NCBI GenBank assembly: GCA_021773295.1
Contig: JAJFKI010000007.1
Coordinates: 5,046-69,045 of the forward strand
Source: Gammaproteobacteria bacterium
GTDB lineage: Bacteria > Pseudomonadota > Gammaproteobacteria > UBA1113
DNA length: 64,000 nucleotides
Direction of reading: 5' to 3'
In this document: positions 1 to 64,000 of the stretch, piece after piece
Layout of the letters: every line of letters begins with the position of its first letter
How positions within the stretch are numbered: position 1 is the first letter of the stretch
Notes under the pieces: model-generated
Seen by the model: the letters and a program-made list of their open reading frames with translations, nothing else
What the model was told of the DNA's origin: nothing
Databases searched by the model: none
Program-made: the position numbers and the translations under genes

Positions 1-12
1 CGATGGGTATAT
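1..12. repeat. Terminal fragment (cgatgggtatat) of the MITE-like palindromic element; body lies upstream of the window
   Basis: Identical to the right terminus ...tacgatgggtatat of the full copies at 35230-35406 and 41265-41442. Confidence 0.35.
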
Positions 13-77
13 AATCCACACACTGTAGAGGCGCTTCTAACGCGCCCCTACAATTGAAAAATTCGTGACCGATTTTT

Positions 78-395
78 TTAATTGTCGTTACTAGGTTTAA
101 TCATCTGCTGTAGCTCGCCACTTTCATAAAGTTCAAGCACAATATCACACCCCCCAACAAATTCACCATTGATAAAGAGCTGTGGAAAAGTAGGCCAATT
201 CGCAACGCTGGGTAAATTCGCTCTCACCTCAGGATCTGCCAAGATATCCACAAAGGCAAAAGGCTCACCACAGGCTTTTAAAGCTTGCACGGTTTTCGCC
301 GAGAAACCACATTGTGGCATATCAGGCGAGCCTTTCATGAAAAGAATAATTTTATTGTCTGCAATTTGCTGTTTTAACTCATCAATAATTGACAT
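78..395 (-). CDS. grxD: Monothiol glutaredoxin, Grx4/GrxD family
   Basis: 105 aa; CGFS active-site motif (PQCGFSAKT) and conserved WPTFPQL(F/Y)I, GG(C)D motifs of Grx4-type glutaredoxins. Confidence 0.9.
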   Translation of the reverse strand: MSIIDELKQQIADNKIILFMKGSPDMPQCGFSAKTVQALKACGEPFAFVDILADPEVRANLPSVANWPTFPQLFINGEFVGGCDIVLELYESGELQQMIKPSNDN

Positions 396-513
396 TATTT
401 TACCTCTTTTGTTTGCAATTTTAGCGATTATATAATTTTACGCCGTCAACTGCTAGTCCCATTACGCATCATGAGGTAAACTGCAACCCTACAAAACATC
501 CAAGGAGTAAACC

Positions 514-1098
514 ATGACATTTGAACTACCCGCCCTACCCTATGAACTCGATGCACTAGAGCCCCATATTTCAAAAGAAACCTTAGAATACCATCACGGC
601 AAACACCACCAAGCCTATGTAAACAATCTAAACAACTTATTGCCTAGCTCAGAGTTCGACGGCATGGCCCTTGAGGAGATTATCAGGCAATCCTCTGCCG
701 GTATTTTTAACAATGCCGCTCAAATTTGGAACCATACCTTTTATTGGCATAGCTTAAGCCCCAATAGCAACGGTGCACCCAATGGCACATTAGCAGAGGC
801 GATTAATAAAACATTCGGATCCTTTGATGAGTTCAAACAACGCTTTACTAAATCTGCTGTGAGTTTATTCGGCTCCGGTTGGTGTTGGTTAGTACGCACG
901 GCCAATGGTAGTCTTGATATCGTCAACACGGCTAATGCACAAACGCCCATAACTGACGCAAGCTTAACACCATTATTCACCTGTGATGTTTGGGAGCACG
1001 CTTATTACGTTGACGTACGCAATGCGCGCCCTAAATATTTAGAGAATTTTTGGAACTTAGTCAATTGGGACTTTGCACAAAGCAATTTTGATAAATAA
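514..1098 (+). CDS. sodB: Fe/Mn superoxide dismutase
   Basis: 194 aa; metal-ligand motifs HHGKHH..., DVWEHAYY; RBS aaggag 7 nt upstream of ATG. Confidence 0.93.
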   Translation: MTFELPALPYELDALEPHISKETLEYHHGKHHQAYVNNLNNLLPSSEFDGMALEEIIRQSSAGIFNNAAQIWNHTFYWHSLSPNSNGAPNGTLAEAINKTFGSFDEFKQRFTKSAVSLFGSGWCWLVRTANGSLDIVNTANAQTPITDASLTPLFTCDVWEHAYYVDVRNARPKYLENFWNLVNWDFAQSNFDK

Positions 1099-1120
1099 TA
1101 AAGAATCATAAGGAGATCTC

Positions 1121-2296
1121 ATGGTACAAGGATTAATGACCACTTATATGCCCCTACCCGTCCAACTCTCACATGGCAAAGGCGCTATTGTTTGGGATAA
1201 AGAGGGTAATGAATACATTGATGCGTTAGGGGGCATAGCAGTCTGTGCCCTGGGCCATGATTATCCCGAGGTGACCACGGTCATCCAACAACAAGCGGCC
1301 AAGCTGCTTCATACCAGTAATTTATTTGAAATTGAATATCAAATAAACCTTGCTAAAAAACTGACGAAAGTATCCGGCATGGATGCCCTTTACTGCGGTA
1401 ACTCAGGCGCCGAAGCCAATGAAGCCGCCTTCAAACTATGCCGACTCTATGGCCATCAAAAAAACATTGATATACCGCATATCGTCGTCATGGAAAAAGC
1501 ATTTCATGGACGCACCCTCGGCTGTTTAAGTGCTTCGGGCTCCCACAAAGTCCAAGCTGGATTTGAACCCTTAGTGCAAGGCTTCGTCCGTTGTCCCTAC
1601 AATGATCTCAATGCCTTAGAAACCATTTTGAAAAATGATCACACTATCGTTGCTGTTATGTTAGAGCCCATTCAAGGCGAAGGCGGTATTATCGTTCCAG
1701 ATGATGGCTACTTGGCCGGCGTAAGAAGCTTATGTGATGCACACGAGTGTTTGATGGTACTGGATGAAATACAAACAGGCGTTGGTCGTACCGGCAGTTT
1801 CTATAATTACCAACAAGCAAACATTCTGCCTGATATTGTCACCAGTGCTAAAGCCTTGGGTAATGGCATTCCCATCGGTGCTTGTTTAACGCACGGTGTG
1901 GCCAGTGACTTATTCAAGCCAGGTAACCACGGCTCAACCTTTGGTGGTAATCCTTTATCAACGCGTGTGGCCTGCACCGTGATTGATACCATCATCAAAC
2001 ATAAGCTCGCGCAAAAGGCACAAAAGATGGGACAAAAAATCATGACACGCTTACAACAAGAACTGAGCGATAACCCTCATGTAAAAGGCATCCGCGGCAA
2101 AGGTTTGATGATAGGCGTTGAATTAGACAAACCATGTCGTGATATTTTAAACATTGGCTTAGAGCAAGGTATACTCTTTAACGTAACCGCAAACTCAGTG
2201 TTGCGCTTAGTGCCGCCTTACATCATCACTGAAGAACAAGCCGAAGCCATCAGCATACGTTTAATTAACTGTATTCATCACTATTATGGCGACTGA
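1121..2296 (+). CDS. Class III PLP aminotransferase, acetylornithine/succinylornithine transaminase (ArgD/AstC family)
   Basis: 391 aa; collinear with E. coli ArgD/AstC (LPV..G.G..WD..G..YID..GGIAV..LGH; EPIQGEGG; LDEIQTGVGRTG; TSAKALGNG lysine); RBS aaggaga upstream. Confidence 0.85.
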   Translation: MVQGLMTTYMPLPVQLSHGKGAIVWDKEGNEYIDALGGIAVCALGHDYPEVTTVIQQQAAKLLHTSNLFEIEYQINLAKKLTKVSGMDALYCGNSGAEANEAAFKLCRLYGHQKNIDIPHIVVMEKAFHGRTLGCLSASGSHKVQAGFEPLVQGFVRCPYNDLNALETILKNDHTIVAVMLEPIQGEGGIIVPDDGYLAGVRSLCDAHECLMVLDEIQTGVGRTGSFYNYQQANILPDIVTSAKALGNGIPIGACLTHGVASDLFKPGNHGSTFGGNPLSTRVACTVIDTIIKHKLAQKAQKMGQKIMTRLQQELSDNPHVKGIRGKGLMIGVELDKPCRDILNIGLEQGILFNVTANSVLRLVPPYIITEEQAEAISIRLINCIHHYYGD

Positions 2297-3623
2297 AGTT
2301 AACTTTGATGGCTTAGTGGGTTTGACCCATAATTATGGTGGCTTAGCACTCGGCAATACTGCCTCCATTAAAAACAAACTCATCTTGTCAAAACCAAGAC
2401 AAGCGGCGCTGCAAGGTTTGGATAAAATGAAATTTTGTCATGATCTTGGTTTGGCGCAAGCCGTGCTGCCGCCCCATTCGCGCCCAAATTTAAATTTTTT
2501 AAAGCAATTAGGCTTTACAGGCAGTACAGAGCAAATATTGCAACAAGCAGAAAAAGAAAGCCCGGCCTTACTCGTGACCAGCTACTCTGCCTCTGCCATG
2601 TGGACAGCCAATGCGGCCACGGTATCGCCCAGCGCCGATACAGAAGATGAAAAAGTGCATGTGACACCGGCGAATTTAATCAGCAATTTGCATCGCTCCC
2701 TAGAGACGCCAATGACGACGAAAATACTCAACGCTATTTTTCATGATCGCCATTATTTTCATCATCATACTCCCCTACCCTTACAGGCTAACTACAGTGA
2801 TGAAGGCGCCGCTAATCATGGTCGCTTGTGTCTCGATTATGACAGCCCAGGTGTTGAACTGTTTGTCTATGGTAAACACTCACTCGATGAAGCCAGAGCA
2901 TTGCCACGCCACTTCCCCGCACGCCAAACCCTTGATGCCAGTGAAGCGATTGCCAGATTACATTTACTGCAGCCCAGTAAAACTATTTTTGCACATCAAC
3001 ATCCAAGGGCTATTGACCAAGGCGTTTTTCACAATGATGTTTTGGCCGTCACCAATAAGAGCGTCATCTTTTATCACGAAAATGCTTACTTGCAGCATGA
3101 TGCTGTTATGGATGCCCTGCAACACGCCTTAGCCCCCACAGAGTTAATCCGCATTTGCGTCAGCAATGAGCAAGTCCCCTTAGCAGACGCTGTTAGTTCT
3201 TACTTATTTAATAGCCAGCTTGTTAGCATCAATGATGGCACCATGGCACTCATTGCACCACAAGAAGTCGCTGACAACCGACACACACAAGCTTTTGTCA
3301 AACAGTTACTTGCTAATAATGCGCAACCCATTCGCCATGTTCACTATGTGAATTGCCGTCAAAGCATGAAGAACGGCGGTGGGCCTGCCTGTTTGCGTTT
3401 GCGGGTTGTGCTAACAAAAGAAGAACAAGCGGCCATTAATCAATGCGTATTATTCACAAATGATCTGTATGAAAAACTTTTTACATGGATTAACAAACAC
3501 TACCGAGAAAAAATCTGTTATGATGATTTACTTGATCCACTACTAGTAGAAGAAAATTATCGGGCATTAGATGAATTGACCCAACTTCTTGATTTAGGTT
3601 GCATCTACGATTTTCAGCAATAA
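2286..3623 (+). CDS. astB: N-succinylarginine dihydrolase
   Basis: 445 aa; N-terminus EVNFDGLVGLTHNYGGL and C-terminal GGGPACLRLRVVLT catalytic-Cys motif match AstB; 11-nt overlap with upstream aminotransferase (operon). Confidence 0.85.
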   Translation: MATEVNFDGLVGLTHNYGGLALGNTASIKNKLILSKPRQAALQGLDKMKFCHDLGLAQAVLPPHSRPNLNFLKQLGFTGSTEQILQQAEKESPALLVTSYSASAMWTANAATVSPSADTEDEKVHVTPANLISNLHRSLETPMTTKILNAIFHDRHYFHHHTPLPLQANYSDEGAANHGRLCLDYDSPGVELFVYGKHSLDEARALPRHFPARQTLDASEAIARLHLLQPSKTIFAHQHPRAIDQGVFHNDVLAVTNKSVIFYHENAYLQHDAVMDALQHALAPTELIRICVSNEQVPLADAVSSYLFNSQLVSINDGTMALIAPQEVADNRHTQAFVKQLLANNAQPIRHVHYVNCRQSMKNGGGPACLRLRVVLTKEEQAAINQCVLFTNDLYEKLFTWINKHYREKICYDDLLDPLLVEENYRALDELTQLLDLGCIYDFQQ

Positions 3624-3626
3624 GAT

Positions 3627-6600
3627 ATGGCATTAAAAAACTACATAAAAACTGGCTGCCTCATCGCAACACTGCTAAGCGCACCGCTTGCTTTTGCCTA
3701 TACTGATTACATGTTCCCCAATGTTGTTATCGAACCTGCCGTTGGTTCTTATACCTCTGGCAAAGCGGATGTCATTACCCCACTTTTCTTTCGCAATGAT
3801 AGCTTATGGTTTGGTGATCTCGCCGGTAAGTATGGGCAAGATCAAGATTGGTACACTAGCCTCGGTGGCGGTTACCGCATTATCAATAATGATAACTTTC
3901 TTTCCGGTGCTTATGTATTTGCCGATTATAATGTCACCGTCGATGGCTCAACGTTTTGGGTCGCCAACCCTGGGGTAGAGCTTTATGCTCGCAATTGGGA
4001 CGCTCATCTGAACGGATATTTCCCAATCTCTAGTGATACAAAAACACTAGCCATCTTTTACGGCCCCAATGGCAAAAATCCCGTCAAAGCCTCAGGCCAC
4101 TCTGTCTTTGCTGAGAAGCTTAAGTTAATTGAAGAAATTGGCATGGGGGGTGATCTTGATGTGGGTTATGATATCCCGCGTAGGATTCCAGTGGTTGGCT
4201 TGATTCACATTGATGCTGGTCCTTATTACTCACACTTCCCTGAAGGTGATGATATGATCGGTGGTCAAGTGTCAGTGGAAACACGAGTGAATGAATTTGC
4301 TAAAATTAAATTAACTGACAGTTACGACACGCTTTTCCAAAACTCCTTTCTAGCTAGCCTGGTGATCCAATTTGGCGGTCAAGGTGTACCACAAACCAGC
4401 CCCATGAGTCGTCATCTTGTAGCGCGTCCCGTGCGTCATTTAGGCTCTGCAGCCGTTGGCACTGCCGAGCGCACACGTAAAATTATTTCTGATGATCGCG
4501 TGATGGTGGAGCTCTTTGGTAATATTTGGTACTTCACCTCTCAAGGTGGTTTCCCATTTGATAAAGCATTCGGCACAGACAATTGTACGGCTGAATTTCC
4601 TTGCGACAATGCTAGTTTTAATCAAATAACACTCAATGATATCAACGGGTTTTCTGTCAATGCATTACTCTTCTTCAAGCCAGGGAGTTATAGCGTTAAT
4701 AGCAGCGGCACTAATCCCAATGAAATTACCCTTCTAAATGGCATGTCTGCCTATGGCCGAACAGATAATTACACCATGGCTGCGGCCGATGACAACCGAC
4801 CAACGTTCTTTGGTACCTTTGATTTAGCAGGCAATAATTTAGTGACCAATGTTAACTTCCAAGGTACTGGTACCAATAAGTTGGTAGGTATCGATGCGGA
4901 TAATGCACCTAATTTAACGCTTAATAAAGTCCGGGTGAGTCATTATACGGGCACCAGTGGCAACACGGTCATGGGTATCGACATTGATAACAGTGCTAAC
5001 TTAAGCATGACCGATGTTGATGTCAATTTTATTCAAGGGGCTAATGGCAGTAACGGAACCAATGGTACCAATGGCGCTAACGCCTCTGGCGCAGGAGGCA
5101 TTGGTGGTAATGGTACGGTAGGAACTAATGGCACCAGTGCTGATAATGCCATTGGCATTAATCTCAATGGAGACACCAATGCTAGTTTAAGCACAGTAAC
5201 CGTCTCTAATATCGCCGGTGGCACGGGTGGTAACGGTGGTACTGGCGGTGCGGGTGGTTCTGTTACTAATCCCGATGCGGCGGCGCAAGGTGGTAGCGGC
5301 GCTGCTGGTGGTGTTGCTGGCTCCGGCGGTAATGCAATCGGTCTTGATATGGTTAGCAGTACCGCTACGATTGATACGCTGTCAATCACCAGTGTCACTG
5401 GTGGCCAAGGTGGCAGTGGTGGCAACTCCGGCAATGGTGGCTCAGCTGATAATGACAATAACTTTGACGCGGGTGGCGGAGCACTCAACGTAAACGCCGG
5501 TACTGGTGGCGGCGGTAGTAACGGCGGTAATGGCGGCAATGGTGGTGCAGCGACTGGGTTTGTCGATACAGGCGATACTATCACCCTAAACAATAGCTCA
5601 ATCACAACCATCAGTGGCGGTAGTGCCGGCGCTGGCGGTAATTCAGGTGCAGGCGGTAGCGCAACGGTAGACGATAACATCACCCAAGGAGGTAGCGGTG
5701 TGCTATCTGTCACAGCAGGCACTGGTGGTGATAGCGGTAACGCCGGTAATGGCGGTACTGGTGGTAATAGCATTGGCCTTGATGCAACAACCAGCGCAAC
5801 AACAACGATTAACAATCTAACCGTCAATAATATTAATGGTGGTGTAGGTAACAGCGGTGGCGCTGCAGGTAGTGGCGGAAATGCAACGGCCGATGATAAT
5901 GATCAGCTCAATAACAATGCGCTAACGGCCAATGGTGGCACAGGTGGTGATAGTGGTAATGGTGGCAATGGTGGTACTGGCGGCACTGCCACAGGGATCC
6001 ACAACGATAGCAGTACCATGACCATCAATACAGCCACCGTATCAACGGTCACTGGTGCTAATGGCGGCCTGGGCGGCGTGAGTAATCAGGCCGGCGATGC
6101 GGATACTTCAGACAACCTCTCATCCTTTGACAATGCAGGGCTTACGCTCACTGTCACGGCTGGCACGGGTGGTACCGGTGGTGTGAGTGGCACTGGTGGT
6201 AATGGTGGCGTCGCTATTGGCATCGACAATGATCAAAGTGCCGTGAGCAACCTAAGCACCGTCACGATTACCAGCGTGACTGGTGGTAGTGGTAATAGCA
6301 GTGGTAATGCAGGCCGTGGTGGTAATGCCAACGCTAATAATAATGACGAAGCTGCTACCGGCCAGAATAGTTCAACTGCGGGCAATGGCGGTCTGGGCGG
6401 CACGAGTGCCAATGGTGGTTCAGCTGGCTTAGCCGTTGGTCTTCGCTCTAGAAATTCAAGCCAAAACACCATCAGCAATAGTACTATTTCATACATTAGC
6501 GCCGGCACAGGCGGCGCTGGTGGTAATGGCGGTGCTGGTGGTAATTCCAATGCGAACTCAAATGGGATTGGCGACACGGGCACATTAACCGTGAATGCAG

Positions 6601-7859
6601 ATGATGCCGGTAACGGTAATGCAGCGGGTAATGGTGGCACGGGTGGTGATGGCTTTGGTATTACATCTGATAGCACCAGTGGTGTCACAATGACCTCAAC
6701 TAACCTAACACAAATCAATGGCGGCGCTGGCGGTGCCGGTGGTAGTGGTGGCGCCGGTGGTAGCTCGAGCGCAGATCAAAATTCAGTGGGGCTTTCCGCT
6801 AACATTATTGCCTCTGCCAACGACGCAGGTAATGGCGGTAATGGTGGTAATGCTGGTAATGGTGGCCTGGGTGTTGGTTATAGTGCGACAGGTAGTAGCA
6901 CCAATAACTTAACGGGCGGCACTATTAGCAATATTACAGGGGGTAATGCCGGTGCTGGTGGTATTGCAGGTAATGGTGGTAGTTCAAACACTAATAGCAA
7001 CACCACCCTCAATAGATCCATAACCGCCAATGCAAACAACGGTGGCAATGGTGGTGTTGGTGGTAATGGTGCCCTTGGTGGTAATGCTTTTGGTATCAAC
7101 GCAACCAGTTCTGCGACCCTCACCCAGACTAATGGCACTAACATTCAACAAATCGTTGCGGGCAGCGGCGGCAATGGTGCAGCCGGCGGCATAGGCGGCG
7201 GCAGTAATGCCAATAGCAATAGCATCCAAGCGGTGGGCGATACCCTAACGGTCAATGGTGCCATTGCTGGCTTAGGTGGAGTTGGTGGCACGGGTGGCGT
7301 GGGTGGCCGTTCGGCAGGCGCCAATGCTGTTACAAGTGCAACCATTAATATTACAAACAATACCATCACTCAAATTACGGGTGGCCAAGGCGGTATTGGT
7401 GGCAATGGCGCGCTGGGTGGCTCTGCCAGTACCAATAATAACACCGTTGCAGTCCCAATAGTCGGAAGTGCAACGGCAGGTACGGGTCGCGATGGCGGTG
7501 ATGGTGGTAATGGCGCCAATGGTGGTGATGCGCGCTCAACGGATGACAATGGTGGTAGTGGTACCATCAATGGCGTTGGCCTCACCCTCAGCAACCGTAC
7601 CGCTGGCAATGGTGCTAACAGTGGTGCTGGCGGCAATGGCGGTGATGCAAACTCAAACGGTAATACACCTGGTCTAACGCAAACACTCGGCACACCAGGT
7701 GATGGCGGCGACAGTGGCACTGGTGGTGATGGCGGTGATACTGATTCAAATACAGGTACTGCGGGTAGCGCTGCTAATGCTGGTACAGCAGGTGCCGTGG
7801 GACTAGGTGGTACTGGTGGTGCAGCTGCAACAGGTGGCGCGGGCGCTACCGAACCATAA
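3627..7859 (+). CDS. Secreted 1410-aa glycine/asparagine/threonine-rich repeat protein, putative surface adhesin. N-terminal ~300-aa globular, possibly beta-barrel, domain followed by >15 degenerate ~75-aa Gly-rich repeats
   Basis: Signal peptide MALKNYIKTGCLIATLLSAPLAFA; N-terminal region with alternating aromatic/hydrophobic beta-strand-like pattern; remainder dominated by TAGTGG(D/G)SGN(A/G)GNGGTGG / IT(S/T)VTGG modules; single uninterrupted ORF. Confidence 0.6.
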   Translation: MALKNYIKTGCLIATLLSAPLAFAYTDYMFPNVVIEPAVGSYTSGKADVITPLFFRNDSLWFGDLAGKYGQDQDWYTSLGGGYRIINNDNFLSGAYVFADYNVTVDGSTFWVANPGVELYARNWDAHLNGYFPISSDTKTLAIFYGPNGKNPVKASGHSVFAEKLKLIEEIGMGGDLDVGYDIPRRIPVVGLIHIDAGPYYSHFPEGDDMIGGQVSVETRVNEFAKIKLTDSYDTLFQNSFLASLVIQFGGQGVPQTSPMSRHLVARPVRHLGSAAVGTAERTRKIISDDRVMVELFGNIWYFTSQGGFPFDKAFGTDNCTAEFPCDNASFNQITLNDINGFSVNALLFFKPGSYSVNSSGTNPNEITLLNGMSAYGRTDNYTMAAADDNRPTFFGTFDLAGNNLVTNVNFQGTGTNKLVGIDADNAPNLTLNKVRVSHYTGTSGNTVMGIDIDNSANLSMTDVDVNFIQGANGSNGTNGTNGANASGAGGIGGNGTVGTNGTSADNAIGINLNGDTNASLSTVTVSNIAGGTGGNGGTGGAGGSVTNPDAAAQGGSGAAGGVAGSGGNAIGLDMVSSTATIDTLSITSVTGGQGGSGGNSGNGGSADNDNNFDAGGGALNVNAGTGGGGSNGGNGGNGGAATGFVDTGDTITLNNSSITTISGGSAGAGGNSGAGGSATVDDNITQGGSGVLSVTAGTGGDSGNAGNGGTGGNSIGLDATTSATTTINNLTVNNINGGVGNSGGAAGSGGNATADDNDQLNNNALTANGGTGGDSGNGGNGGTGGTATGIHNDSSTMTINTATVSTVTGANGGLGGVSNQAGDADTSDNLSSFDNAGLTLTVTAGTGGTGGVSGTGGNGGVAIGIDNDQSAVSNLSTVTITSVTGGSGNSSGNAGRGGNANANNNDEAATGQNSSTAGNGGLGGTSANGGSAGLAVGLRSRNSSQNTISNSTISYISAGTGGAGGNGGAGGNSNANSNGIGDTGTLTVNADDAGNGNAAGNGGTGGDGFGITSDSTSGVTMTSTNLTQINGGAGGAGGSGGAGGSSSADQNSVGLSANIIASANDAGNGGNGGNAGNGGLGVGYSATGSSTNNLTGGTISNITGGNAGAGGIAGNGGSSNTNSNTTLNRSITANANNGGNGGVGGNGALGGNAFGINATSSATLTQTNGTNIQQIVAGSGGNGAAGGIGGGSNANSNSIQAVGDTLTVNGAIAGLGGVGGTGGVGGRSAGANAVTSATINITNNTITQITGGQGGIGGNGALGGSASTNNNTVAVPIVGSATAGTGRDGGDGGNGANGGDARSTDDNGGSGTINGVGLTLSNRTAGNGANSGAGGNGGDANSNGNTPGLTQTLGTPGDGGDSGTGGDGGDTDSNTGTAGSAANAGTAGAVGLGGTGGAAATGGAGATEP

Positions 7860-7884
7860 AACAACCTATAAGGAAAGACAGACA

Positions 7885-8271
7885 GTGGAAAATACCGAAC
7901 CTGAAGGCGAACTCGTCATCCGCACACTAGCAATGCCCAAGGATACCAATGGCAATGGTGATATCTTCGGTGGCTGGATTCTGTCACAAATGGATCTCGG
8001 TGCCGGAATTCTTGCTATGAAAGTCGCAAAAAAAAGAGTAACCACCGTTGCCATTGATAAAATTGTCTTTGCTCATCCGGTAAGAGTGGGTGACACTGTC
8101 AATTGCTACGCTAAATTACTAAAAATCGGCAACACCTCCATGACCATGCAATTACAAGCATGGGTCATTAATATTCACTCCGAAGAAATGAAAAAAGTCG
8201 CCGAAAGTATTTTCACCTATGTTGCTCTGGATGAAAAGCGTCGACCAACGCCAGTGAACAGTACTTCTTAG
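7885..8271 (+). CDS. Acyl-CoA thioester hydrolase, hotdog fold (YciA-like)
   Basis: Collinear with E. coli YciA (LVLRTLAMP.DTN.NGDIFGGW..SQMD.G..LA); ORF track starts at GTG 7807 inside the upstream gene; GTG 7885 after the upstream stop (7857-7859) with aaggaaaga RBS preferred. Confidence 0.75.
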   Translation: MENTEPEGELVIRTLAMPKDTNGNGDIFGGWILSQMDLGAGILAMKVAKKRVTTVAIDKIVFAHPVRVGDTVNCYAKLLKIGNTSMTMQLQAWVINIHSEEMKKVAESIFTYVALDEKRRPTPVNSTS

Positions 8272-8289
8272 TAATCAGATTGCGAATCA

Positions 8290-9696
8290 CTAATCGTTTG
8301 AATGTTCTATTTCCGGCATCACAATCGGTTTAAGTTGTTCATAGGCATAACTTGCTCGCAAGACTAAGTCATCCCGTAGATGACCACTCGTTATTTGCAA
8401 ACCCACCGGCAAACCATCTGCAGTAATACCACATGGAATCGTTGCCGCAGGATGCCTGGTTAAATTATAGAGACAAGTAAACGGCGTCCAGCTATCGACT
8501 CGCCCCATGGCCGGATAAGGAGAATTCATCCCCGTGTTAAACGCAACGAGCGGCATGGTGGGCAATAATAATAAATCATATTCAGAATAAAAAACGTTCA
8601 TCGCTGATGTCAACACACGGCGTTCACATTCTGCAGTAAAGTAATCATTCACAGTAATTGATTTTGCAAACCGTGATAATTCGCGAAAATCTGACTCCAA
8701 CAATTCACGCTTTTCAGAAGAAATTTCTAGATAGGTATGCAGCATAGACACCAGCCAGTGGGTATTAAAACATTCTAAATAATTATCAATGGGAGGATCG
8801 ACAATCGTGACATCAGCCCCTAAATCTCTAAAGTATGCTTCCACCTCATTAAAAATATCAACCACTTCTTCATTCACACTAAAATACCCAAGATTATGAC
8901 TAATAGCGACTTTTATTCCGGCAATACCTTTATCAATGTCTTTGGTGTAGTCTTGCTTTTTTATGGGCAAGCTAAGGCAATCTCTGGGATCATAACTCGC
9001 AATCGCATTCATCAAATGAGCACTATCCATCACCGACCGAGTCATAGGACCCGCATGCACAAAGGATCCCAAATGACTAGGAGGTACTAATGGCACCACA
9101 CCATTTGTTGGCTTTAAGCCAAAAACACCACAAAAGGACGCTGGAATTCTAATCGAACCGCCGCCATCCGTACCAACGGCCAGTGGAAACATACCCCCGG
9201 CAAGACCACTGGCTGCCCCACCACTCGAGCCACCACAGGTCTTATCAGGATTCCAAGCATTTTTAGTCACTCCGGTAATCGCATTTTCAGTAATCCCTTT
9301 CCAGCCTAATTCACACATCGTTGTTTTGCCCATCAGTGTCACGCCAGCACGGCGCAATAATGCCGTCACTGGGGCATCATCTTCCCAAGCTTGATCAGGA
9401 TCTATGGTCAATGAACCCATGCGAGTTGGCCAGCCAATGGCGCGAAAGCCATCTTTAATGGTTGTCGGTACACCATCGATTGGACTCAGCGGTTTACCTT
9501 TAAGCCATCTTTGTTCAGACATTTTGGCATCAATCAGGGCTTTTTCATGATCTAAGATAGAAAAACAGTTGAGTTTGGGATTTACTTTTAAAATACGTTG
9601 GTACACAGCATCTAGCACTTCCACTGGAGATATTTCTAATTTTGAATATAATGTGCTTAGTTCAGTCGCAGTGAGCTTATAAACATCATTTAACAT
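8290..9696 (-). CDS. Amidase-signature family amidase
   Basis: GGSSGGAASGLAGG amidase signature; start placed at internal Met (MLNDVYKLTATEL..., aa 44 of the tracked ORF) preceded by agga RBS; the first 43 aa of the ORF are an unlikely leader. Confidence 0.8.
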   Translation of the reverse strand: MLNDVYKLTATELSTLYSKLEISPVEVLDAVYQRILKVNPKLNCFSILDHEKALIDAKMSEQRWLKGKPLSPIDGVPTTIKDGFRAIGWPTRMGSLTIDPDQAWEDDAPVTALLRRAGVTLMGKTTMCELGWKGITENAITGVTKNAWNPDKTCGGSSGGAASGLAGGMFPLAVGTDGGGSIRIPASFCGVFGLKPTNGVVPLVPPSHLGSFVHAGPMTRSVMDSAHLMNAIASYDPRDCLSLPIKKQDYTKDIDKGIAGIKVAISHNLGYFSVNEEVVDIFNEVEAYFRDLGADVTIVDPPIDNYLECFNTHWLVSMLHTYLEISSEKRELLESDFRELSRFAKSITVNDYFTAECERRVLTSAMNVFYSEYDLLLLPTMPLVAFNTGMNSPYPAMGRVDSWTPFTCLYNLTRHPAATIPCGITADGLPVGLQITSGHLRDDLVLRASYAYEQLKPIVMPEIEHSND

Positions 9697-9762
9697 TATT
9701 TTAATCCTGGTTAAGATTTTTTCTGCCTGATATATATAGATTAGCATAAGGAAACACATAGT

Positions 9763-10932
9763 ATGACGAAAGTATCTGATGCGCCGAAGCTTAATATCGC
9801 TTCTAAAGTAATACACGCAGGTCAAAAACCTGATCCGAGCACGGGTGCAATTATGCCCCCCATCTACGCAACATCAACCTACGTTCAACAAAGCCCTGGG
9901 GTACACCAAGGTTATGAATATTCTCGTAGCCAAAACCCTACGCGTGAAGCCTATGAACGCTGCATTGCGGCCTTAGAAAACGGTGCTCGTGGCTATGCCT
10001 TTGCCTCAGGCATGGCTGCCATTGCAACTGTGTTAGAGTTATTGGACTCAGGTTCACATATTATCGCTAGTGATGATTTATACGGCGGCACATTTCGTCT
10101 CTTTGATAAGGTCAAACAACGCTCAAGTGCACTAGCATTTAGTTTCATTGATTTCACGAAGATCGAGAATATCGAACATGCAATTCAAGAGAACACTAAA
10201 TTATTGTGGATAGAAACACCCACAAACCCAATGTTAAAACTTGCTGATATTGAACAAATAGTCGCCCTCGCGAAACGTAAGAACTTATTAACAGTTGTCG
10301 ACAATACCTTTGCCACGCCAATTAACCAGCAACCGCTTGCACTGGGCGCTGATATTGTCATGCATTCAGCCACCAAATACATTAGCGGTCACTCCGATGT
10401 GGTGAATGGCATCGTGGTGGTGAATGACAATCCTGAGTTGATTGAACAACTGGCATTTTTGCATAATGCTATGGGCGCTATCGCTGGTCCTTTTGATAGC
10501 TTTCTCGCCTTACGTGGCGCCAAAACCTTAGCCATCCGCATGCAGCGGCATAATGAAAATGCCACGGAATTGGCTCCGTGGCTAGCGAGTCACCCCAAAA
10601 TAGAACAAGTCATTTACCCAGGGCTTGACAGTCACCCTCATCACGCCCTAGCTAAACAACAAATGCAAGGTTTTGGTGGCATGATTAGCATAATCTTAAA
10701 AGGTAGCTTGGCAGATACCACTCGTTTTTTAGAACGCTGTCATTTATTTGCTCTAGCAGAGAGTTTGGGGGGCGTTGAGAGCCTAATTGAACACCCAGCG
10801 ATTATGACCCACGCTTCCATTCCAGCGGAAAATCGACGTGAATTGGGGATTATTGATGGGTTAGTACGCCTTTCCGTAGGAATCGAGCATATTTCTGATC
10901 TTAAACATGATTTAGATTATGCATTGCGTTGA
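9763..10932 (+). CDS. Cys/Met-metabolism PLP-dependent enzyme (cystathionine gamma-synthase/gamma-lyase/beta-lyase family)
   Basis: 389 aa; family-typical N-terminus (..HAGQ....TGA...PIY.TSTY) and TKY(I/L)SGHSD lysine region. Confidence 0.85.
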   Translation: MTKVSDAPKLNIASKVIHAGQKPDPSTGAIMPPIYATSTYVQQSPGVHQGYEYSRSQNPTREAYERCIAALENGARGYAFASGMAAIATVLELLDSGSHIIASDDLYGGTFRLFDKVKQRSSALAFSFIDFTKIENIEHAIQENTKLLWIETPTNPMLKLADIEQIVALAKRKNLLTVVDNTFATPINQQPLALGADIVMHSATKYISGHSDVVNGIVVVNDNPELIEQLAFLHNAMGAIAGPFDSFLALRGAKTLAIRMQRHNENATELAPWLASHPKIEQVIYPGLDSHPHHALAKQQMQGFGGMISIILKGSLADTTRFLERCHLFALAESLGGVESLIEHPAIMTHASIPAENRRELGIIDGLVRLSVGIEHISDLKHDLDYALR

Positions 10933-10973
10933 TTTGTGAGATAGCCGGTTAGCTTCTATACTTTGCACTAGAC

Positions 10974-11008
10974 CTATACCAATCGTACCTCAAAATGCGA
11001 TGGGTACT
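10974..11008. repeat. Minimal/collapsed copy of the MITE-like element (two termini only)
   Basis: tataccaatcgtacctcaaaatgcga|tgggtac is the left terminus followed directly by the right terminus of the 175-bp element. Confidence 0.45.
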
Positions 11009-11041
11009 ACAATAAATAAACGAAAGAGGGGTCGGGTCTAT

Positions 11042-11878
11042 ATGTCCAAAGTATTAAAGACATTATTCGCAATTGATTTCGCATCCTCGTCGAAAGAGGC
11101 ACTGCAAGCTTTAAGATACATACAGGGACATTACGGCGTTGAGCTGTACTTGATGCATGTTATCACCAGCTTCTGGCGTTCTTGGCTTTCATCCGGTCTC
11201 CACGAAAAAGAACAATTACAACGCCTCGAAAGCTGGAGTTCGCGCTTACGAGAACAACAACTAGCACCGGATCACTTAATCATTAAAACGGGCACAGCTG
11301 CGAGTGCGATTATTTCTGAAGCCAATAAGCTCGATACCGATCTAATCCTCATCGGCGGCCATGTGACTAAAAAGCGTTTTGGCACAGAGAAAACAGCCAT
11401 GATGGTGGTACGACACGCATCTCAATCGGTACTGCTTTGCAAAAATCATGTGTTTAATAAAGTACTTTGCGGTGTCGATGGTTCAAAAAGTTCTGCGAGA
11501 GCATTGAATCAAGCGATTAACGTCTGCCGTGCGAATGATTTATCACTCACCATTGCTAGTGTATTACCGCGCTTAGACTTTAACCCACTGGGCATGCCCA
11601 ATGAAGATATTGAAGCCAGAGAACAAGCCTATCGTGAAGCTAAAATCATTGAAATAAATGAATTCCTTGATCACTTCGATTTCTCAGGCGTGCAAACGAA
11701 TCGCTGCTATCCCTGGGGCACCACATCACGGGTTATGCTTAATATGGCATTCGATTTTGACTATGACTTAATCGTTATCGGCGCAACGGGACAATCCATA
11801 TTAAGTAATGTCTTAATGGGTGGTACTGCTGAACGCATCCTCAAAGCAGCTCCTTGTTCACTTCTGATTACTCGCTAA
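11042..11878 (+). CDS. Universal stress protein, tandem UspA domains
   Basis: Two Usp-type domains (..DLILIGGHV..; ..LIVIGATGQS..LMGGTAERIL..APCSLLI); start at ATG 11042 with aagagggg RBS, not the upstream ATG 11000. Confidence 0.8.
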   Translation: MSKVLKTLFAIDFASSSKEALQALRYIQGHYGVELYLMHVITSFWRSWLSSGLHEKEQLQRLESWSSRLREQQLAPDHLIIKTGTAASAIISEANKLDTDLILIGGHVTKKRFGTEKTAMMVVRHASQSVLLCKNHVFNKVLCGVDGSKSSARALNQAINVCRANDLSLTIASVLPRLDFNPLGMPNEDIEAREQAYREAKIIEINEFLDHFDFSGVQTNRCYPWGTTSRVMLNMAFDFDYDLIVIGATGQSILSNVLMGGTAERILKAAPCSLLITR

Positions 11879-12021
11879 ACCAAAATGAATCTTCGCAACA
11901 CAGCTGTCTTTTCCTTGTCTGAAAAACCATTGAGAATAATGACATGTTCAACGATTAGCAACTGGTTGTTATCATTTTGTTTTTAAAATTCATGACCACA
12001 ATCCACAGACATTCCCACACC

Positions 12022-12030
12022 TTATCCACA
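12022..12030 (+). promoter_or_regulatory. Consensus DnaA box TTATCCACA upstream of nrdA
   Basis: Exact 9-mer; part of a 15-bp arm (cttatccacaagctt) inverted-repeated at 12144-12158. Confidence 0.5.
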
Positions 12031-12149
12031 AGCTTTTCCCAGGTTGTTATCTTGCATTTCAAAATCAAACGCTCTATCTTGTAGTTGGAGTGAGGGAAAT
12101 ACCCATATATTGGGGTGCCGGAGTGCACAGACCCCAACACCCTGCAGCT

Positions 12150-12158
12150 TGTGGATAA
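12150..12158 (-). promoter_or_regulatory. Consensus DnaA box (TGTGGATAA, reverse orientation) 37 bp upstream of nrdA start
   Basis: Exact reverse-complement 9-mer; partner of the box at 12022. Confidence 0.5.
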
Positions 12159-12194
12159 GTTGTAAAGAAATAACTCAACACCTGGAGGGGGTTA

Positions 12195-15038
12195 ATGGAA
12201 ACCATCGAAAGAAATACCTTTATTACGAGTAAAGCATCCGTGAAAGAGAATAATAATAACACAATCACTGAGATTACGGCTAATCAACCTGGCACCATAA
12301 GAGTCATTCGTCGCAATGGCAAAGTTGTCGCCTATGACGATAGTAAAATTGCCATCGCCTTAACCAAGGCATTTATTGCCCAAGAGCAAGAAGCCACCGA
12401 GCACGCTTCAAGCAGCATCCATGACAAAGTTGAACAATTAGTAAGTGCTATTACCACTGCCTTCCAACGACGCTTACCCAGTGGTGGCACCATCCATATC
12501 GAAGATATCCAAGACCAAGTTGAATTAGCGCTCATGCGTGCTGCAGAGCACCAAGTTGCCAGAGCCTACGTCCTTTACCGTGAAGAACACCGCAAAGCGC
12601 GTGAAGCAGAGCCAGCTATTAAAGATGAAAATTTATTACACATAACCCTCGATGATGGTATGCGAGTACCTCTGGATATGAATCGTTTAAAAAACATCGT
12701 AACTGAAGCTTGCCACGGCATTAGTGATGTTGATGCGGACATTATCATCAAAGATGTACATCGCAATTTATACGATGGCGTTAGCTTGGACGATATTCAA
12801 AAAGCACTCGTGCTTTCTGCTCGCACACTTATCGAAAAAGAACCTAACTACACGCATGTCACTGCAGGCATTTTATTACATTCCTTACGGCGTGAAGCTT
12901 TGAACTTTTTGAACTTAGCAAAAGAAGCGTCATTCAAGGAAATGAAACAACTTTACCCCACCTATTTCAAAGCTTATCTTAAAAAAGGCATTGAATGTGA
13001 GTTACTGGATCCAAACTTACTCAACTTTGACTTAGATAAAATTACTAAAGCTATCGACCCCACGCGTGATTTTAATTTCACCTATCTTGGCTTACAAACA
13101 CTCTATGATCGCTATTTTATTCATAGTAATGACACGCGCTTTGAATTGCCACAAGCCTTTTTCATGCGCGTTGCCATGGGCTTAGCGGGAGAGGAAAGTG
13201 ATAAAGAAGCCAGAGCGATTGAATTTTACAATTTGCTCTCTTCTTTCGATTACATGAGTTCAACGCCAACCTTATTCAACTCAGGCACCTTGCGTCCACA
13301 GTTATCCAGCTGCTACCTCACCACTGTCCCTGATGATCTAGATGGTATTTATAGTGCCATTAAAGACAATGCCCTACTGTCTAAGTTCGCTGGCGGACTT
13401 GGTAATGATTGGACACCTGTGCGTGCTATGGGTGCAAAAATCAAAGGAACCAATGGTAAGTCTCTTGGTGTTATCCCCTTCATGAGTGTGGCCAATGCCA
13501 CCGCCGTTGCCGTTAATCAAGGCGGTAAGCGCAAAGGCGCTGTGTGTGCTTACCTAGAAACCTTCCACAAAGACATTAAAGAATTTTTAGATTTACGTAA
13601 AAATACTGGCGATGAACGCCGTCGTACTCACGACATGAATACTGCCAATTGGATCCCAGATTTATTCATGAAGCGAATCATGGAAGATAAAAATTGGATT
13701 TTATTCTCACCCGATGACGCACCTGATTTACACGATCTCTACGGCCCACAATTCGAAGAAGCCTACCTTGCTTATGAGAAAAAAGTAGCGACTGGTGAAA
13801 TTAAAAACGTCGAAGTAACACCTGCAAAAAATTTATGGCGTAAAATGTTAAGCCTATTATTTGAAACAGGTCATCCATGGGTCACCTTCAAAGATCCCTG
13901 TAATATCCGTTCGCCACAACAACATGTAGGCGTGGTACACAGTTCAAATCTCTGCACTGAAATTACTTTAAACACATCCAACGATGAAATTGCCGTCTGT
14001 AATTTAGGCAGCATCAATTTACCGGCTCACATTGAAAATGGCGCCATTAATAAAGCGAAATTAGAAAAAACCATCAACACAGCCATTCGCATGTTGGATA
14101 ATGTCATTGATATTAACTATTACTCCGTACCACAGGCGAGACGCTCTAATTTGCGTCACCGCCCTATTGGTCTTGGTATCATGGGTTTCCAAGATGCTCT
14201 GTATAAATTAGGCATCAATTACTGCTCTGATGATGCGGTACAATTTGCTGATACCTCGATGGAATTAGTCAGTTATTTTGCCATTCAAGCTTCATGTCAT
14301 TTAGCCAAAGAACGTGGTGCTTATTCAAGCTTTGAAGGCTCTTTGTGGAGCAAAGGTATTTTGCCCATTGATTCCATCGATTTATTAGAAAAAGCACGTG
14401 GTGGTTATTTAGAACAAGACAGAAGCACAACGTTAGACTGGGACAAATTACGTAAAGCCGTGAAAACCCATGGTATGCGTAATTCAAACTGCATGGCTAT
14501 TGCGCCAACAGCAACAATTTCTAACATCGTTGGTGTTAGCCAATCCATCGAACCTACCTACCAGAACCTCTACGTTAAATCCAATTTATCCGGTGAATTT
14601 ACCGTGGTTAATCCGTACTTGGTCAAAGACTTAAAAGCCTTAGATCTTTGGGATCAAGTAATGGTCAATGACTTGAAGTATTTCAATGGTAGTGTCCAAG
14701 CCATTGAACGTATACCTGCAGTTATTAAACAGCGCTATGCCACTGCTTTTGAAATTGATGCAATTTGGCTGGTAGAAGCCGGCGCCAGACGCCAAAAGTG
14801 GATTGACCAATCTCAGTCATTAAATCTTTACATGGCAGAACCTTCTGGTAAAAAACTAGATAATCTGTACCGAACTGCTTGGTTGCGTGGTTTGAAAACC
14901 ACTTACTACTTGCGTAGCTTGGGTGCCACCAATGCAGAAAAATCAACAATACACGATCACGCACTGAATGCCGTTAACGTGCAGCAAGCACCGCAAGCTT
15001 GTGCCATTGATGATCCTGAATGCGAGGCTTGCCAGTAA
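12195..15038 (+). CDS. nrdA: Ribonucleoside-diphosphate reductase alpha subunit, class Ia, with N-terminal ATP-cone
   Basis: 947 aa; ATP-cone ([13 protein letters not shown]), catalytic NLCTEI...C, C-terminal tail cysteines; ggagggggtt RBS. Confidence 0.95.
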
Positions 15039-15097
15039 TGACTGGATTTAAGTCTAACGAACAAGAAAGTAAATACAGTTACAAAAAGGAATCTATT

Positions 15098-16252
15098 ATG
15101 TCAACTTTAGAATTATGTGAAGAGGATGTTGCAATGATTGATGAAGATTTATCAAACATTATGAATGCCACAGCAGATCAAGCACAAAACGCAAGGATCA
15201 CGGGGCTTGAGACGATTGAAATGGGTGCAGCCCGTATTCAAGTGGATGATAAAAAAATCATAAATTGCCGCGCCGACTTAAACCAATTAGTGCCCTTCAA
15301 ATATGAATGGGCTTGGAAAAAATATTTAGACGCTTGTGCGAATCATTGGATGCCTAATGAAATCAATATGGCGCCTGATGTCGCCTTGTGGAAAGATCCA
15401 AACGGCTTAAGTGAAGATGAACGTCTCATTATCATGCGAAACTTAGGCTTTTTCTCCACTGCCGATTCATTGGTAGCCAATAACTTAGTGCTCGCGGTTT
15501 ATCGACATGTCACTAACCCTGAGTGTCGTCAGTACTTACTACGCCAAGCCTTCGAAGAAGCCTTGCATACTCATGCTTACCAATACGTCATTGAAAGTTT
15601 AGGTTTAGACGAAGCCGAAGTCTTTAATATGTATCGCGAAGTGCCATCAGTAGCTACAAAAGCAAATTGGGCGTTAAAATACACGCAAAGCTTAGGCGAC
15701 CCAACCTTCCAGACAGGAACGCCTGAAACCGATCAACGCCTACTACGCGACTTGATTGCTTTTTATGTCATTTTTGAAGGGATCTTCTTCTATGTAGGCT
15801 TCACTCAAATTCTTTCCATGGGTCGTCGAAATAAAATGGTGGGAACATCAGAGCAGTTCCAATATATTTTACGCGACGAATCTATGCACATGAACTTTGG
15901 TATCGATGTTATTAATCAAATCAAAATTGAAAATCCACACTTATGGACTGATGCTTTCCAACAAGAAGCCATTACCATGATTCGTGAAGGTGTAGACTTA
16001 GAAGCTCAATACGCCATCGACACCATGCCACGCGGCATCCTTGGCATGAATGCGGGTATGTTTAAAGAATATTTAGAATACATCGCTAACCGTCGTTGTG
16101 CGCAAATCGGCTTACCAGAGCAATACCCAGGCGCTGACAATCCATTCCCATGGATGAGTGAAATGCTCGACTTAAAGAAAGAGAAAAACTTCTTTGAAAC
16201 CCGCGTGATTGAGTACCAAGCCGGTGGTACCTTGTCCTGGGACGATGATTAA
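15098..16252 (+). CDS. nrdB: Ribonucleoside-diphosphate reductase beta subunit
   Basis: Di-iron/tyrosyl-radical R2 fold (FEGIFFY..F); start at ATG 15098 with aaagga RBS rather than the overlapping 15020 start. Confidence 0.93.
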
Positions 16253-16278
16253 TCGTTTTTTACCCCCCCTACCCTAAT

Positions 16279-16299
16279 CTTCCCCCGCAAGGGGGGAAG
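16279..16299. terminator. GC-rich hairpin (8-bp stem, GCAA tetraloop) between convergent nrdB and the lipoprotein gene
   Basis: cttcccccGCAAgggggaag, a near-perfect inverted repeat (one extra G bulge); no clean U-run, so may also be a small repeat element (see 17424-17490). Confidence 0.4.
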
Positions 16300-16341
16300 A
16301 AATAAGCAGTGCAGAGCATTTTATTTAGCGAGATTATAATT

Positions 16342-16557
16342 TTAGTCTTTAGTTACTTGATGGCCAATCAAACCACCAACTGCAGCACCTGTTGCACCGC
16401 CAATAACAGCACCAGAGCCTGAACCACCGATTGCGGCACCTGCGGCACCACCAACCACAGCGCCAGCCATTGTGCCTTTTTCTTGTTTCGTCATGGAGCA
16501 GCCCGCTAAGACCGCGGCAAGAACAATTGTTCCAGTAATCGTCAATATCTTTTTCAT
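16342..16557 (-). CDS. Glycine-zipper lipoprotein (Pcp/SlyB-like)
   Basis: 71 aa; lipobox LAGC; GxxxG-rich glycine-zipper segment (VVGGAAGAAIGGSGSGAVIGGATGAAVGGLIG). Confidence 0.7.
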   Translation of the reverse strand: MKKILTITGTIVLAAVLAGCSMTKQEKGTMAGAVVGGAAGAAIGGSGSGAVIGGATGAAVGGLIGHQVTKD

Positions 16558-16667
16558 AATATCCCCTCACACGTATGTGTAATTATTGAACTACACCATT
16601 AGTTTAGCAAAGATTAACAGAAAATCATGGCTGGATAGATAATTTTTAAAAGAGGCTTACTGGTTGA

Positions 16668-17354
16668 TTATTCAATAATACTGGGATGCAATAAGACCTC
16701 ATCCAGCAATTGCTGCGTAAAACACGTGCGAAGATAAAATCCCCGTGGCAAGGTCATTATAGCGACGCCATCAGGCCCGATGGCTTTTGTTAATGCACTG
16801 GCATTGGCGCCTTTTGGTCTTACTTGCATATACTTTCCATACTTTGCCGTAATTTGTTCGATTTCGCCAAAAGCTACTTTGTCCATGAGCTCTTGCCAGT
16901 CTTGACGCAAAATAGCTTCTTGTAAGGACGTGGCTTGCCACAAAAACCCTTGGCCTATTACCCTATCTTTCAAAGGGCGCCCTTTCTCCGTCAAAATCGG
17001 TATCCATAGTACTTTTGTCAACTTGGCTTTTACTTCTGAGTTTTCCCAGGTGAGACCTAAGATGTTATATAAAGGTACGATACTGACATAGGTGGACTCT
17101 AAAACTTTACCCGCTGAGTTTATGGGGATCGTTTTTAATTCTATGCCTAATTGTTGGAAGTCTGGCTCTGGCTTCGAGCCTGCTGAAGCTCCTAGACATA
17201 ATTCTAATAACAGCCCTGCTATTCCTTTGCTTTTCTTTGGATCCTCGGGGAGCTCTACCCCTAGGTTATCAGCCAATTGGGCTATGGGCATACCGGCGAT
17301 GGCCTGTACGCGTTTTAGCAATTGTTGTTCCGTGCTCGGCGGGCTAATTTTCAT
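16668..17354 (-). CDS. mutH: DNA mismatch repair endonuclease MutH
   Basis: 228 aa; collinear with E. coli MutH including the catalytic D-x6-E-x-K (DFQQLGIELKTIP) and GASAGSKPE, LTLPRGFYL motifs. Confidence 0.85.
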   Translation of the reverse strand: MKISPPSTEQQLLKRVQAIAGMPIAQLADNLGVELPEDPKKSKGIAGLLLELCLGASAGSKPEPDFQQLGIELKTIPINSAGKVLESTYVSIVPLYNILGLTWENSEVKAKLTKVLWIPILTEKGRPLKDRVIGQGFLWQATSLQEAILRQDWQELMDKVAFGEIEQITAKYGKYMQVRPKGANASALTKAIGPDGVAIMTLPRGFYLRTCFTQQLLDEVLLHPSIIE

Positions 17355-17423
17355 GATTATTCCTTGTTTTTCTAGTTGTTATAATAATATTTTAATGTTT
17401 TTCTTTAAGTTATGGTTAGTCTG

Positions 17424-17490
17424 CTTATCCCCCACCCTGCAGGGGGAGGGAATAGGAAGTGCTTATTCCGTAGCCCGCAAGGGAGAAAGA
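17424..17490. repeat. GC-rich multi-hairpin element upstream of mutH
   Basis: ccctgcaggg palindrome, ggaata...tattcc hairpin and cccGCAAggg tetraloop hairpin; shares the GCAA-hairpin and aataagca motif (inverted) with the element at 16262-16325. Confidence 0.3.
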
Positions 17491-17604
17491 ACAATGGATA
17501 TGCTAGCTAAAAAAAATGCGCAATACCAGTCTTCTCGTCAAGCATAGTGTCCAATTATTGGCTATAGTCATAGTAACTGTTCAATAAGATAACAGGGGGT
17601 TGTT

Positions 17605-18315
17605 TTGGGAAAGATGGCTAAATACATCGTCCTGCCGATGGTAAGTATGGCCATGGGGGTTTGCGAGAGTGCTTTTGGCGGTCAGTTTGCTGAGCGTTAT
17701 TGTAAGCAAGCAGGTTTCCATTGCATTAACATCAAATCAGGCGATAGTTGGCAAAAACTCTTTCCCGATGAAAAACACCGCGATGTCGTCAAACGTGTCA
17801 ATCGCATGAATACTCGCTTACGCAAAGGCATGCGTATCGCTGTACCTAATAATTTGCCTTATACCGACCGTATGGACATTGCGCCCTTTCCACAACTCAT
17901 TAATCCACCCGGTAGAAAGCTCGTGGTTGTTGATCCAAAAGTGTTAGCGTGGGGTGCCTACAATCGCCAAGGCGAGTTAGTTCATTGGGGTCCTGCATCC
18001 GGCGGCAAAAACTATTGCCGAGACGTGCGCAGAGGCTGTCGCACCGTACGCGGCACTTATTCCTTTTACCATAAACGCGGCGCTGGTTGTCGTTCAAGCA
18101 AATATCCTCTAAGACGTGGCGGGGCACCCATGCCCTACTGCATGTTCTTTTACAAAGGATATGCACTACATGGCTCACCCGTAGTGCCAGGCTACCATGC
18201 CAGCCACGGCTGCGTACGCTTATTTAATAATGACGCAAAATGGCTGAACACAGAATTTATTGATTTACCAAGTTACAAAAGAAGGGGCACAAAAATAATA
18301 ATAAATAATTACTGA
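17605..18315 (+). CDS. L,D-transpeptidase (YkuD/ErfK family) with N-terminal LysM domain
   Basis: Catalytic HGSP...GYHASHGCVRL motif; LysM-like segment (INIKSGDSWQKL...RVNRMN...GMRIAVP); N-terminal signal. Confidence 0.8.
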   Translation: MGKMAKYIVLPMVSMAMGVCESAFGGQFAERYCKQAGFHCINIKSGDSWQKLFPDEKHRDVVKRVNRMNTRLRKGMRIAVPNNLPYTDRMDIAPFPQLINPPGRKLVVVDPKVLAWGAYNRQGELVHWGPASGGKNYCRDVRRGCRTVRGTYSFYHKRGAGCRSSKYPLRRGGAPMPYCMFFYKGYALHGSPVVPGYHASHGCVRLFNNDAKWLNTEFIDLPSYKRRGTKIIINNY

Positions 18316-18455
18316 CAAACGTTAATAGCACGTCTTCGCAAGGTTTAAGCGAGATTGTCCGAAGATAAAAATTCCTTATAGAATTTTTCTGGATCCTCGG
18401 CTCAAAGCCGAGAACATGGTTTCTGCCTCCTCGACCCCCTCAAGTAAGGGGCATT

Positions 18456-18528
18456 CTCTCGGGGGCCCGAAGACAGAGTGGTTTTCTCCTTTGCCACGCT
18501 GTCGACATTTCCCCGAGAGATTTTTTTT
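18456..18528 (+). terminator. Long-range stem (ctctcgggg/ccccgagag) followed by T8 run; intrinsic terminator for + strand transcripts
   Basis: 9-bp perfect inverted repeat enclosing ~45 nt with internal hairpins, then attttttttattt. Confidence 0.45.
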
Positions 18529-18530
18529 AT

Positions 18531-19508
18531 TTATAGCGTGTGTGGAATACAATGCTCGATTAGGTTTAAAGGATCAGCATGGTTTCTGAGCTCATCACTT
18601 AACGTACGGCGCCAATGTTTACCTCCTGTTACTCCGTGGAACAGATTGAGCAAAGGGCGAGTCATATGCTTTAAAGCGACACCTTGAGACATTTGCTGAC
18701 GAATATAAGCTAAGTATTTTTGAATAACTTCACTGCGGGTTTTGATCACTGCACCCTCTGCATAAATGTAGTGATCGATGTGCGCGATTAGATAGGGATT
18801 ATTACACGCTTCGCGTCCTATCATAACACCGCTTACGTGGCGCAAATGCTCTGTGATGTCACCAAGGGTTTTAATGCCACCGTTCATCGTTAATGTTAAA
18901 TCCGGAAATGCTTGTTGGATGCGATAAACTCGCTGATAGTCTAAGGGAGGAATGTCACGATTCTGTTTTGGACTCAGTCCCTTCAGCCATGCTTTGCGTG
19001 CATGGATAATCACATGGCTACAACCAGCGGCAACAATTTCGGTAATAAAGCCATGTAAGTGCTCATAGCTGTCTAATTCATCGATGCCATTGCGACATTT
19101 GACGCTCACTGGCATGTCAACTGCTTCCTTCATTGCCGCGACACAATCAGCCACTAAGCTCGGCTCAGCCATCAAACAAGCCCCTATGGCGCCCGATTGA
19201 ACTCGGCTACTTGGGCATCCTACATTCAAATTAATCGCGTCATAGCCCGCCTTTTGAGCAATAATGGCACATTTAGACAGTTCCGAGGGGTTACTGCCTC
19301 CTAGTTGGAGCACTAATGGGTGTTCAGCCTCATCATAGGCTAAAAAACGCGTAGGGCAGTTATGTAGCAGTGCTCCAGTTGTCAGCATTTCGGTGTATAG
19401 CACCACCCGATGCGATAATATCCGCATTAAATAGCGAAAATGCCGATCCGTGACATCCATCATCGGTGCAATTGATACCTTGGAAGAGAACATAATAAAA
19501 TTAATCAA
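18531..19508 (-). CDS. dusA: tRNA-dihydrouridine synthase A
   Basis: 325 aa; (V/F)S(I/V)APM(M/L)D(V/W)TDRH.RY N-terminal motif and TIM-barrel Dus signature. Confidence 0.85.
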   Translation of the reverse strand: MINFIMFSSKVSIAPMMDVTDRHFRYLMRILSHRVVLYTEMLTTGALLHNCPTRFLAYDEAEHPLVLQLGGSNPSELSKCAIIAQKAGYDAINLNVGCPSSRVQSGAIGACLMAEPSLVADCVAAMKEAVDMPVSVKCRNGIDELDSYEHLHGFITEIVAAGCSHVIIHARKAWLKGLSPKQNRDIPPLDYQRVYRIQQAFPDLTLTMNGGIKTLGDITEHLRHVSGVMIGREACNNPYLIAHIDHYIYAEGAVIKTRSEVIQKYLAYIRQQMSQGVALKHMTRPLLNLFHGVTGGKHWRRTLSDELRNHADPLNLIEHCIPHTL

Positions 19509-19607
19509 TCAATAAATGTAGGGGTAGTATAAAGGATTTAGAGACTAAAATCTTGCCAAGAGCGAAAGGATTATTCAGCATTGGGCAAAACATTGATTGC
19601 TCAACTC

Positions 19608-21296
19608 CTATGCTAACAAAAGCGTCGATATTTCTTTAGCCGTCATTGGTTTGTAATAATGATAACCCTGAGCACAATCACAACCTAACATTTGCAAACA
19701 CGTGGCTTGTTCTTGCTCCTCAACACCTTCGGCAATGACTTCAAGCTGCAATAATTTCGCTAATAAAATAATCGTTTTTATCACATTTTTTGTATTAGAA
19801 CAGTTTACAATTTTATCTATAAGTGATTTATCAAGTTTCAATTCATCAAAAGGTAGTTGAATTAAATAGAGCATTGATGAATAACCCGTACCAAAATCAT
19901 CAATGGAAAGTTTTAACCCGAGCTTTTTTAATTTTTTTACTTGCTCAAATGTAATATCTGCATTACTCATAACTGCTGCTTCACTGAGCTCGATGCAAAT
20001 TTGTTGAGGCGAAATAGTATGCTTCGTAAGAAGATTTTCAATAACCTCAACAAGGAGATCAAGCCGTAAATTATAGAGTGATATATTAATTGATAATATA
20101 AGTTCAGGATTTTTCTTCAGCCATGGCTTAACCTGCTGGCAGGCCGAATCTAACACCCAATAATCAATTATGTGAATGATGCCCGTTTCTTCAGCGATGG
20201 GTATAAATAATTCTGGAGAAATTTCACCAATTTCCCTTCCTTTCCAACGAATTAATGCTTCTATACCAATAATTTTGTTATCCAACATACGCACTTGTGG
20301 TTGATAACAAAGCGTAAATTCCTTCTTGCTTATCGCTGTATGTAACGCTTCTTGGATTTGATATTGATTTTTTAATGCTTCATTCATCTCATCTGAATAA
20401 AAGCACAGCTGATTCCCGCCTTTTTTCTTTGCTTCATACATTGCTTGATCAGAATGTTCGATAAGCTCTTCGGTTGAGCTTCCTGCGCTAGGATAGACTG
20501 CAACACCAATACTAAGCGCACAATAAATCTTCTGCTTCTCGTAATAAAAAGGCTGGGCAAAAGCATTGATGACTCTTTCCCCTAGCAACGCAATCTCTTT
20601 GAAATCATTTACTCGCTGTTGCACTAATATAAATTCATCACCGCCAAGTCTAGCAACTAAATCTGTATCACGAACAAGCTCGCGCATTCGAGTTGCAAAA
20701 TTTTTCAGGACATTATCCCCAGCACTGTGCCCATAAAGATCATTAATAGCTTTAAAGTTATCAATATCAATAAACATAATTGAAAAATTATAATTATAGC
20801 GTGTTGCTAGTTTAATAAGTTTATCCATCTCTTTCTGAATGGTTGTGCGATTTAGCAGATTTGTGAGTGGATCATATTCGCCAACTTCTTTTATGATAGA
20901 TTTTAATTTCAATATTTCTGAACGATCCCTCACCAATAGTAAAATAGTACTTTCATTTTCTATCTTGATTGGGATAAAGCTCATTAGGGTAGGAAACTCT
21001 GAGCCATCCAGTTGTAAGCCCATGAGATTATTATCCAGCAGTACTTTTGTACTGTTATCATTGAGTAATCCAACGATCTGTTGGTATATTTTTTTCTGAC
21101 TTCTCTCAGGTAACAAAGCCTCGATAGATTCATTAATAAGGCTCTCACTGTCTCTTGCAAATAGGCATTCCGCTGCGTAATTGACATAGATAATCTTGCA
21201 TGTCTTATCGATAAGAACAACGCCGTCACCAAGCATTTCGCAAAATTTATATAAAGGCTGATTCTCAAACTGTGTTTTTATTTGCTGGTCTGACAC
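19608..21296 (-). CDS. PAS-GGDEF-EAL c-di-GMP signalling protein
   Basis: 562 aa; PAS N-terminus, GGDEF (RLGGDEFILV), EAL (EALIRW...) domains. Confidence 0.9.
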   Translation of the reverse strand: MSDQQIKTQFENQPLYKFCEMLGDGVVLIDKTCKIIYVNYAAECLFARDSESLINESIEALLPERSQKKIYQQIVGLLNDNSTKVLLDNNLMGLQLDGSEFPTLMSFIPIKIENESTILLLVRDRSEILKLKSIIKEVGEYDPLTNLLNRTTIQKEMDKLIKLATRYNYNFSIMFIDIDNFKAINDLYGHSAGDNVLKNFATRMRELVRDTDLVARLGGDEFILVQQRVNDFKEIALLGERVINAFAQPFYYEKQKIYCALSIGVAVYPSAGSSTEELIEHSDQAMYEAKKKGGNQLCFYSDEMNEALKNQYQIQEALHTAISKKEFTLCYQPQVRMLDNKIIGIEALIRWKGREIGEISPELFIPIAEETGIIHIIDYWVLDSACQQVKPWLKKNPELILSINISLYNLRLDLLVEVIENLLTKHTISPQQICIELSEAAVMSNADITFEQVKKLKKLGLKLSIDDFGTGYSSMLYLIQLPFDELKLDKSLIDKIVNCSNTKNVIKTIILLAKLLQLEVIAEGVEEQEQATCLQMLGCDCAQGYHYYKPMTAKEISTLLLA

Positions 21297-21400
21297 CGTC
21301 CCATCCCTGAGTCATTCATTATAGGCACCCACAGCGTATGGCGTTAACTCGCCAATTCGTGTGCACCACCTAAAGTTTAGTATTAATTACCTGAAATACT

Positions 21401-21560
21401 ATATACACATCGTACTCCGAAATGCAAGATTAATGCTGCTGCTTTTTGCCCTCATTGAGCGTTTGCAATTTGGCAATAGAATCACTAAAACGTCCAAAGG
21501 GAACAAAAGTTACCAGGCATAAATCTCGCATTTCGAAGTATTCAAAGCCAAACGATGCAA
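21401..21560. repeat. Degenerate, inverted copy of the MITE-like element
   Basis: atatacacatcgtactccgaaatgcaagattaatgctgctgctttttgccc...caatttggcaatagaat...ccaaagggaacaaaag...ctcgcatttcgaagta aligns with the reverse complement of copies at 35230 and 41265. Confidence 0.5.
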
Positions 21561-21569
21561 TTTAAACTA

Positions 21570-22706
21570 TTATCTTCCATATTTATGAATGATTCGTAAC
21601 ATGCTAAGCGCAATTTGCATCCTAGCCTGATACTTTAACTCGCCTTTATTGGTCAGCACCGATACTGCCATATCACGATTTGGCACCCAGATATAGAGTG
21701 CGGAATAACCCGTTGTCGTTCCTGTGTGGTACCAAATATCACCATACTGTTCAAAGTAGCGACGTTTAATTCCCAAGCCATAACCAAATTCATTGGAGTA
21801 ACTTGGCAATGTCCTGCCCGTTGCTCGCGAGACAACTTTTTTTAACTCACGTAACTCTTTTGACGTTAATACGCCGCCAGTGAACAATTGCCGTGCCCAG
21901 TATGCCATGTCTTGGCTATTAGAGACCAATGCCCCTGCTGCCCCTGCCCATGACATATTAATATTGGTTTTATCCATTTTGTCATAATACCCATGGACTA
22001 AATGTCGTTTCATCCAATGGGGGTAACGATGTGTTGCATAATACATGTGCTTTAAATGATACGGCGTCAAAATATAGGTTTGTAGATTTTCCGCCACTGG
22101 GCGATGAGTGACGTGATGAATGATCATGCCTAATAAAATGTAATTGGTATTTGAATAACGCCAATCTACCCCAGGCTTAAAAAGTAAGGAGCGTTTATAG
22201 GCATAATTGACAATTTCATTAGGCTCCCATTGCGTGTGATTATGCTTGCTATTATAAATATGATCAAAACTACCAAGCTTGGTGTAATTAAATATCCCAC
22301 TGGTGTGATTGAGTAAGTTACGGATGGTAATCCTGTGCCATTTTTTATATTTGGGCAGATATTTCGTCAACGGCGCATCCAATGATAATTTATGCTCCGA
22401 GGCTAATTTTAAAATCAACACAGCGATAAAGGTTTTAGTAATACTCCCGACTTGAAATAAGCTGTATTCATCTATGAGCGTCTTACCACCACGACGTTGA
22501 TAGCCAGAATGTAAATTAAGAATATAATGATTAGGAAAACTAATGCTCACCGCTAAGGCGGGAATGTTATACACTTTGCGTTGCCGAGCGACTTCATAGT
22601 TTAATTTATTCATCAACGTATGTGTATCGGCCATCGCCGTTACGCTAAAGAAGAAAAGTAGATAAAGAATGTATCTAAAGCATCCTTGCTTTTTTGTCAT
22701 TATCAT
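21570..22706 (-). CDS. Serine hydrolase, class C beta-lactamase/PBP-like family, secreted
   Basis: Signal peptide; SxxK (SITK), YxN (YSN), HTG (KTG-like) motifs. Confidence 0.75.
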   Translation of the reverse strand: MIMTKKQGCFRYILYLLFFFSVTAMADTHTLMNKLNYEVARQRKVYNIPALAVSISFPNHYILNLHSGYQRRGGKTLIDEYSLFQVGSITKTFIAVLILKLASEHKLSLDAPLTKYLPKYKKWHRITIRNLLNHTSGIFNYTKLGSFDHIYNSKHNHTQWEPNEIVNYAYKRSLLFKPGVDWRYSNTNYILLGMIIHHVTHRPVAENLQTYILTPYHLKHMYYATHRYPHWMKRHLVHGYYDKMDKTNINMSWAGAAGALVSNSQDMAYWARQLFTGGVLTSKELRELKKVVSRATGRTLPSYSNEFGYGLGIKRRYFEQYGDIWYHTGTTTGYSALYIWVPNRDMAVSVLTNKGELKYQARMQIALSMLRIIHKYGR

Positions 22707-22735
22707 GGAGGTCCTGACAGTTTATCGGGAAAAAT

Positions 22736-23992
22736 TCATACTCCAACAGTAACTGGTTTGCGAAATTTTATCAATAACGCCACCATTAACCCTAATACTA
22801 AGAACACTGGCACCATCACCACCGGCAGTAACAGACTGCTTTTATCAAAGACAAACTTTGCTGCATGGTGGGATAACACATTACCCACCAGAACGCTCAT
22901 AATGACTTGTAAAATAGTTCCCATGGCAATATTAACGGTGCTAATAAGACCTGAGGCCAAACCATTAAGCGCTACTGGCATTTGCTTACTCATTGCGGCA
23001 AAAGGAACAAAGTTAAAACTACAAAAGCCACCCAACAAAAACATGGTCACCATCAATAACCAAAGGTTGGTGTTGTAAGGGTAAATAATCACGCCGATAC
23101 TAATGATGGAGCCGATGGCTCCAATCAGCATGATGCGCCGTAAGGGATAACGATCACAGACCCATCCAATCATAGCGCTACCAAAGATTTGCCCAACCCA
23201 AACTAAGGATACAATTTCAGCTGCTTCGAACGTTGGCATGTGATAGCCTTTCACCAAGTATGGCACGCCCCACATGGATGCAAAGGCAACCGTCGGCGCA
23301 TTCACTAAGCCTGCATAAAGCGCTAATAACCACGTATTGGGCGTATTAATTTGTTTAAGCGCGCCTTTGCTAATGACGTGTGCTTGCCGCACATACCTGT
23401 GCTTTGGGTACAATACCCAAAAGGCTATGGCAAAGACAATGCCTACCATTGCAAAGAAATACACATCATAACGCCATCCCAAGGATTCCAAAGTAAAAGG
23501 AAGAATATTTTGCCCTGCAACGGCCCCTAATACCCCCATGGTTGCCGTCAAACCAACAAATAAGCCCCGCTTTTCAACTGGAAAGTACTTTGCAATCACT
23601 TTCAACGCGCCAATCATACAAAATGAGGCACCAATGCCCATGAATAGCCGACTTACCTGCGCCATCAATAGATTCGTACTATGGGCAAACCATACGTTTC
23701 CAGCCGCTAATAGCACTGCTGCTAAGACAAGCATGTTGCGCTCACCATATCTGTCGATGAGGAGTCCTGCAGGCAATTGCATAATGATATACGTATAAAA
23801 ATAAAGGGCTGTTAATTGGCCAACAGCACCCGGTGTAATTTGAAAACTCTGAGACAAATCAAAGACAAAGACGCTCGGCGATACCCGAATGAAAAATTCG
23901 TAAAAGAAAAAACTCACGGCTAATAGCCAAAATAGCATTGCTTTGCGATGTGTCATAATCTTGCCCAATATAATTGAGGCACTATTGTACAA
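22736..23992 (-). CDS. MFS transporter
   Basis: 12 predicted TM segments; MFS loop 2-3 motif (DRYGERN); likely start at the second Met (MTHRK...). Confidence 0.8.
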   Translation of the reverse strand: MYNSASIILGKIMTHRKAMLFWLLAVSFFFYEFFIRVSPSVFVFDLSQSFQITPGAVGQLTALYFYTYIIMQLPAGLLIDRYGERNMLVLAAVLLAAGNVWFAHSTNLLMAQVSRLFMGIGASFCMIGALKVIAKYFPVEKRGLFVGLTATMGVLGAVAGQNILPFTLESLGWRYDVYFFAMVGIVFAIAFWVLYPKHRYVRQAHVISKGALKQINTPNTWLLALYAGLVNAPTVAFASMWGVPYLVKGYHMPTFEAAEIVSLVWVGQIFGSAMIGWVCDRYPLRRIMLIGAIGSIISIGVIIYPYNTNLWLLMVTMFLLGGFCSFNFVPFAAMSKQMPVALNGLASGLISTVNIAMGTILQVIMSVLVGNVLSHHAAKFVFDKSSLLLPVVMVPVFLVLGLMVALLIKFRKPVTVGV

Positions 23993-24042
23993 TAAACAGT
24001 GGCCAAAATGCCAGCATAATTGTTAAGAGGAGGACATTAAGT

Positions 24043-27000
24043 CTAAACAAAGTTTTGCGTAATATCCGTATCGTAGTAAATATCGCCGACTAATGTCAAT
24101 GATTGAACGTGTTGATAGACTTCACCGCCAACGTTAATCGTACCAAGCGCTTGCCATCCTGCACCCGTTTCAATATTGAGTACATCACCTGTGTTACCCT
24201 GTACGATTAGCGTATTTGGCGTGTCAACTGCGCCAAAGGTGTTAATTTCCGTGGACAGATCAAATACATCGGATAAGCCTAAGGTCAAGGTATTATTCCC
24301 GGTGCCGGTGATGTCGACAACTTCAATACCCTCGTGGATTAAATTGTTGATACTGGTTAAATCCACGACTTCACCACTGCCAGATAATTGTAGAGTATCC
24401 AGACCTGCACCACCATCAACTTTCGTCGTGTCTGCAGCATCATAAATGAGGGTGTCATCACCTGCCCCAGCGCGGTAAACATCATTACCACCCTGGCCAT
24501 CTAAGGTATCATCGCCTTGCATCGCAACAAGGTGGTTATCAAAGACATTACCTGTTAAGGCATCCGCCCCACTGGTGCCTTCGAAATCAATAATACCATT
24601 CGTATTTGAACCATAGATAACAAATAGCTCACCTTTACCTGGTCCACCACCAAGTGGGCTTTCGGGACTTCCTAAGATAATATCGTCATAGCCATCGCCA
24701 TCGAAATCGGTGACTTCTAGGTTAGCGCCCGCAATATCATCACGGCCAAATCGTTCATTGGCAGTATCACCATTGATGACATAGCCATTAAAGCCATCAA
24801 TATTTGAACCCACTCCATTTAACGTAAACGGTGCCGTTATGTTTGCCGAGCCGTAAATGACATACAAATCACCCGCATTAGTAAGCCCTTCATCACCTAA
24901 GGGGGCAACAAGGATTAAATCACTATAACCATCACCATTGACGTCCCCTGAGCCACTAACCGTTAACTCACTGGCCGCACTAGCAATAACGGCAAATCCA
25001 ACACTAGGCATACCGCCTACGGCAATACTATTAAATGTCGCTGGTGTCATTGACGTTAACGAAGGACCCCCGTAAATCACATAACCGACAATATCATTTT
25101 CAGCATTTGGCGTGCGTGTGGTAACAAATATATCATTATAACCATCTCCATTGACGTCTCCCGCACCAACAATGTTACCTTCTGCTTCAAAATCAACATC
25201 CGTAAGATCCGCGCCAGCATCAACGACATCAATAAATATACCGTTAGTTCCATTTAATAAACTTGCATCTAATGGGTTGGTGTAAGCACTCGTGCTACCG
25301 TAAACAATGGCAAATCCATCCGTGTTACCATCATCTACTGTTCCAAAGCCAATATCATCTAAACCATCGCCGTTAATATCACCTAAGTTCGCAATTCTTT
25401 GTGTTGCCGTCTCGCCAGTGCCCTCAAATTCAAAGCCGTTAGTGCCATTAACGGTATTCACATCAAGGGTCGCACCAAAACTGGTACTACCAAATATAAC
25501 AAAATGATTGCCACCGTTATTTGTTGTCATTGCAAAATCTGCAATACCATCGCCATTAACATCACCTAAGCCTTGGGCATCGTCAATATTTCCAAAGTTT
25601 AAGTTATCTTCAATTGTAAAACCGCTGAGATCATCAATATGAGTTTCCGCTGAAAGGATTGTGCTTTGTCCGAAAATGACTCTACCAACATTAGTGCCTA
25701 TTGTAGAGGTATAGGAAACCAGCATATCACCAATACCATCACCATTGACATCCCCAAGACCTGCAACTGCAAAGTCGATCTCATTAGCAAACGTGCCACC
25801 AACTGCAACATCACCTGTAATGACAAATCCTTGTGTGCCCGCGCCTAAAGCAGTCTTATTAATGCTACCTGTTACGCGCGTTGCACCACCATAAACAATA
25901 TAGGCTTCGCCATCATCAAAACCTGAAATCGTATTTTCAACGCCACGCGCATTGACGATGATATCGAGAATGCCATCACCATTATAATCACCCACACCCA
26001 CGGCACCACCAAGCGCGTCATCACTACCAATACCATTAAGTGTAAATCCAACAGCATTTGTAAGCGTTGTAGAAACAAGCTCATCAAAGCCAACCACTGT
26101 CACACTCACTGTCGCTGAATCTGTGGCGCCTTGTGAATCTGTTATCGTATAGGTGAAAGTGTCAACAGCCGTTTGCCCACCCGTCAAATTATTATGAAAG
26201 CTCGTACCAAAAGCATCATAAGTAAAGTTACCACTGGCATCCACGGTAACCGTTGCTCCATTCACACTGGTGGCATCAAAACTGGTGACACTAAAGGTAT
26301 CTCCCGTATCGATATCACTATCGTTTGTTACCACGTTACCTGCATCTTTACTTTTCGGATCAGGCAAGCTAACCGTATCAAAGGTGTCATCAACCGCTGT
26401 CGGTGCATCATTCACACCAGTCACAGTAATGGTCACTGTGGCTGTATCTGTACCACCATTACCATCATCGACTGTATAGGTAAAGGTATCGTTGAGGGTT
26501 TGGCCAACTGCTAATGCTTGCAAAGCTGCAGCCACCGTTGAATCATAAGTAAAACTACCATCGCCATTAACATTCACTGTTGCACCATTGACACTAGCTG
26601 CATCAAACACTGTGACTGTTAAGGTGTGGCCATCTGGATCGGTATCATTAACAAGTACGCCAGGCGCTGCAATATTAAGTGGCGTATCTTCATTGGTCGC
26701 ATCGCTGTCATCCATTGCATCAGGGACAAAATTAACGCCCGTTACCGTGACAGTAACCGTCGCTGTATCCGTACCGCCATTACTATCATCTATCGTGTAT
26801 GTGAAGGTGTCATTGAGGGTTTGGCCAACTGTTAATGCTTGTATTGTAGCAGATCCTGTTGGATCATAACTGAAACTACCATTGCCATTGACCGTTACAG
26901 CTGCACCACTGGTGCTGACTGCATCAAAGCCCGTGACGGTTAAACCCTGGCTTTCTGCATCTGTATCATTCACTAATACTCCTGGCACACCCTCATTAAG

Positions 27001-30000
27001 CACTGCATTTTCATCGGTTGCATAACCATCATCCACAGCATCTGGGGCATCATTAATGCCCGTGACATTAATGGTGACTGTCGCCGTATCGGTGCCAGTG
27101 TTGCCATCATCGATGGTATAAGTGAATGTATCATTGAGGGTTTGACCCGTATTGAGTGCTTGTATCGTCGCAGCACCGGTTGGATCATAACTATAGCTAC
27201 CATTGGCGTTGACATTAACTGTGGCACCACTCATGCTCGTTGCATCAAAGGCTGTGACTGTGATACCGTGACTTTCTGGATCCGAATCATTAACTAATAC
27301 ACCCGGCGCACCCGCATTAATCACGCTATCTTCATTCGTGGCATTAGCATCATCCACAGCATCTGGAGCATCATTAATACCTGTGAGTGTCACTGTGACT
27401 GTCGCCGTATCGGTGCCACCGTTACTATCATCAATCGTATAAGTGAATGTGTCATCAAGGGTTACGCCCGTGTCTAATGCTTGTATCGCCGCAGCACCCG
27501 TTGGATCATAACTGAAGCTACCATTGGCATTGACATTAACCGTGGCACCATTCACACTCGTTGCATTAAATGCTGTGACGGTTAAACCATGGCTCTCTGC
27601 ATCGGTGTCGTTGTTCAACACACCAGGCACACCAATATTCAACGCTGTATCTTCATCAGTTGCGTAACCATCATCTACTGCATCCGGAGCATCATTGACA
27701 CCCGTCACTGTGACGGTGACCGTCGCCGTATCGACGCCACCATTACCATCACTCACAGTATAATCGAACGTGTCATTAAGGGTAACACCCGTATTTAAGG
27801 CTTGAATGGTTGCGGCACTGGTAGGATCATAACTAAAGCTACCATCAGCATTGACATTAACTACGGCACCACTCGCACTCGCTGCATCAAACGCAATAAC
27901 TGTCAGTGTATCACTGGTATCAACGTCCGTATCACCATTTAAAACACCTAATGCTGCATTGACATTTAGCACAGCATCTTCGCTCGCATTGTAACCATCA
28001 TTATCAGCGACTGGCACATCATTTTCCCCGGTGATGGTCACCGTTACTGTAGCAACATCTGAGCTACCATTACCATCATCGACCGTATAACTAAAGCTGT
28101 CCACGGCTGTTTCACCGACCGCTAAGGATTCAAACTGACCATTAGGGTTATAAGTGACATCGGTCCCGTTATTGGTGACAAGACCTGTCGTACCCGCGAG
28201 GTTAAGACCGCTAATGGTTAGTGTGTCATTAAGATCTGGATCAAGATCATTAGCTAAGACGTCAACAAGCGTGCCAGCGTTATCTTCACTCACACTTGGT
28301 GTGTCTGCTACGGCTGTGACAGGATCATTAACACCTGAAATATGCATGGTAACCGTTTGCGTCGCTGTAGCACCATGCGCATCTTGTGCAGTATAAGTAA
28401 AAACATCCTGCGCCGTTTCTCCAACAGATAAATAATTAAAATTATTGCCTGGCTCATACTGAAAGTCACCACCACCAAGATCAGTGACTAATCCTATCGC
28501 ACCTGTTGTATTTAAACTTATAAAGGTTACATCCTCCCCTGAGTCAGTGTCAAAGTCGTTACCAATAGGAGAGGGATATATAGGAAAAACATCATCTTCT
28601 GTCAAAAAGTTATTGTCTGCAACTAAGACCATTGGATCATCAACACCAAGCACATTAATTGTCACATGAGCTGTGTCAGTAGCAATCCCATCGGTTATTG
28701 TATAATTGAAAGAATCATTAGTTGTTTGGCCCCCTGGTAAAATTTGTATGATAAAGACCGATGTTGGATCATACGTAAAACTGCCATCGCTTAGTAATGT
28801 AACATCAGCCCCTAGAAGCGAAGTAAACATACCAATTGGTGAAGTTACCGTCAATGTATCTAACGTATCAACATCTGTGTCATTGGCCAATATGCCACTT
28901 GCGGCATTAATATTAAAAATCGTATCTTCAGTAGCACCAACATAACTATCATTTACTGCAATAGGCGCATCATTAACCCCTTGAATGCTATAAGTGACCG
29001 TTGCTGTATCTGTGCCACCATTGCCATCACTGATTGTGTAAGTAAACACGTCTGTAACTACTTGGCCTTCAGCAAGTGCTTGGATATCTGGGTTTGTATT
29101 AGTGATGCTATATTGGTTTAATCCTGATACAGAATCAACGAATAAGTTACCGTAAGTGCCGCCTCCGAAGGAAGGACTTGAAGAAACACTACCAGCAACA
29201 TTTGTAACCGTCAGTGTATCTAATGTATCAATATCTGTGTCATTTACAAACAAGCTCGCACCAGTGTCTGCGAACTGAAATATACTTGGAAGATTCGCAT
29301 CTTCAATCAAAGGTATTGGCTGCGCATCATTGCCTGCCGTTGGTGCATCATTTGCACCTGTGACGGTAATATTTAAATTAGCTGTAGCTGTGGCGCCTTG
29401 ATCATCGGTGATTTGGTATGAGAATGAATCAATCACAGTTTGCGTCGCTGCTAATGCTTGAACATTTGCGGCGGCGTTGTCTAGTGTGTAGCTGTAAACA
29501 CCGTTGCTGGCAATGGTTACCGAGCCATAAGTGCCCATAACTACATTACCTACATTCGCCGGTAGACCAGCCACTGCTGTAACTGAAAATGATGAGCCAT
29601 TATCTACATCAGTATCATTAGTTGTAACTGTACCTCCTGCAACTAAAGTGCCATCTTCAGCCACATCATTTGAATCATCATTTGCTACGGGTGCGTCGTT
29701 GATACCCGTAATCGTCACCGTCACACTGGCTGTCGAGAACCCGCCATTACCATCACTCGCCGTATAACTAAAGGTATCGGTCGCGGTTTCTCCCACGGCT
29801 AAGCTTTCAAATTGTCCATTGGGATCGTAGGTGACATTCGTACCGTTATTAATAACACTGCCCAGTGTGCCCGCCGTATTCACAGCACTCACCGTCAACA
29901 CATCACTCGTATCCGGATCCGTATCATTGCTTAAGACATTAATCGCAACAGCAGGACCATCTTCATCGGCGGCGCCTACATCTGCAACGGCCGTTGGGCC

Positions 30001-31497
30001 ATCGTTTGAGCCCGTAATCGTCACCGTCACACTGGCTGTCGAGAACCCGCCATTACCATCACTCGCCGTATAACTGAAGGTATCGGTCGCGGTTTCCCCC
30101 ACGGCTAAGCTTTCAAATTGTCCATTGGGATCGTAGGTGACATTCGTACCGTTATTGATAACACTGCCCAATGTGCCCGCCGTATTCACAGCACTCACTG
30201 TTAAACTCGGGCTATCAATATCGCTATCGTTGGCTAGTACATCAATCACAACTGGCAAACCATCTTCATTAGCATTCCCAACATCATCAACTGTTGTAGG
30301 ATTATCATTTACGCCATTAACCGTCACCGTCACCGTTGCGGTATCCGTCAAACCTATTTCATCGGTGACAACGTATGTGAACATGTCTATTACAGATTGG
30401 CCAGCCGCTAGAGATTGAAAGCTAGCGGCTGGTGTGTATGTTACGACTCCATTGACAAGTTGTACTGTGCCTGTTGTTGTGCTGCCGTCAATGGAGAGTA
30501 CTGATAATGTTGTACCTGGGTTGGGATCGTTGTCATTTGCTGTTAATACATTTTCGCTTATTACGAGCGGTGTGTCTTCATTTGTTATTAGGTTGTCTGG
30601 ATTCGCAGTGGGAACTTGATTGAGTCTTGCGACGTTAATTGTAATTGGCGCTTCTGCTGTTGCACCACTTGGATCGGTGACCCTAGCTACCACTGTATAA
30701 GTTTGACCACCTAAATAATTAATTGCATCCGCGTTTGCAACTGAGAGAACACCTGTTGTCGAATTAATAGTGAATAAACTGAGCCCATTACCACTTACTA
30801 GTGAGTAAGTGATAGGATCGGCATCAGGATCAGAGGCTTGGACTGTGCCAATGGTGCCACCATCAGGAACAAACTGATTAACATTATATTGCAATGCACC
30901 TATGATGGGCGCTTGGTTGCTAGATTCCGAGACTGTGTTTGTAAAGTCGTCTGGATTATCATCAGACGGTGGTGGTGGCTCATTATCATCGCTAGGTGGT
31001 ATAGTTATTGTGACGGGGGGCTCTGCATTAGGGGTCGTTATTTGTGGTGGACTTTCCAAAGCTGTATTGAAATTTTGAAAATCATTACTTATCAATGAAA
31101 CCTCAGGCACATACTCAAGGGATGAAGATTGCTGTAGTTCCTCCATGGTGTAATAAGTTGTTGGGATCTTTAAATCAGTATCTGTTAAATCAAAGTTTTT
31201 AATTTTTGCGGGTTGAGCTAAACGACCTTGGAGACTTAAACCATCTATTATATGTATTTCTCGATGAACCGCAGAATCGATATACTCCATAGACATACCG
31301 ATTGATACACTCGTTAAACCGCCTGAGAAGAATGCGCCTGGTGTAAACGCAACGATGGATGGCGCAATAATAAAGCCAACCAGACCAACTGCTGTTATTA
31401 CAACATCAGGATGATCAAAAGCGGATTGGCCTACTCGACCATAATCTTGGACAACGACGGAACGTCTTCTTCGTCGTTTCTCATCTGGTAATGCCAT
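24043..31497 (-). CDS. Giant (2484 aa) type I-secreted RTX adhesin. ~14 tandem ~100-aa cadherin/VCBS-like repeats ending in (V/I)NDAP, FG-GAP-like repeats, RTX GGxGxD nonapeptides and a C-terminal secretion signal
   Basis: Repeats (..DAPDAVDDGYATDED..LTVTAF.ATS.NGATVNVN.NGSFSYDPTG...TDTATVTVTVTG(V/I)NDAP); GDVNGDG(Y/I)(N/A/S)D FG-GAP-like motifs; GQGGNDVYRAGAGDDTL RTX motifs; adjacent to ABC/HlyD genes. Confidence 0.85.
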   Translation of the reverse strand: MALPDEKRRRRRSVVVQDYGRVGQSAFDHPDVVITAVGLVGFIIAPSIVAFTPGAFFSGGLTSVSIGMSMEYIDSAVHREIHIIDGLSLQGRLAQPAKIKNFDLTDTDLKIPTTYYTMEELQQSSSLEYVPEVSLISNDFQNFNTALESPPQITTPNAEPPVTITIPPSDDNEPPPPSDDNPDDFTNTVSESSNQAPIIGALQYNVNQFVPDGGTIGTVQASDPDADPITYSLVSGNGLSLFTINSTTGVLSVANADAINYLGGQTYTVVARVTDPSGATAEAPITINVARLNQVPTANPDNLITNEDTPLVISENVLTANDNDPNPGTTLSVLSIDGSTTTGTVQLVNGVVTYTPAASFQSLAAGQSVIDMFTYVVTDEIGLTDTATVTVTVNGVNDNPTTVDDVGNANEDGLPVVIDVLANDSDIDSPSLTVSAVNTAGTLGSVINNGTNVTYDPNGQFESLAVGETATDTFSYTASDGNGGFSTASVTVTITGSNDGPTAVADVGAADEDGPAVAINVLSNDTDPDTSDVLTVSAVNTAGTLGSVINNGTNVTYDPNGQFESLAVGETATDTFSYTASDGNGGFSTASVTVTITGINDAPVANDDSNDVAEDGTLVAGGTVTTNDTDVDNGSSFSVTAVAGLPANVGNVVMGTYGSVTIASNGVYSYTLDNAAANVQALAATQTVIDSFSYQITDDQGATATANLNITVTGANDAPTAGNDAQPIPLIEDANLPSIFQFADTGASLFVNDTDIDTLDTLTVTNVAGSVSSSPSFGGGTYGNLFVDSVSGLNQYSITNTNPDIQALAEGQVVTDVFTYTISDGNGGTDTATVTYSIQGVNDAPIAVNDSYVGATEDTIFNINAASGILANDTDVDTLDTLTVTSPIGMFTSLLGADVTLLSDGSFTYDPTSVFIIQILPGGQTTNDSFNYTITDGIATDTAHVTINVLGVDDPMVLVADNNFLTEDDVFPIYPSPIGNDFDTDSGEDVTFISLNTTGAIGLVTDLGGGDFQYEPGNNFNYLSVGETAQDVFTYTAQDAHGATATQTVTMHISGVNDPVTAVADTPSVSEDNAGTLVDVLANDLDPDLNDTLTISGLNLAGTTGLVTNNGTDVTYNPNGQFESLAVGETAVDSFSYTVDDGNGSSDVATVTVTITGENDVPVADNDGYNASEDAVLNVNAALGVLNGDTDVDTSDTLTVIAFDAASASGAVVNVNADGSFSYDPTSAATIQALNTGVTLNDTFDYTVSDGNGGVDTATVTVTVTGVNDAPDAVDDGYATDEDTALNIGVPGVLNNDTDAESHGLTVTAFNATSVNGATVNVNANGSFSYDPTGAAAIQALDTGVTLDDTFTYTIDDSNGGTDTATVTVTLTGINDAPDAVDDANATNEDSVINAGAPGVLVNDSDPESHGITVTAFDATSMSGATVNVNANGSYSYDPTGAATIQALNTGQTLNDTFTYTIDDGNTGTDTATVTINVTGINDAPDAVDDGYATDENAVLNEGVPGVLVNDTDAESQGLTVTGFDAVSTSGAAVTVNGNGSFSYDPTGSATIQALTVGQTLNDTFTYTIDDSNGGTDTATVTVTVTGVNFVPDAMDDSDATNEDTPLNIAAPGVLVNDTDPDGHTLTVTVFDAASVNGATVNVNGDGSFTYDSTVAAALQALAVGQTLNDTFTYTVDDGNGGTDTATVTITVTGVNDAPTAVDDTFDTVSLPDPKSKDAGNVVTNDSDIDTGDTFSVTSFDATSVNGATVTVDASGNFTYDAFGTSFHNNLTGGQTAVDTFTYTITDSQGATDSATVSVTVVGFDELVSTTLTNAVGFTLNGIGSDDALGGAVGVGDYNGDGILDIIVNARGVENTISGFDDGEAYIVYGGATRVTGSINKTALGAGTQGFVITGDVAVGGTFANEIDFAVAGLGDVNGDGIGDMLVSYTSTIGTNVGRVIFGQSTILSAETHIDDLSGFTIEDNLNFGNIDDAQGLGDVNGDGIADFAMTTNNGGNHFVIFGSTSFGATLDVNTVNGTNGFEFEGTGETATQRIANLGDINGDGLDDIGFGTVDDGNTDGFAIVYGSTSAYTNPLDASLLNGTNGIFIDVVDAGADLTDVDFEAEGNIVGAGDVNGDGYNDIFVTTRTPNAENDIVGYVIYGGPSLTSMTPATFNSIAVGGMPSVGFAVIASAASELTVSGSGDVNGDGYSDLILVAPLGDEGLTNAGDLYVIYGSANITAPFTLNGVGSNIDGFNGYVINGDTANERFGRDDIAGANLEVTDFDGDGYDDIILGSPESPLGGGPGKGELFVIYGSNTNGIIDFEGTSGADALTGNVFDNHLVAMQGDDTLDGQGGNDVYRAGAGDDTLIYDAADTTKVDGGAGLDTLQLSGSGEVVDLTSINNLIHEGIEVVDITGTGNNTLTLGLSDVFDLSTEINTFGAVDTPNTLIVQGNTGDVLNIETGAGWQALGTINVGGEVYQHVQSLTLVGDIYYDTDITQNFV

Positions 31498-31640
31498 ACA
31501 ACCACCAACCTATAACTCAACAACACACTAGCAAAACCTGCCAAAAGAAGTTTTGCTCTCAGTATTTCATAAGTATAGTAAAGCTATGCGAGAATGCTTA
31601 TTAAGTTTTTTTTAATAAAGAAGAAATTTGTTAGTAACGC

Positions 31641-32942
31641 TTAAGGTTCTTTAAAGGCTCTGTCTGTCGCCTTGAAGAATGGATTAAGAATATAGTCTAA
31701 TACTGACTTTTTACTCGTAATAATATTGACGCTTGCCATCATCCCAGGAAGAATTGGGAGTTTCCTGCCTTTTTTGTTCTTCAGATAATTTTTATCTGTA
31801 GCAACTAATACTCGATAATAACTTTTCCCTTCTTCACTCTGCATAGTATCGGCACTGATTACAGCAACTTTTCCTTGCATACCACCAAAAATTGCAAAAT
31901 CATAAGCAGTGAACTTAACATAGGCTTCATCTCCAACTTTGATAAAGGCGATATCTTTTGGATCAACCTGCACCTCTACTGTCAATGTATCATCCAGCGG
32001 TACAAGTTCCATGATGTCTTCACCAGGAGGGATAACGCCGCCGATAGTGCTAATGTTAACATTGTTTACAATACCATTAACAGGTGAAACGATGGTCGTC
32101 CTGAATGCTCTATCTCTTGATGCTTCGATCCCTTTTTGCAAAATAATAAATTCTGACTGTAAATTTTTAAAGTTTTTATAGGCGTCTGCTTTAAACTTTT
32201 CTTTTTCTTCAATAATGCTGCCTTTAATTTCATTGACCTGTCGTTGCACGCGAATCAACTCTAAGTCTGACATAATCTGCTCTTTTACTAATGGCTTTAA
32301 TATATTTAATTCTTTGTTAGCCAAATCATAACTTCTTTGCATTGTCGATAAGCTTGTTTTTAAATCTGACATCCTTGCTTTAAAGATTTCAGTTTCACTT
32401 TTCACTAGCTCAGGGGCATTCTTTCTGACTTCCTGAGGGAAATCAATTGAAGTATCACCATTAATTTCAGCTCGGTAGCGAACAATTGTAGTGAGTAATG
32501 TCAAATATTTTATGTACTCTTCATTGTAATCCGCTTTAAAACGTGTATCGTCCAATTTTAACAAGGGTTGACCTCTTTTAACACGATCACCGTCTTTAAC
32601 AAATATTTCTTCAATAATCCCACCTTCTAAACTTTGAATAACTTTTACTTTTGATGAAGGTATTACTTTGCCTTGCCCAATAGTCGTTTCATCGATATAG
32701 CCAAGTCCTGCCCAAATAATCGCAATTAATAATAAGGCAATAACGGCATACAAAAAGAGGTTAGCTGCTCTTGGCGTAGTAATTAACAATGCTTGTTTGC
32801 TATCTGAGACAAAATCAATATCGTCAAGCTCTAAGCCATATAGTTTTTCCATATGCTTTAAATATTTCTGACGTGCTTCTAAATGTGATGAATGCACATC
32901 ATCAGACTTGTTCTCAACATCATTGTTTTTTTCGTCACTCAT
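31641..32942 (-). CDS. Type I secretion periplasmic adaptor (HlyD/LapC family)
   Basis: N-terminal TM anchor, long coiled-coil, C-terminal beta domain; start set at MSDEK (8-nt overlap with ABC transporter stop), the tracked ORF extends further. Confidence 0.85.
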   Translation of the reverse strand: MSDEKNNDVENKSDDVHSSHLEARQKYLKHMEKLYGLELDDIDFVSDSKQALLITTPRAANLFLYAVIALLLIAIIWAGLGYIDETTIGQGKVIPSSKVKVIQSLEGGIIEEIFVKDGDRVKRGQPLLKLDDTRFKADYNEEYIKYLTLLTTIVRYRAEINGDTSIDFPQEVRKNAPELVKSETEIFKARMSDLKTSLSTMQRSYDLANKELNILKPLVKEQIMSDLELIRVQRQVNEIKGSIIEEKEKFKADAYKNFKNLQSEFIILQKGIEASRDRAFRTTIVSPVNGIVNNVNISTIGGVIPPGEDIMELVPLDDTLTVEVQVDPKDIAFIKVGDEAYVKFTAYDFAIFGGMQGKVAVISADTMQSEEGKSYYRVLVATDKNYLKNKKGRKLPILPGMMASVNIITSKKSVLDYILNPFFKATDRAFKEP

Positions 32943-35091
32943 CTTTTTCACCTGCTGTGTTGTCCCCCAAACGCTCAAGAATCTTATCTTTACTCCCTTG
33001 CGCAAGTACCGTCCCCTTGTCAATCACAATCAATTTATCTAATATATTCAATATTGACATACGATGTGCTGTCAGTATTAATGTTTTGTCTACTATCATT
33101 TTTTGTAAATTGGTAATCACTCGCTTCTCAGTTTTAAAATCCATTGCGCTTGTGGGTTCATCAAATAGAAAAACGGGTGGGTTACCTAAATAGGCGCGTG
33201 CTAATGCAATACATTGTCGCTGCCCACCTGACATACTGGCACCACGTTCATCGATAAGCATGCGATAACCTTCATGATGTTCATTTGCAAATTGATCAAC
33301 TGCAGCAAATTCCGCAACTTTTATCACAGCACTATCTTCTACCCATGGTGCTCGCAAGGCAATGTTGTCTCTCAAAGTACCATAAAATAATGTGAAATCT
33401 TGTAATACACTGCCTATGTTTCGTCGTAAGTCCACAGGGTCAATTTGTGCTATGTCAATGTTATCAATCTTGATATTACCATCTTGTGGTTTATATAAAC
33501 CAAGAATCAAACGTTGAATCGTCGTTTTACCAGAACCTGTCCCCCCAATAATACCCATCTTATCGCCTGCTTCAATTTTGAAGGAGACATTATTTAGCAC
33601 AGCATAATCACTGGTTGGGTAAGCAAAGGTAACATTTTCAAATTCTACTGAACCTTTCAATTTGGTATAGCTAGTATACTTTTTCCCCATAGGACGTTCG
33701 TGAGGAAGCTCCATTATCTTATTTAAACCTTTAAGTGCAATTCTTGATTGTTGTATTCGAATTAAAATATTCGTGATTTGTGCTAATGGCGCTAATGCTC
33801 TACCCGCAAGAATGGTACAAGCGATTAACCCACCTACGGTTAATTGCCCCTGCATAATAAGATATACACCTAATATCACCACAGTCACCGTCACAACTTG
33901 CTGGATGAATGTGGCAAAGCTCATGGCTATTACTGAGAAGAACCTTGAACGTTGTGATGCACGGTAAGTAATACCAATATATTTTTCCCAACGACGCAGC
34001 ATAGTACCTTCTGCTACCATGCTTTTTAAAGTTTCCAAACCATTGATTGACTCGATCAAGACTGCATGCTTTTGGTTAGAACCAATGTAAGCCTTTTCTA
34101 TTGCCCTTCGCATCGGAATTTCTAATAAAATGCCCGCAAGGATAACCAAAGGCACAGCAATCAGCGGTACTATAGCCAGGACACCACCAATCATGTAAAT
34201 AATATATATAAATAGCAATACAAATGGAAAGTCAATAAAGCAGGTGAGTGTTGCTGATGTGAAAAAATCTCTTAGTACTTCAAACTCTCGTAAATTATTA
34301 GCAAACGCACCTGAGGAACTTGGCTTAGAACTTAGATTAATCGACAGCATCTGATTAAACAGCGTACTTGCAAGCAATACATCTGTTTTTTTACCGCTGA
34401 TGTCGATAAAGTGCCCTCGCAAAACTTTCATGACAAAGTCAAACAAGAATATAATTCCAACACCTGACGCTAATACCCAAAGAGTTTCAACCGTACTATT
34501 TGGGATTACTTTATCATAAACAATCATAATAAAAATTGGTGTAGCCAAAGCAAATGCATTAATCAAAAATGCTGACATCATCACCCTAACAAAAATAGAT
34601 TTATAACGGAACATTGTTCCCCAAAACCATGACTTTTCTTTTTGCACTTCAAATTCATCGGCACGCTTTTCAAAATCAACTTGTTTTTGACAAAAGATAG
34701 CATAGCCACTGTATTGATCAGCAATAGTTTCCAGGCGTATTCGTTTTACCGAGACATCTGTTTCAGGGAAAATGACTTCCGCCGTGCCATCATCAAAATA
34801 TTCTGTTATTAAGCAAGCTCGATCATCCTTAAGCACTAGCACTGCAGGCAATACTAAGCCAGGAATTCTATCAATAGGCCGCTTAACAACTTTCGCATAA
34901 TAACCAATGCGTCCAGCTGCCCTAATAAATAACTGTGGTGTTAACTTGCGCCCAACCAATGGCAGACCCGCCGTTAATGATTCCATCGAGTGTGGTTGTT
35001 GATCAAACTTTGTAAGAATGACCAAACAACCCAATAATGGATCATCAAAATGTAATTCCTGAAACCCCAAGTTTTCACTAAATTGAGTCAT
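32935..35091 (-). CDS. Type I secretion ABC transporter (HlyB/LapB family) with N-terminal C39-like domain
   Basis: 718 aa; ~130-aa N-terminal C39-like domain, 6-TM domain, Walker A GGTGSGKTT, signature LSGGQRQ. Confidence 0.88.
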   Translation of the reverse strand: MTQFSENLGFQELHFDDPLLGCLVILTKFDQQPHSMESLTAGLPLVGRKLTPQLFIRAAGRIGYYAKVVKRPIDRIPGLVLPAVLVLKDDRACLITEYFDDGTAEVIFPETDVSVKRIRLETIADQYSGYAIFCQKQVDFEKRADEFEVQKEKSWFWGTMFRYKSIFVRVMMSAFLINAFALATPIFIMIVYDKVIPNSTVETLWVLASGVGIIFLFDFVMKVLRGHFIDISGKKTDVLLASTLFNQMLSINLSSKPSSSGAFANNLREFEVLRDFFTSATLTCFIDFPFVLLFIYIIYMIGGVLAIVPLIAVPLVILAGILLEIPMRRAIEKAYIGSNQKHAVLIESINGLETLKSMVAEGTMLRRWEKYIGITYRASQRSRFFSVIAMSFATFIQQVVTVTVVILGVYLIMQGQLTVGGLIACTILAGRALAPLAQITNILIRIQQSRIALKGLNKIMELPHERPMGKKYTSYTKLKGSVEFENVTFAYPTSDYAVLNNVSFKIEAGDKMGIIGGTGSGKTTIQRLILGLYKPQDGNIKIDNIDIAQIDPVDLRRNIGSVLQDFTLFYGTLRDNIALRAPWVEDSAVIKVAEFAAVDQFANEHHEGYRMLIDERGASMSGGQRQCIALARAYLGNPPVFLFDEPTSAMDFKTEKRVITNLQKMIVDKTLILTAHRMSILNILDKLIVIDKGTVLAQGSKDKILERLGDNTAGEKDE

Positions 35092-35229
35092 GATCTGACC
35101 TTTTCTTTTTGTCCTTATTAATTAGCTATAGCACATTCTTGGTAAAATCCCATGAAAAAGGTACGGCTTGTAAGAGTTTATTTAATTGTTTTAATAAAGT
35201 CCTAACTTCTCTTATTAACAAATACTTAA

Positions 35230-35406
35230 CCGCATATACCCATCGTTCTTCAAAATGCGAGATTTAGGCGATTTGATTTTTGTTCCCGTGCAGGCTTTGA
35301 AATGCGGGTAATAGCCATTCTATTGCCAAATTTCAAAGCCTGTACGGGGACAAAAAGCAATAGCATTAATCTCACATTTTGGAGTACGATGGGTATATAC
35401 CCATCG
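35230..35406. repeat. MITE-like ~175-bp palindromic element, copy 1
   Basis: ~28-bp terminal inverted repeats (atatacccatcgttcttcaaaatgcgag / ctcacattttggagtacgatgggtatat) flanking an internal long imperfect palindrome; terminates in the 20-bp perfect palindrome cgatgggtatatacccatcg. Confidence 0.6.
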
Positions 35407-37432
35407 CACTCCAGCCAGTGTCTGGTTTAAAACGTGCGCCCATGCTAGTTTCCAGTCGTGAAAAGATTTCTTTGCGTTGATCATCTGCTAATTGTTGTAC
35501 ATAGTGAATGGGGCCACCTCTGAAGGGAGCAAAGCCAGTGCCGAAAATAATCCCGGCATCTAATAAATCAGCATCAGAGACTATACCTTCACGTAAGCAG
35601 GCAACGGCTTCATTCGCTAAACGTACGACTAAGCGTAATGCAAGATCATGAGGTGCTTTATAGTTGTTTGGTAGCTTTGGCTTTTGTGCGATGCCATCAT
35701 TATAACGATATAAACCTTGCCCTGTCTTTTTACCTAGGTGCCCTTCTGAAATAAGTTGATGTAATATTTCTGTAGCTTTCTCATCTTCACCTAGATGAAT
35801 ATTTTCTAGTGTCAATAAAACAACATCTAAACCTATCGTGTCTAACAATTCCATGGGCCCTATGGGCATACCAAAATTTTCAGCTGCCCTATCAATTGCA
35901 GCCATAGGCACACCTTCATTTGCTATTAAGAATGCCTCAAAAAGGTAAGCAGCTAACACCCTATTTACCAAAAATCCTGGTGCACTTTTTACGGGTAGTG
36001 GTAAGCGTCTCAATGTGCGTACAAAAGCAATCGCATGCTGTTTTTCTGTATCAAAGGTTCTAGGATTATAAACAACTTCGACCAGTGGCATTTTGTGAAC
36101 GGGATTAAAAAAGTGGATTCCTACTAATCGCTCAGGTTGTTGCATCATTGCAGAAATTTCTTTTAGCATTATACTTGACGTATTTGTCGCTAAAAGTGCT
36201 GTGGGTTTTGCTTTTTCTTCAATGTCTTTAAATAAAGCTTGCTTTAACGCAACATCTTCACTGACTGCCTCAATGATAACATCGGCTTTGCGAATACCAT
36301 CACCCGCAACATCGGCTTGTAAGCGATCCATAGCATCACGAATTTTGAGTGGATCTGTTAATTTTCTAGTAAATAATTTATGTGCTCGCTTAACTGCTGG
36401 TGCTATATATTGGGTATGTCGATCTTGTAATGTCACACGATAACCTTTCAGTGCACACCAGGTAGCAATATCACCGCCCATAACGCCAGCACCTATTACA
36501 TGCACATGCTGAGCTTCAAAGACAATGAGATCATCAAGGTTTTTTAAGCGTTCCTGTAAAAAGTAAACTCGTGATAAATTTATGGCAGTATCTGTCATTA
36601 ATAATTTACCGACTGAATTTGCTTCGGCAATGTAACTTTTCTCACTGTAAATGCCATGCGTTAACCAATTTTCCACAATGGCATAAGGTGCAGGATAATG
36701 TTCAATCTTAACGTCTTTAGCGTTTAATTTTTTACGGATAAGAGAAGCAACAACCGGACGAATGAACGACCAATTTAAAGTATTTTGCCAAAAACTTGCT
36801 TTTTGTTTGGCGGGTTTGTTTTGTAAATAATAAAGTGCTGAGTTATTTAATTGTCGCTCTGGTACAGCATCATCAATCACCCCCATAAGTTTTGCTTTTT
36901 TTGCAGAGATTGGACGACCACTTAACATCAACGTAATTGCAGCAGAAGGCCCGATCAATCTCGGTAAGCGTATCGTCCCCCCCCAACCAGGATGAATGCC
37001 TAACATGACTTCTGGCAGACCAATGCGAACTTGATGCTGCAATGAAGCAATACGATAATCGCATGCTAGGGCAAGTTCTAAGCCACCTCCCAAACAAAAT
37101 CCATTAATGAGTGCAACGGTTGGGAAACTAAAGGCTTCTAACTTATCAAATATTTGTTGTACTTGACGAATTAAGTCTACTGCTTTATTTACATCATTAA
37201 ATTGAGAAAATTGTTCAACATCAGCACCTGAAATAAACCCACTTTCTTTGCAAGAGTAAATGACCATGCCCTGTGGTGCCTGCGCGGGTAATTTGTCCAC
37301 GATATCATTGAGCTCTTCTAAAACAGGATAATTTAAGGAATTTGTTGCGCTATCTGCTCGATCAATACCAAGCCACAAAAATCCATCTGCCGTTTGCTTT
37401 ATTTTCCAGTGTTGATATTCTCTACTTGGCAT
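35372..37432 (-). CDS. fadB: Fatty-acid oxidation complex alpha subunit (enoyl-CoA hydratase / 3-hydroxyacyl-CoA dehydrogenase)
   Basis: 686 aa; N-terminal crotonase fold, central NAD-binding GAGVMGGDIA; the last ~10 codons of the tracked ORF run into the repeat element so the true stop context is uncertain. Confidence 0.85.
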   Translation of the reverse strand: MPSREYQHWKIKQTADGFLWLGIDRADSATNSLNYPVLEELNDIVDKLPAQAPQGMVIYSCKESGFISGADVEQFSQFNDVNKAVDLIRQVQQIFDKLEAFSFPTVALINGFCLGGGLELALACDYRIASLQHQVRIGLPEVMLGIHPGWGGTIRLPRLIGPSAAITLMLSGRPISAKKAKLMGVIDDAVPERQLNNSALYYLQNKPAKQKASFWQNTLNWSFIRPVVASLIRKKLNAKDVKIEHYPAPYAIVENWLTHGIYSEKSYIAEANSVGKLLMTDTAINLSRVYFLQERLKNLDDLIVFEAQHVHVIGAGVMGGDIATWCALKGYRVTLQDRHTQYIAPAVKRAHKLFTRKLTDPLKIRDAMDRLQADVAGDGIRKADVIIEAVSEDVALKQALFKDIEEKAKPTALLATNTSSIMLKEISAMMQQPERLVGIHFFNPVHKMPLVEVVYNPRTFDTEKQHAIAFVRTLRRLPLPVKSAPGFLVNRVLAAYLFEAFLIANEGVPMAAIDRAAENFGMPIGPMELLDTIGLDVVLLTLENIHLGEDEKATEILHQLISEGHLGKKTGQGLYRYNDGIAQKPKLPNNYKAPHDLALRLVVRLANEAVACLREGIVSDADLLDAGIIFGTGFAPFRGGPIHYVQQLADDQRKEIFSRLETSMGARFKPDTGWSAMGIYPSYSKM

Positions 37433-38741
37433 CTGCTGCTACTTCCCCATTTTCAACAATAATTGCCCCACCTTGACCACCACCAATGCAAATTGATGCT
37501 ACACCACGTTTAGCATTTTGTTGTCGTAACACATGCGCTAAATGCAAGGTTATCCTTGCACCACTGGCCCCGACGGGGTGACCCAAGGCAATTGCACCAC
37601 CATGAATATTTAAACGCGCTGCATCCAACGGGCCAAAGGCTTGCGGCAAAGTAAAATGTTGTCGACAATAATTAGCATCATTAAAGGCATCCATGCATGC
37701 TAGCACTTGAGCAGCAAAAGCTTCATTAATTTCCCAATAATCAACATCATTCATTGATAATTGATGTTGTTGCAATAAGGGGATACTTGCATGTACTGGT
37801 CCTAACCCCATGACCCCAGGATCAACACCGGCCCAGTTGACAGCAACTAAGCGGCCTAGCGTTGGTAGATTCCATTTTGCAACAGCCTTTTCACTGGCAA
37901 GAATTAACAGTGCTGCGCCATCAGTGATTTGGCTGCTATTGCCAGGCGTTACAAACCCATACTTTTTATCAAAAAAAGGTTTTAACTTAGCTAATCTTTC
38001 AATGCTTGAATCACTACGCAAACCATTATCATATTCGTAGTACTGACCCTGATTATCAATCAGTGGCACCACTTCTTCTGTCATTACGCCTTGTTCAATA
38101 GCCATTGCTAACTTTTGATGGCTTTGTACCGAGAATTCATCCATGCTTAACCGATTGATCTTAAAATTATAAGCTAGGTTTTCAGCAGTTTGCCCCATGC
38201 TAAGACCTATCATCGGGTCATTTAAACCACGTAAAATGGAAATGACCGGCTTTAGGAATGACAAGCGTGTTTTTAACAACAGACTAGCTCTCTTGGAAAA
38301 CGTCTTCGCGCTGTACCAAGCGCTTAACCATGCGATCATATCTTGATTAAACAACAAAGGTGCGTGGCTCATAGCTTCTGTTCCACCCGCTAACACAAGA
38401 TCGTGTCGTCCTGATTGAATGTCTTTCATCGCGCTGTCAATTGCTTGCATGCCAGACGCACAATTGCGTTGTACCGTATAAGCCGGTGCTTGCGCTTGAC
38501 AACCTAAGCGCAAAGCAATAAGCCGCGCGATATTTGTTTCATCAGGATTAGACATCACAGAGCCAATAACAATGCTTTCAATGTCTTTTGCGCTAAAGGC
38601 TTGACGATTTAATAAGGGCTGACCCGCTTTAACCGCTAAATCAGCCGCAGTAAAAGGACCCGGTTTATTTCTGGCTTTAAGAAATGGTGTGCGAGCACCA
38701 TCGACGATATAAACTATACGGCCCGGACTTTCTCTAGACAT
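37422..38741 (-). CDS. fadA: 3-ketoacyl-CoA thiolase
   Basis: 439 aa; thiolase active-site Cys (NCASGMQA) and C-terminal GxGxG motifs; overlaps fadB start by 11 nt. Confidence 0.88.
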   Translation of the reverse strand: MSRESPGRIVYIVDGARTPFLKARNKPGPFTAADLAVKAGQPLLNRQAFSAKDIESIVIGSVMSNPDETNIARLIALRLGCQAQAPAYTVQRNCASGMQAIDSAMKDIQSGRHDLVLAGGTEAMSHAPLLFNQDMIAWLSAWYSAKTFSKRASLLLKTRLSFLKPVISILRGLNDPMIGLSMGQTAENLAYNFKINRLSMDEFSVQSHQKLAMAIEQGVMTEEVVPLIDNQGQYYEYDNGLRSDSSIERLAKLKPFFDKKYGFVTPGNSSQITDGAALLILASEKAVAKWNLPTLGRLVAVNWAGVDPGVMGLGPVHASIPLLQQHQLSMNDVDYWEINEAFAAQVLACMDAFNDANYCRQHFTLPQAFGPLDAARLNIHGGAIALGHPVGASGARITLHLAHVLRQQNAKRGVASICIGGGQGGAIIVENGEVAADAK

Positions 38742-41185
38742 TCTTCTTGCTTCCCAGCTAATTCTTCATCCGTGAAATCGTCAACTGCGACAGCTTTTCT
38801 CACTGCTTCATCTGCCTTTCTGAGGAGTTCGATTTCTTCCTTCGTTAAGATCCCTTCTTTTGCTGCAATATTTAACTGCTCTTCAAAATCTGAAGCAGAT
38901 GAAATTAAATCTTCACTCACCGCTGAATAGAATTTTTTCTCAGCATCTTTCGCCGCAAGCACTGCATTAAAAGCATATTCCACTCGGCCCGTTGGATCAT
39001 CTACGCCCTCGCCAATAAAGATATCTTTGGTAAACTCTTTTCTGAAATCTGTTTGCTTAATCATTGCTCTTACAAGCTTATGTGATAATTCATCGGACGG
39101 ACCAGTACGATAGCTTTGCCCATAAGGGAAAATGACAAGTCGCATACAACGCCCCACCCCTTTAATTGGGAAGTTATGCGTTAAGTCGTCAATGGCTTTT
39201 TGAGTTTGTTGCAAAATATATTGCATAGCCCACTCAGCACTGTCTAAATCTGTTTCTGTCTCACCTTGCTCACGACAACGTCGCAATACTGCGGAGCCCA
39301 AATACAAATAACTTAAGATATCACCTAACCTGGCGGATAAGCTCTCTTTGCGTTTAATATCCCCCCCTAAGAGCAGCAGTGATATATCCGTTGCAAAGGC
39401 AAGCGCCGTGCTCATGCGCGTCAGTTGGCGGTAATAAGGTAGTAATTTTTGTTCGATGGGCACATTAATAAAGCGCCCACCAGTAATGCCATACCATAAG
39501 GCTTTAGCTAAATTACTTAAAGCATAGCCAATGTGCGAATACAACACTTTGTCGAACGCTTTCAACGCATCCTTACCTTCACCACCATGGGCTGCTTGTA
39601 TTTCAGCTTCAATGTATGGGTGACAACGCATAACGCCTTGCCCAAAGATAATTAAATTGCGCGTTAAAATATTTGCGCCTTCTACGGTGATGCTAACGGG
39701 TATTGATTGATGAGCGTGGCACATATAGTTACTGGGTCCATGCTGAACCGCCTTGCCTGCATGCACATCCATCACATAATTCAACACATCTCTACCTAAC
39801 TCCGTAGTATGATATTTCGTCAGCGCAGAAGCAATAGATGGTTTTAAGCCTAAATCAACAACGGAAGCCGTCATGGCACGCGTTGCTTCGATGATATAGG
39901 TCTTACCAGCAATATTCGCTAGAGCTTCTTCAACACCTTCAAATTTAGCAATAGGAATTTTAAATTGTTTGCGAATACGCGCATAAGCACCTGTCATTGC
40001 ATAGCCTAGGCGAGCCGCCGCACTGCTGATGGCTGGCAAAGATATAGAACGACCAATGGACAAACATGCCATTAACATTTTCCACCCTTCACCCAATCTA
40101 TCTTGGCCACCAATGATAAATTCCATCGGAATGAAAACGTCTTTACCTCGAGTAGGGCCATTCATAAAAGCCATACCCGCAGGAAAATGACGTAGGCCAA
40201 CTTCAACACCAGGATAATCTGCAGGGATTAAGCAGAGGGTAATGCCAATGTCTTCTTTGTCCCCCACAAGCTTATCTGGATCATATAATTTAAAGGCTAA
40301 ACCAATCACCGTTGCAATCGGTGCTAACGTGATATAGCGTTTGTCCCACGTCAAGCGAATGCCAAGCACTTCGCTCCCCTTATACATGCCTTTACAAACA
40401 ACACCTTTATCTGGAATTGAGCCCGCATCACTTCCGGCACTAGGGCCGGTTAAACCAAAACATGGTATCTCTTCACCAGAAGCTAAACGCGGTAAATAAT
40501 AATCTTTTTGTTCATCGGTACCATAATGATAGACTAATTCAGCGGGCCCAAGTGAATTAGGTACCATCATGCTAACGGCAGCACTCAAGCTTCGTGAGGA
40601 TATTTTACCAACAATGGTTGAATGGGCATAGGCTGAAAAAGCATGGCCTCCATATTTCTTTTCAATACATAAACCAAAAAAACCTTCTTTTCGCATATAG
40701 TCCCAAGCGGCTTCAGGGATCCGCCTGTCTTGCACAATTTGCCAATCATCTAGCATACGACATAAGGTGTTCACTTGGTTATCGACGAAGGATTGTTCTT
40801 CCTGACTTAAGGTTGGCTTTTTATACTCTGAAAACTTTTTCCAATCTGGATTGCCTTGGAATAAGTCTTTCTCCCACCAGACATCACCCGCATCTAAGGC
40901 TTCTTGCTCCGTTCGGCTAATAGGCGGTAATACACGTTTAAAATAAGCCAATATACCTTTGGTAAAGAAAGGCCGACGAACGTCAGCAATATTGAAAAGA
41001 ACCGCACTAACTAGATAAATAATCCAAGCGGGAAGTAATATAAACCAAGTCACAGAGCTAAAAAAGGAGTATACAAGAAGGACCGCAGCCATCACGCCCG
41101 TCCACACAATCGTCTTAGTACGATGAAATAAAAGCCACCAAACAATACCGATTAAAAGCAAAAATTCAATTAGTCCAGTCATCAT
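38714..41185 (-). CDS. fadE: Acyl-CoA dehydrogenase, long FadE type with N-terminal membrane segment
   Basis: 823 aa; collinear with E. coli FadE (FQGNPDWKK...; YGTDEQKDYYLPRLA.G.EIPCF.LT.P.AGSDAG.IPD.G). Confidence 0.88.
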   Translation of the reverse strand: MMTGLIEFLLLIGIVWWLLFHRTKTIVWTGVMAAVLLVYSFFSSVTWFILLPAWIIYLVSAVLFNIADVRRPFFTKGILAYFKRVLPPISRTEQEALDAGDVWWEKDLFQGNPDWKKFSEYKKPTLSQEEQSFVDNQVNTLCRMLDDWQIVQDRRIPEAAWDYMRKEGFFGLCIEKKYGGHAFSAYAHSTIVGKISSRSLSAAVSMMVPNSLGPAELVYHYGTDEQKDYYLPRLASGEEIPCFGLTGPSAGSDAGSIPDKGVVCKGMYKGSEVLGIRLTWDKRYITLAPIATVIGLAFKLYDPDKLVGDKEDIGITLCLIPADYPGVEVGLRHFPAGMAFMNGPTRGKDVFIPMEFIIGGQDRLGEGWKMLMACLSIGRSISLPAISSAAARLGYAMTGAYARIRKQFKIPIAKFEGVEEALANIAGKTYIIEATRAMTASVVDLGLKPSIASALTKYHTTELGRDVLNYVMDVHAGKAVQHGPSNYMCHAHQSIPVSITVEGANILTRNLIIFGQGVMRCHPYIEAEIQAAHGGEGKDALKAFDKVLYSHIGYALSNLAKALWYGITGGRFINVPIEQKLLPYYRQLTRMSTALAFATDISLLLLGGDIKRKESLSARLGDILSYLYLGSAVLRRCREQGETETDLDSAEWAMQYILQQTQKAIDDLTHNFPIKGVGRCMRLVIFPYGQSYRTGPSDELSHKLVRAMIKQTDFRKEFTKDIFIGEGVDDPTGRVEYAFNAVLAAKDAEKKFYSAVSEDLISSASDFEEQLNIAAKEGILTKEEIELLRKADEAVRKAVAVDDFTDEELAGKQEECLEKVRAV

Positions 41186-41264
41186 TCTTCCTTATATCAA
41201 TCGCTGCACACTTTATAATAACGGCTTCTCTCTCCTGCGCAAGCAAAAAAAGTATTCCTACTAA

Positions 41265-41442
41265 GTATATACCCATTACAGATGAAAATGCGAAATTAGG
41301 GCGATTTGATTTTTGTTCCCTTTGGACGTTAGAAATGCAGGTAATAGCCGGTCTATTGGCAAATTTCTAACGTTCAAAGGGGGCAAAAAGCAATAGCATT
41401 CATTTTGCATTTTCATCTGTGATGGGTATAGACCCATTACAG
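41265..41442. repeat. MITE-like ~175-bp palindromic element, copy 2
   Basis: Same termini (tatatacccattacagatgaaaatgcgaaatt / ...cattttcatctgtgatgggtataga) and internal architecture as copy 1; internal arms carry co-varying substitutions. Confidence 0.6.
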
Positions 41443-41539
41443 ATTCTGGCCTCATTTTGTCTGTTAATATTTTCCTTATTAAGCTATCTCTAAGGATACT
41501 TTTTGCGCATATTAAGTATACCCATCATACTTTTGATTC

Positions 41540-42070
41540 TCACTTACGCTTATGCTTTGTTCTGCGACGTGCCATTTGTTTTTTCGGTGATAAAGTAAAC
41601 CAATCTTCCTCCTTAATTGGGTGAAAATAATCCGCTTCCTCAGCCAGTAATGCTGATGTGGTTTCTTCAATCGCCGCGATTTCTATCCTTACACCTTCTG
41701 TTTTTAAATGGCGCACTAATTCAATATAGTCAGAGTCGCCAGACATAATGATAATGGTGTCTACCTTGCTGGCTAACTGCATTGCTTTAATCGACAAAGG
41801 AATATCTGCACTCTTATGACATGGGCGCACAGAGCCATGATACAGTTGATGCAAACGTTCTGCTAATTTTGATGAAATTTGCACCCCTTCGCGAAAATAA
41901 ATCAAACGATTTAACGCTCGGTTCAAGATGAGTCGTGGAATTAATTTATCAAAATTTAACATAGCACCTTCATCACCACACCGTTCATGGATACTACGTT
42001 CTATATTATTACCATCCACTAAAATGGCAACGGATTGACTTATAACGACATCGGGGGATTGCTGTGCCAT
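41540..42070 (-). CDS. NYN/LabA-like (PIN-like) domain protein with basic C-terminal tail
   Basis: 176 aa; VAILVDGNN and ...IIMSGDSD motifs typical of NYN/LabA nucleases; C-terminal KKQMARRRTKHKRK. Confidence 0.55.
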   Translation of the reverse strand: MAQQSPDVVISQSVAILVDGNNIERSIHERCGDEGAMLNFDKLIPRLILNRALNRLIYFREGVQISSKLAERLHQLYHGSVRPCHKSADIPLSIKAMQLASKVDTIIIMSGDSDYIELVRHLKTEGVRIEIAAIEETTSALLAEEADYFHPIKEEDWFTLSPKKQMARRRTKHKRK

Positions 42071-42898
42071 TTATTTGTCCTCCACATATAAATCTGGAAA
42101 TAATTCAGCACTAGGATCGACCGCATAGTCTACAAAATTCATAACACCTTCCTCTTTTAAAACATTTTCATCAAAATAAAAATTACCACTATTGGTTTTA
42201 GCTTCTTTAGTTAATATAGCGTAGGCAGCATCCGCAACAATGCTGGGGTGTCGACTACGCTTGATTAATTCACTGGGGAAATGCACTTTAATGGCCATGG
42301 TTGCAATGGTTGTTCTAGGCCACAATGAATTCACTGCCACACCTTGTTCTTTATACTCGGCTGCCAATCCCAAGGTACACATACTCATTCCATATTTTGA
42401 CATCGTGTAGGCGAGATGATCTTTAAACCATTTTGGCGATAAATTAAGGGGAGGCGATAAAGTGAGTATATGAGGATTATCTGATTTCACTAAGTGCGGC
42501 AAACAGGCTTGTGACATCGCAAAAGTTGCGCGCACATTCACATCAAACATTAAATCAAATCGACGCATTGGCGTCTTTTGTGTGGGTGTCAAATTAATAG
42601 CGCTGGCATTATTGACGAGTATATCAAGTTTGCCAAACGCATCGATGACTCTGTCTACCACTGCTTGTATTTGCTTTTCATCGCGCACGTCTAAGGCGAG
42701 CCCTAGTGCCTTACCACCTGCTTGTTCTACGGCTTTTGCCACGGTATCAATAGTACCTGGTAATGAAGGGTGTGGTTTGGTGGTTTTACCTGTAATAATA
42801 AGAGTGGCACCATCTCGCGCACATTTTAAGGCAATGGCTTCGCCGATGCCACGGGTCGAGCCCGTAATCAATATCACCTTGCCTTCCAGGGGCTGCAT
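42071..42898 (-). CDS. Short-chain dehydrogenase/reductase (SDR)
   Basis: TGSTRGIGEAIA Rossmann motif, YxxxK region; stop abuts the start of the NYN gene (1-nt spacing). Confidence 0.85.
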   Translation of the reverse strand: MQPLEGKVILITGSTRGIGEAIALKCARDGATLIITGKTTKPHPSLPGTIDTVAKAVEQAGGKALGLALDVRDEKQIQAVVDRVIDAFGKLDILVNNASAINLTPTQKTPMRRFDLMFDVNVRATFAMSQACLPHLVKSDNPHILTLSPPLNLSPKWFKDHLAYTMSKYGMSMCTLGLAAEYKEQGVAVNSLWPRTTIATMAIKVHFPSELIKRSRHPSIVADAAYAILTKEAKTNSGNFYFDENVLKEEGVMNFVDYAVDPSAELFPDLYVEDK

Positions 42899-42964
42899 CT
42901 TTTATTCCTTTTTATTATTCGATAGACAATCTTAGCATAATTTTGGCAAGCTACGATAGCTGCA

Positions 42965-43372
42965 CTATTCTTTATAAATACCCTTCTTATCAATCAACAC
43001 TTTCATAGAAAAATTTTTATCCATAGCAATTAAAAAGTGGTAATAAAGTTGCTGATGTTCATTTTTCTCCAGACTCAATCGATAGTATAAAGTGAAACCA
43101 TTAAGCTGCTTTCGACAATAACTGGATAAATTAAAGTCATAAAGCGCACTATCTGACACGACACAGGAAAAATGCTGTTTCTGTTTTATGCCGGCTGCTA
43201 GTGACAGCGCTAAGCTTTGGGCAAGAACTTGGCGCCTTTGTCTCGCCCAATGGTTTTGGTTTGCTCGTACTAACCACTCAATATTGGAAAACGTAGCCAT
43301 TGTCATCGCTGTTAAAATAAAAAGTAAGACTAATACTTGCACTAGGATAAATCCCTTTCTTCTACCTTGCAT
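42965..43372 (-). CDS. Minor pilin/pseudopilin-like protein (PilX/GspK-like N-terminus)
   Basis: RRKGFILVQVLVLLFILTAM class-III-signal-like hydrophobic N-terminus lacking Glu+5; last gene of a three-gene overlapping operon. Confidence 0.4.
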   Translation of the reverse strand: MQGRRKGFILVQVLVLLFILTAMTMATFSNIEWLVRANQNHWARQRRQVLAQSLALSLAAGIKQKQHFSCVVSDSALYDFNLSSYCRKQLNGFTLYYRLSLEKNEHQQLYYHFLIAMDKNFSMKVLIDKKGIYKE

Positions 43373-44240
43373 AAGCTATCCTCAGCCAGGCATACCACGC
43401 TTGATAATATTTGCCATCCTCAGCGATATGAAGCGCACCATTAAAACGGTAAGGACGTTTCTTTAACGTCACAGCTTCGATGCTATCCGTTAACAAGGCA
43501 AGTTGTAGCAAGGGCTGCGGTCCAGGCAGCCCTTTTAATTGCATATTATCCACACCTGCTACAATTTCTTGTGCTGGGTAGTACAGTGATTTTTGATATA
43601 AGGCATAATTTTTTTGCTGACGCTTGTTATGGTAATTGGTTTGTCGAATATAAAAATAATCATCCTCATAAAGGCCCACCCAAGCTCGCCCACGAAAACC
43701 CGATAAATTACTCTGTGTTACTACAGTAAATGAGTGGCCATGTTGCTGCACTGTCTTCACAATAAATTCTTTTGCAACAGTACAATTGCTAATGATCATC
43801 CGCATACCATTGTTCACTGTTCGATCAAGTTTGAACTGTAGTTGATGGCCTTGGGAGTTGATAGCAATAACGCGGGCAGGTTGTGCTGACATATAACGTA
43901 CTTCCAACACCATTGTCTTTGGTTTCATGGCACGTTTAACGCTCGCAGGCAAACCGCTGGAATAGTTAGAAAGAATTCTCAGTGCGTGCTGTGGGTTAAT
44001 ATGGGCCGTTTTTAAAACCTGTTGATGATTATCACAACCTAAAAACCCACTGAGAAGGCTTGCTTTTGTGATGATCGATAATGCGACTAAGCCATGGTAT
44101 TGCACGGTGGCGCGCGCCTGAGTCATTTCCATGCTTTTTTTTGCAGTCAATAATAAACGACTTACGAAACTGATAAAAAGACTACTCAAGAAAATCACGA
44201 GTAATAATTCCATCATCGCTACCGCTATCACTTTTTTCAT
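43362..44240 (-). CDS. Putative minor pilin, PilW-like
   Basis: 292 aa; N-terminal hydrophobic helix (AMMELLLVIFLSSLF); size and operon position between PilV-like and PilX-like genes. Confidence 0.35.
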   Translation of the reverse strand: MKKVIAVAMMELLLVIFLSSLFISFVSRLLLTAKKSMEMTQARATVQYHGLVALSIITKASLLSGFLGCDNHQQVLKTAHINPQHALRILSNYSSGLPASVKRAMKPKTMVLEVRYMSAQPARVIAINSQGHQLQFKLDRTVNNGMRMIISNCTVAKEFIVKTVQQHGHSFTVVTQSNLSGFRGRAWVGLYEDDYFYIRQTNYHNKRQQKNYALYQKSLYYPAQEIVAGVDNMQLKGLPGPQPLLQLALLTDSIEAVTLKKRPYRFNGALHIAEDGKYYQAWYAWLRIAYAR

Positions 44241-44242
44241 TG

Positions 44243-44557
44243 TTAATATCTCAACTTAGCCTGTGATTGCTGCCATTGAATACTAAGTGCGCCCTGACTT
44301 ATGTTGACTTTTGCATAAGGTATTAACGTTCTTAGCTGCCTCTCCCAGTGGGGGATACGTGATGACTGTTGTGCTTGAATGATGTTATAGGCACTTATTA
44401 ACGCCGTCTCAGCGACGGTCCTTTTCAGTAGTCGCTCACTTTGTTGTGCGCTTAGCGCCAATAATTTAAGGCAGGCAAAAGCGCCAAAACTCATTACCAA
44501 TAAGGCGACTAACAACTCTAGCAATGAAAACCCTCTGGCAAATGTTGGCATAGGCAC
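44243..44557 (-). CDS. Type IV (pseudo)pilin-like protein with canonical prepilin signal (PilV/FimT-like)
   Basis: N-terminus ..ARGFSLLELLVALLVMSFG: G-1, F+1, E+5 prepilin peptidase motif. Confidence 0.55.
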   Translation of the reverse strand: MPMPTFARGFSLLELLVALLVMSFGAFACLKLLALSAQQSERLLKRTVAETALISAYNIIQAQQSSRIPHWERQLRTLIPYAKVNISQGALSIQWQQSQAKLRY

Positions 44558-44634
44558 CTCTGTGTTTTATGTTTTTGAATTTTTAATTATTATGTTTAAT
44601 ATGCTTATAAATCACAAGCATTATTTAACATGTT

Positions 44635-45492
44635 TTGTTACAATCAATTGTTACTATATTGAACAGAATGGAACGTACTATGTTTAAATCGAAATACATC
44701 GCAAAATTTCCCGATGAAAATGGCATCATTCATTACAATGATAAAGAAAACTTGGTGTGGAATAAGCTTTATACTCGCCAACTTAATATCGTGGAACAGT
44801 ATGCCTGCGATGCTTTTTTGCAAGGGTTAGACATTTTAAAGTTTGCAACAGATAGGGTACCTCAAGTCAAAGAAATCAATGCGGCCCTAGGTAATACCAC
44901 TGGTTGGAGCGTTGAACCCGTCGAAGCATTAATACCTGCCGTGCAATTTTTCACCTTGCTCGCTAATCGTAAATTCCCTGCGGCTAATTTCATTCGCAGC
45001 ATTGAGGATTTTAATTACGTCACTGAGCCCGATATTTTCCATGAATATTTTGGTCACTTGCCAGTACTCACTCATCAAGCCTTTGCTGATTTCATGGAGC
45101 AATATGGCAAGTTTGCCCTGAATGCCAGTGAAGCGGATCGCCCTTATCTCGCCAGGCTCTATTGGTTTACCGTGGAATTCGGCTTATTAAAAACTGATAA
45201 AGGGATAAAAAATTATGGTGGCGGCATTTTATCATCGCCTGAAGAAACGGTGTATGCCGTTGATAGTGATAGCCCTGAACGCAGATCCTTGAGCGATATA
45301 CTCTCTGTGTTACGCACACCCTATCGTGTCGATATGATGCAAGCCGTATACTACGTAGCAGATGCTTTTGAAGAATTGTATCAGCTATTGAATGACGATT
45401 TGTTTGACTTGATTCAAGAGGCTCGTAGTTTAGGAGATTTCGAACCGACCTTCCCCTTACCTCGAGAAGATCAAAAAGGCGTTATGTGTTAA
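44635..45492 (+). CDS. phhA: Phenylalanine 4-monooxygenase
   Basis: Collinear with bacterial PAH (EPD(I/V)FH(E/D)(Y/L)FGH(L/V)P(V/L)L; LARLYW(F/Y)TVEFGL); start probably at a downstream Met (MERTMFKSK). Confidence 0.88.
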   Translation: MLQSIVTILNRMERTMFKSKYIAKFPDENGIIHYNDKENLVWNKLYTRQLNIVEQYACDAFLQGLDILKFATDRVPQVKEINAALGNTTGWSVEPVEALIPAVQFFTLLANRKFPAANFIRSIEDFNYVTEPDIFHEYFGHLPVLTHQAFADFMEQYGKFALNASEADRPYLARLYWFTVEFGLLKTDKGIKNYGGGILSSPEETVYAVDSDSPERRSLSDILSVLRTPYRVDMMQAVYYVADAFEELYQLLNDDLFDLIQEARSLGDFEPTFPLPREDQKGVMC

Positions 45493-45516
45493 TTATTTAT
45501 CAAAGGAATTTCTATT

Positions 45517-45852
45517 ATGTCAAATGATTTAAATACTAAAAAATGTGTTCCCTGCGAAGGTGGCGTACCTGCTTTGAGTAAAACAGAAGCGCAAATCCTC
45601 ACAAAGCAATTACATAACGATTGGGTATTAGCTGAAAAAAACGATGAAATTTATCGCGAAGTAAATTTCAAAAATTATTATGAAACTATGGCCTTCGTTA
45701 ATGCCGTTGCCTGGATGGCGCACCAAGAGGATCACCACCCAGATTTAAGCGTACATTATAATAAATGTCGTATTCGCTACAGCACCCATGCCATTAACGG
45801 TCTGTCTGAAAATGATTTCATTTGCGCAGCGAAAGTTGACGCATTATTGTAA
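45517..45852 (+). CDS. phhB: Pterin-4a-carbinolamine dehydratase
   Basis: 111 aa; (E/Q)DHHPD active-site motif; immediately downstream of phhA. Confidence 0.88.
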   Translation: MSNDLNTKKCVPCEGGVPALSKTEAQILTKQLHNDWVLAEKNDEIYREVNFKNYYETMAFVNAVAWMAHQEDHHPDLSVHYNKCRIRYSTHAINGLSENDFICAAKVDALL

Positions 45853-47760
45853 TTAATGATTCATTTCAACAAACAGTTGGTTCATGCGTTGTACGAAGGT
45901 TGCAGGATCATCTAAGGTGCCACCTTCTGCCAACACGGCTTGATCAAATAACACATGGCTTAATTCACTAAAGCGTGATTCTACCGTTTCATTTTGTAAT
46001 TTAAGCACCAGTGGATGTTCTGGGTTTAATTCCAAAATTGGTTTATTCGTTGGCACATCCTGACCTGCTGCTTTTAAGATACGCTGGATATTCATTCCCA
46101 TATCTTGCTCATCGGCAACAATACACGCTGGTGAAGATGTCAAACGATGTGTCATGCGTACATCTTTAGTTTTATCTTTTAATTCTTCTTTAATACGCGT
46201 TAGCACATCAGCAAATTTTTCTTCTGTTTCTTTTTTCTGCTCTTGCTCAACTTCATCTTCCAATTCACCTAAGTCTAAATCACCGCGAGTAATAGAGATT
46301 AATTGCTTACCTTCATACTCATTCAAATGAGCAACAAGCCATTCATCAACACGCTCATGAAGTAATAACACTTCGATGCCTTTCTTACGGAAAATTTCCA
46401 AGTGTGGACTGTGCCTAGTAGCATTAAAGCCATCGGCCGTGATGAAATATATCTTATCTTGATCTGGCTGCACACGAGCCAAGTAATCATCCAATGAAAT
46501 TTCTTGGGTTTCTTTGTCATCAAAGGTCGTGCTAAAGCGTAACAGTTTCGCTAATTTTTCACGGTTTGCGAAATCTTCAGCTAAACCTTCTTTGATCACT
46601 GGGCCGAATTCTTTCCAGAATTCATTATATTGCTCTTTATCGTTTTCAGCCATTTTCGCTAACATATCTAGTATACGTTTAGTCGTCGCTGCACGAATGT
46701 TGTCGATAACTTTATTGTTTTGCAATAACTCACGCGATACGTTTAATGGTAAATCATTTGAATCAATCACACCTTTCACAAAACGTAAGTATAAAGGCAG
46801 TAATTGCTCAGCATTATCCATTATAAATACGCGTTGCACATAAAGCTTTAAGCCTCTTGGCATATCGCGGTTCCACATATCAAAGGGTGCCGCTTTTGGT
46901 AAATAAAGTAAGCTCGTGTATTCTAACTTACCTTCAACTTTATTGTGCGCCCAGGTAAGTGGCTCTTGGAAATCATGAGAAATGTGTTTATAGAATTCTT
47001 GATATTCTTCTTCCGTAATTTTTGATTTAGGCAAAGTCCATAAGGCTTTAGCTTTATTTACGGCATTATACTCAGCCTTTTTGCCTTCTTTTTCTTGCTC
47101 TTCAGTCAATACTTCCTTCATTAAGACAGGGAAGGAAATATGATCGGAGTACTTGGTGATAATACTTTGCAAACGCCATTGATCTAAAAATTCTGACTCG
47201 TCTTCTTTAAGATGCAAGGTAATTATCGTACCTCTATCAGCTTTAGTAATAGCTTCAATGGTGTAATCACCTTCACCACAAGATTCCCATCTCACAGCTT
47301 CATCTTTTGTTAAGCCGGCACGTCTGGTTTCAACAGTCACCTTGTCTGCAACAATAAAACTTGAATAAAAGCCTACGCCAAATTGCCCAATCAATTGACT
47401 ATCTTTTGCTTTGTCTTTACCTAGCGCTGCTAGGAATTCACTGGTCCCTGATTTAGCAATCGTCCCTAAATGATCAATCACTTCTTGGCGCGACATCCCA
47501 ACACCATTATCTTTAATAGTAATGGTTTTAGCATCAGCATCGTAATCGACCCGTATTTTCAATTCATGATCATCTTCATAGAGTGAATCGTTAGCCAACG
47601 CTTCAAAACGTAATTTGTCTTCGGCATCCGAGGCATTAGAGATTAACTCTCTTAAAAAGATTTCTTTATTACTGTATAAGGCATGGGTCACGAGGTGCAA
47701 TAATTGCTTAACCTCTGTTTGAAAGCCTAAGGTTTCTTTATTTTCGACCGTTTCACTCAT
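45853..47760 (-). CDS. htpG: Molecular chaperone HtpG (Hsp90)
   Basis: 635 aa; GHKL ATPase N-terminus ([23 protein letters not shown]). Confidence 0.95.
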
Positions 47761-47804
47761 TTTTTAGATACTCCTGATTTAATCATTATCACATTGATAG
47801 GGTA

Positions 47805-47832
47805 TTTGGGGGCCAATGGCAAAATTTCAAGG
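47805..47832 (-). promoter_or_regulatory. Sigma-32 (RpoH)-type heat-shock promoter upstream of htpG
   Basis: On the minus strand: CTTGAAA (-35), 12-nt spacer, CCCCCAAATA (-10; consensus CCCCATNT), ~45 nt upstream of the htpG ATG. Confidence 0.6.
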
Positions 47833-47892
47833 CTTGCCAGTCAGATTACATAGGGTTATAGTAATTTTTTCACAAAAAACTTGGACTGATCA

Positions 47893-48480
47893 ATGAATTA
47901 TCATGCTTTAGCCACTGTACAATTAGGCTCTGAAAATGACTACTATAAAGCTGGTGATTTACCAGAAATTGTCCACGCTGATGACTCGGCCTTGGATGTA
48001 TTGTTTGACTTTAAACACACCAAGGCACTCACAATTGGCTATGAAAAACCCATTTTTGAGGCTCGCCAAGAAATGACATTTTGTGGGATTTTAGTCTTGT
48101 TGGTCGTTGATGAACTAGGGCAAGCCGTAGGTTTGATTAGTTCTGAAGATATTCTCGGCACAAAACCCGTTAAAATTTCACAAGAAAAAGATATGCAGCG
48201 TGCTGACATCAAAGTCAGTATGATAATGACCCCTTGTGAGAAACTAACAGCCATCTCCATACAGGATGTGGAAAGCGCCAAAGTTGGTCATATTTTAGAA
48301 ACATTGATTGAAAACAAATGCCACTATGCCTTAGCGGTCGACGTCGATGCAGATACCGATAAAAAAATTGTCCGTGGCGTCTTTTCTTTAACCCACATCA
48401 GTCGCCAATTAGACATTGATCCCGCAACACAAGCACGCTATGCCACAAGCTTAGCAAAGCTAAAACAAATGTTCGATTAA
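47893..48480 (+). CDS. CBS-domain pair protein
   Basis: 195 aa; two CBS motifs (..LVVDELGQAVGLISSEDIL.. and ..ALAVDVDADTDKKIVRGVFSLTHI..). Confidence 0.7.
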   Translation: MNYHALATVQLGSENDYYKAGDLPEIVHADDSALDVLFDFKHTKALTIGYEKPIFEARQEMTFCGILVLLVVDELGQAVGLISSEDILGTKPVKISQEKDMQRADIKVSMIMTPCEKLTAISIQDVESAKVGHILETLIENKCHYALAVDVDADTDKKIVRGVFSLTHISRQLDIDPATQARYATSLAKLKQMFD

Positions 48481-48490
48481 GAATTAAAAA

Positions 48491-48886
48491 TTAAACTCTC
48501 GACCCCAAATCCTTGTCTTCCTCATCACCTGCGATAAGGTATGTTAATTCATCACATAAAATTATCTGATTGCCTTTAAATTTCATGTAAGCAATCACTT
48601 TGGCTTCTATTTGTCGGCCATTGATTTTTGTCGCATCAATGTGATGCACACTACAAACAGCATCATCTTCTTCAATTAAATGTTCAAAATCAATAGTGAC
48701 TTTCTCAATGCTAGATTTTAATACTTTGATATGCTGCACAAATGAATCAAAATTTAAAGACTTGCCGTCAACATGCTGAACATACTCAGGATGAAAATAT
48801 TGTTTGATAATCGAGGCATCAAACGAACCAGCACCAAAAACTTCTAAAAATATTTTCTTAACGAATGCTTTTTTGCTTTCCATCAA
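48491..48886 (-). CDS. Hypothetical protein, NTF2/SnoaL-like fold (tentative)
   Basis: 131 aa; size and hydrophobic pattern consistent with SnoaL-like cyclase/NTF2 fold; no catalytic motif recognised. Confidence 0.35.
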   Translation of the reverse strand: MMESKKAFVKKIFLEVFGAGSFDASIIKQYFHPEYVQHVDGKSLNFDSFVQHIKVLKSSIEKVTIDFEHLIEEDDAVCSVHHIDATKINGRQIEAKVIAYMKFKGNQIILCDELTYLIAGDEEDKDLGSRV

Positions 48887-48926
48887 TATTTCTCCCTTTA
48901 AAATTTATCTCTACACCCATCGTACT

Positions 48927-50084
48927 TCAAGCTAACGCTTTCGTGATTTGCTCAAGTGCCATATTAATTTTCTCTTCTCTCAAAGCATAACAAATGCGAA
49001 TGATGTTATGGCCCTTATTTTTATCTAAATGGAATGACCGACCAGGTACGCTAGCAACTTTAGCGTTATCTAAGAGATAGCTTGCGACAGCTTCATCATC
49101 CCCAAGCCCCAGTTCTGATATATCAGCCATCAAATAGTAAGCCCCTTGTGGCAAGGGCACTTTAAATCCAAGATCATTTAAGGTTTGCACGACATGATCG
49201 CGTTTGGTTAAAAATTCTTGTGCTAAGTTCGTGTAATACTCCTCATCAACATTTAAAGCCGTGATGCAAGCATACTGCAATGGCGTTGGCGGGCAGACAT
49301 AAATTAAATCCTGTAATAATGACATTTTTTCAATGATCTCTTGCGGCCCCGAGACATAGCCTAAACGCCAACCAGTCATATTAAAAGTTTTTGAAAAACC
49401 AGAAATGGTGAGGGTACGTTCGAAGTGATCTTCAAGGCTAGCAATAGAAACATGTTCGTAACCGGGATAAGTAATATATTCATAAATTTCATCGGTGATC
49501 ATGTACAGGTCGTTTTCTCTGGCGATATTCCCCAATGCCAATAATTCCTGTTGGCTATAGACTTTACCTGTAGGATTATTGGGGGTACAAATAACCATGC
49601 CACGCGTAAGTGGCGTAACAGCTGCCCGCACTTCATCCATATCAATACTTAGGGTTTGTAAATTAATGGCAACTGATTTAACAGTGATGCCATTTAATTC
49701 TAATATATTTTTGTGGTAACCGTAGAATGGCTCAAATAGAATGACTTCATCACCAGCGTTAAATAAAGCATTAATAGCACAAACATAAGCACCGGTTGAA
49801 CCATGGCTCACCATGATTTGCGTATCTGGCTCGGCGTTAATCCGATTAAATTGTTTAATTTTTTCCGCGAGTGCGAAGCGCAAACTGCGAATGCCGTTAT
49901 AAGGCGAGTAAATACTTTTATCGCGCTCTATGGCGTCGTAAGCTGCTTGTTTGATAGGAGCAATCACCGGAATATCACAGACGCCCTGCCCTAAATTAAT
50001 CCCACCGATAGCAGCACATTTAACACTGGCTGAACGAATGCCGGACTGCTTTAAATCTTTACTCTTATCGCTTAATCTTGACAT
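48927..50084 (-). CDS. Class I/II PLP-dependent aminotransferase
   Basis: SGFSKTFNMTGWRLGY lysine motif; N-terminus ..LKQSGIR..; start placed at MSRLSD (Met 12 of the tracked ORF). Confidence 0.8.
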   Translation of the reverse strand: MSRLSDKSKDLKQSGIRSASVKCAAIGGINLGQGVCDIPVIAPIKQAAYDAIERDKSIYSPYNGIRSLRFALAEKIKQFNRINAEPDTQIMVSHGSTGAYVCAINALFNAGDEVILFEPFYGYHKNILELNGITVKSVAINLQTLSIDMDEVRAAVTPLTRGMVICTPNNPTGKVYSQQELLALGNIARENDLYMITDEIYEYITYPGYEHVSIASLEDHFERTLTISGFSKTFNMTGWRLGYVSGPQEIIEKMSLLQDLIYVCPPTPLQYACITALNVDEEYYTNLAQEFLTKRDHVVQTLNDLGFKVPLPQGAYYLMADISELGLGDDEAVASYLLDNAKVASVPGRSFHLDKNKGHNIIRICYALREEKINMALEQITKALA

Positions 50085-50171
50085 AGTGAATCTTTTCCAA
50101 ATATTGCCGTATTGCAATGAATCAGGATGGATTATATCCTTACTGATTATACTTTGCTAGGAAAGAATACT

Positions 50172-50723
50172 ATGGCATTAAAAAATACAGAAGAGACCTA
50201 TGGGCAAATGAGTAAATCATTGCATTGGATTGTGATGGTGCTAGTTTTAGTGTTACTGTTAGTGGGTTCCTTAATGGGCGACATTCCCTTTAAACCTGTG
50301 AAACATTTAGTGTACACGCTGCATAAATTAACAGGGCTAACGGTTATGTTCCTCATGATCTTTTTTGTGATTTGGTCCGCCTTTAATCCTAAACCCAGCT
50401 ACCCAGAAAAAATGAAAGCCTGGGAATTATGGTTAGCAAAAACCGTCCGTATTAGCTTATATGTAGTCATCATTGCAATGCCACTTGTGGGATGGTTTTT
50501 TTCAACAGCGGCAGGATACCCGCCCAGTTTATTTGGTGTCGCAGCCTTTCCAGCGCCCTTTGTTCCAGTGAGTAAAAGCCTGGCCGGCATCGGTCATGAG
50601 TTACATGAAATTATTGCTTGGATCATTGTCTGCTTAACGGTGGTACATGCGGCTGGTGCCTTTACCCATCGAGTGATTTATCGAGATAATGTCTTGCAAC
50701 GCATGATGGGGCTATCCGACTAA
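50172..50723 (+). CDS. Cytochrome b561 family protein
   Basis: Four TM helices with conserved His ligands (SLHWIVM..., ...HKLTG..., ...HELHE..., ...VVHAAGAF); start at ATG 50172 with aggaaag RBS. Confidence 0.75.
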   Translation: MALKNTEETYGQMSKSLHWIVMVLVLVLLLVGSLMGDIPFKPVKHLVYTLHKLTGLTVMFLMIFFVIWSAFNPKPSYPEKMKAWELWLAKTVRISLYVVIIAMPLVGWFFSTAAGYPPSLFGVAAFPAPFVPVSKSLAGIGHELHEIIAWIIVCLTVVHAAGAFTHRVIYRDNVLQRMMGLSD

Positions 50724-50791
50724 TAAAATGTAGGAACGCTTCACGCGCCACCCCTACATTATATGGCACCGTTCGTGGGATAAGGGGAAAC

Positions 50792-52567
50792 TTAAAATGG
50801 CAGTGCTATGTCTTCAGCCTCACTATGCACTTCAGTCACTGTGGTGGTTTCAGTAAAATGTTCAATTATTAATTGTAAATTTCTGCGTCCACGAAATTCA
50901 TTCACGTCTAGCCGATACACTGCATGGATGTGTGAAGCACGATGATTGGGCCATTGCTCTATGTCAATATTGAAAGCAATCGCATCAATCATTTGATTAG
51001 ATTGTGGCAGGGCTAAAATCATTTTTAAATGTTTGGCACCAACGATGCGTTGCTCCACCAATTTAAAAACCCCATCAAAGCTAGGCTCAGGAAATGCTTG
51101 CCCCCAGGGCTCGGCAAATTTTAATGTTTGTGCCAAACTCAAATTAAAGTCTGAGTCACTGAGTTGCCCATCAGAATAAACAACCCCTTGTGCTAAATCA
51201 TCGCTGAAGTGCTTCGCAACTTCTTCAGCAAATACCTTTTGGAAGTTATCAAAATTGTTTGCCTTTATCGTTAAACCTGCTGCCATGGCATGGCCACCAA
51301 ATTTTTCGATCAAATCGGGGTGTTGAGTTGCTACGGCATCAAGGCAATCACGGATGTGAATGCCATTGATTGAACGCGCCGATCCTTTAATATATCCCTT
51401 TTCAGCTTGTGCAAAAGCAACCGTTGGGCGATGACACTTTTCTTTAATCCGCGATGCAACGATACCGATAACGCCTTGATGCCAACTTGAATCATACAGA
51501 GAAATAGCTGCCGGCACTTGTTGTTGATTAAACTGCAGTTTATCAATTTCTTTAAAGGCTTGTTGTGACATTTCAGCTTCGATTTGTTTGCGCTCTTGAT
51601 TGAGTAAATCTAGTCGATTCGCTAGCGCTAAAGCTTCTTGTGTTGATTCACTCAATAAGCACACGATACCTATGGACATGTCTTCCAAGCGCCCCGCTGC
51701 ATTCAAGCGCGGGCCGACCGTGAATCCTAAATCTTGTGCTACTATTTGCTGACTACTGCGGTTGCCTACGGTTAGTAACGCTTGAATACCCGGTCTCGCG
51801 AAACCAGCACGAATACGGCATAAGCCTTGATGCACCAGGATGCGATTGTTTTTATCTAAAGGTACGACATCTGCGACAGTGCCTAAGGCGACTAAATCAA
51901 GCAATTGCCCTAAGTTTGGTTCCGTAATCCCTTGCTGTTTAAACCAATCTTGCTCTCTTAAATAACTACGTAGTGCTAACATCACGTAAAAAATCACACC
52001 AACACCGGCTAAGTGCTTACTGGGGAACTCACACCCTAATTGATTAGGATTGACGATAGCATCAGCATCTGGAAGCGTTTCACCTGGTAAGTGGTGATCG
52101 GTAATTAAAATGTTTGCACCCATCGCTTTAACAGCGTTCGTACCCTCAACACTAGAAATCCCATTATCAACCGTAATTATTAAATCCGGCTGCCACTGGG
52201 CAGCAACCGCAACAATTTCTGGTGTTAAACCATAACCATATTCAAAACGATTTGGCACGAGGTAATTAACCTGCTGCGCCCCCATCGCGCGTAACGCAGT
52301 CACAGCCACAGCCGTGCTAGTAGCACCATCAGCATCAAAATCACCAATGATCATAATTCGCTGTTGCTGCATGAGCGTGCCCGCTAGTAGGGTCGTTGCT
52401 TGCTCAATCCCCTTTAGCTTCGTAAAAGGTATTAACCCTTTCAAGTCTTTTTTCAGCTCATCTGGCTGAGTAATACTACGACTCGCATAAATTCTTTTTA
52501 ATACTGGATGAAAATCTTGTTCAATATTAAGCACGCTTTGAGGATCACGGCGCTTGATGATGATCAT
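50792..52567 (-). CDS. recJ: Single-stranded-DNA-specific exonuclease RecJ
   Basis: 591 aa; DHH (GDFDADG, DHH) and DHHA1 motifs; N-terminus collinear with E. coli RecJ (..LRRLYASRG..). Confidence 0.9.
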   Translation of the reverse strand: MIIIKRRDPQSVLNIEQDFHPVLKRIYASRSITQPDELKKDLKGLIPFTKLKGIEQATTLLAGTLMQQQRIMIIGDFDADGATSTAVAVTALRAMGAQQVNYLVPNRFEYGYGLTPEIVAVAAQWQPDLIITVDNGISSVEGTNAVKAMGANILITDHHLPGETLPDADAIVNPNQLGCEFPSKHLAGVGVIFYVMLALRSYLREQDWFKQQGITEPNLGQLLDLVALGTVADVVPLDKNNRILVHQGLCRIRAGFARPGIQALLTVGNRSSQQIVAQDLGFTVGPRLNAAGRLEDMSIGIVCLLSESTQEALALANRLDLLNQERKQIEAEMSQQAFKEIDKLQFNQQQVPAAISLYDSSWHQGVIGIVASRIKEKCHRPTVAFAQAEKGYIKGSARSINGIHIRDCLDAVATQHPDLIEKFGGHAMAAGLTIKANNFDNFQKVFAEEVAKHFSDDLAQGVVYSDGQLSDSDFNLSLAQTLKFAEPWGQAFPEPSFDGVFKLVEQRIVGAKHLKMILALPQSNQMIDAIAFNIDIEQWPNHRASHIHAVYRLDVNEFRGRRNLQLIIEHFTETTTVTEVHSEAEDIALPF

Positions 52568-52827
52568 TTTTTGTTGCTTCCTATCCTGGACGATTGTTTT
52601 GCTGAATCATAACAGCTTTCTCCGGATTGGTAAGCATTTTATTAGCAGCCTGGGGGCACAGGTAATTAACAATTTCGCTAATGAAGCTATTTTTTCAAAT
52701 AGAGTAATTACTATCAATCATCAGCTTACGTATTGTTAACCTGCCCCCCCATTTATTGTTTATAACATTAGCGCCCAAACCCTAGATAGTCCGAACAATT
52801 ATCGAACGATCTAGGTTCGTAACGTCA

Positions 52828-52992
52828 TTACGTTTTGAGCGCATTTGCAACTGATTTAAAAATTGATGTCATTCTTGGACCAATTAAGGCCAGTCCTGCG
52901 ACAATTGCTACAATAGACACCGCAGCAATTACACCATATTCCAAAGCAGTCACGCCCTTTTGGGCTTTCAAACGAGTTTGGATCGTCTTCAT
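52828..52992 (-). CDS. flp: Flp-family type IVb pilin (54 aa), missed by the >=60-aa ORF track
   Basis: Own translation: MKTIQTRLKAQKGVTALEYGVIAAVSIVAIVAGLALIGPRMTSIFKSVANALKT. Has the Flp motif G/VTALEYGVIAA and a GGGAGGTG RBS 6 nt upstream; lies directly downstream of the prepilin peptidase gene. Confidence 0.75.
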   Translation of the reverse strand: MKTIQTRLKAQKGVTALEYGVIAAVSIVAIVAGLALIGPRMTSIFKSVANALKT

Positions 52993-53087
52993 GTTGCACC
53001 TCCCTTCCTACCCTAAATAATGCTTGAGTCACCATAATGACAACTCATACTAGGAGTATAGTTTAGATGTAATCAAAACTCACACAA

Positions 53088-53957
53088 TTAATAACTTAAC
53101 AAATAATTAAATATTGTTTCACCCCAGAAAAAAGTAACAAATCCAGCAATTGACAGCATTGGAGAAAACGGTATTAGCATTTTCTTATCTGAAAGTCCTC
53201 TGAAATGCAGCAAAGTAACACTCACAATACCTAACATAATGAATGCAATTGCAATCGTTAAGGGTAAAAGCTCATAACCTTGCCACGCGCTTATCATTGC
53301 TAACAGTTTTGCATCTCCCAGCCCTAACCCTTCTGCTTTACGTACTATTTGATATAAATAACCTAATAGCCAAAACAGCAAATAGCCAATCGCCGCGCCG
53401 ATTATCGCATCCTTAGGAGAAACAAATACATCATAAGTGCTTATGATAAGACCCAGCCATAAAATAGGTAGCACAATACTATCTGGTACGAGTTGGTGCT
53501 CTAAGTCTATGCAGGTAACGATTAGCAGGCTAAAGCTAAATAAAAAGATAAGCAACGCCTTTAAATTCAAGCCATAAACAATCACAAGCCCGATTAACAA
53601 AACAACAGAGAGTAACTCCACTACGGGTACTCTGATACTCAAATTAGCGCGGCATTTGGAACACTTCCCGAGTAAAAACAGATAACTTAACAGCGGAATT
53701 TTCTCGGTCCATCGGTAGAAATAATGACAGTTCGGACAGGATGAAATGGATCGAGGAACAGGGATTTGTTCGCGTTGCGTTGCATCGGATGGGTCTTCAA
53801 TCTCTAAAAAAGCAAGGCACTCACTTTTCATGTCTGCGTACAGATTGGTGGGGATAAAATTAATGATAACGTTAATGCACCGTCCGATCACTAATCCGAG
53901 TATGACGAGTACAATTAACCCTAAGGTGGGCAAGTGAAATACGTTTAACGACTCCAT
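53088..53957 (-). CDS. Prepilin peptidase, full-length PilD type (A24A, Zn-finger plus N-methyltransferase domain)
   Basis: 289 aa; CPNC...CSKC tetracysteine motif, catalytic Asp regions incl. GLGDAKLL, 7-8 TM segments. Confidence 0.85.
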   Translation of the reverse strand: MESLNVFHLPTLGLIVLVILGLVIGRCINVIINFIPTNLYADMKSECLAFLEIEDPSDATQREQIPVPRSISSCPNCHYFYRWTEKIPLLSYLFLLGKCSKCRANLSIRVPVVELLSVVLLIGLVIVYGLNLKALLIFLFSFSLLIVTCIDLEHQLVPDSIVLPILWLGLIISTYDVFVSPKDAIIGAAIGYLLFWLLGYLYQIVRKAEGLGLGDAKLLAMISAWQGYELLPLTIAIAFIMLGIVSVTLLHFRGLSDKKMLIPFSPMLSIAGFVTFFWGETIFNYLLSY

Positions 53958-54118
53958 TTTTCTCTAGTACCTCTTCCATGTTGTTGAATCATTTTAATGA
54001 ATGCTTAAGCATAAGTACACCTTAGTGTCTATTTGTTTCAATTTAAAAATCATTAAGAGCCTTATTAATAGGTATATGGCCCTCACTACGCTATATTTTA
54101 AGTATGGGTGGTTAGGAT

Positions 54119-54577
54119 GTGGGGCAGATTATGCCGAACTCGATAGTATCTAAATTTTCGTGGCAAAAGGTACGTGGCGTCGTAGCCATCGAAGCCGCGT
54201 TCGTGCTCCCTGTGCTAATCTTACTCATTATTGCGACCATAGAGATTACCTATATCTTACACGCCAGGCACGCCATGCTTGATGCAGCCAGAGAAGGCGC
54301 GAGGTATGCGGCCATTGAGACTGTCACCGCTGCCGAGGTAAAAAATAAAGTTATTTCTTATCTTACCACTATGAAAATTAAGGCAAGCTCAGCGTGTCCC
54401 AATAACAGCTGTATTACTATCAGCCCATCTGATCCGAGTACGGTTAAGCGCGGAGAGTCTATAACAGTCAGTCTTACCATTCCGGCGGCGAAACTGTCTA
54501 TCGTTCCCAATAATGGAATATACACTTGGGGAAGTATAAAGCTAAATGTTAGCGCCTCAATGGCAAAAGAAAAATGA
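54119..54577 (+). CDS. TadE/TadF-like pseudopilin
   Basis: N-terminal TadE domain (RGVVAIEAAFVLPVLILLIIATIEI). Confidence 0.7.
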   Translation: MGQIMPNSIVSKFSWQKVRGVVAIEAAFVLPVLILLIIATIEITYILHARHAMLDAAREGARYAAIETVTAAEVKNKVISYLTTMKIKASSACPNNSCITISPSDPSTVKRGESITVSLTIPAAKLSIVPNNGIYTWGSIKLNVSASMAKEK

Positions 54578-54586
54578 GGTATTCAG

Positions 54587-55987
54587 ATGAAAAGAATAGC
54601 CTACACAAAGAGTAAAGGAATCGCAACAATGCTATTCGCATTGGTGGGCACTATTCTTATACTGTCTGCGTCTCTTGCACTAGAAATTGGGCTGGTACGC
54701 GTTGCAAAGGCAGAGGTACAAAATGCCACGGACTCGGGAGCAAAAGCTGCTGCTGATATACTCGGTTCAGCGAATGCGCTCGTCATTCAAAAAGCAAAAG
54801 ATTTTGTTAACAAACATACCATCTATGGAAACGCTAAACCGCAAAACGTTAAGGTTGAGTTGGGTGATTGGGATGACGCAACAAAAACCTTTAGCATCAA
54901 CAATAATAATCCGAAAGCTGTGCGAGTCACTGCAGAGTATTCAGGCAAACATTATTTAGCCAAGATAATCAATGTAAACGCGTATACTGTCACTGCAGAG
55001 TCAATCGCCATCTCAGTACCAAGAGACATTGTCTTTAGTGTTGATATTTCAGAATCAATGAATGACGATAGCCAATTGAAATCTATCAGTTTACTCGGTG
55101 AAGCAACCATTAAAAATAATTTATCCAAAATATATCAAGATCTAGGTTCACCCACCTACGGACAGATGACATGGGAACCTATCTACATCGCTAGCAATAA
55201 TACTAACACTGTTGTTCAACAACTTGGTTTAGACAATGTAGCGTACCCTTATGCAAAAGGCAGCTGGAATAAATTTGTGAATTATATCAAAAATGATTCG
55301 ACCATTGAGGCGGCGGGTTATAAAAAAAAGTATGGTTACTTAACCTTGGTGGATTATTGGCTCTCAGAAGTACCTGGGTTTGATGAAACCTCTGATCTAT
55401 GGAAAACTCGCGCAGAGCCGCTACTAACTGCAAAAGACGCCGTCGATTACATTCTTGCAACCTTAGGTCCAACCGATAAAGCTGCATTGCTGACTTACAA
55501 CACTAAAAATGGCTCGGGAGGCTTAGAAGTCGCTTTAACGACCAATAAACAACAAATAACCGATGTCTTAAGAGGCGATATTGCGGCTAATACACCTGGT
55601 CGCCAAGCAGGACACTGGCATAAATTTACTAATATAGGTTCGGGTATTAAAAATTCACGCGCAGAGTTAAATCAATCTATTGGCCTGCCTGAGCGACAAA
55701 TTGTATTAGTGAGTGATGGTAAGTCCAGTTGGAATGCCCAAGGGAATAATCCTTCTCAAAGTCGGCAAAATGTCATTAATCAAGTCAATTTTGCTAAAAA
55801 TGATGATATTATCATTTACACCGTTAGCATGGGGGCCGATCCTGATACTGACTTAATGCAACAAATCGCTGACATCACAGGGGGCATTCACATTAATATC
55901 CCGGCGGGTGATAGTGTTAATGAACACCTCGATAAGATGAACTTGCTCATCGATAATCTTGCTCCCAGAGCCGTCTTGGTGAAATAA
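54587..55987 (+). CDS. TadG-like pilus assembly protein with C-terminal vWA domain
   Basis: Tad_N-type N-terminus (KGIATMLFALVGTILILSASLALEIG); C-terminal vWA-like region. Confidence 0.7.
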   Translation: MKRIAYTKSKGIATMLFALVGTILILSASLALEIGLVRVAKAEVQNATDSGAKAAADILGSANALVIQKAKDFVNKHTIYGNAKPQNVKVELGDWDDATKTFSINNNNPKAVRVTAEYSGKHYLAKIINVNAYTVTAESIAISVPRDIVFSVDISESMNDDSQLKSISLLGEATIKNNLSKIYQDLGSPTYGQMTWEPIYIASNNTNTVVQQLGLDNVAYPYAKGSWNKFVNYIKNDSTIEAAGYKKKYGYLTLVDYWLSEVPGFDETSDLWKTRAEPLLTAKDAVDYILATLGPTDKAALLTYNTKNGSGGLEVALTTNKQQITDVLRGDIAANTPGRQAGHWHKFTNIGSGIKNSRAELNQSIGLPERQIVLVSDGKSSWNAQGNNPSQSRQNVINQVNFAKNDDIIIYTVSMGADPDTDLMQQIADITGGIHINIPAGDSVNEHLDKMNLLIDNLAPRAVLVK

Positions 55988-56074
55988 GGCGTGAAATGAC
56001 GCACAGCTATTGTATTGCCATTATAATTTCCTTAAACTAAACAATTAAATAGAGCAAATCAGAGGGACAAGGGA

Positions 56075-56884
56075 ATGTTACGCTCTAAGACATATTTATT
56101 CATTGTTGTCGTCGTGCTGGCCGGTGCATTAACCTTTTTCTTCCTACTACTGTCTCTGACAAAAAAAACCCCACCACCAAAAGCAGCTAAGATAACCCCC
56201 ACATCGCATATTTTAATCGCCAAACGACACTTAAACGTTGGAGTGAGGTTGAAACCAACGGATGTAGATTGGTCAGAAATTCAAAAGAAAGAATTAAAAC
56301 CTGAGCACATTGTTAAAAAGAAACAAGCATTAACCGATTACAATAATTTAGTCGTCAGACGCCCTATCGCTAAAAATCAGGCCATCACTAAAAACCGGAT
56401 TGCCTATTTGGGACACAATGGCTATTTAGCTGCGCTTATTAAACCTGGGATGCGTGCTGTCTCACTAAAAGTTGATATTCAATCGGGTGTTGCTGGGTTT
56501 GTTTTTCCTGGTGATAGAGTCGATGTCATCCTTACATACAAAACAGGGCCTAAACAAACTGACTATGAAAGCAAAACGCTATTAAGTAAAGTACTCGTAT
56601 TGGCCGTCGATCAAACTGCGACACCTGATCAAGGTAAACAAGCCATGGTTTCAAAAACTGTCACCTTAGAGGTTTTACGACAGCAAGCTGAAGAGCTAAC
56701 ACAAGGACAAAAGCTAGGCGTAATCACGCTAGCCTTGCATAGCGCTATGCCCCCTCTTCAATCACTCGATAATATAGATGTTGAAACAACAACCTTTAGC
56801 GCACCTATAACAAAGAAACCCCCAACATCAACGATTAATCTCCTTCGAGGTGAAGATGATAAAACTATTCAGTTTGATAATTAA
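56075..56884 (+). CDS. cpaB: Flp pilus assembly protein CpaB/RcpC
   Basis: N-terminal TM, SAF-like and C-terminal CpaB domain; position immediately upstream of the secretin. Confidence 0.8.
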   Translation: MLRSKTYLFIVVVVLAGALTFFFLLLSLTKKTPPPKAAKITPTSHILIAKRHLNVGVRLKPTDVDWSEIQKKELKPEHIVKKKQALTDYNNLVVRRPIAKNQAITKNRIAYLGHNGYLAALIKPGMRAVSLKVDIQSGVAGFVFPGDRVDVILTYKTGPKQTDYESKTLLSKVLVLAVDQTATPDQGKQAMVSKTVTLEVLRQQAEELTQGQKLGVITLALHSAMPPLQSLDNIDVETTTFSAPITKKPPTSTINLLRGEDDKTIQFDN

Positions 56885-58223
56885 TCAAATGCACACAACG
56901 AATACTCACTACAAACATTGTAATATTGGCAATCGTCGGCTATCACTGACTGCCATTGTAGCTTGCCTGTTACTTATCCTTAGTTGCCAAACAAGTTATG
57001 CCTTATCGCAAAATATTAGCCTTCAACTTAATAAAGGCAAAATCATAAGAGTCTATCGCCAAACAGATACTGTATTTATTGCAAATCCAGAGATTGCTAA
57101 CTTCCACCTAAAAGCACCTGGTGTCCTCTACATTTATAGTAAAAAAATTGGAGAAACCAACCTCTTTGTGATGAACAAACGGGGACAAGTCACTGCAAAG
57201 TACCATATTCAAGTTGTAGTTGATATATCAGGCTTAAAACGGGCACTTTATGCTTTATTCCCCAATGAACAGATACAGGTTAAGGCAGTTGGTGACTCTG
57301 TTGCACTAAAAGGACTGGTAGCCACAGCGAGTAAAGCAAACGCAATTATTAAAGTTGCTAACCGATTTGTACCTGACAAATCTAAAATTATCAATCTAAT
57401 AAAAATTGGCTTACCGACTCAAGTCAATCTACGGGTAAGAGTCGTTGAAATGCAACGTGAAACAGAACGAATCATTGGACTTAACTGGAACGCTATTTAT
57501 GGACCAGCCAGTACATTACTTGGCGTAGGCTCCTCATTTCCTTTAAGAGCAGCCACAGAAAGAAATTTTTTCTTAACAGCTGATATTCTACGTGGTAATT
57601 TAGATTTAACGGCGACAGTTGATTTGTTAGATCAAGAAGGTTTAGTCACTATACTCTCTGAACCGAATTTAACGGCCATGTCAGGTGCAACTGCAACATT
57701 CCTAGCAGGTGGTGAGTTTCCAATTATCGTGCCTCAGGGCGGGCTCAATAATTCTAACACCATTGAATTTAAAAAATTCGGCGTTCAATTAGCCTTTACG
57801 CCTGTGTTGCTTAATAGCAAGCTCATTAATTTGCATGTTCGCCCAGAAGTAAGTGAACTTACCGATAAAGGTGCTGTAGAATTGAGTGGAATAAAAGTTC
57901 CTGCTTTAGTGACGAGACGTGCAGAAACCACCGTTGAATTAAATAGTGGTCAAAGTTTTGTAATTGCCGGTTTGCTACAAAATAATGCGAAAAATTTAGT
58001 GAGTAAATTTCCTGGGCTGGGAGATATTCCTTTGTTTGGTCGTTTATTTAGATCTCATGAATTTTTACGAGGTGAATCAGAGTTGGTAATCATTGTAACA
58101 CCTTATATCGTAAACCCCACTGATGGTAATGAACTTGCTCTTCCAACAGACGAATTAAGAACTGCTCAAACTATCGTTAGAAAACTTAAATACAACGGTA
58201 AAATTGGCTTTATTCTGGAGTAA
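56850..58223 (+). CDS. cpaC: Tad secretin CpaC/RcpA
   Basis: C-terminal secretin signature (VPGLGDIPLFGRLF, IIVTPYIV); signal peptide after a long N-region; an alternative start at ATG 56889 is possible. Confidence 0.85.
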   Translation: MKMIKLFSLIINQMHTTNTHYKHCNIGNRRLSLTAIVACLLLILSCQTSYALSQNISLQLNKGKIIRVYRQTDTVFIANPEIANFHLKAPGVLYIYSKKIGETNLFVMNKRGQVTAKYHIQVVVDISGLKRALYALFPNEQIQVKAVGDSVALKGLVATASKANAIIKVANRFVPDKSKIINLIKIGLPTQVNLRVRVVEMQRETERIIGLNWNAIYGPASTLLGVGSSFPLRAATERNFFLTADILRGNLDLTATVDLLDQEGLVTILSEPNLTAMSGATATFLAGGEFPIIVPQGGLNNSNTIEFKKFGVQLAFTPVLLNSKLINLHVRPEVSELTDKGAVELSGIKVPALVTRRAETTVELNSGQSFVIAGLLQNNAKNLVSKFPGLGDIPLFGRLFRSHEFLRGESELVIIVTPYIVNPTDGNELALPTDELRTAQTIVRKLKYNGKIGFILE

Positions 58224-58226
58224 AAG

Positions 58227-58943
58227 ATGGCTATGACAAAAAAAATTAGTCTACTAAAAGTAACTCGTAACAGTTTACTGATGTTAACATTACTTATTGC
58301 AGGGTGTGCTGTTGATCCTGGCTATTGGAATGGTCACAATAAATTTCACAATGAAATCAGCTTCAGAGATTTAAATTATCAACTCAACTTCGATGAAAAT
58401 AAAACCAGCTTATCTAAGAAACAAGTTCATATGTTAAAAGGTGCAGTCACCAAGGCAAACAATGTTGAGCTCGTTTATTTATCTCCTTGCCCTGCAAGTA
58501 GCGAGTATGGTAATCAAAAGCGTGTCAAAGCTGTGGCAAAGGTAGTAAAAGAGCTTGGGTATACCCCTATTGTTGCAACTACACCACCACTTTCTCAACA
58601 TCCAAGCACTTGTGTCAATATAACTTTAAGGCAAATTTTTGTCATTCCACCTCACTGTCCTAACCTAGTATCGCCCGGCAGTAATTACTATAAAATATCA
58701 AGTAATTTCGGTTGCTCATCGGTAAGAAATCTTGGGGTTATGGTAGCCTATCCACAAGAATTACTCGATCCAGGCAGGGGTACGGGTGACGTACCGTCAA
58801 ATAGACAAATTCTTGCAATACAAGATTATAACAAAGGTGTCGTTAAAAAATTATACTCAAGTGAAAGTGAAACTGAGAGTGTTGAAGAGACTAGTGATAC
58901 CGGCGAAGGAGGAGAAGGTGGATCCATTAGCATCTCAAAATAG
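58227..58943 (+). CDS. Lipoprotein, possible CpaD/RcpB-like pilus assembly protein
   Basis: Lipobox LIAGC; position between secretin and tadZ; acidic C-terminal tail; assignment by synteny only. Confidence 0.45.
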   Translation: MAMTKKISLLKVTRNSLLMLTLLIAGCAVDPGYWNGHNKFHNEISFRDLNYQLNFDENKTSLSKKQVHMLKGAVTKANNVELVYLSPCPASSEYGNQKRVKAVAKVVKELGYTPIVATTPPLSQHPSTCVNITLRQIFVIPPHCPNLVSPGSNYYKISSNFGCSSVRNLGVMVAYPQELLDPGRGTGDVPSNRQILAIQDYNKGVVKKLYSSESETESVEETSDTGEGGEGGSISISK

Positions 58944-60111
58944 CAAAAACAATCAGTGGCATGCCTTCATTACAAATGAGAAAGCAAAAGCCACACTACT
59001 TGATATAGCCCAAACACATCACGATTGCCAGATGGAAGTGATAACAGGAAATCTTGATAAAGCTATTGAACACGTTGCCAATCGAGACATTCGTTATCTC
59101 CTTATCGACATATCCGGTGAAGATGATCCAATACCAAAAATAAAAGAACTTGCTGAACACTGCCATGATGAAATTTACGTCATAGCACTTGGTAAAACTG
59201 ATAACGTAAGCTTTTATCGTAAACTGCAGCTCATTGGAATTGATGACTACTTAGTGCTTCCCATCGAAGAAAAAGCATTATTTGATGCAATGCAAACCGT
59301 AGGCGTAACAACGACTAAATCAAAAGCTCATCAACGTCAAAATATTATCGTCGCTGGAGCACGCTCAGGTGTTGGTGCATCAACCATAGCGGTAAATCTT
59401 GCTCATGTTTTTTCCGAAAATAGACAGTACAAGACATGTCTCATTGACTGGGATTATCATTTTGGTAGCGCACTATTATCGTTTGATTTAGCGAGTAATA
59501 TGGACTTAGTAGAAGCCATCGGTAATGTAGATAGACTTGATACGTCACTTCTGGAAAACCTCTCAAAAAATGCTAGTGAAAATTTGAGTGTATTAGGAGC
59601 GCTCTGCCCATTAGACATGCCTATCACAGTCCAGCCCAATGACGTAATGAAAATAACCACGCTACTCAATGAGATAAATGACATTACTCTCCATGATATT
59701 CCTCACTCAAGCGAATTGTTATATCAACTTCTTAATGATGACACTACCGCTGTTATCATTATTTCGGATTTGTCTATAAATGCCATTCGCGATACACAGC
59801 GAATATTAGAGTTTTGTAAAAAGCAAGCGCCCCATAGTGACATAATCATGGTGTTAATGAATGACAAATCACTGAGTGGAGAGCAAATTACTATAAAGCA
59901 ATTTGGCCTAAAAGTTGAACGCAACCCTGACCATATCATAGAAAACGATAAAAATATTATTGTCGGTGCTTTAAATATAGGGGAACCTCTTGCTAAAACA
60001 GATCCAAATCATCCTATGATAGTTACCTTGAGAAAAATAACCCAATCAATTTTAAAAATTAAGACTCAAGAGAAGAAAAAATCGATTCTCAAGCGCTGGC
60101 TGCATATATAG
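58918..60111 (+). CDS. TadZ/CpaE pilus-assembly ATPase (ParA/MinD-like with N-terminal receiver-like domain)
   Basis: Deviant Walker A AGARSGVGASTIAVNLA; start placed at GTG 58918 with GGAGGAG RBS (the tracked ORF begins at 58786 inside the upstream gene). Confidence 0.8.
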   Translation: MDPLASQNSKNNQWHAFITNEKAKATLLDIAQTHHDCQMEVITGNLDKAIEHVANRDIRYLLIDISGEDDPIPKIKELAEHCHDEIYVIALGKTDNVSFYRKLQLIGIDDYLVLPIEEKALFDAMQTVGVTTTKSKAHQRQNIIVAGARSGVGASTIAVNLAHVFSENRQYKTCLIDWDYHFGSALLSFDLASNMDLVEAIGNVDRLDTSLLENLSKNASENLSVLGALCPLDMPITVQPNDVMKITTLLNEINDITLHDIPHSSELLYQLLNDDTTAVIIISDLSINAIRDTQRILEFCKKQAPHSDIIMVLMNDKSLSGEQITIKQFGLKVERNPDHIIENDKNIIVGALNIGEPLAKTDPNHPMIVTLRKITQSILKIKTQEKKKSILKRWLHI

Positions 60112-60120
60112 GAGTTAACC

Positions 60121-61575
60121 ATGTTAGGCAAAAAAAAATCTTCAGGCCCTCTTAAAAAAGAAGGTGCCCCAAAAACCTCTATTACAGAAACTACTCTTGA
60201 AGTAGACGCTACCATGGAAACGGAGCCAGCTAGCCCTACCTTTCCTGAAAAAATCAAATATCACCCAAGCTTTAAAATAAAAGGACGTATCCTTTCAGAT
60301 ATCCCCCCAGACATACAGCAAAAAGTGCTAAATATAACTGCAGCGATTCAAGAAGCAATTGTCGATCAAATTGATTTACACGAAATAACCTTTCTTGATA
60401 AAGAACAATTTCTGCAACTAGCGAAACCAATCATCGATAAAGTGCTATCAGATGAAAAAATATCACTCAATAAAAACGAAGAGTTATATCTTGAATATTG
60501 CATTCTCGCTGAAATGCTCGGTTATGGCCCTATACAAGCTTTATTAGATGATGTGTCTATCAATGATATTTTAATTAATGGCTTTACAAAAGTTTATGTG
60601 GAGCGTTTTGGTAAGCTGGAATTGACAGATATATCCTTTCGCAACGATGAGCATTTAATGAGATTAATAAGCCAGATGGTTTTAAAAACAGGGCGTAGAA
60701 TCGATGAACTTAATCCTTATGTTGATACCAGGCTACCTGATGGTAGTCGTGTGAATGCTATCATACCTCCCCTTGCCATTGATGGCCCGAGCGTATCAAT
60801 ACGTAAATTCAAACAAAGCATGATGCATTTTTCTGATATGATTACCACCGGTTCGATGTCTGTTGCGATGTCAAGAGTATTAGAAATTGCAGTTCGTTCA
60901 AAAATCAATATTTTAATATTGGGGGGTACAGGTTGTGGTAAAACAACATTTTTAAATGCCTTATCACAAATGATCCCAAATGATGAAAGGATTGTTACCA
61001 TTGAAGACGCTGCTGAATTACAACTACAGCAGCCACATCTAGTTCGATTAGAAACACGTACGCCAAATGTAGAAGGCGAAGGAGAGGTGACTATCAGACA
61101 ACTTGTTATTAATGCTCTTAGGATGCGACCGGATAGAATTATTCTTGGGGAAATTCGTGGTGAAGAGTCCTTTGAAATGTTACAAGCAATGAATACGGGC
61201 CATAACGGTTCAATGTGCACAATACATGCCAGCAGCACACGGGAAGTGGCTGCAAGGTTGTCAAACATGTTAATGATGCTAGGTTATAACTTTTCAAACC
61301 AGTCTATCCTCTCTCAAATAGCCAACTCAATTCAATTACTTGTCGAGTTAACCAGAATGAAAGACGGGAAAAGAAGAGTAACAAAAATTACTGAAATTAC
61401 AGGGCTTGAACACGACGTGATAACCATGCAAGATTTATTCGTTTATCAACAGTCAGGAGAAGACAAAAATGGTAATTTGCTTGGGGATTTTAAAGTCACC
61501 AAAATTAAACCTAGATTTTCATGGCGCACAATTCTCTATGGTTTAGATAAAGAATTATTGGAGGCGATGCAGTGA
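60121..61575 (+). CDS. tadA: Tad secretion ATPase TadA/CpaF
   Basis: Walker A GGTGCGKTT, Asp box, His box of VirB11/GspE-family ATPases. Confidence 0.92.
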   Translation: MLGKKKSSGPLKKEGAPKTSITETTLEVDATMETEPASPTFPEKIKYHPSFKIKGRILSDIPPDIQQKVLNITAAIQEAIVDQIDLHEITFLDKEQFLQLAKPIIDKVLSDEKISLNKNEELYLEYCILAEMLGYGPIQALLDDVSINDILINGFTKVYVERFGKLELTDISFRNDEHLMRLISQMVLKTGRRIDELNPYVDTRLPDGSRVNAIIPPLAIDGPSVSIRKFKQSMMHFSDMITTGSMSVAMSRVLEIAVRSKINILILGGTGCGKTTFLNALSQMIPNDERIVTIEDAAELQLQQPHLVRLETRTPNVEGEGEVTIRQLVINALRMRPDRIILGEIRGEESFEMLQAMNTGHNGSMCTIHASSTREVAARLSNMLMMLGYNFSNQSILSQIANSIQLLVELTRMKDGKRRVTKITEITGLEHDVITMQDLFVYQQSGEDKNGNLLGDFKVTKIKPRFSWRTILYGLDKELLEAMQ

Positions 61576-62471
61576 GTGGTCTCATGCTGATGTTAAGTCT
61601 ATTAATATCTGTAGTCTTACTGGCAGTATTATCCATTAAATTTGTAGAAGTCAGCTTGCGAAAAAAAAAGATTCAATCTCGTTTAAAGAAACAATGCCAA
61701 AAACAAAATACTGACATTGTTAGCCAATATCAGCTTGCTCCAAAACATAGCAGAATACTCTTCAAATGGCCTTTAAGCCGAGTCATACTGTGGTTTAGTG
61801 TATTAATGGGATCCTTTGCTTTAATATCTTTACTGTTTGAATCACACGCATTATTAACAACCGTCACAAGTTCATACCTACTGATTGCCTCAGGGATACT
61901 TTATATTGCTGGGTACATAAAACAAAAACAAAGAAATAAATTCATTGATGAACTACCCGCAATCATTGAGTTTATTGCACAAGCAGTCACAGGAGGAAGA
62001 ACTGTCCCAGAAGCAATTACGCTTGTTTGTGAAAAGTATACGGGGTTAATACAAAAAGTTTTTAAAAGAATTAATCGCTCAATAAACTTAGGTCAGTCCT
62101 ATGTCGATGCAATTAGAAAAGAAGCATTAGAGTTAAAAATGGTGGAATTTTATTTTTTTAGTATTATCATAGTGACGCAATTTAAAACTGGCGGAAAAAT
62201 CGCAGAGTTATTAGGTAATCTTGCTAAAACCTTATATGAAAAAAGAGCATTAAAATTAAAAATAAAATCACTCACATCTGAAGCAAAAACTAGCATGATA
62301 ATTTTGGCTATATTACCTTGGGTTGCTGTTTTATCAACATTGCTCATTGCTAAAGATTATCTTGCCCCGCTTTTTACCCATCCAATAGGGAGAATGGTCT
62401 TAGGTGGCAGCATTCTATCTGAAGTGATTGCTTTTATGATTTACAAGAGAATGTCTAAAGGAAAGCTATGA
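61572..62471 (+). CDS. tadB: Tad inner-membrane platform protein TadB
   Basis: GspF-like polytopic membrane protein; 4-nt overlap with tadA. Confidence 0.8.
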   Translation: MSGLMLMLSLLISVVLLAVLSIKFVEVSLRKKKIQSRLKKQCQKQNTDIVSQYQLAPKHSRILFKWPLSRVILWFSVLMGSFALISLLFESHALLTTVTSSYLLIASGILYIAGYIKQKQRNKFIDELPAIIEFIAQAVTGGRTVPEAITLVCEKYTGLIQKVFKRINRSINLGQSYVDAIRKEALELKMVEFYFFSIIIVTQFKTGGKIAELLGNLAKTLYEKRALKLKIKSLTSEAKTSMIILAILPWVAVLSTLLIAKDYLAPLFTHPIGRMVLGGSILSEVIAFMIYKRMSKGKL

Positions 62472-63415
62472 TCTCATCTGGATTACAATTCATTACTAAT
62501 AATATGTTTTTCATTGTATTATTTGTGATGCTTATAGCATCTCTTTATATTCTAACCGCCTTATGGATTAAAATGGATACGTACAAGCGCCTATCCTCAA
62601 GACTCTATAATCTGAATAAACGAGAAATAACCCCGACATTATCCACACAAAAAAGGATGAGCGACTCCCTGATAAAACAGTTAACAAAATTAGCAGAGTA
62701 CTTTAAATTATTTGATAGGCATGAACATAAACCGACGATACTATTACTGGCACAAGCTGGTCATACCAATAAAACCAGTTTAATTATTTACAGCTTTATA
62801 CAAATAGTTATTCCAGGTATTTTTGGCATGTCTGCATTTATCATTGCTCAAGCAGGTATTATTATTCATTTTAGTTTTACGCAGCAAATGATTTTTGTTA
62901 CGTGCGCCATCATTGTTGGAACTTATTTACCTATATTTGTGCTAAAAAAATTAGCTAAACACTACCAATCAAAAATCTATCGCAGTTTGCCTGATGTTAT
63001 GGATTTAATGGTGATGTGCTTAGAAGCTGGTTATGGCACTGATGAAATTTTTGATTTAATTGCTTACGAGTTTCAACATCTTGCCCCTGCAATGGCTGAG
63101 CAATTATACATTACAACCATGGAGTTACGCCTATTACCCGCGAGGCGGCTAGGATGGAGGAATCTTATGTTAAGAGTTCCTCTGGATGAAATAAAAAATT
63201 TAGTGGCCTGCATTGAACAAAATGAAAAATATGGAACCTCATTACTTAATAACGTAAAAATGTTAATTTTACACATAAGAAAAGAACAGGTGTTAAAAGC
63301 AGAAGACAAAGCGGGTAGATTACCTGCAATATTAACGCTCGTTATGGTATTTTTTATTTTTCCCATTACACTGATTTTACTATTAACGCCCGCTCTTATT
63401 AGAGCACTTTCATGA
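62468..63415 (+). CDS. tadC: Tad inner-membrane platform protein TadC
   Basis: GspF-like polytopic membrane protein; 4-nt overlap with tadB. Confidence 0.8.
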   Translation: MISSGLQFITNNMFFIVLFVMLIASLYILTALWIKMDTYKRLSSRLYNLNKREITPTLSTQKRMSDSLIKQLTKLAEYFKLFDRHEHKPTILLLAQAGHTNKTSLIIYSFIQIVIPGIFGMSAFIIAQAGIIIHFSFTQQMIFVTCAIIVGTYLPIFVLKKLAKHYQSKIYRSLPDVMDLMVMCLEAGYGTDEIFDLIAYEFQHLAPAMAEQLYITTMELRLLPARRLGWRNLMLRVPLDEIKNLVACIEQNEKYGTSLLNNVKMLILHIRKEQVLKAEDKAGRLPAILTLVMVFFIFPITLILLLTPALIRALS

Positions 63416-63435
63416 TACGCTCAAGGATATATTTA

Positions 63436-64000
63436 ATGATGAAAAAATATTTACTGCCCTTATTATCAGTTATTGTTTGCTTAAGCTTATCAGCCTGTAA
63501 AAGCCTAGAACTTGAACCTCAGCCTGTTGTTACTAAGGAAACTGAGACAAAGATGTTACAAATTGCACAGGTGGCTCATGCAACCTCACAGTATACAACT
63601 GCCGCAAAAATTTATCGTGAAATTTTAGATGCGCACCCTAATAAAGTACAACCAAAAATTGACCTAGCCAATACGCTTTATGATATGGGAAATTATGATG
63701 ACGCAATAAATTACTTTAAACAAATACTTGCTAAAAAGCCTAAAAATACAGATATAATTCGAAAACTTGGTAACTCCTACATGGCCATTAACCGTCCTGA
63801 GCTCGCCCTAGAAAAGTACCAGCAAGCGCTTGAAATCAATTCATCAGACATCAAAACACTCAGTGATTTAGGCATACTCCTTAATATCACTAATCATGCA
63901 CTTGCCGCAAATAAATGTTACCAAACAGCACTACAAATTAAGTCTAATGATCCATCATTAAATGCAAATTATGGCTTATCTTTAGCATTAACTGGACAGT
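63436..64000 (+). CDS. TPR-repeat lipoprotein TadD (partial, continues beyond window)
   Basis: Lipobox LSLSAC; tandem TPR motifs (AAKIYREILDAHPN..; GNYDDAINYFKQIL..; ALEKYQQALEIN..). Confidence 0.65.
   Translation, partial: MMKKYLLPLLSVIVCLSLSACKSLELEPQPVVTKETETKMLQIAQVAHATSQYTTAAKIYREILDAHPNKVQPKIDLANTLYDMGNYDDAINYFKQILAKKPKNTDIIRKLGNSYMAINRPELALEKYQQALEINSSDIKTLSDLGILLNITNHALAANKCYQTALQIKSNDPSLNANYGLSLALTGQ

What the first reader, a model, noticed from the sequence alone, without database searches (positions are those of the whole stretch)
3627..7859. 1410-aa secreted protein made almost entirely of Gly/Asn/Thr/Ser repeats behind a beta-rich N-terminal domain
After a signal peptide and a ~300-aa non-repetitive domain, the protein has more than 1000 aa of degenerate ~75-aa repeats. 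The N-terminal domain is rich in alternating aromatic/hydrophobic dipeptides, compatible with an outer-membrane beta-barrel as in inverse autotransporters. Repeat cores include I(T/S)xVTGGxGGxGGxGG...LTVTAGTGGxSGNxGNGGTGG. There are no RTX Asp-containing nonapeptides, no collagen GXY register and no C-terminal autotransporter barrel. The composition suggests a long beta-helical or beta-roll surface fibre of unclear secretion route. GGN-rich DNA of this kind is prone to replication slippage and therefore to phase or size variation.
Basis: partly seen in the sequence, partly recalled or inferred. Interest (0 to 1): 0.6.

Follow-up and report, generated by a model that had tools for sequence, protein, structure and literature searches.

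The report
Inverse autotransporter with glycine-rich beta-helix fibre
This gene encodes an outer-membrane "inverse autotransporter" (the intimin/invasin secretion type) that most likely displays a long beta-helical fibre built from twelve glycine/asparagine-rich 73-residue repeats instead of the usual antibody-like domains; this is an uncharacterised variant of a known surface-protein class.

Summary

The slippage/phase-variation idea is not supported. The longest exact DNA repeat is 15 nt, which equals the codon-shuffle expectation. There are no perfect tandem repeats and no homopolymer tracts.

The barrel-plus-beta-helix family is large (2922 cluster representatives), with relatives in Rickettsiella and Legionella. 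Barrel plus pectin-lyase fold was already noted in 2016. About 8 of the top 150 relatives share the Gly-rich passenger, which no Pfam model or solved structure matches by sequence.

Verdict: new variant of a known kind. Function is inferred to be an adhesin or surface fibre.

The parts
2286..3623 (+). Upstream gene astB (N-succinylarginine dihydrolase). Its stop codon ends 3 nt before the ATG of the inverse-autotransporter gene.
   Evidence: ORF list. Homologues carry PF04996 and are named succinylarginine dihydrolase. The junction sequence shows the stop at 3621-3623, the ATG at 3627 and no clear Shine-Dalgarno sequence.
3627..3698 (+). Sec-type signal peptide, aa 1-24 (MALKNYIKTGCLIATLLSAPLAFA), with predicted cleavage after AFA.
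   Evidence: Read from the translation. It has low pLDDT and lies before the first barrel strand in the AF2 model. No dedicated predictor was run.
3714..4376 (+). Outer-membrane beta-barrel of the inverse-autotransporter (IAT_beta) type, aa about 30-250.
4377..4541 (+). Linker, aa 251-305. It has a short helix at 260-266, the conserved R-x-L-D-P-x-x-R-H-L motif, a beta-hairpin at 283-297 and the conserved NIW(F/Y)F strand at 300-303. It is presumed to pass through the barrel pore.
   Evidence: AF2 secondary structure, with pLDDT rising from 64 to 97. Family conservation of R263, D266/267, R270, F302 and F303. Its position inside the pore is inferred by analogy with intimin and was not inspected.
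4542..4661 (+). N-terminal cap of the passenger, aa 306-345. It has the conserved CT(A/F)E(x)PC cysteine pair (C320, C326) and a capping helix at 333-342.
   Evidence: C320 and C326 are conserved in at least 90% of 61 relatives, and P325 in at least 90% of both the 61- and 109-sequence alignments. The motif is listed in 51 relatives. Helices come from the AF2 model.
4662..5147 (+). Base of the right-handed parallel beta-helix, aa 346-507. It consists of ordinary PbH1-like rungs of about 28 aa (VGIDADNAPNLTLNKVRVSHY, MGIDIDNSANLSMTDVDVNFIQ) and includes the family motif GQSxxGRT...PA...RP.
5148..7739 (+). Twelve Gly/Asn/Thr/Ser-rich repeat units of about 73 aa (62-76), aa 508-1371. Each unit has one canonical rung (AIGxxxxxSxxxIxxxxIxxITGG), a GGxGGxGGxGG tract, a D/N-rich loop, a short LTVxA strand and a second GGx tract.
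   Evidence: Autocorrelation lag 73. Self-HMM units at E 9e-12 to 3e-23. Consensus with conserved hydrophobic and Gly columns. 219-nt spacing of degenerate DNA repeats. AF2 pLDDT is 80-97 for the units up to about residue 680 and lower beyond.
7740..7859 (+). Degenerate C-terminal remnant, aa 1372-1410 (TDSNTGTAGSAANAGTAGAVGLGGTGGAAATGGAGATEP), plus the stop codon. There is no distinct tip domain and no Cys-containing C-cap.
   Evidence: Translation. Weak partial self-HMM hit at 1371-1404. Gly-rich relatives also end without a cap.

Best explanation
The gene encodes a type Ve (inverse) autotransporter.

Proposed mechanism:
1. The signal peptide takes the protein across the inner membrane through Sec.
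2. Residues about 30-250 insert into the outer membrane as an intimin/invasin-type beta-barrel. By analogy this needs BAM/TAM.
3. The linker (251-305) occupies the pore.
4. The C-terminal 1100 residues are threaded out and stay attached to the cell.

Unlike intimin and invasin, the passenger is not a string of Ig-like domains. It is one continuous right-handed parallel beta-helix. It starts at a disulfide-stabilised cap next to the barrel, runs through about six ordinary rungs, and is then extended by twelve 73-residue units. In each unit a normal hydrophobic rung alternates with glycine-tract (GGx)n segments and an Asp/Asn-rich loop. I infer two rungs of about 36 residues per unit, possibly three. 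That gives a rigid, acidic, lysine-free fibre of roughly 15-20 nm.

Because the barrel-proximal end emerges first, folding of the helix from the cap outwards (N to C) would drive export. This mirrors the C-to-N folding of classical type Va beta-helix passengers.

The likely role is a surface adhesin, auto-aggregation fibre or shielding fibre of a host-associated, Legionellales-like gammaproteobacterium.

Shown here: the ORF, the repeats, the barrel homology and fold, and the beta-helix fold of the passenger base. Inferred: pore threading, direction of folding, rung count, surface exposure and adhesive function.
For: Barrel:
- Pfam IAT_beta is above the gathering score for the window protein and for 32 of 55 relatives.
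- A Gly-rich relative is named 'inverse autotransporter beta domain-containing protein' by NCBI, and another has a precomputed IAT_beta hit.
- The AF2 model built with a 109-sequence MSA has pLDDT 83 and pTM 0.78.
- Its top Foldseek PDB hits are the intimin and invasin beta-domains (6-9e-10). These are 5 orders of magnitude better than the next barrel.

Passenger:
- The family profile matches the UpaB passenger.

Repeats:
- They keep a conserved hydrophobic and glycine pattern through all 12 units although the DNA has diverged. This argues for a folded solenoid rather than a disordered low-complexity tail.
- Residues 607-610 after the first Gly tract are modelled as a strand, in the position equivalent to AIGLD after the second tract. 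This supports two rungs per unit.

Gene origin and family:
- Synonymous codon usage and GC3 (0.40-0.415 against 0.38) match neighbouring housekeeping genes, so the gene is native.
- The family has 2922 cluster representatives, 541 of them at E below 1e-30.
- Relatives occur in Rickettsiella and Legionella genomes.
- The literature already records invasin_beta barrels fused to pectin-lyase-fold passengers (PMC4943183).
Against: - The Pfam match covers only model positions 58-153 of 279.
- The sequence-only match to intimin is weak (E 0.024).
- The full-length protein gives no Pfam or NCBIfam hit at all.
- AF2 confidence falls below 60 in most of residues 680-900, and residues 901-1410 were not modelled.
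- DSSP assigns no strands to the GGx tracts, and I had no coordinates. Their conformation and the number of rungs per unit are therefore not established.
- Nothing here tests expression, surface exposure or binding.
- There is no tip or head domain that would point to a specific ligand.
- The organism is unidentified. A 100%-identical AstB exists on an unnamed NCBI contig, and the next best is 57% identical.
Confidence: 0.8

Rival explanations
1. The barrel assignment holds, but the Gly-rich repeats are not beta-helix rungs. The (GGx)n tracts would form polyglycine-II-type bundles or sheets, as proposed for mycobacterial PE_PGRS domains and seen in the phage S16 gp38 adhesin and snow-flea antifreeze protein (comparators from my own knowledge). 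These would decorate or replace the solenoid. Alternatively, the distal part is largely flexible.
Confidence: 0.15
2. The passenger is an enzyme or a carbohydrate-binding module, such as a polysaccharide lyase, epimerase or depolymerase like the top structural matches, displayed on the cell surface rather than acting as an adhesin.
Against: Identity to these enzymes is only 10-15%. No catalytic Pfam or NCBIfam family is hit. The beta-helix fold is shared with many non-enzymatic adhesins (Vag8, PfbA, UpaB). The 940-aa repeat part has no Lys, 2 Glu and 8 Arg.
Confidence: 0.1
3. The gene is a contingency locus. The GGN-rich repeats slip during replication and produce phase (frameshift) or size variants of the fibre.
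For: There are many short degenerate 9/18-nt GGTGGYAAT-like arrays. In a related pair, P0082 (779 aa) is 95.6% identical to P0158 (1107 aa) over 756 aa and then continues in what looks like an out-of-frame reading of the repeats. Both Rickettsiella massiliensis copies are fragmented.
Against: In this gene the longest exact direct repeat is 15 nt, the same as in codon-shuffled controls (13-17 nt). There are no perfect tandem repeats and no homopolymer of 7 or more. The 219-nt units are only 60-79% identical. Near-identical cluster members P0126, P0154 and P0156 have identical repeat regions. The P0082 frameshift may be an assembly error in a metagenome.
Confidence: 0.06
4. The barrel acts as a ZirT-like translocator for separately encoded substrates, or the protein is a type I-secreted RTX-like beta-roll, rather than a self-exporting autotransporter.
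For: Some inverse-autotransporter barrels export co-encoded partners (PMC4943183). A T1SS (HlyD plus ABC) is encoded in the same window at 31641..35091. The passenger is Gly- and Asp-rich.
Against: The passenger is fused in one ORF to the barrel. The neighbouring genes are metabolic: astB and a thioesterase. The window's T1SS sits next to its own 2484-aa cadherin-like substrate. There is only one chance RTX nonapeptide, and the N-terminus carries a Sec signal.
Confidence: 0.02

Closest known systems
Intimin (EHEC) and invasin (Yersinia): classical type Ve inverse autotransporters (PDB 4E1S, 4E1T)
   Different: There is no periplasmic LysM or N-terminal extension, since the barrel starts about 6 residues after the signal peptide. 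Barrel identity is only 15-16%. The passenger is a beta-helix rather than Big/Ig-like domains with a C-type lectin tip.
Invasin_beta barrels fused to 'pectin lyase' (IPR011050) passengers, noted bioinformatically by Heinz et al. 2016 (PMC4943183)
   Same: The same architecture class: an inverse-autotransporter barrel with a right-handed beta-helix passenger. The window protein belongs to a family of 2922 cluster representatives with this layout.
   Different: That paper gives no structural or functional analysis and does not mention Gly-rich repeats. Here the helix is extended by 12 Gly/Asn-rich 73-aa units, which only about 8 of the 150 best relatives share.
Type Va beta-helical passengers (UpaB 6BEA, Vag8 7AKV, pertactin; self-associating AIDA-I/Ag43 type)
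   Different: The domain order is inverted, with the barrel N-terminal, so export and folding must run N to C from a cap next to the barrel. There is no C-terminal autochaperone or barrel. No AIDA or pertactin Pfam hits were found.
Mycobacterial PE_PGRS proteins
   Same: Long arrays of GGxGGx triplets with Asn and Ala, cell-surface location, and high GC in the repeats caused by Gly codons (composition).
   Different: There is no PE domain and no ESX secretion context, and the host is Gram-negative. The repeats are interrupted every 73 aa by hydrophobic beta-helix rungs. No sequence match was found.
Chlamydial polymorphic membrane proteins (Pmp; GGA(I/L/V) and FxxN motifs)
   Same: An autotransporter-displayed beta-helix with Gly-Gly-small-hydrophobic junction motifs. 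Here GG(N/V)(A/S)(I/F)G occurs at four unit boundaries (567, 712, 860, 1151), with GGAATG and GGTATG at two others.
   Different: There is only one exact GGA[ILV] and three FxxN in 1410 aa. There is no Chlam_PMP Pfam hit and no C-terminal barrel.

Membership tests
Type Ve inverse autotransporter (IAT) | N-terminal Sec signal peptide | tested here: met
   MALKNYIKTGCLIATLLSAPLAFA|Y has Lys residues in the n-region, a hydrophobic core and an A-x-A site. This was judged by eye, and no predictor was available. The first barrel strand begins at residue 32.
Type Ve inverse autotransporter (IAT) | Sequence match to the IAT_beta / invasin_beta domain (PF11924) above the curated threshold | tested here: met
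   34.5 bits against a cut-off of 22.3, E 2.2e-8, but only model positions 58-153 of 279 are covered. 32 of 55 relatives also match, best 1.8e-12. The full-length query gave no hit because of the low-complexity tail.
Type Ve inverse autotransporter (IAT) | Beta-barrel structurally equivalent to the 12-stranded intimin/invasin barrel | tested here: met
Type Ve inverse autotransporter (IAT) | Inverted order: barrel N-terminal, passenger C-terminal, in one polypeptide | tested here: met
   Barrel at 30-250 and passenger at 306-1410 in a single ORF.
Type Ve inverse autotransporter (IAT) | Linker with a helical segment occupying the barrel lumen | tested here: inconclusive
   A helix at 260-266 and a conserved RxLDPxxRHL motif follow the last strand, with pLDDT 64-92. 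No coordinates were available to confirm that the linker lies inside the pore.
Type Ve inverse autotransporter (IAT) | Passenger exposed on the cell surface; biogenesis dependent on BAM/TAM | not testable with these tools
   This needs protease shaving or immunofluorescence, and BamA/TamA depletion experiments.
Classical intimin/invasin subgroup | Passenger made of Big_1/Big_2 Ig-like domains with a C-type lectin-like tip; often a periplasmic LysM domain | tested here: not met
   No Big, lectin or LysM Pfam hits. The passenger base models as a beta-helix. The barrel starts directly after the signal peptide. These features are typical of the subgroup but do not define type Ve (PMC4943183).
Right-handed parallel beta-helix (pectin-lyase fold) proteins | Stack of about 22-30-residue rungs with three strands each and an N-terminal capping helix; structural match to known members | tested here: met
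RTX / beta-roll T1SS substrates | Tandem GGxGxDxUx nonapeptides and a C-terminal T1SS signal, with no Sec signal | tested here: not met
   One isolated match in 1410 aa, a period of 73 rather than 9, and a Sec signal peptide present.
PE_PGRS | N-terminal PE domain followed by a PGRS GGAGGx array | tested here: not met
   No PE domain hit. The N-terminus is an outer-membrane barrel.
Collagen-like proteins | Long uninterrupted (G-X-Y)n, usually Pro-rich | tested here: not met
   The longest run is 6 triplets, with 5 Pro in 940 aa.

The most novel reading that the evidence does not exclude
The (GGx)4-5 tracts, two per 73-aa unit, may stack in register along the fibre to form a continuous 'glycine face', meaning polyglycine-II-like or otherwise non-beta strands hydrogen-bonded between rungs, on a right-handed solenoid. 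That would be a hybrid repeat fold not represented in the PDB or Pfam. It would be a Gram-negative, type Ve-exported structural counterpart of mycobacterial PGRS domains. It would also be a natural test case for N-to-C vectorial folding of a beta-solenoid as the driving force of inverse autotransport.
Probability: 0.2. Interest if true: 0.6.

Novelty: new variant of a known kind. Interest (0 to 1): 0.4.

Why it matters
Type Ve secretion has been studied almost only with Ig-domain passengers, where sequential folding of small domains is thought to power export. This is a well-defined member of a large but uncharacterised branch of about 2900 sequence clusters, with relatives in Rickettsiella and Legionella genomes. 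In this branch the same barrel carries a single continuous beta-helix that starts at the barrel.

That gives a mirror-image system to classical autotransporters for asking whether vectorial solenoid folding drives secretion in either direction. The Gly/Asn-rich, lysine-free 73-residue unit is not covered by any Pfam model or solved structure. It could define a new repeat family of surface fibres in intracellular or host-associated bacteria.

Practically, annotation pipelines miss the barrel when the full-length protein is scanned, because the low-complexity tail suppresses the hit.

Tried and rejected
- Full-length Pfam and NCBIfam scans gave nothing. The barrel hit appeared only when the N-terminus was scanned alone.
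- The word-indexed homologue search with the N-terminal 471 aa found only 2 relatives. Repeating it with a full-length family alignment was swamped by Gly-rich words and yielded 3 hits, so that search was wasted. The exhaustive profile search was needed to see the family.
- The first AF2 job, with a 3-sequence MSA, was unusable at pLDDT 38.
- The afdb50 fold library was not available. The viral fold library added nothing beyond generic barrels and beta-helices.
- Sequence searches of the repeat block against the PDB and Pfam found nothing meaningful.
- Exact look-ups of the window's proteins found no encoding contig. The 100%-identical AstB in NCBI carries no name, so the organism stays unidentified.
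- The AstB search gave only hits of 58% identity or less from scattered taxa.
- There is no synteny between the window neighbourhood and any related locus, and no second family member in the window.
- The Rfam scan of the window found no RNA genes.
- The promoter and terminator scan was at background level.
- I considered and rejected RTX, collagen-like, PE_PGRS and Pmp membership, and recent horizontal acquisition. On the last point, codon usage matches the neighbours.
- A neighbour-joining tree of barrel domains did not place the window protein with the other Gly-rich members. At about 35% identity the tree is too weak to say whether the Gly-rich passenger arose once.

Full report
**Observation**

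The window has an uninterrupted ORF at 3627..7859 on the + strand, encoding 1410 aa. Its N-terminus, MALKNYIKTGCLIATLLSAPLAFA|YTDY, has the features of a Sec signal peptide (by inspection).

Residues 471-1410 are 29% Gly, 14% Asn, 12% Thr, 12% Ala and 10% Ser. They contain no Lys, 2 Glu, 45 Asp, 8 Arg and 5 Pro.

The repeat is real:
- Identity autocorrelation peaks at lag 73 (0.279) and lag 146 (0.258), against a background of 0.151 ± 0.032.
- An HMM built from the protein itself finds 12 consecutive units between residues 508 and 1371. Ten score E 1e-19 to 1e-23. The first unit is shortened (62 aa, 9e-12) and the last is shortened (66 aa, 2e-13). Two single ordinary rungs lie at 420-446 and 449-487, and a degenerate tail at 1372-1410.
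- The unit consensus is AiGIxaxxSsTxTintxTIsnITGGxGGaGGnGGaGGSAnaNdNxqgxxgtLTVNAGTGGdGGnGGNGGnGGxA. Ten columns are conserved hydrophobic and many are conserved Gly.

There is one chance RTX nonapeptide, no collagen-length G-X-Y run and no C-terminal barrel.

The raised GC of the repeat region (53% against about 43%) comes from amino-acid composition. Synonymous codon usage and GC3 match neighbouring housekeeping genes.

**The N-terminal domain is an inverse-autotransporter barrel**

The full-length protein gives no Pfam or NCBIfam hit. Residues 1-306 scanned alone match PF11924 IAT_beta at 34.5 bits (cut-off 22.3, E 2.2e-8), covering residues 40-140.

A profile built from the N-terminal 471 residues and two relatives finds 2922 cluster representatives in an exhaustive search. 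Of these, 541 have E below 1e-30, and nearly all match over the whole 470 positions. Of 55 family members scanned, 32 hit IAT_beta (best 1.8e-12) and 2 hit Beta_helix. One Gly-rich relative is named 'inverse autotransporter beta domain-containing protein' by NCBI.

An AlphaFold2 model of residues 1-900 with a 109-sequence alignment reached mean pLDDT 83 and pTM 0.78, with pLDDT above 90 across residues 30-250.
- Foldseek against the PDB puts the intimin and invasin beta-domains first (4E1S 6.2e-10, 4E1T 8.2e-10, 5G26 9e-10, TMt 0.67). The next barrel, KdgM, is at 5e-5.
- Sequence-only comparison with intimin is weak (E 0.024), so the relationship is distant (15-16% identity).

**Linker, cap and passenger**

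In the model and in the family alignments, the elements after the last barrel strand (238-249) are:
- a short helix at 260-266;
- the conserved RxLDPxxRHL motif;
- a hairpin at 283-297;
- the conserved NIW(F/Y)F strand;
- a cap with the nearly invariant cysteine pair C320/C326 (CTxExPC, present in most relatives);
- a capping helix at 333-342.

From residue 346 the chain forms rungs of about 28 residues.

- NosD, pectate lyases and phage tailspikes;

The family profile also matches the UpaB autotransporter passenger by sequence (6.5e-5).

Heinz et al. 2016 (PMC4943183) had already noted a group of invasin_beta proteins with a pectin-lyase-fold C-terminal domain. Reviews describe type Ve passengers as typically Ig-like or lectin-like (PMC6555100). 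The architecture class is therefore known from sequence surveys but, as far as the searchable literature shows, it is uncharacterised.

**The Gly-rich units**

Each unit begins with a canonical PbH1-like rung, AIGxDxxxSxxxIxxxxIxxITGG, modelled as three strands. It continues with a (GGx)4-5 tract, a short strand (ADND in unit 2, residues 607-610), an Asp/Asn-rich loop of low confidence, a hydrophobic strand (xLTVxA) and a second (GGx)4-5 tract.

The short strand after the first Gly tract sits where AIGLD sits after the second tract. The autocorrelation also has secondary peaks at lags 35-38. From this I infer two rungs of about 36-37 residues per unit. Three rungs of about 24 residues cannot be excluded. 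With about 6 base rungs this gives a fibre of roughly 15-20 nm.

The GGx tracts have high pLDDT in the first units (83-98) but no DSSP strand assignment. Confidence falls after about residue 680, where the alignment of repeats between homologues is least reliable. I had no coordinates, so the conformation of the tracts is open.

No Pfam model and no PDB sequence matches the repeat block.

Among the 150 best family representatives, 8 have tails with 28-37% Gly and 10-35 GGxGG motifs (P0030, P0083, P0033, P0018, P0115, P0073, P0082, P0126). Their repeat periods range from about 62 to 94 aa. The other members have ordinary N/S/T-rich beta-helix passengers, often ending in a Cys-containing cap.

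**DNA-level repeats and variation**

The 219-nt units are only 60-79% identical. TRF finds only short, imperfect 9/18-nt arrays. The longest exact direct repeat in the gene is 15 nt, the same as in codon-shuffled versions of the repeat region (13-17 nt). There are no perfect tandem repeats and no homopolymer of 7 or more.

Near-identical cluster members of one relative have identical repeat regions. One related pair, P0082 and P0158, differs by what looks like a frameshift inside the repeats, but this may be an assembly error. The slippage/phase-variation proposal is therefore not supported for this gene.

**Context and organism**

The ATG lies 3 nt after the stop codon of astB, with no evident Shine-Dalgarno sequence. 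Upstream are an aminotransferase (astC/argD-like), sodB and grxD. Downstream are a 4HBT thioesterase, an amidase, a cystathionine-lyase-like gene, usp, nrdAB and mutH. Promoter and terminator scans were at background level.

There is no second family member in the window and no synteny with related loci.

Genomic relatives at 27-35% identity occur in Rickettsiella (including tandem pairs and fragmented copies), an uncultured Legionella and several Pseudomonadota MAGs.

The window's own genome is represented in NCBI by an unnamed 84.5-kb contig carrying an identical AstB. The next best AstB is 57% identical. The organism is therefore a poorly sampled lineage. A Legionellales-like affiliation is only inferred from where the relatives are found.

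**Mechanism (inferred)**

The proposed route is Sec export, insertion of the barrel by BAM/TAM, a hairpin of the linker in the pore, and emergence of the barrel-proximal cap first. The solenoid would then fold rung by rung from N to C, pulling the rest of the chain out. This is the mirror image of C-to-N folding in type Va.

The exposed fibre is acidic (net about -39 over the repeats), lacks lysine and has no tip domain. The fibre surface itself, or its Asp/Asn loops, would then be the functional element. Adhesion, self-association as in AIDA/Ag43-type helices, or shielding are the plausible roles. An enzymatic or glycan-binding base cannot be excluded, given the structural neighbours.

**Verdict**

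The barrel and beta-helix interpretation is supported and sharpened to type Ve. The slippage claim is rejected. This is a new variant of a known kind and is of moderate interest.

Noticed in passing
window 24043..35091 (- strand): A second giant surface protein. It is a 2484-aa ORF (24043..31497) with 14 Big_9/Cadherin_4 stretches, 10 Cadherin_5 stretches and FG-GAP repeats. It lies directly downstream of an HlyD-family membrane-fusion protein (31641..33023) and an ABC transporter (32935..35091). This looks like a type I-secreted cadherin-like adhesin locus.
   Followed up: partly
window 3621..3629: The inverse-autotransporter ATG (3627) lies 3 nt after the astB stop codon (3621-3623), with no recognisable Shine-Dalgarno sequence. 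This suggests co-transcription or translational coupling of a surface fibre with arginine-catabolism genes, which is an odd pairing.
   Followed up: partly
window 5037..7856 (aa 471-1410): The 940-residue repeat region contains no lysine at all. It has 45 Asp, 2 Glu and 8 Arg, for a net charge of about -39, and only 7 aromatic residues. Some Gly-rich relatives do contain Lys, so this is not a family-wide rule.
   Followed up: no
window 5033..5827, 6233..6718, 6878..7229, 7370..7864 (- strand): Long antisense ORFs inside the repeat region. The only one translated (7370..7864) is Pro/Ala/Val-rich, as expected for the reverse complement of GGN/GCN codons, so these ORFs are probably by-products of the repeats and should not be called as genes.
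   Followed up: partly
L007 10001-11000 and L008 10001-10421 (Rickettsiella massiliensis 20B); L002 9923-16099; L005 5145-12591: In R. massiliensis both family loci are broken into short ORFs of 142 and 107 aa at the match, so they are probably pseudogenes. In a Rickettsiella MAG (L002) and a Pseudomonadota MAG (L005) two family members sit in tandem.
   Followed up: partly
proteins P0082 and P0158 (relatives, not in the window): These two are 95.6% identical over 756 aa. P0082 then ends in KVVMVELLPLRVSFLVVLVVGVV, which reads like an out-of-frame translation of the Gly-rich repeats. It is either a real frameshift variant or a metagenome assembly error.
   Followed up: partly
whole window: No Rfam family (rRNA, tRNA, riboswitch or sRNA) reaches its gathering score in 64 kb. 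An identical AstB exists on an unnamed 84,548-bp NCBI contig, while the next best homologue is 57% identical. The source is therefore a sparsely sampled lineage.
   Followed up: partly
window 7807..8271 (+): The listed 154-aa GTG ORF overlaps the end of the inverse-autotransporter gene. The 4HBT thioesterase domain starts at the Met at 7933 (112 aa), so the overlap is probably an ORF-calling artefact.
   Followed up: partly

Follow-up and report, generated by a model that had tools for sequence, protein, structure and literature searches.

The question raised by this locus is what the two GC-rich elements on either side of mutH and a small lipoprotein gene are, and whether they have anything to do with mismatch repair. 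An earlier note on the same DNA had described them as hairpins with GCAA tetraloops in an AT-rich genome, and had proposed that they could be REP-like elements or the scars of an insertion. The window, that is the whole 64-kb stretch of DNA analysed here, comes from an uncultured, sparsely sampled gammaproteobacterium that is Legionellales-like and has a GC content of ~42%. The elements have a GC content of 52–64% against 42% for the window. They are GC-rich as described, and the genome is AT-rich only moderately. The features of the locus are collected in Table 1.

Table 1. Features of the nrdB–ykuD region (window positions), with the inverted motif pairs of the related contig L127 in the last row.
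Feature	Position	Strand	Remarks
nrdA	12195-15038	+	
nrdB (ribonucleotide reductase small subunit)	15020-16252	+	Pfam PF00268, E = 1.9e-91
Spacer 1 (nrdB stop / lipoprotein gene stop)			89 nt; contains element 1
Element 1 core, G/C-rich class II potential intrastrand triplex motif	16265-16300	-	ITxF-rule scan; minus strand 16300-16265 reads 5'-CTTCCCCCCTTGCGGGGGAAGATTAGGGTAGGGGG-3'
Element 1, Y arm	16299-16292	-	CTTCCCCC
Element 1, first loop	16291-16287	-	CTTGC
Element 1, R arm	16286-16279	-	GGGGGAAG
Element 1, second loop	16278-16273	-	ATTAGG
Element 1, third strand	16272-16265	-	GTAGGGGG
TGCTTAT head of element 1	16302-16308	-	plus strand ATAAGCA
Lipoprotein gene, glycine-zipper, 71 aa	16342-16557	-	lipobox LAGC
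Conserved region 5' of lipoprotein gene	16558-16640	-	extended -10-like TGCTAAACT at 16609-16601
mutH (GATC nicking endonuclease, methyl-directed mismatch repair)	16668-17354	-	NCBIfam and PDB 2AZO
Spacer 2 (mutH / ykuD, divergent)			250 nt; contains element 2
Element 2, unit a	17421-17459	+	CTGCTTAT CCCCCACCC TGCA GGGGGAGGG AATAGGAAG; imperfect palindrome
Element 2, unit b	17460-17492	+	TGCTTAT TCCGTAG CCC GCAA GGG AGAAAGAAC; 3-bp hairpin then purine run
ykuD (YkuD-type L,D-transpeptidase)	17605-18315	+	Pfam PF03734; right boundary of spacer 2
L127, inverted triplex-motif pairs	6306-6463 and 11931-12085		

The genes had been named correctly. MutH scored 309 and 281 bits against NCBIfam equivalogs with cut-offs of 243 and 230 bits, matched Pfam PF02976, and was aligned to E. 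coli MutH 2AZO with E = 6e-72. Its PEPDFQQLGIELK retains the catalytic D-x6-E-x-K. By these matches, the mutH product is beyond doubt a bona fide MutH. The 71-aa ORF, called a lipoprotein, has the LAGC lipobox and three Pfam glycine-zipper matches (Gly-zipper_Omp, Gly-zipper_YMGG and Rick_17kDa_Anti). The nrdB and L,D-transpeptidase calls agree with PF00268 and PF03734. The nrdB and lipoprotein genes are convergent, with nrdB bordering spacer 1 on the left, and dusA, on the minus strand, is the next gene after ykuD. The conserved region upstream of the lipoprotein gene contains the extended -10-like TGCTAAACT, which suggests that this gene has a promoter of its own. A promoter-like match was also predicted there by the promoter scan, and the sequence TGCTA[C/A/T]ACT of this region is present in the related loci L001, L003 and L007 as well.

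Element 1 is strictly intergenic: 89 nt separate the stop codons of nrdB and the lipoprotein gene, and the element lies within them. Positions 16279-16299 read cttcccccgcaaggggggaag. The best fold was a 9-bp stem at 16278-16300 formed by the Y and R arms, closed by the five-nucleotide loop GCAAG in place of the GCAA tetraloop proposed earlier. The location given for this element in the earlier note was right, and one g had been dropped from its letters (six G, five quoted). Element 1 folded more strongly than shuffled sequences, with z-scores of -3.4 for minus-strand RNA and -2.8 for plus-strand DNA. No other hairpin was found in the 89 nt of spacer 1. Neither strand has a T-run after the stem, and element 1 was absent from the predictions of a terminator scan of the window.

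For classification, the ITxF rules (Holder et al. 2015) were re-implemented. They describe three consecutive segments on one strand (Y-R-RH) with stems of 6–15 nt, loops of 1–6 nt and at most one mismatched triplet, only G*GC, A*AT and T*AT being allowed; the G/C-rich class has a stem G/C content of >50%. Element 1 falls within this definition with a stem of 8, loops of 5 and 6 and no mismatch, and in an alternative register with a stem of 9, loops of 5 and 4 and one mismatch. Its R arm is 67–75% GC, which places it in the G/C-rich class. It is the sole G/C-rich triplex motif in the 64-kb window. When the window was shuffled with dinucleotides preserved, G/C-rich motifs with a stem of at least 8 appeared in 1 of 60 shuffles (mean 0.017 per shuffled window). 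Only two G-run patterns of the G-quadruplex type exist in the window, and the G-rich strand of element 1 is one of them. When single-stranded, this strand may adopt a triplex or G-quadruplex structure. Rfam was searched with the window at the gathering threshold and with the region at a permissive threshold, and no family was returned over element 1 or element 2.

A known counterpart of this layout is found in E. coli. The BoxC repeats, which are among the stem-loop repeat families of that species (PMC2267715), were re-described as PIT elements and later as TM_ECO (Holder et al. 2015, PMC4666352, where the 2000 PIT-element study by Maher and co-workers is cited). There are 23–32 copies of TM_ECO in E. 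coli. The consensus is CCCTCNCCC N3-6 GGGNGAGGG N3 GGGNGAGGG, and type A reads CCCTCTCCC TTGA GGGAGAGGG TTA GGGTGAGGG (Holder et al. 2015, PMC4666352). The same study reported that PIT elements were without promoter or terminator activity, that in-vivo footprinting at one TM_ECO site detected no triplex, and that the triplex motifs of E. coli turn over rapidly and are linked to unstable intergenic spots (PMC4666352).

Like element 1, the BoxC/PIT/TM_ECO repeats are intergenic, G/C-rich and ~35 nt long, and their G-rich strand has G-quadruplex potential. In both, a pyrimidine arm is followed by a loop of 3–6 nt, a purine arm, a short second loop and a mirror purine arm, and both contain a T*AT triplet, that is a T in the third strand. 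The second loop of type A, TTA, falls inside the ATTAGG loop of element 1. They differ in the stem, which is CTTCCCCC in element 1 and CCCTCNCCC in TM_ECO, in its length (8–9 against 9), and in the second loop (4–6 nt against 3 nt). The TM_ECO consensus had no match in the window. Since element 1 lies off this consensus, it is of the same structural kind but of a separate sequence family. Taken by the rules, element 1 thus fits a G/C-rich class II intrastrand triplex motif of the BoxC/PIT type from another sequence family. No second copy of element 1 was found in the 64 kb; the density of BoxC/TM_ECO in E. coli is about 1 copy per 200 kb, so that a stretch of this size is a small sample for judging copy number.

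The three-part layout was also found far from this locus. Contigs of public genomes were scanned with the pattern CTGCTTAT-N0-6-CCCCC-N4-9-GGGGGA, and at least 121 matches were obtained, whose CTGCTTAT head was imposed by the pattern itself. Among the matches listed, most came from high-GC taxa and none from the source genome. Many of the listed matches share with the minus strand of element 1 a layout that the pattern did not request, namely a pyrimidine arm, a loop, a complementary purine arm, a short linker (often with TTA) and a mirror purine segment. Strict triplex motifs were present in 12 of the 121 matches listed, and the same 8-kb loci contained 33 further G/C-rich motifs. An Rfam search of 31 loci gave no family covering such elements. 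Metagenomes were scanned with the purine half of element 1, GGGGGAAGRTTAGGGWAGGGGG, and 18 contigs of 36–56% GC with GGGGGAAGGTTAGGGAAGGGGG were recovered; by eye, the matching CCTTCCCCC arm stands just 5' of the purine half in ~13 of them.

Such motifs are also found in L127, from the same uncultured clade (HtpG 78% identical). Within 16 kb, it contains one class I motif and two copies of an inverted pair of triplex units, each pair ~150 bp long. The units of the inverted pairs resemble element 1 in being intergenic polypyrimidine/polypurine hairpins with (T/G)CAAG loops and a mirror purine third segment, and the hairpins of the two match at 17 of 21 positions. In contrast to element 1, they are arranged as ~150-bp inverted pairs, lack the TGCTTAT head, and have an extra small hairpin between the purine arm and the third strand (12-nt loop). 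A 28-mer from the L127 repeat is 100% identical to the extreme end of the contig L149, which is from another species.

Element 2 proved to be a different case. Its described contents, ccctgcaggg, ggaata..tattcc and cccGCAAggg, were all found. The two units are in tandem, 38 nt apart, and each consists of a TGCTTAT head and a core of a C-run and a G-run. Under the triplex rules, element 2 gave no register of any class, even with two mismatches and a stem of 7, and folding of the whole element was no better than that of shuffles (z from -0.1 to -1.5). The rule scan and the fold z-scores rule it out as a triplex motif or a strong hairpin cluster. One might speculate that unit a is a triplex motif whose middle arm was lost, CCCCCACCC being the reverse complement of GGGTGGGGG and standing beside GGGGGAGGG.

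The elements nevertheless have sequence in common. An inverted motif, ATAAGCA/TGCTTAT, is at 16302-16308 on the minus strand and at 17422-17428 and 17460-17466 on the plus strand. Three copies of the composite TGCTTAT-N2-10-CCC-N4-GGG were found (0.01 expected), each of them in element 1 or 2. The decamer CCCGCAAGGG occurs twice against 0.09 expected, and unit b and element 1 have CCCGCAAGGG-AGAA in common in direct orientation. The best local alignment of the two elements, CCCGCAAGGGGGGAAGAA with CCCGCAAGGGAGAAAGAA, is direct too. This sharing of motifs is not due to chance. With moderate confidence, the units of element 2 may be regarded as degenerate relatives of element 1 with a probable common origin. 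Such ancestry is not secure, because the TGCTTAT heads of the two elements are inverted relative to each other and the CCCGCAAGGG-AGAA core has the same orientation in both. The window contains one strict motif and two look-alikes, all within 1.2 kb, and no further copies of the units of either element were found in the 64 kb. A 22-nt inverted repeat at 16316-16337 and 17498-17519 is asymmetric about the elements and was taken as chance.

The history of the locus was read from relatives. In L007 (MutH 57% and YkuD 55% identical), the order is sodB, an aminotransferase gene, a 4HBT thioesterase gene, a Cys/Met enzyme gene, nrdA, nrdB, two extra genes, a Gly-rich lipoprotein gene, mutH, ykuD and an acyl-CoA dehydrogenase gene; the long-range order of the window is the same from sodB through the acyl-CoA dehydrogenase gene. 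The order nrdB-lipoprotein-mutH is also kept in L003, whose lipoprotein is 76% identical to that of the window, and in L149 and L147. In L149, dusA and not ykuD is upstream of mutH. In L007, the gap between ykuD and mutH is only ~23 nt. Elements 1 and 2 are absent from L007, L149, L147 and L003. From these gene orders, the mutH-lipoprotein pair is judged to be ancestral at this position, and the proposal that the elements are scars of an insertion is refuted, on the criterion set in the earlier note, by four relatives with the same order and no elements.

The spacer between nrdB and the lipoprotein gene behaved otherwise. L147, from SRR28385529, is the closest of these relatives, with NrdB 93% identical, mutH DNA ~87% identical and the DNA upstream of the lipoprotein gene ~87–95% identical. 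Its nrdB/lipoprotein spacer is unalignable with that of the window and contains a different, unrelated GC hairpin with 10-nt arms TGCAGGGGCG and CGCCCCTGCA and a loop of ~10 nt. A canonical terminator is found at this spacer in L003, L149 and L150. In L007, MITE-like palindromes flank the lipoprotein gene on both sides. Among the relatives examined, a hairpin is thus constant at this spacer and its identity changes fast. The constant hairpin of changing identity fits selection for a 3'-end hairpin between convergent genes; the changing identity also fits triplex motifs marking unstable intergenic spots, as in E. coli. Five relatives with five differing hairpin solutions in one convergent-gene spacer provide a natural example of rapid motif turnover.

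We consider it probable that element 1 is a turnover-prone triplex motif of the BoxC/PIT type in a terminator position, that element 2 is its weakly structured kin, and that neither is tied to mutH. On the G-rich (minus) strand, the pyrimidine and purine arms would pair as the 9-bp hairpin, and the second purine segment, a mirror of the purine arm, would fold back as a third strand through G*GC, A*AT and T*AT triplets. Since four relatives have another hairpin at this position, element 1 most probably supplies the 3'-end hairpin of the nrdB and lipoprotein transcripts, despite the missing U-run. Alternatively, it may be a neutral or selfish motif that is quickly gained and lost. Element 2 would consist of two GC-rich units with little structure, placed in tandem between the divergent mutH and ykuD genes and presumably of common origin with element 1. 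That element 1 is just a bidirectional terminator of nrdB and the lipoprotein gene, or stabilises their 3' ends, with the third segment incidental, overlaps in part with this explanation and is possible though doubtful. Some hairpin stands at the spacer in every relative examined, a canonical terminator in three of them, and element 1 is the only hairpin of the 89 nt and folds more strongly than shuffles. It has the strong GC stem of Rho-independent terminators and the position of the relatives' terminators; unlike them, it has no flanking A-tract or U-tract, there is no U-run on either strand, and the terminator scan omits it. Moreover, chance would very rarely place a third segment in a valid register beside a hairpin, with 0.017 G/C-rich motifs per shuffled window, and the three-part layout recurs across unrelated genomes, both of which speak against a plain terminator.

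Element 2 might instead be an operator whose two tandem sites bind a regulator of both divergent promoters, those of mutH and ykuD. It is upstream of both genes, at a distance of 67 nt from the start codon of mutH and of 115 nt from ykuD, and its units, 38 nt apart, have the same TGCTTAT head. An operator is unlikely, as L007 has no element 2 in its short ykuD/mutH gap, L149 has dusA in place of ykuD upstream of mutH, and a third copy of the head is found just where the lipoprotein gene ends, an improbable operator site. TGCTTAT was also inspected by eye as a LexA-type or other palindromic operator, with no support. That both elements are REP elements mobilised by a RAYT transposase appears quite unlikely too. 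The earlier term "REP-like" holds only in the broad sense of a structured extragenic motif: the elements share with REP/BIME sequences that they are short, GC-rich, extragenic imperfect palindromes of ~35 nt, single and in tandem, clustered, and of a kind often found at gene 3' ends. GTAG is directly 5' of the hairpin of unit b (17470-17473). However, it is missing in unit a and misplaced in element 1, which has no GTAG-type head; only three clustered units exist in 64 kb, no Y1 (RAYT) transposase gene was found among the ORFs of the window, and the three-segment layout, foreign to REP, suits the BoxC/PIT triplex type better. That a mobile element brought mutH and the lipoprotein gene, with elements 1 and 2 as its ends or scars, is extremely improbable. 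The TGCTTAT heads do point inward at both sides of the two-gene block, but the common inverted sequence is just 7–8 nt, the block resembles the rest of the window in GC content, and no transposase, integrase or target-site duplication was found. The gene order, as described above, is the same in four relatives without the elements and is kept over a long range from sodB to the acyl-CoA dehydrogenase gene.

Most likely, the two elements have no specific link to mutH or mismatch repair. In the 64-kb window, dam, seqA, mutS and mutL were searched for and none was found; of the repair genes, only recJ is present. The window contains 174 GATC sites, with an observed/expected ratio of 0.71, which is compatible with Dam and not diagnostic of it. 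A highly improbable further idea is that the inward-facing, structure-prone units around mutH form a lineage-specific family that might turn the mutH-lipoprotein segment into a hotspot of structure-induced deletion or rearrangement, and so into a built-in, possibly reversible mutator route; if true, it would join the local genome instability reported for triplex motifs to a mismatch-repair gene. With the triplex-motif explanation, hairpins that seemed unusual are given a known motif class, which has little significance beyond correct annotation, and BoxC/PIT-type triplex motifs would extend to an uncultured Legionellales-like gammaproteobacterial clade of ~42% GC.

A side issue of more interest is taxonomic. 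The literature on MutH in Legionellales yielded nothing usable. The Legionellales-like clade is not known to belong to the orders to which the Dam/SeqA/MutH system is commonly assigned. The best named matches of NrdB (85–89% identity) and HtpG (69%) are from Legionellales, and those of MutH are from Alteromonadales (~56%). Here, a bona fide MutH is encoded at a syntenic position in a clade with housekeeping proteins most similar to those of Legionellales.

As listed in the table, MutH differs in affinity from the housekeeping proteins NrdB and HtpG encoded in the same window. The Legionellales are not known to belong to the classical Dam/SeqA/MutH orders. Synteny around MutH is conserved in several members of the uncultured clade to which the window belongs. 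No dam gene is visible in the 64 kb of the window. The only repair gene besides mutH in this stretch is recJ (50792-52567, minus strand); RecJ serves as an exonuclease in methyl-directed mismatch repair.

Features of the window and of the closest relative (L147)
Feature	Coordinates	Strand	Description
1410-aa ORF	window 3627-7859	+	signal peptide; very long Gly/Asn/Ser/Thr-rich repeat region
nrdB	window 15020-16252		product closest to Legionellales, 85-89% identity
mutH	window 16668-17354	-	product closest to Alteromonadales, ~56% identity
Cadherin/Big_9 adhesin	window 24043-35091	-	2484 aa; adjoins HlyD/ABC type I secretion pair
htpG	window 45853-47760		product closest to Legionellales, 69% identity
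Tad/Flp pilus locus	window 53088-63415		complete
Hairpin	L147 5072-5195		10-nt arms TGCAGGGGCG and CGCCCCTGCA, loop ~10 nt

The spacer between nrdB and the lipoprotein gene that adjoins mutH carries different elements in relatives. In L147, an unrelated GC-rich hairpin lies exactly at the position of element 1, the triplex motif of the window, between genes that are ~87% identical to their window counterparts. Another relative, L007, has a MITE-like palindromic element of ~165 bp at 4630-4790, 10666-10835 and 11122-11305, of which two copies are 96% identical and the third is diverged; copies flank both sides of the lipoprotein gene. In the window, the upstream region of the lipoprotein gene (16558-16640, minus strand) shows ~95% identity to L147, which exceeds the conservation of coding DNA. 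It contains an extended -10-like sequence, TGCTAAACT, and L001, L003 and L007 carry this sequence as well. A promoter of its own and a conserved 5′ leader are probable for the lipoprotein gene.

Triplex motifs were also found at other loci. A ~150-bp repeat, present in two copies within 16 kb of L127 (6306-6463 and 11931-12085), consists of a pair of triplex-motif units in inverted orientation; in each unit, a small extra hairpin precedes the third strand. A 28-mer of this repeat is 100% identical at a contig end of a different species (L149, 10708-10735), which suggests a multi-copy family common to the clade. In seven low-GC metagenome contigs (L129, L130, L133, L134, L140, L141 and L145), a conserved ~35-nt sequence (ggtgaaaagctttagacaa[a/t]gctgcc...) is located directly upstream of the triplex motif, which points to a possible larger conserved element. 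On a further metagenome contig (L139, 10070-10235), a triplex motif of the element 1 type directly adjoins a CRISPR mini-array of two type I-F-like repeats (Rfam CRISPR-DR4).

Elsewhere in the window, the 1410-aa ORF had no Pfam match, and its GGN codons account for an island of 53% GC between 5 and 8 kb.

Follow-up and report, generated by a model that had tools for sequence, protein, structure and literature searches.

A probable type I secretion operon with an adjoining giant FG-GAP/RTX repeat protein in a gammaproteobacterium

Organization of the locus

The locus lies in a 64-kb stretch of DNA, referred to here as the window. Three minus-strand genes encode, in this order, an ABC exporter, a HlyD-family membrane fusion protein, and a giant repeat protein (Table 1). 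This order agrees with an earlier note on this DNA, and the open reading frame coordinates proved exact (24043-31497, 31641-33023 for the longest HlyD frame, and 32935-35091). The true start of the HlyD gene is the ATG at 32942, not the start of that longest frame, and the stop of the exporter gene and the start of the adaptor gene share an 8-nt overlap at the junction AAAAAG-ATGAGTGA-CG. The intergenic region between the adaptor and the giant gene contains a hairpin with a 10-bp stem (31530-31557) and a block, ATAGCTTTACTATACTT (31571-31587), that is conserved in an alignment with a related locus, L015; this region probably provides the substrate gene with a promoter and leader of its own. 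A Shine-Dalgarno-like GGTGG sits 4 nt upstream of the giant gene's ATG.

Table 1. Features of the locus, with positions in the window
Feature	Positions	Strand	Remarks
ABC exporter gene	32935-35091	minus	718 aa; LssB/LapB type
C39-like N-terminal domain of the exporter	34672-35091	minus	~residues 1-140; predicted non-catalytic
HlyD-family membrane fusion protein gene	31641-32942	minus	433 aa
HlyD-substrate intergenic region	31498-31640	minus	143 nt
Substrate gene	24043-31497	minus	2484 aa
N-terminal 70 aa, orphan sequence	31288-31497	minus	basic head KRRRRR, then hydrophobic segment
Hydrophobic segment	31345-31404	minus	residues 32-51
Non-repetitive acidic linker ending in Pro-rich tract	30913-31287	minus	residues 71-195
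Single cadherin-like beta-sandwich domain	30616-30912	minus	residues 196-294
Extender, 14 tandem 101-116-aa beta-sandwich repeats	26080-30615	minus	residues 295-1806
FG-GAP region, seven repeat motifs	24583-26079	minus	residues 1807-2305
RTX nonapeptide region	24280-24582	minus	residues 2306-2406
Acidic C-terminal domain ending DTDITQNFV	24046-24279	minus	residues 2407-2484

The host is a poorly sampled gammaproteobacterium. L015, from an independent metagenomic relative, keeps the operon, the adjoining substrate gene, and the flanking genes; its exporter is 65% identical, and the substrate start is conserved, with an Arg run written in different codons. We consider it highly probable that the exporter, the adaptor, and the adjoining giant protein constitute a three-gene type I secretion operon, and our analysis supports the earlier reading, in which the giant RTX repeat protein is the substrate and the gene for the outer-membrane factor probably lies at another site. 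As an operon of this type the locus is ordinary, its one unusual feature being a substrate N-terminus unlike a LapA-type anchor.

Exporter, adaptor, and partner genes

[quoted passage not shown] Legionella LssB proteins are ∼50-52% identical to it, and homologs at ∼50% identity carry the JGI name LapB. The closest solved relative is HlyB of Escherichia coli (7SGR, E 4e-105), although against the HlyB subfamily model the exporter reaches 489 bits, under the cut-off of 725. Its C39-like domain, which scores 16.7 bits against Pfam Peptidase_C39 (cut-off 22), matches the N-terminal domain of a toxin-secretion ABC protein of Vibrio parahaemolyticus (3B79, E 5.5e-17) and the HlyB C39-like domain 3ZUA (E 0.058). 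His83 of HlyB corresponds to Ala in the alignment, and C22, the sole nearby Cys, aligns to Ser in 3B79; as read from these alignments, the domain is without catalytic residues. The adaptor scores 358.9 bits against TIGR01843 type_I_hlyD (cut-off 208.65), also matches Pfam HlyD_3 and HlyD_D23, and has one N-terminal transmembrane helix (residues 62-80).

Nearly all window ORFs of at least 120 aa were scanned against Pfam; nrdA, nrdB, a short-chain dehydrogenase gene (42071-42898), and overlapping ORFs inside larger genes were read by eye instead. In agreement with the earlier note, which had seen no TolC-like or lapG/lapD-like gene nearby, neither approach found an OEP/TolC, LapG (Peptidase_C93), or LapD gene among the ORFs of the window. 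Three genes downstream lies a PAS-GGDEF-EAL gene, whose product scores 126 bits against the LapD model (cut-off 1020) and begins with a PAS domain in place of the N-terminal domain of LapD. An unlinked outer-membrane factor is normal: in Legionella pneumophila, lssBD, tolC-lapD-lapG, and rtxA occupy three separate loci (PMC11264772; PMC6959600). Because these genes are unlinked in Legionella too, the absence of TolC, LapG, and LapD from the window is not proof of their absence from the genome.

Domain architecture of the giant protein

The substrate, of ∼253 kDa and pI ∼4, is Cys-free and contains just 27 Lys and Arg residues. Its N-terminus opens with a basic head (pI ∼10), followed by the hydrophobic stretch that the earlier note had pointed out and that is real, with a 19-residue Kyte-Doolittle mean of 2.48 over residues 32-50; it is the sole such segment in the protein. 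In the L015 ortholog the segment reaches a hydropathy of only 1.73 and contains three prolines, and because it is so much weaker and proline-rich in the sole ortholog, a role as a conserved membrane anchor is doubtful. The linker ends in a Pro-rich tract, with 12 Pro among residues 140-195, and L015 has a similar one at the same position; in both proteins it measures ∼50 residues, a length estimated to suffice for crossing a TolC-like channel. Single-sequence AlphaFold2 prediction gave no recognizable fold for the N-terminus (pLDDT 36) and low confidence for the linker.

The first ∼200 aa have no Pfam or NCBIfam match at E<=10. The comparison with retention-module profiles that the earlier note had proposed likewise returned no match at E<=10 to NF033682 retention_LapA, on which LapA, our positive control, scores 131 bits, nor to NF041514 Legion_RtxA_N. 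The claim that a LapG-type di-alanine site is lacking also held, with no Ala-Ala before residue 357 of the substrate or in the first ∼300 residues of its ortholog. Protein searches of 5.8 billion sequences and of 1.84 billion representatives returned no homolog of the N-terminus; the region is conserved in one syntenic metagenomic ortholog, that of L015. Judging from this pair of sequences, the N-terminus is under purifying selection: the Arg run persists despite a change of codons, and both proteins share the DPDV and LTSV..G..M motifs.

The single cadherin-like domain scores 30.7 bits against Pfam Cadherin PF00028 (cut-off 28.8, residues 210-289). For the extender that follows, repeats were located with an HMM built for this analysis, which bore out the earlier count of about 14 tandem repeats of about 100 aa; the (V/I)NDAP ending ascribed to them is exact in only 6 of the 14, the others carrying variants such as VNDNP, SNDGP, ANDAP, ENDVP, and VNFVP. 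All but one of the 14 contain an NDxDxD-type Ca-binding motif. The substrate scores far over the cut-offs of Pfam Big_9 (606 bits), Cadherin_4 (602), and Cadherin_5 (404) and of NCBIfam tandem-95 (470) and VCBS (380). At the DNA level the extender shows a 321-bp period (4.6 copies, 75% identity).

The FG-GAP-like repeats reported earlier were confirmed as seven GDxNGDG motifs at residues 1836-2263 (Pfam FG-GAP, 80 bits). The AlphaFold2 model of this region (mean pLDDT 83.5, pTM 0.88) finds its best solved matches in the propellers of integrin alpha5, alphaV, and alphaIIb (E ∼1e-10, TM-score up to 0.59 on target). The region models as an integrin-alpha-like beta-propeller, which is likely the ligand-binding head of the substrate. 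GGxGxD RTX motifs are present as described, with the qualification that just one is perfect (residue 2362) and several nonapeptides are degenerate. HemolysinCabind is absent from the Pfam scan of the entire substrate but reaches 44.8 bits (cut-off 23) in a scan restricted to the last 198 aa. The RTX region also matches PDB structures of CyaA RTX blocks (E 1e-15), and its AlphaFold2 model contains short strands at regular spacing, which we read as a beta-roll. The C-terminus is acidic, as noted (7 Asp/Glu and no Lys/Arg in the last 61 aa). Homologs of this domain end in DTDITQNIS or DTDITRTIS. The earlier note had allowed that closer alignment might reveal no T1SS signal; the domain aligns with >4000 FG-GAP/RTX proteins and is presumed to be the type I secretion signal.

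Proposed export and comparison with known systems

In the mechanism that we infer for secretion, calcium folding, adhesion, and retention, the exporter and HlyD adaptor would engage a TolC-family outer-membrane channel whose gene lies outside the window, and the non-catalytic C39-like domain would hold the unfolded substrate, as in HlyB. By analogy with the HlyA and LapA systems, recognition of the substrate would lie in its RTX region and its conserved C-terminal domain, and the protein would be threaded out unfolded, C-terminus leading. Outside the cell, calcium would fold the RTX beta-roll, the FG-GAP propeller, and the 15 cadherin/Big_9-type beta-sandwich domains, giving a stiff rod that carries the integrin-alpha-like propeller close to its distal tip, as a putative binding head. 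The domain architecture we take as established; its folding by calcium and its binding are expected from the parts. These domain types, the cadherin/Big_9 extender and the integrin-alpha-like propeller, are what suggests the name adhesin. The orphan N-terminus, comprising the basic head, the hydrophobic segment, ∼70 non-repetitive residues, and the Pro-rich tract, would leave last, and we propose that its first 70 aa may serve as a stopper or anchor. The N-terminus would then stall export and leave the substrate threaded in the outer-membrane channel, displayed on the surface as an adhesin in the manner of LapA but, having no LapG cleavage site, not subject to LapG/LapD-controlled release.

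We tentatively prefer retention as the reading of the last export step, at somewhat less than even odds; complete release into the medium has about the same likelihood. A freely released T1SS product could act in the extracellular matrix, in aggregation, or in host binding, with no retention role for the N-terminus. The lack of a LapA-type retention module and of a di-alanine site agrees with release, and a retention module is noted to be missing from many large T1SS repeat proteins, whose release may be direct (PMC7730722). Among the 49 closest homologs of the FG-GAP/RTX C-terminal module, not one carries the LapA retention module; release is the probable fate of such proteins, and this weighs against the retention step. 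On the other hand, the N-terminal 70 aa are conserved in both orthologs with no other homolog found, which suggests a function, and the non-repetitive N-terminus, Pro-rich linker, long extender, and distal head reproduce the layout of surface-anchored RTX adhesins. Membership in the LapA/RtxA subfamily itself, with channel retention by the retention module, LapG release at a di-alanine site, and c-di-GMP control via LapD, is very improbable. The exporter is of the LssB/LapB family, the lineage appears to be a relative of Legionellales, an order in which LapG and LapD exist unlinked to the substrate, and a GGDEF-EAL gene lies downstream, but that protein has an N-terminal PAS domain and falls far short of the LapD cut-off. 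This subfamily identity is largely refuted by the unmatched N-terminal models, the lack of Ala-Ala, and the absence of LapG and LapD from the window. The earlier label "LapA/RtxA-like" holds in that the protein would work in a like manner; it fails for the retention module and di-alanine LapG site that define the subfamily.

Three further possibilities seem very remote. RTX repeats and one strongly hydrophobic segment might suggest a pore-forming cytotoxin that inserts this segment in target-cell membranes. However, the hydrophobic domain of pore-forming RTX toxins extends over several hundred residues, against a single segment of ∼20 here, and, unlike E. coli HlyA, an acylated pore-forming toxin, the substrate is of the adhesin type, with beta-sandwich repeats making up ∼60% of it and no hlyC/rtxC-like acyltransferase gene at the locus. 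Equally slight is the chance that the N-terminus is a Sec/SRP signal anchor tethering a periplasmic protein to the inner membrane, not exported by the adjacent T1SS. Membrane insertion of the segment is conceivable (Kyte-Doolittle 2.48, Hessa sum +0.6 kcal/mol), and basic residues precede it, yet 18 residues, some acidic, separate the Arg run from it, the ortholog's segment is marginal, and a 2400-aa Cys-free, presumably calcium-dependent RTX protein with a conserved T1SS-type C-terminus and an adjacent exporter fits type I export. Nor do we expect the giant ORF to be an assembly artifact or a decaying gene. The repeats are 61-95% identical at the DNA level, the source is probably a metagenome-assembled genome, and the L015 ortholog contig breaks within the repeats. 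However, the 2484-codon frame runs unbroken from conserved N-terminus to conserved C-terminus, with none of the internal stops or frameshifts that would have spoken against the earlier reading, and most of the repeats differ from one another sufficiently (61-75% identity) for assembly; any doubt concerns copy number at most. Because one repeat pair is 95% identical in DNA and the ortholog contig breaks in the repeats, the copy number may be misassembled.

The system shares with LssB/LssD/TolC-RtxA of L. pneumophila, in which LapG/LapD release RtxA, the TIGR03375 exporter subfamily, a HlyD-type adaptor, a giant repeat substrate with C-terminal RTX, and an outer-membrane factor unlinked to the ABC and adaptor genes. 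It differs in gene arrangement, for here the adaptor gene is followed directly by the substrate gene, while rtxA occupies a locus of its own. In addition, the substrate lacks the NF041514 domain, retention module, and Ala-Ala of RtxA (site 108-109), and its binding head would be an FG-GAP propeller instead of a vWA domain. With LapA/LapEBC and LapG/LapD of Pseudomonas fluorescens it has in common an adaptor, an ABC exporter bearing a C39-like domain, and a substrate that combines a megadalton-class extender of Ca-binding beta-sandwiches, C-terminal RTX repeats and secretion signal, and a non-repetitive N-terminus exported last. The differences are that no lapE stands beside the exporter, that the window contains no lapG or lapD, that the retention-module model goes unmatched, and that there is no TAAG-type site. 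E. coli HlyA-HlyB/HlyD/TolC resembles it in the non-catalytic C39-like exporter domain, the RTX repeats, the C-terminal signal, and the unlinked TolC.

[quoted passage not shown] The substrate has the same modular plan but differs in its integrin-alpha-like propeller as ligand module, far fewer extender domains (15), and an unrelated N-terminus. Its last 634 aa, including the conserved ...DTDITQNIS-type C-terminus, align over 94-99% of their length with widespread bacterial FG-GAP/RTX proteins at 30-38% identity. Those proteins are of 650-1100 aa and mostly propeller plus RTX, whereas the substrate adds 15 beta-sandwich domains and the orphan N-terminus upstream. The names on these homologs include "integrin alpha", "FG-GAP repeat protein", and "Ca2+-binding RTX toxin-like".

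The operon and its exporter

On the minus strand, the three open reading frames of the operon occupy exactly the coordinates given in an earlier note, which had proposed a type I secretion (T1SS) locus with a giant RTX adhesin. That finding is real and its interpretation is supported: the sequence shows that both inner-membrane components of a T1SS are encoded here, next to an uninterrupted gene whose product bears the marks of an RTX substrate and is built like a Ca-dependent adhesin. The locus joins an LssB/LapB-type exporter to a giant, RTX adhesin-like T1SS substrate, and its sole nonstandard feature is the conserved orphan N-terminus that this substrate has in place of a LapA-type retention module. 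Its significance is modest, as a clean case of a giant RTX adhesin encoded directly beside such an exporter in a gammaproteobacterial lineage that is very sparsely sampled: even for its SodB and HtpG, a 15-billion-protein collection contains no relative of at least 90% identity.

Positions of the genes and other sequence features discussed in the text
Feature	Sequence	Position	Strand	Remarks
ABC exporter gene	window	32935-35091	minus	718 aa ORF
HlyD adaptor gene	window	31641-33023	minus	Longest ORF; 433 aa from the probable ATG at 32942
Substrate gene	window	24043-31497	minus	2484 aa ORF
Near-identical adjacent repeats of the substrate gene	window	29696-29898 and 30002-30204		95% identical over 203 nt
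Block and hairpin between adaptor and substrate genes	window	31530-31587	minus	17-nt block; hairpin with 10-bp stem
Long composite inverted repeat	window	35234-35398		Arms of ~70 nt, loop of 26 nt; between the fadB-like and ABC genes
PAS-GGDEF-EAL protein	window	19608-21296	minus	GGDEF and EAL motifs intact; three genes downstream of the adhesin gene
Three small ORFs resembling type IV minor pilins	window	42965-44557	minus	
1410-aa ORF	window	3627-7859	plus	Signal-peptide-like start
Complete Tad/Flp pilus cluster	window	53088-63415		Prepilin peptidase, TadE, TadG-like ORF, CpaB, CpaC secretin, CpaD, CpaE, CpaF, TadB, TadC
APS kinase gene	L016	13484-14083		Directly after the adaptor gene
APS kinase gene	L017	13449-14042		Directly after the adaptor gene
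APS kinase gene	L022	5847-6455		Directly after the adaptor gene

The junction of the exporter and adaptor genes reads ...AAAAAG ATG AGT GAC..., and the exporter gene ends in GAT GAG TGA, so that the two genes overlap by the 8 nt that had been noted before; the ATG in this junction is the most likely start of the adaptor gene. An internal frameshift, against which the earlier note had cautioned, is not seen in the substrate gene, which is free of internal stop codons over its 2484 codons and has the sequence GGTGG four bases 5′ of its ATG. Scans for promoters and terminators gave scores no better than those of shuffled sequence, and the Rfam scan found no riboswitch, including no c-di-GMP riboswitch 5′ of the adhesin gene. 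Between the adaptor and substrate genes lies a 17-nt block, ATAGCTTTACTATACTT, that is near-identical in the orthologous operon of the metagenomic contig L015, together with a hairpin ~30 nt ahead of the substrate start codon; the block and hairpin may serve as a promoter and leader specific to the substrate gene. At the other end of the operon, one arm of the long inverted repeat reaches 27 nt into the end of the fadB-like gene; between this gene and the ABC gene, the spacer is 280 nt in the window versus 143 nt in L015. We see three candidate readings of the inverted repeat: a terminator, a small insertion resembling a mobile element, and a scar left by duplication. It also accounts for the sole strong Rfam match, to a plant miRNA model, which we rejected as spurious.

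The exporter scores 908.6 bits against TIGR03375, the model for LssB-type T1SS permease/ATPases (cutoff 693), versus 489 bits against the HlyB-type model, under its cutoff of 725. Its ATPase motifs are intact (Walker A, signature, Walker B, and H-loop), and its best solved relative is Escherichia coli HlyB (7SGR, E 4e-105). Homologs at ~50% identity are labeled "LapB" (JGI) or "type I secretion system permease/ATPase" (NCBI) and include entries from Legionella, Fluoribacter, Legionellales, Piscirickettsiaceae, and Methylophaga. 3B79, which is the N-terminal domain of a toxin-secretion ABC protein of Vibrio parahaemolyticus, aligns with the first ~140 residues of the exporter at E 5.5e-17, and these residues also show a weak match to the C39-like domain of HlyB (3ZUA, E 0.058). 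Because HlyB His83 corresponds to Ala in the exporter, C22, the sole Cys nearby, aligns with Ser in 3B79, and Pfam Peptidase_C39 scores under threshold, we take this C39-like domain to be noncatalytic. The adaptor, at 433 aa, has a single N-terminal transmembrane helix and scores 358.9 bits against TIGR01843, the HlyD-family T1SS adaptor model (cutoff 208.65). A scan of the species contig set with the exporter returned no relatives, only distant ABC genes (26-33% identity, chiefly from Firmicutes), and the set seems not to include the source lineage.

Architecture of the substrate

The last 634 aa of the substrate align almost end to end with over 4000 proteins (30-38% identity) labeled "integrin alpha," "FG-GAP repeat protein," or "Ca2+-binding RTX toxin-like protein." The substrate shares with these proteins not only its C-terminal module but also a near-identical terminus, DTDITQNFV versus ...DTDITQNIS. 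Since both the module and the terminal motif align in this way, we conclude that a conserved C-terminal domain, probably for export, is present; the earlier note had allowed that closer alignment might find no such signal, and the C-terminal domain does align with these proteins. C-terminal secretion signals of the RTX-substrate kind have no strict consensus. The acidic C-terminus described before is borne out by seven acidic and no basic residues in the last 61 aa, and this acidic, RTX-conserved domain is a putative uncleaved secretion signal. When the last 198 aa were scanned alone, HemolysinCabind scored 44.8 bits (cutoff 23), and in the PDB the RTX blocks of CyaA match the C-terminal region at E 1e-15. 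The RTX region proposed earlier thus stands, with the amendment that only one perfect GGxGxD nonapeptide occurs in the substrate.

The FG-GAP-like propeller repeats recognized earlier are likewise present as seven GDxNGDG motifs at residues 1836-2263, with a Pfam FG-GAP score of 80 bits. With 60 homologs as input, AlphaFold2 modeled residues 1807-2484 at a mean pLDDT of 83.5 and a pTM of 0.88; the best solved matches of this model are the β-propellers of integrins α5, αV, and αIIb (E ~1e-10, TM-score on the target ≤0.59). The predicted structure is consistent with a closed integrin-alpha-like β-propeller of seven repeats, the number counting sequence motifs rather than blades of the model. Such a propeller head suggests a ligand-binding module unlike those studied in LapA, RtxA, FrhA, and MpIBP.

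Between the N-terminus and the propeller, the ~14 tandem repeats of ~100 aa that had been counted earlier resolve into 14 repeats of 101-116 aa each at residues 295-1806, preceded by one cadherin-like domain. All but one of the 14 contain an Asp-rich Ca-binding motif of the NDxDxD type. The repeats belong with the β-sandwich repeats of tandem-95, VCBS, and bacterial cadherin-like proteins; they score 470 bits against NF012211 (tandem-95, cutoff 90) and 380 bits against TIGR01965 (VCBS), and Big_9, Cadherin_4, and Cadherin_5 also match at hundreds of bits each. The near-identity of two adjacent repeats at the DNA level points to a recent duplication. An assembly artefact is unlikely, but because of this pair, and because the assembly of the ortholog breaks within its repeats, the copy number is uncertain, and it may be underestimated if the window was assembled from short reads. 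As a whole, the substrate contains no Cys and has a pI of ~4, with 27 Lys and Arg residues in all, seven of which fall in the first 70 residues.

The orphan N-terminus and its possible fate

Residues 1-70 comprise a basic head (KRRRRR) followed by a strongly hydrophobic segment, the only one in the protein and the stretch seen earlier, at residues 32-50 (Kyte-Doolittle 2.48); residues 71-195 are nonrepetitive and acidic, with a Pro-rich tract at their end. The earlier note had proposed comparing the first 150 aa with LapA retention-module models. Residues 1-206 gave no match to Pfam or NCBIfam even at E ≤10, including NF033682 (retention_LapA) and NF041514 (Legion_RtxA_N). This negative result is meaningful, because a positive control, the LapA N-terminus, scored 131 bits on NF033682 and weakly matched NF041514, so that both models are present and sensitive. 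Nor did a word-indexed search of 5.8 billion proteins return homologs of the N-terminal 197 aa. A full HMMER search of 1.84 billion representatives with residues 1-150 returned only the protein itself and two matches that we rejected as spurious low complexity, an AHNAK-like repeat protein and a leucine-rich-repeat protein. The best PDB sequence match, an Rhs1 N-terminal fragment at E 0.71, is nonsignificant and was not treated as meaningful, and a single-sequence AlphaFold2 model of the N-terminal 200 aa was uninformative (pLDDT 36).

Comparison was possible with one ortholog, encoded on the ENA metagenome contig L015, the DNA of which is found identically in the JGI contig L020; a metagenome scan with the adaptor alignment returned only this same organism, with 100% identical DNA. 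Its ABC and adaptor genes are 65% and 60% identical to those of the window, and the flanks are the same (htpG, phhA, pilin-like genes, SDR, NYN, fadE, thiolase, and fadB). Its giant protein starts at the matching position and is cut off by the contig end after 490 aa. The two N-termini are 31% identical over 300 aa and share RRRR, DPDV, the hydrophobic stretch, and LTSV..G..M. The Arg run is kept by different codons, a Pro-rich tract again precedes the first cadherin-like domain, and Ala-Ala is absent from the first ~300 residues. These shared features show that the N-terminus is translated and under selection. The hydrophobic segment of the L015 protein is much weaker, with a Kyte-Doolittle value of 1.73, three prolines, and a Hessa sum above +2.7 kcal/mol versus +0.6 kcal/mol in the window protein, so that a true transmembrane helix is not a conserved feature. 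With the L015 segment thus marginal, we no longer favor a membrane anchor as the principal explanation of the hydrophobic stretch; a small Val/Ile/Thr-rich β-type plug is at least as plausible, and a Sec-inserted signal-anchor protein is unlikely.

By analogy with HlyA, LapA, and RtxA, the exporter would recruit a TolC-type channel encoded elsewhere, and the substrate would exit unfolded, C-terminus first. Extracellular Ca would then fold the RTX roll, the propeller, and the 15 β-sandwich domains into a rod, with the integrin-like propeller as its presumed binding head. For the N-terminus, the last part to leave, we weakly favor, at somewhat less than an even chance, an arrest in which its conserved first ~140 residues would lodge within or beneath the channel, with the Pro-rich tract running through it; the result would be surface display as in LapA, but no release under LapG control. 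Complete release of the substrate into the medium is about equally likely, because no retention module was found among 49 homologs of the C-terminal module and many T1SS repeat proteins that lack one have been described (PMC7730722). Whether and how module-less adhesins stay cell-bound is an acknowledged question in the field, for which the basic-hydrophobic N-terminus and Pro-rich tract provide a concrete, testable candidate. A bolder proposal, which we consider doubtful, is that the conserved orphan N-terminus, with its basic head, Val/Ile/Thr-rich hydrophobic segment, ~70 further residues, and Pro-rich tract, is a LapG-independent retention device of a new kind for type I-secreted adhesins: the hydrophobic segment would remain lodged in the inner membrane or block the export channel, and the Pro-rich tract of ~50 residues would span the TolC-like tunnel, leaving the adhesin permanently tethered with no protease-controlled release.

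The earlier note had described the protein as a LapA/RtxA-like adhesin. The adhesin-type substrate stands, but its likeness to LapA/RtxA does not extend to the N-terminal retention module and the di-alanine site. In Legionella pneumophila RtxA the LapG cut falls between residues Ala108 and Ala109, and family-wide the site occupies positions 106-112 (PMC11264772), whereas no Ala-Ala dipeptide occurs in the substrate before residue 357, in keeping with the missing LapG-type site reported earlier. With the retention module unmatched and no di-alanine site in the region of residues ~100-130, true membership of the LapA/RtxA subfamily is largely excluded. The useful point is this negative one: the partner of an LssB/LapB-family exporter is in this locus a substrate without the LapA retention module and LapG site. 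A pore-forming toxin is unlikely because the protein has a single short hydrophobic segment and a body of adhesin-type repeats, and no acyltransferase gene accompanies it.

Surroundings and related loci

Nearly every ORF of at least 120 aa in the window was covered by a Pfam scan; the exceptions, inspected only by eye, were nrdA, nrdB, one dehydrogenase, and ORFs lying within larger genes. None of these ORFs of the 64-kb window encodes an OEP/TolC protein, LapG, or LapD, which extends to the whole window the absence of TolC-like and lapG/lapD genes noticed near the operon. The outer-membrane factor gene is usually unlinked to the exporter in T1SS, and in L. pneumophila lssBD, tolC-lapD-lapG, and rtxA form three loci (PMC6959600, PMC11264772); in Legionella the LapG and LapD genes thus lie apart from the substrate gene (PMC11264772). 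Because an unlinked TolC is usual, the absence of an outer-membrane factor from the window is unsurprising and does not exclude T1SS membership. The operon is flanked on one side by fadB-like, thiolase, and fadE genes and on the other by genes for an MFS transporter, a beta-lactamase-family protein, the PAS-GGDEF-EAL protein, and dusA. The PAS-GGDEF-EAL protein is not LapD, since it has an N-terminal PAS domain and scores 126 bits against the LapD model (cutoff 1020).

Five more distant LssB loci (L016, L017, L022, L023, and L024, at 51-55% identity) contain the ABC-adaptor pair without an adjacent substrate gene and therefore offer no further N-termini to compare; two of them, L017 and L024, have an OEP gene nearby. 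In L016, L017, and L022 an APS kinase gene accompanies the pair, joined in two of the three by an ATP sulfurylase gene, a recurring and unexplained association of T1SS and sulfate-activation genes.

Elsewhere in the window, one of the three minor-pilin-like ORFs has an N-terminal methylation motif and the other two are without a family match; L015 has three unannotated genes at the syntenic position. The 1410-aa ORF, unmatched in Pfam and NCBIfam, has an N-terminal domain of ~300 aa followed by ~1100 aa of Gly/Asn/Ala/Thr-rich GGxGGxG-type repeats, and its local GC content is 0.49-0.54 versus ~0.41; it may be another surface protein of undefined type. The Tad/Flp pilus cluster is a second adhesion system of the window.

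Follow-up and report, generated by a model that had tools for sequence, protein, structure and literature searches.

What is the palindromic repeat at the end of the fadB-like gene in this gammaproteobacterial genome, and what does it do there? The whole 64,000-nt stretch analyzed here (the window) was originally predicted to carry a dispersed, MITE-like palindromic family with terminal inverted repeats. This description is supported: the copies align with each other, fold as hairpins and recur elsewhere. The repeats at the three places first named are real and far beyond chance by alignment, blastn, a covariance model and shuffles.

Elements in the window and their neighboring genes

Copy 1 is an intact element of 163 nt (TATACCCATCG...CGATGGGTATA) at 35235-35397 on the plus strand, which is also its better-folding 'sense' strand. 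Its neighbors are a type I secretion ABC gene (32935-35091, minus strand) on one side and the fadB-like gene (35372-37432, minus strand) on the other, and an inverted partial terminus (TATACCCATCGCACTCCA, 35396-35413, plus strand, 18/27 to the consensus) abuts it. The extent originally given, 35230-35406, is too long for the element proper, the excess being five flanking bases and part of the abutting terminus. Copy 2, also intact and 163 nt long, occupies 41268-41430 (plus strand, sense strand plus) between the fadE-like gene (38714-41185, minus strand) and a NYN-domain gene (41540-42070, minus strand). It is abutted by an imperfect partial terminus at 41427-41444 (plus strand; TATAGACCCATTACAGAT), which on direct reading repeats 13 nt of the left end of copy 2. 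Copy 3, at about 21401-21552 on the minus strand (sense strand minus), is inverted and decayed, with the apex deleted in part and the 5' end disrupted; a GGDEF/EAL gene and a beta-lactamase-fold gene flank it.

Smaller pieces are also present. A 35-nt relic at 10975-11009, absent from the original prediction and assigned to no strand, is a mini-hairpin in which 24/27 bases of the left terminus are joined to CGATGGGTA of the right terminus by an internal deletion at a CGA microhomology. The lone termini that had been predicted are confirmed: the right end CGATGGGTATA of a copy truncated at the start of the window (1-11, minus strand), a terminus at 41517-41534 (plus strand, 18/27) lying 6 nt 3' of the NYN gene stop codon, and one at 48912-48930 (plus strand, 19/27). 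The window thus totals two intact 163-nt elements, one decayed inverted copy, the 35-nt relic and four lone ends. A 20-bp perfect palindrome had been assigned to every copy; it occurs at copy 1 only (35387-35406), copy 2 having an imperfect version and copy 3 none. It is the junction of the full element with the abutting partial terminus, which have one TA in common, and is no feature of the element itself.

Copies 1 and 2 are 76% identical in register over 171 nt (blastn E 3e-33), and copy 3 matches both in inverted orientation (E 6e-23). As units of 163 nt, they are not the short low-complexity strings that would have undone the proposed family. The covariance model R1, whose training set consists in part of copies 1 and 2, gives 144.6 bits at 35235-35397 and 144 bits at 41268-41430 (both plus strand). 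Copy 3 was not used in training and scores 48.6 bits (E 1e-10) at 21413-21540 on the minus strand versus 26.4 bits on the plus strand; the R1 scan of the 64-kb window gave nothing significant besides these three. The terminal 11-mer TATACCCATCG with at most one mismatch is found 11 times in the window (0.67 expected), and the terminus consensus is matched at 18 or more of 27 bases at 10 sites (about 1 expected).

The FadB-like protein is the same as one NCBI protein, and its next best matches are from Legionellales/Legionella at 51-60% identity. By this protein similarity the genome belongs to Legionellales; its GC content is about 0.41. The fadE/fadA/fadB naming has Pfam support (acyl-CoA dehydrogenase with the bacterial FadE C-terminal domain, thiolase, and enoyl-CoA hydratase/3-hydroxyacyl-CoA dehydrogenase), and copies 1 and 2 do bracket this operon. 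The other neighbors are, by Pfam, ordinary genes: GGDEF/EAL, beta-lactamase fold, type I secretion ABC and HlyD, and NYN domain. A transposase, recombinase or reverse transcriptase was not found among about 40 of the roughly 46 window ORFs that were scanned.

Three other features of the window stand out. An ORF of 1,410 aa at 3627-7859 (plus strand) consists of Gly/Asn-rich repeats with a 9-nt period, has no Pfam match, and has a GC content of 0.51 versus about 0.41 around it. The region 24043-35091 (minus strand) holds a 2,484-aa adhesin-like ORF with 14 Big_9/cadherin-like domains, FG-GAP repeats and 321-nt tandem DNA repeats. Beside this ORF are the HlyD-family and ABC genes, pointing to a type I secretion system and its giant substrate. 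A Tad/Flp pilus cluster occupies 53088-64000 (prepilin peptidase, TadE/G-like, RcpC, secretin, ATPase, TadB/C-like).

All copies had been placed in intergenic space at operon boundaries. Their location at gene boundaries stands, but copy 1 is not purely intergenic and overlaps the FadB-like ORF (annotated as 686 aa). The last nine codons of this ORF, stop included, lie inside copy 1, and the preceding three lie in the abutting remnant. Homology of FadB to its relatives stops at ...RFKPDTGW, and the tail SAMGIYPSYSKM with the stop codon is made up of the abutting partial terminus and the element. Similarly, the aminotransferase ORF at 48927-50117 (minus strand) has its stop codon (48927-48929) within the lone end at 48912-48930. 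These two reading frames show that copies land at gene ends and can provide new C-terminal codons and stop codons. Elements of this kind change gene ends in annotation, as in the fadB tail and stop, and masking or flagging them is advised.

Relatives in other genomes and the connection to ERIC

One genome per species (185,579 species) was scanned for the pattern TATACCCATC, 128-158 bases, GATGGGTATA, for which roughly 20-30 chance matches are estimated. The scan gave at least 110 loci, and among the matches listed about 97 are true members, from roughly 36 assemblies. Most of the listed loci are hairpins of 157-172 nt, the typical member being about 163-167 nt long. Many further copies thus exist beyond the window, in other genomes, by both the pattern scan and R1. 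About 13 listed loci (in Bacteroidota, archaea, Bacillota and others) were set aside as chance or something else.

The true members listed come from a Legionellaceae genome (UBA6148), five Cysteiniphilum species, Facilibium, two Caedibacter, several gammaproteobacterial MAGs, Thiohalomonadales, Kangiellaceae, Colwellia, Psychromonas and Methylophagaceae. Also among them are one Burkholderiales MAG, several alphaproteobacterial MAGs including a Rickettsiales, and a zetaproteobacterial Mariprofundaceae MAG. A Saprospiraceae MAG (Bacteroidota) has an R1 match of 75 bits (L080, 3862-4022) with more terminus motifs nearby and is a candidate member; if this match is real, the family reaches beyond Pseudomonadota. 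In the cultured Legionella adelaidensis the family is found in 24 places on 9 records, with the ends TATACCCAAG...CTTGGGTAT. Further subfamilies occur together in one MAG, with left ends TATACCCAAA, TATACTCGAA or TATACCCCTC, each with a complementary right end. Since the ends vary in this way among subfamilies, in L. adelaidensis and in the MAG, the invariant part is TATACYC...GRGTATA only.

It could be argued that the repeats are non-mobile palindromic sites for protein binding or regulation that originated where they now are, or that their likeness is a matter of chance or low complexity. The terminal palindrome is operator-like, and no transposase was found in the scanned ORFs. This explanation is effectively refuted by the 163-nt units with 76% identity in the window (E 3e-33), by R1 matches of 45-149 bits on the listed loci across lineages at phyla-level distances, by flanks that are unrelated housekeeping genes, and by shuffles, which exclude chance.

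Several observations were made on the listed loci themselves. The L. adelaidensis NCTC12735 records NZ_LR1344xx (L113-L118) are labelled 'plasmid' and carry polA, dnaE, secD, hflK/C and lpxD; they are chromosome pieces. The first 8,000 nt of contig_18 of MAG CBDBBL01 (L009, 1-8000) hold, within 8 kb, at least six elements that belong to two or three subfamilies, a density far above that of the window. In three loci of the same MAG (L003, L008, L085) one frame of the element is open, so that calling ORFs from the first start codon gives unrelated downstream genes spurious N-terminal extensions (MNFSKIKFKKSSNS...). An apparent recurrent ORF family among the loci was rejected for being the element itself, translated as such extensions. 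Near-perfect palindromes of 167 and 177 nt with the same TATACCCATC ends occur in a Pseudomonadota MAG (L006, 5-171) and a Nostocaceae MAG (L100, 28-204). Their interiors are unrelated and have no R1 match, and they could represent additional branches of the superfamily or a coincidence. Two to three close inverted pairs of the same 10-mer, spanning about 170-265 nt, in Candidatus Roizmanbacteria (L071, 1662-1832; L075, 2238-2502) may be a different short palindromic repeat.

An all-against-all ORF comparison of the 110 listed loci gave no recurrent neighbor or transposase, and no mobilizing gene was found beside the truncated L. adelaidensis copies (118 loci including those of the pattern scan). 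Viral contigs gave 0 hits in their scan, and metagenomes scanned for a 20-mer from the window subfamily yielded 4 matches attributed to chance, of which the model confirmed none. A literature search that did not extend to Zo 2011 (on ERIC divergence among Gammaproteobacteria) found no description of the 163-nt form, and one with the terminal 10-mers returned unrelated primers only.

The original prediction had compared the elements with ERIC, and the relationship is real, through the termini. One listed locus, in a Pseudomonadales MAG (L058), is a 128-nt ERIC-core element that also ends in TATACCCATC...GATGGGTATA. Multi-copy sequences matching its interior are present in 5,426/5,426 complete E. 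coli genomes (median 8 places), and these agree with the published 127-nt ERIC consensus tatacccgtcatatttcaagctgcag...gggtata (PMC2759123). The terminal 27 nt of ERIC agree at 18/27 bases with window copy 1 and at up to 21/27 with the relatives; beyond TATACCC, ERIC and the relatives agree at 14/20 (P about 3e-5 for one comparison). The ends TATAC(C/T)C...G(G/A)GTATA, with TA at both ends, are also those of the window copies. Like the family, ERIC is a single long imperfect hairpin that folds better on the corresponding strand (-61.8 versus -45.2 kcal/mol), and R1 aligns the E. coli ERIC end to end with 25 bits. Both have intergenic or gene-end positions with fusion to the 3' ends of ORFs (for ERIC, PMC2759123), and for both no transposase is known.

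The differences are also clear. The window copies, at 163 nt (157-172 nt in relatives), are 36 nt longer than the 127 bp of ERIC, the family has the apex TAATAGC-N5-CTATTGC, and the central core (the ERIC1R/ERIC2 region) is absent from the window copies. The one match to the ERIC core 17-mer in the window has three mismatches and is at chance level, and blastn of the window element against the 5,426 E. coli genomes gave no match. The hosts also belong to groups other than Enterobacteriaceae and Vibrionaceae, the range given for ERIC in PMC10969869. Published accounts give ERIC that range, TA ends and a TA target duplication, and name no transposase (PMC2229807, PMC3184786, PMC10969869). Lacking the core and any blastn similarity, and being longer with another apex, the window copies are not ERIC in the strict sense. 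They are a sister design in a wider family that is set by ends and hairpin, and the relationship to ERIC lies in about 27 terminal bases and the overall shape only.

A hairpin maintained on one strand

The fold check proposed for the element gave, for each intact copy, nearly one hairpin over its whole length. RNA folding energies of copies 1, 2 and 3 are -100, -90.3 and -49.6 kcal/mol (z = -15.3, -14.7 and -4.8), and copy 1 folded as DNA gives -56.9 kcal/mol (z -13.5). The inner stem of copy 2 has compensatory changes relative to copy 1. An Rfam scan of the window gave 0 hits at the gathering threshold and, at permissive settings, only sub-threshold matches to generic hairpins (miRNA precursor).

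The ends TATACYC...GRGTATA are common to members and nearly invariant. In an alignment of 38 diverse members the ends are invariant, the total length is conserved, and the apical hairpin TAATAGC-N5-CTATT is invariant, with G-R-G before it (5') and C-A-A after it (3'); in most lineages the apex reads G-R-G-TAATAGC-N5-CTATTGC-AAR. The Burkholderiales MAG, CAZQVA01 and several alphaproteobacterial MAGs have the same frame with a different apex. The basal stem of about 27 bp covaries in sequence between lineages, with fixed internal loops, and the stems between ends and apex are wholly different among lineages, yet paired. In a covariation test on 33 pairs with a MAFFT alignment fitted to no structure, 96.6% were paired versus 81% in shuffles and about 40% with slid partners. 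The corresponding covariation scores were 0.44, 0.15 and about 0.10. RNAalifold recovered 59 pairs from a 10-sequence alignment, with compensatory double changes in 39 of the 59.

One strand always folds better, by 10-30 kcal/mol, and the same strand bears the apex motif. Counted in the stems of 40 elements oriented by the apex alone, leaving out the apex and the terminal 10 nt, G.U pairs number 229 versus 55 A.C, and G.U exceeds A.C in 38 of 39 informative elements. R1 gives the L. adelaidensis copies, which it was not trained on, 102 bits in sense and 60 bits in antisense. The orientation of the elements relative to neighboring genes is random (co-directional same 7, co-directional opposite 9, convergent 6, divergent 8), and there is no orientation bias with local GC skew (16 versus 15). 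A mutation bias linked to replication or transcription therefore cannot explain the strand asymmetry, and with random orientation selection on read-through mRNA is unlikely to be its main cause. Private departures from the consensus of the own genome lean weakly toward G.U over A.C (54 versus 33 distinct events, P 0.03), in a count based on structure-independent orientation, as an energy-based orientation could bias such counts. From these patterns we infer that the pairing constraint acts mainly on propagating lineages, that is, on a single-stranded form of the element.

The copies had also been proposed to act as terminator or promoter modules. This idea finds no support: consensus scans in and at copies 1 and 2 found neither a sigma-70-like promoter nor an intrinsic terminator, and orientation is random relative to the neighboring genes. 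An mRNA co-transcribed with a copy would carry a very stable additional hairpin of 68-100 kcal/mol. This is the same kind of structure as ERIC in Yersinia, whose RNA has been reported, in work cited in PMC2229807, to have an orientation-dependent effect on mRNA stability.

Another explanation is that the host retains the elements as structured RNA genes or cis-acting RNA modules because of an RNA function (mRNA stabilization or decay, or a protein-binding RNA), with their multiplicity being secondary. The consistently better folding of one strand with its conserved apex, the strong covariation, the lean to G.U among within-genome variants (54 versus 33 events) and the Yersinia effect cited above are all in agreement with such a role. 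We nevertheless consider it quite improbable, as the copies are oriented at random relative to genes, with 8 of 30 between divergent genes, have no promoter- or terminator-like signals (copies 1 and 2), have no Rfam match and intrude into coding ends. Decayed copies, relics and lone ends are frequent, and a single genome may have several subfamilies and clusters, e.g. at least six copies in 8 kb.

Proposed insertion, decay and propagation

A search for filled and empty sites by joining the flanks of all loci found no pair, its hits all being artefacts that abutting termini produce. Frequently an inverted partial terminus directly adjoins a full element, and in every such case the two have a single TA in common (GGGTA-TA-TACCC). 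Junctions of this kind were seen at 7 of 224 ends versus a background of 0.15%, and three of the seven are one orthologous event. The shared-TA junctions fit an element proper, TACCC...GGGTA, that would be inserted at a duplicated TA, with newer insertions beside older copies. A TA duplication is reported for ERIC (PMC2759123, PMC2229807, PMC3184786).

Decay products are common. They include lone ends of 17-25 nt and mini-hairpins of 34-49 nt in which both ends are retained (at 10975 in the window and in loci L117, L027, L033 and L058). In four Cysteiniphilum species, orthologous copies have about 93-95% identity to one another, a level like that of their flanks, and an adjacent partial terminus is much more diverged. 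As the copies are about as conserved as the flanks, recent movement is not evident in Cysteiniphilum. At one L. adelaidensis locus (L113, 1501-1812) two copies lie in direct tandem 8 nt apart, the second without the first bases of its left end, which suggests a local duplication rather than an insertion.

The elements are short and non-coding, with terminal inverted repeats and multiple dispersed copies, as is expected of MITEs, and they are probably mobile. The reading that we favor, with a probability of roughly 0.7, is that of a non-autonomous, probably TA-targeting, MITE-like hairpin element that is part of a broad ERIC-like superfamily. An enzyme supplied in trans would recognize the TATACYC ends and probably also the apex. 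Insertion would take place at a TA dinucleotide that is then duplicated, as the literature has it for ERIC. Because one strand retains its pairing irrespective of the direction of neighboring genes or of replication, the hairpin is most likely important while the element propagates in single-stranded form. After insertion, internal deletion would give rise to the mini-hairpins and lone ends. A TA duplication points to a double-strand DDE-type mechanism, which by itself would be no explanation for the strand-specific pairing.

That pairing also brings to mind the REPINs. The elements could be ssDNA hairpins moved by a single-copy chromosomal HUH/tyrosine transposase (RAYT-like or IS200/IS605-like) and not by a TA-duplicating DDE enzyme, the lone ends being defunct remnants like REP singlets. 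The strand-specific pairing is independent of genomic orientation, lone ends and mini-hairpins are common, and no IS partner was found in the scanned window ORFs or the listed loci. The family shares with REPINs the conserved ends, the variable interior or spacer of conserved length, the pairing kept by compensatory changes, which suggests a single-stranded form, and the remnant-like lone units (PMC3116915). On direct reading, however, the termini are not themselves short hairpins of the 20-40 bp REP type and carry no GTAG/CGTC tag; the family elements are larger and have TA-bearing TATA ends. Neither a RAYT gene nor any other Y1/HUH transposase was found among the about 40 window ORFs scanned. 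HUH transposases are not known to duplicate a TA target. The shared-TA junctions fit such a target, and the ERIC relatives are reported to duplicate it (PMC2759123). A REPIN-like origin is thus unlikely, and a TA-targeting MITE-like element is the preferred reading.

Other known repeats resemble the family in part. The ends of the Correia/NEMIS repeats of Neisseria begin with TATA, and we take their terminal sequence to be unrelated to the termini of the family. At about 105-155 bp these repeats are MITE-like, with terminal TA, a TA duplication and a hairpin RNA that is often co-transcribed (PMC2229807), but their inverted repeats are ends of only ~26 bp, whereas the family pairs over nearly the whole unit. 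The QMITE2 elements of Coxiella burnetii, also of Legionellales, have 150-190 bp, 3' UTR and intergenic locations, a long hairpin and short derivatives (PMC5896051). Their description includes a GTAG REP and direct repeats of 7-11 nt that vary in sequence, and the window element has neither; identity with QMITE1/2 was rejected, the two being set apart by published descriptions, not by sequences. YPAL/RU-2 of Yersinia (about 168 bp) is similar as a hairpin-forming intergenic repeat of like length, but was rejected for having no TA ends, internal inverted repeats and an unrelated published sequence (PMC2759123 Table 1b; PMC2229807). The elements are not integron attC sites either, as they have TATACCC/GGGTATA ends in place of the RYYYAAC/GTTRRRY core and are flanked by housekeeping genes and operons, with no cassette array or intI.

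ERIC repeats have been a tool for strain typing for decades. The present elements show that Legionellales have a longer relative of ERIC whose ends are the same, and that dozens of distant genomes share this design. This broad comparative set exposes the constrained parts, namely the ends, the apex, the length and the one-strand pairing, and so makes a search for the mobilizing enzyme feasible. A more speculative possibility, which we regard as rather doubtful, is that ERIC and the 163-nt relatives form one ancient superfamily across Pseudomonadota that propagates via a strand-specific single-stranded hairpin (DNA or RNA), and that a conserved enzyme encoded away from the elements reads the TATACYC base and the apical hairpin. 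If this is true, phylogenetic profiling that identified the enzyme would settle how ERIC-type elements move, a question 35 years old.
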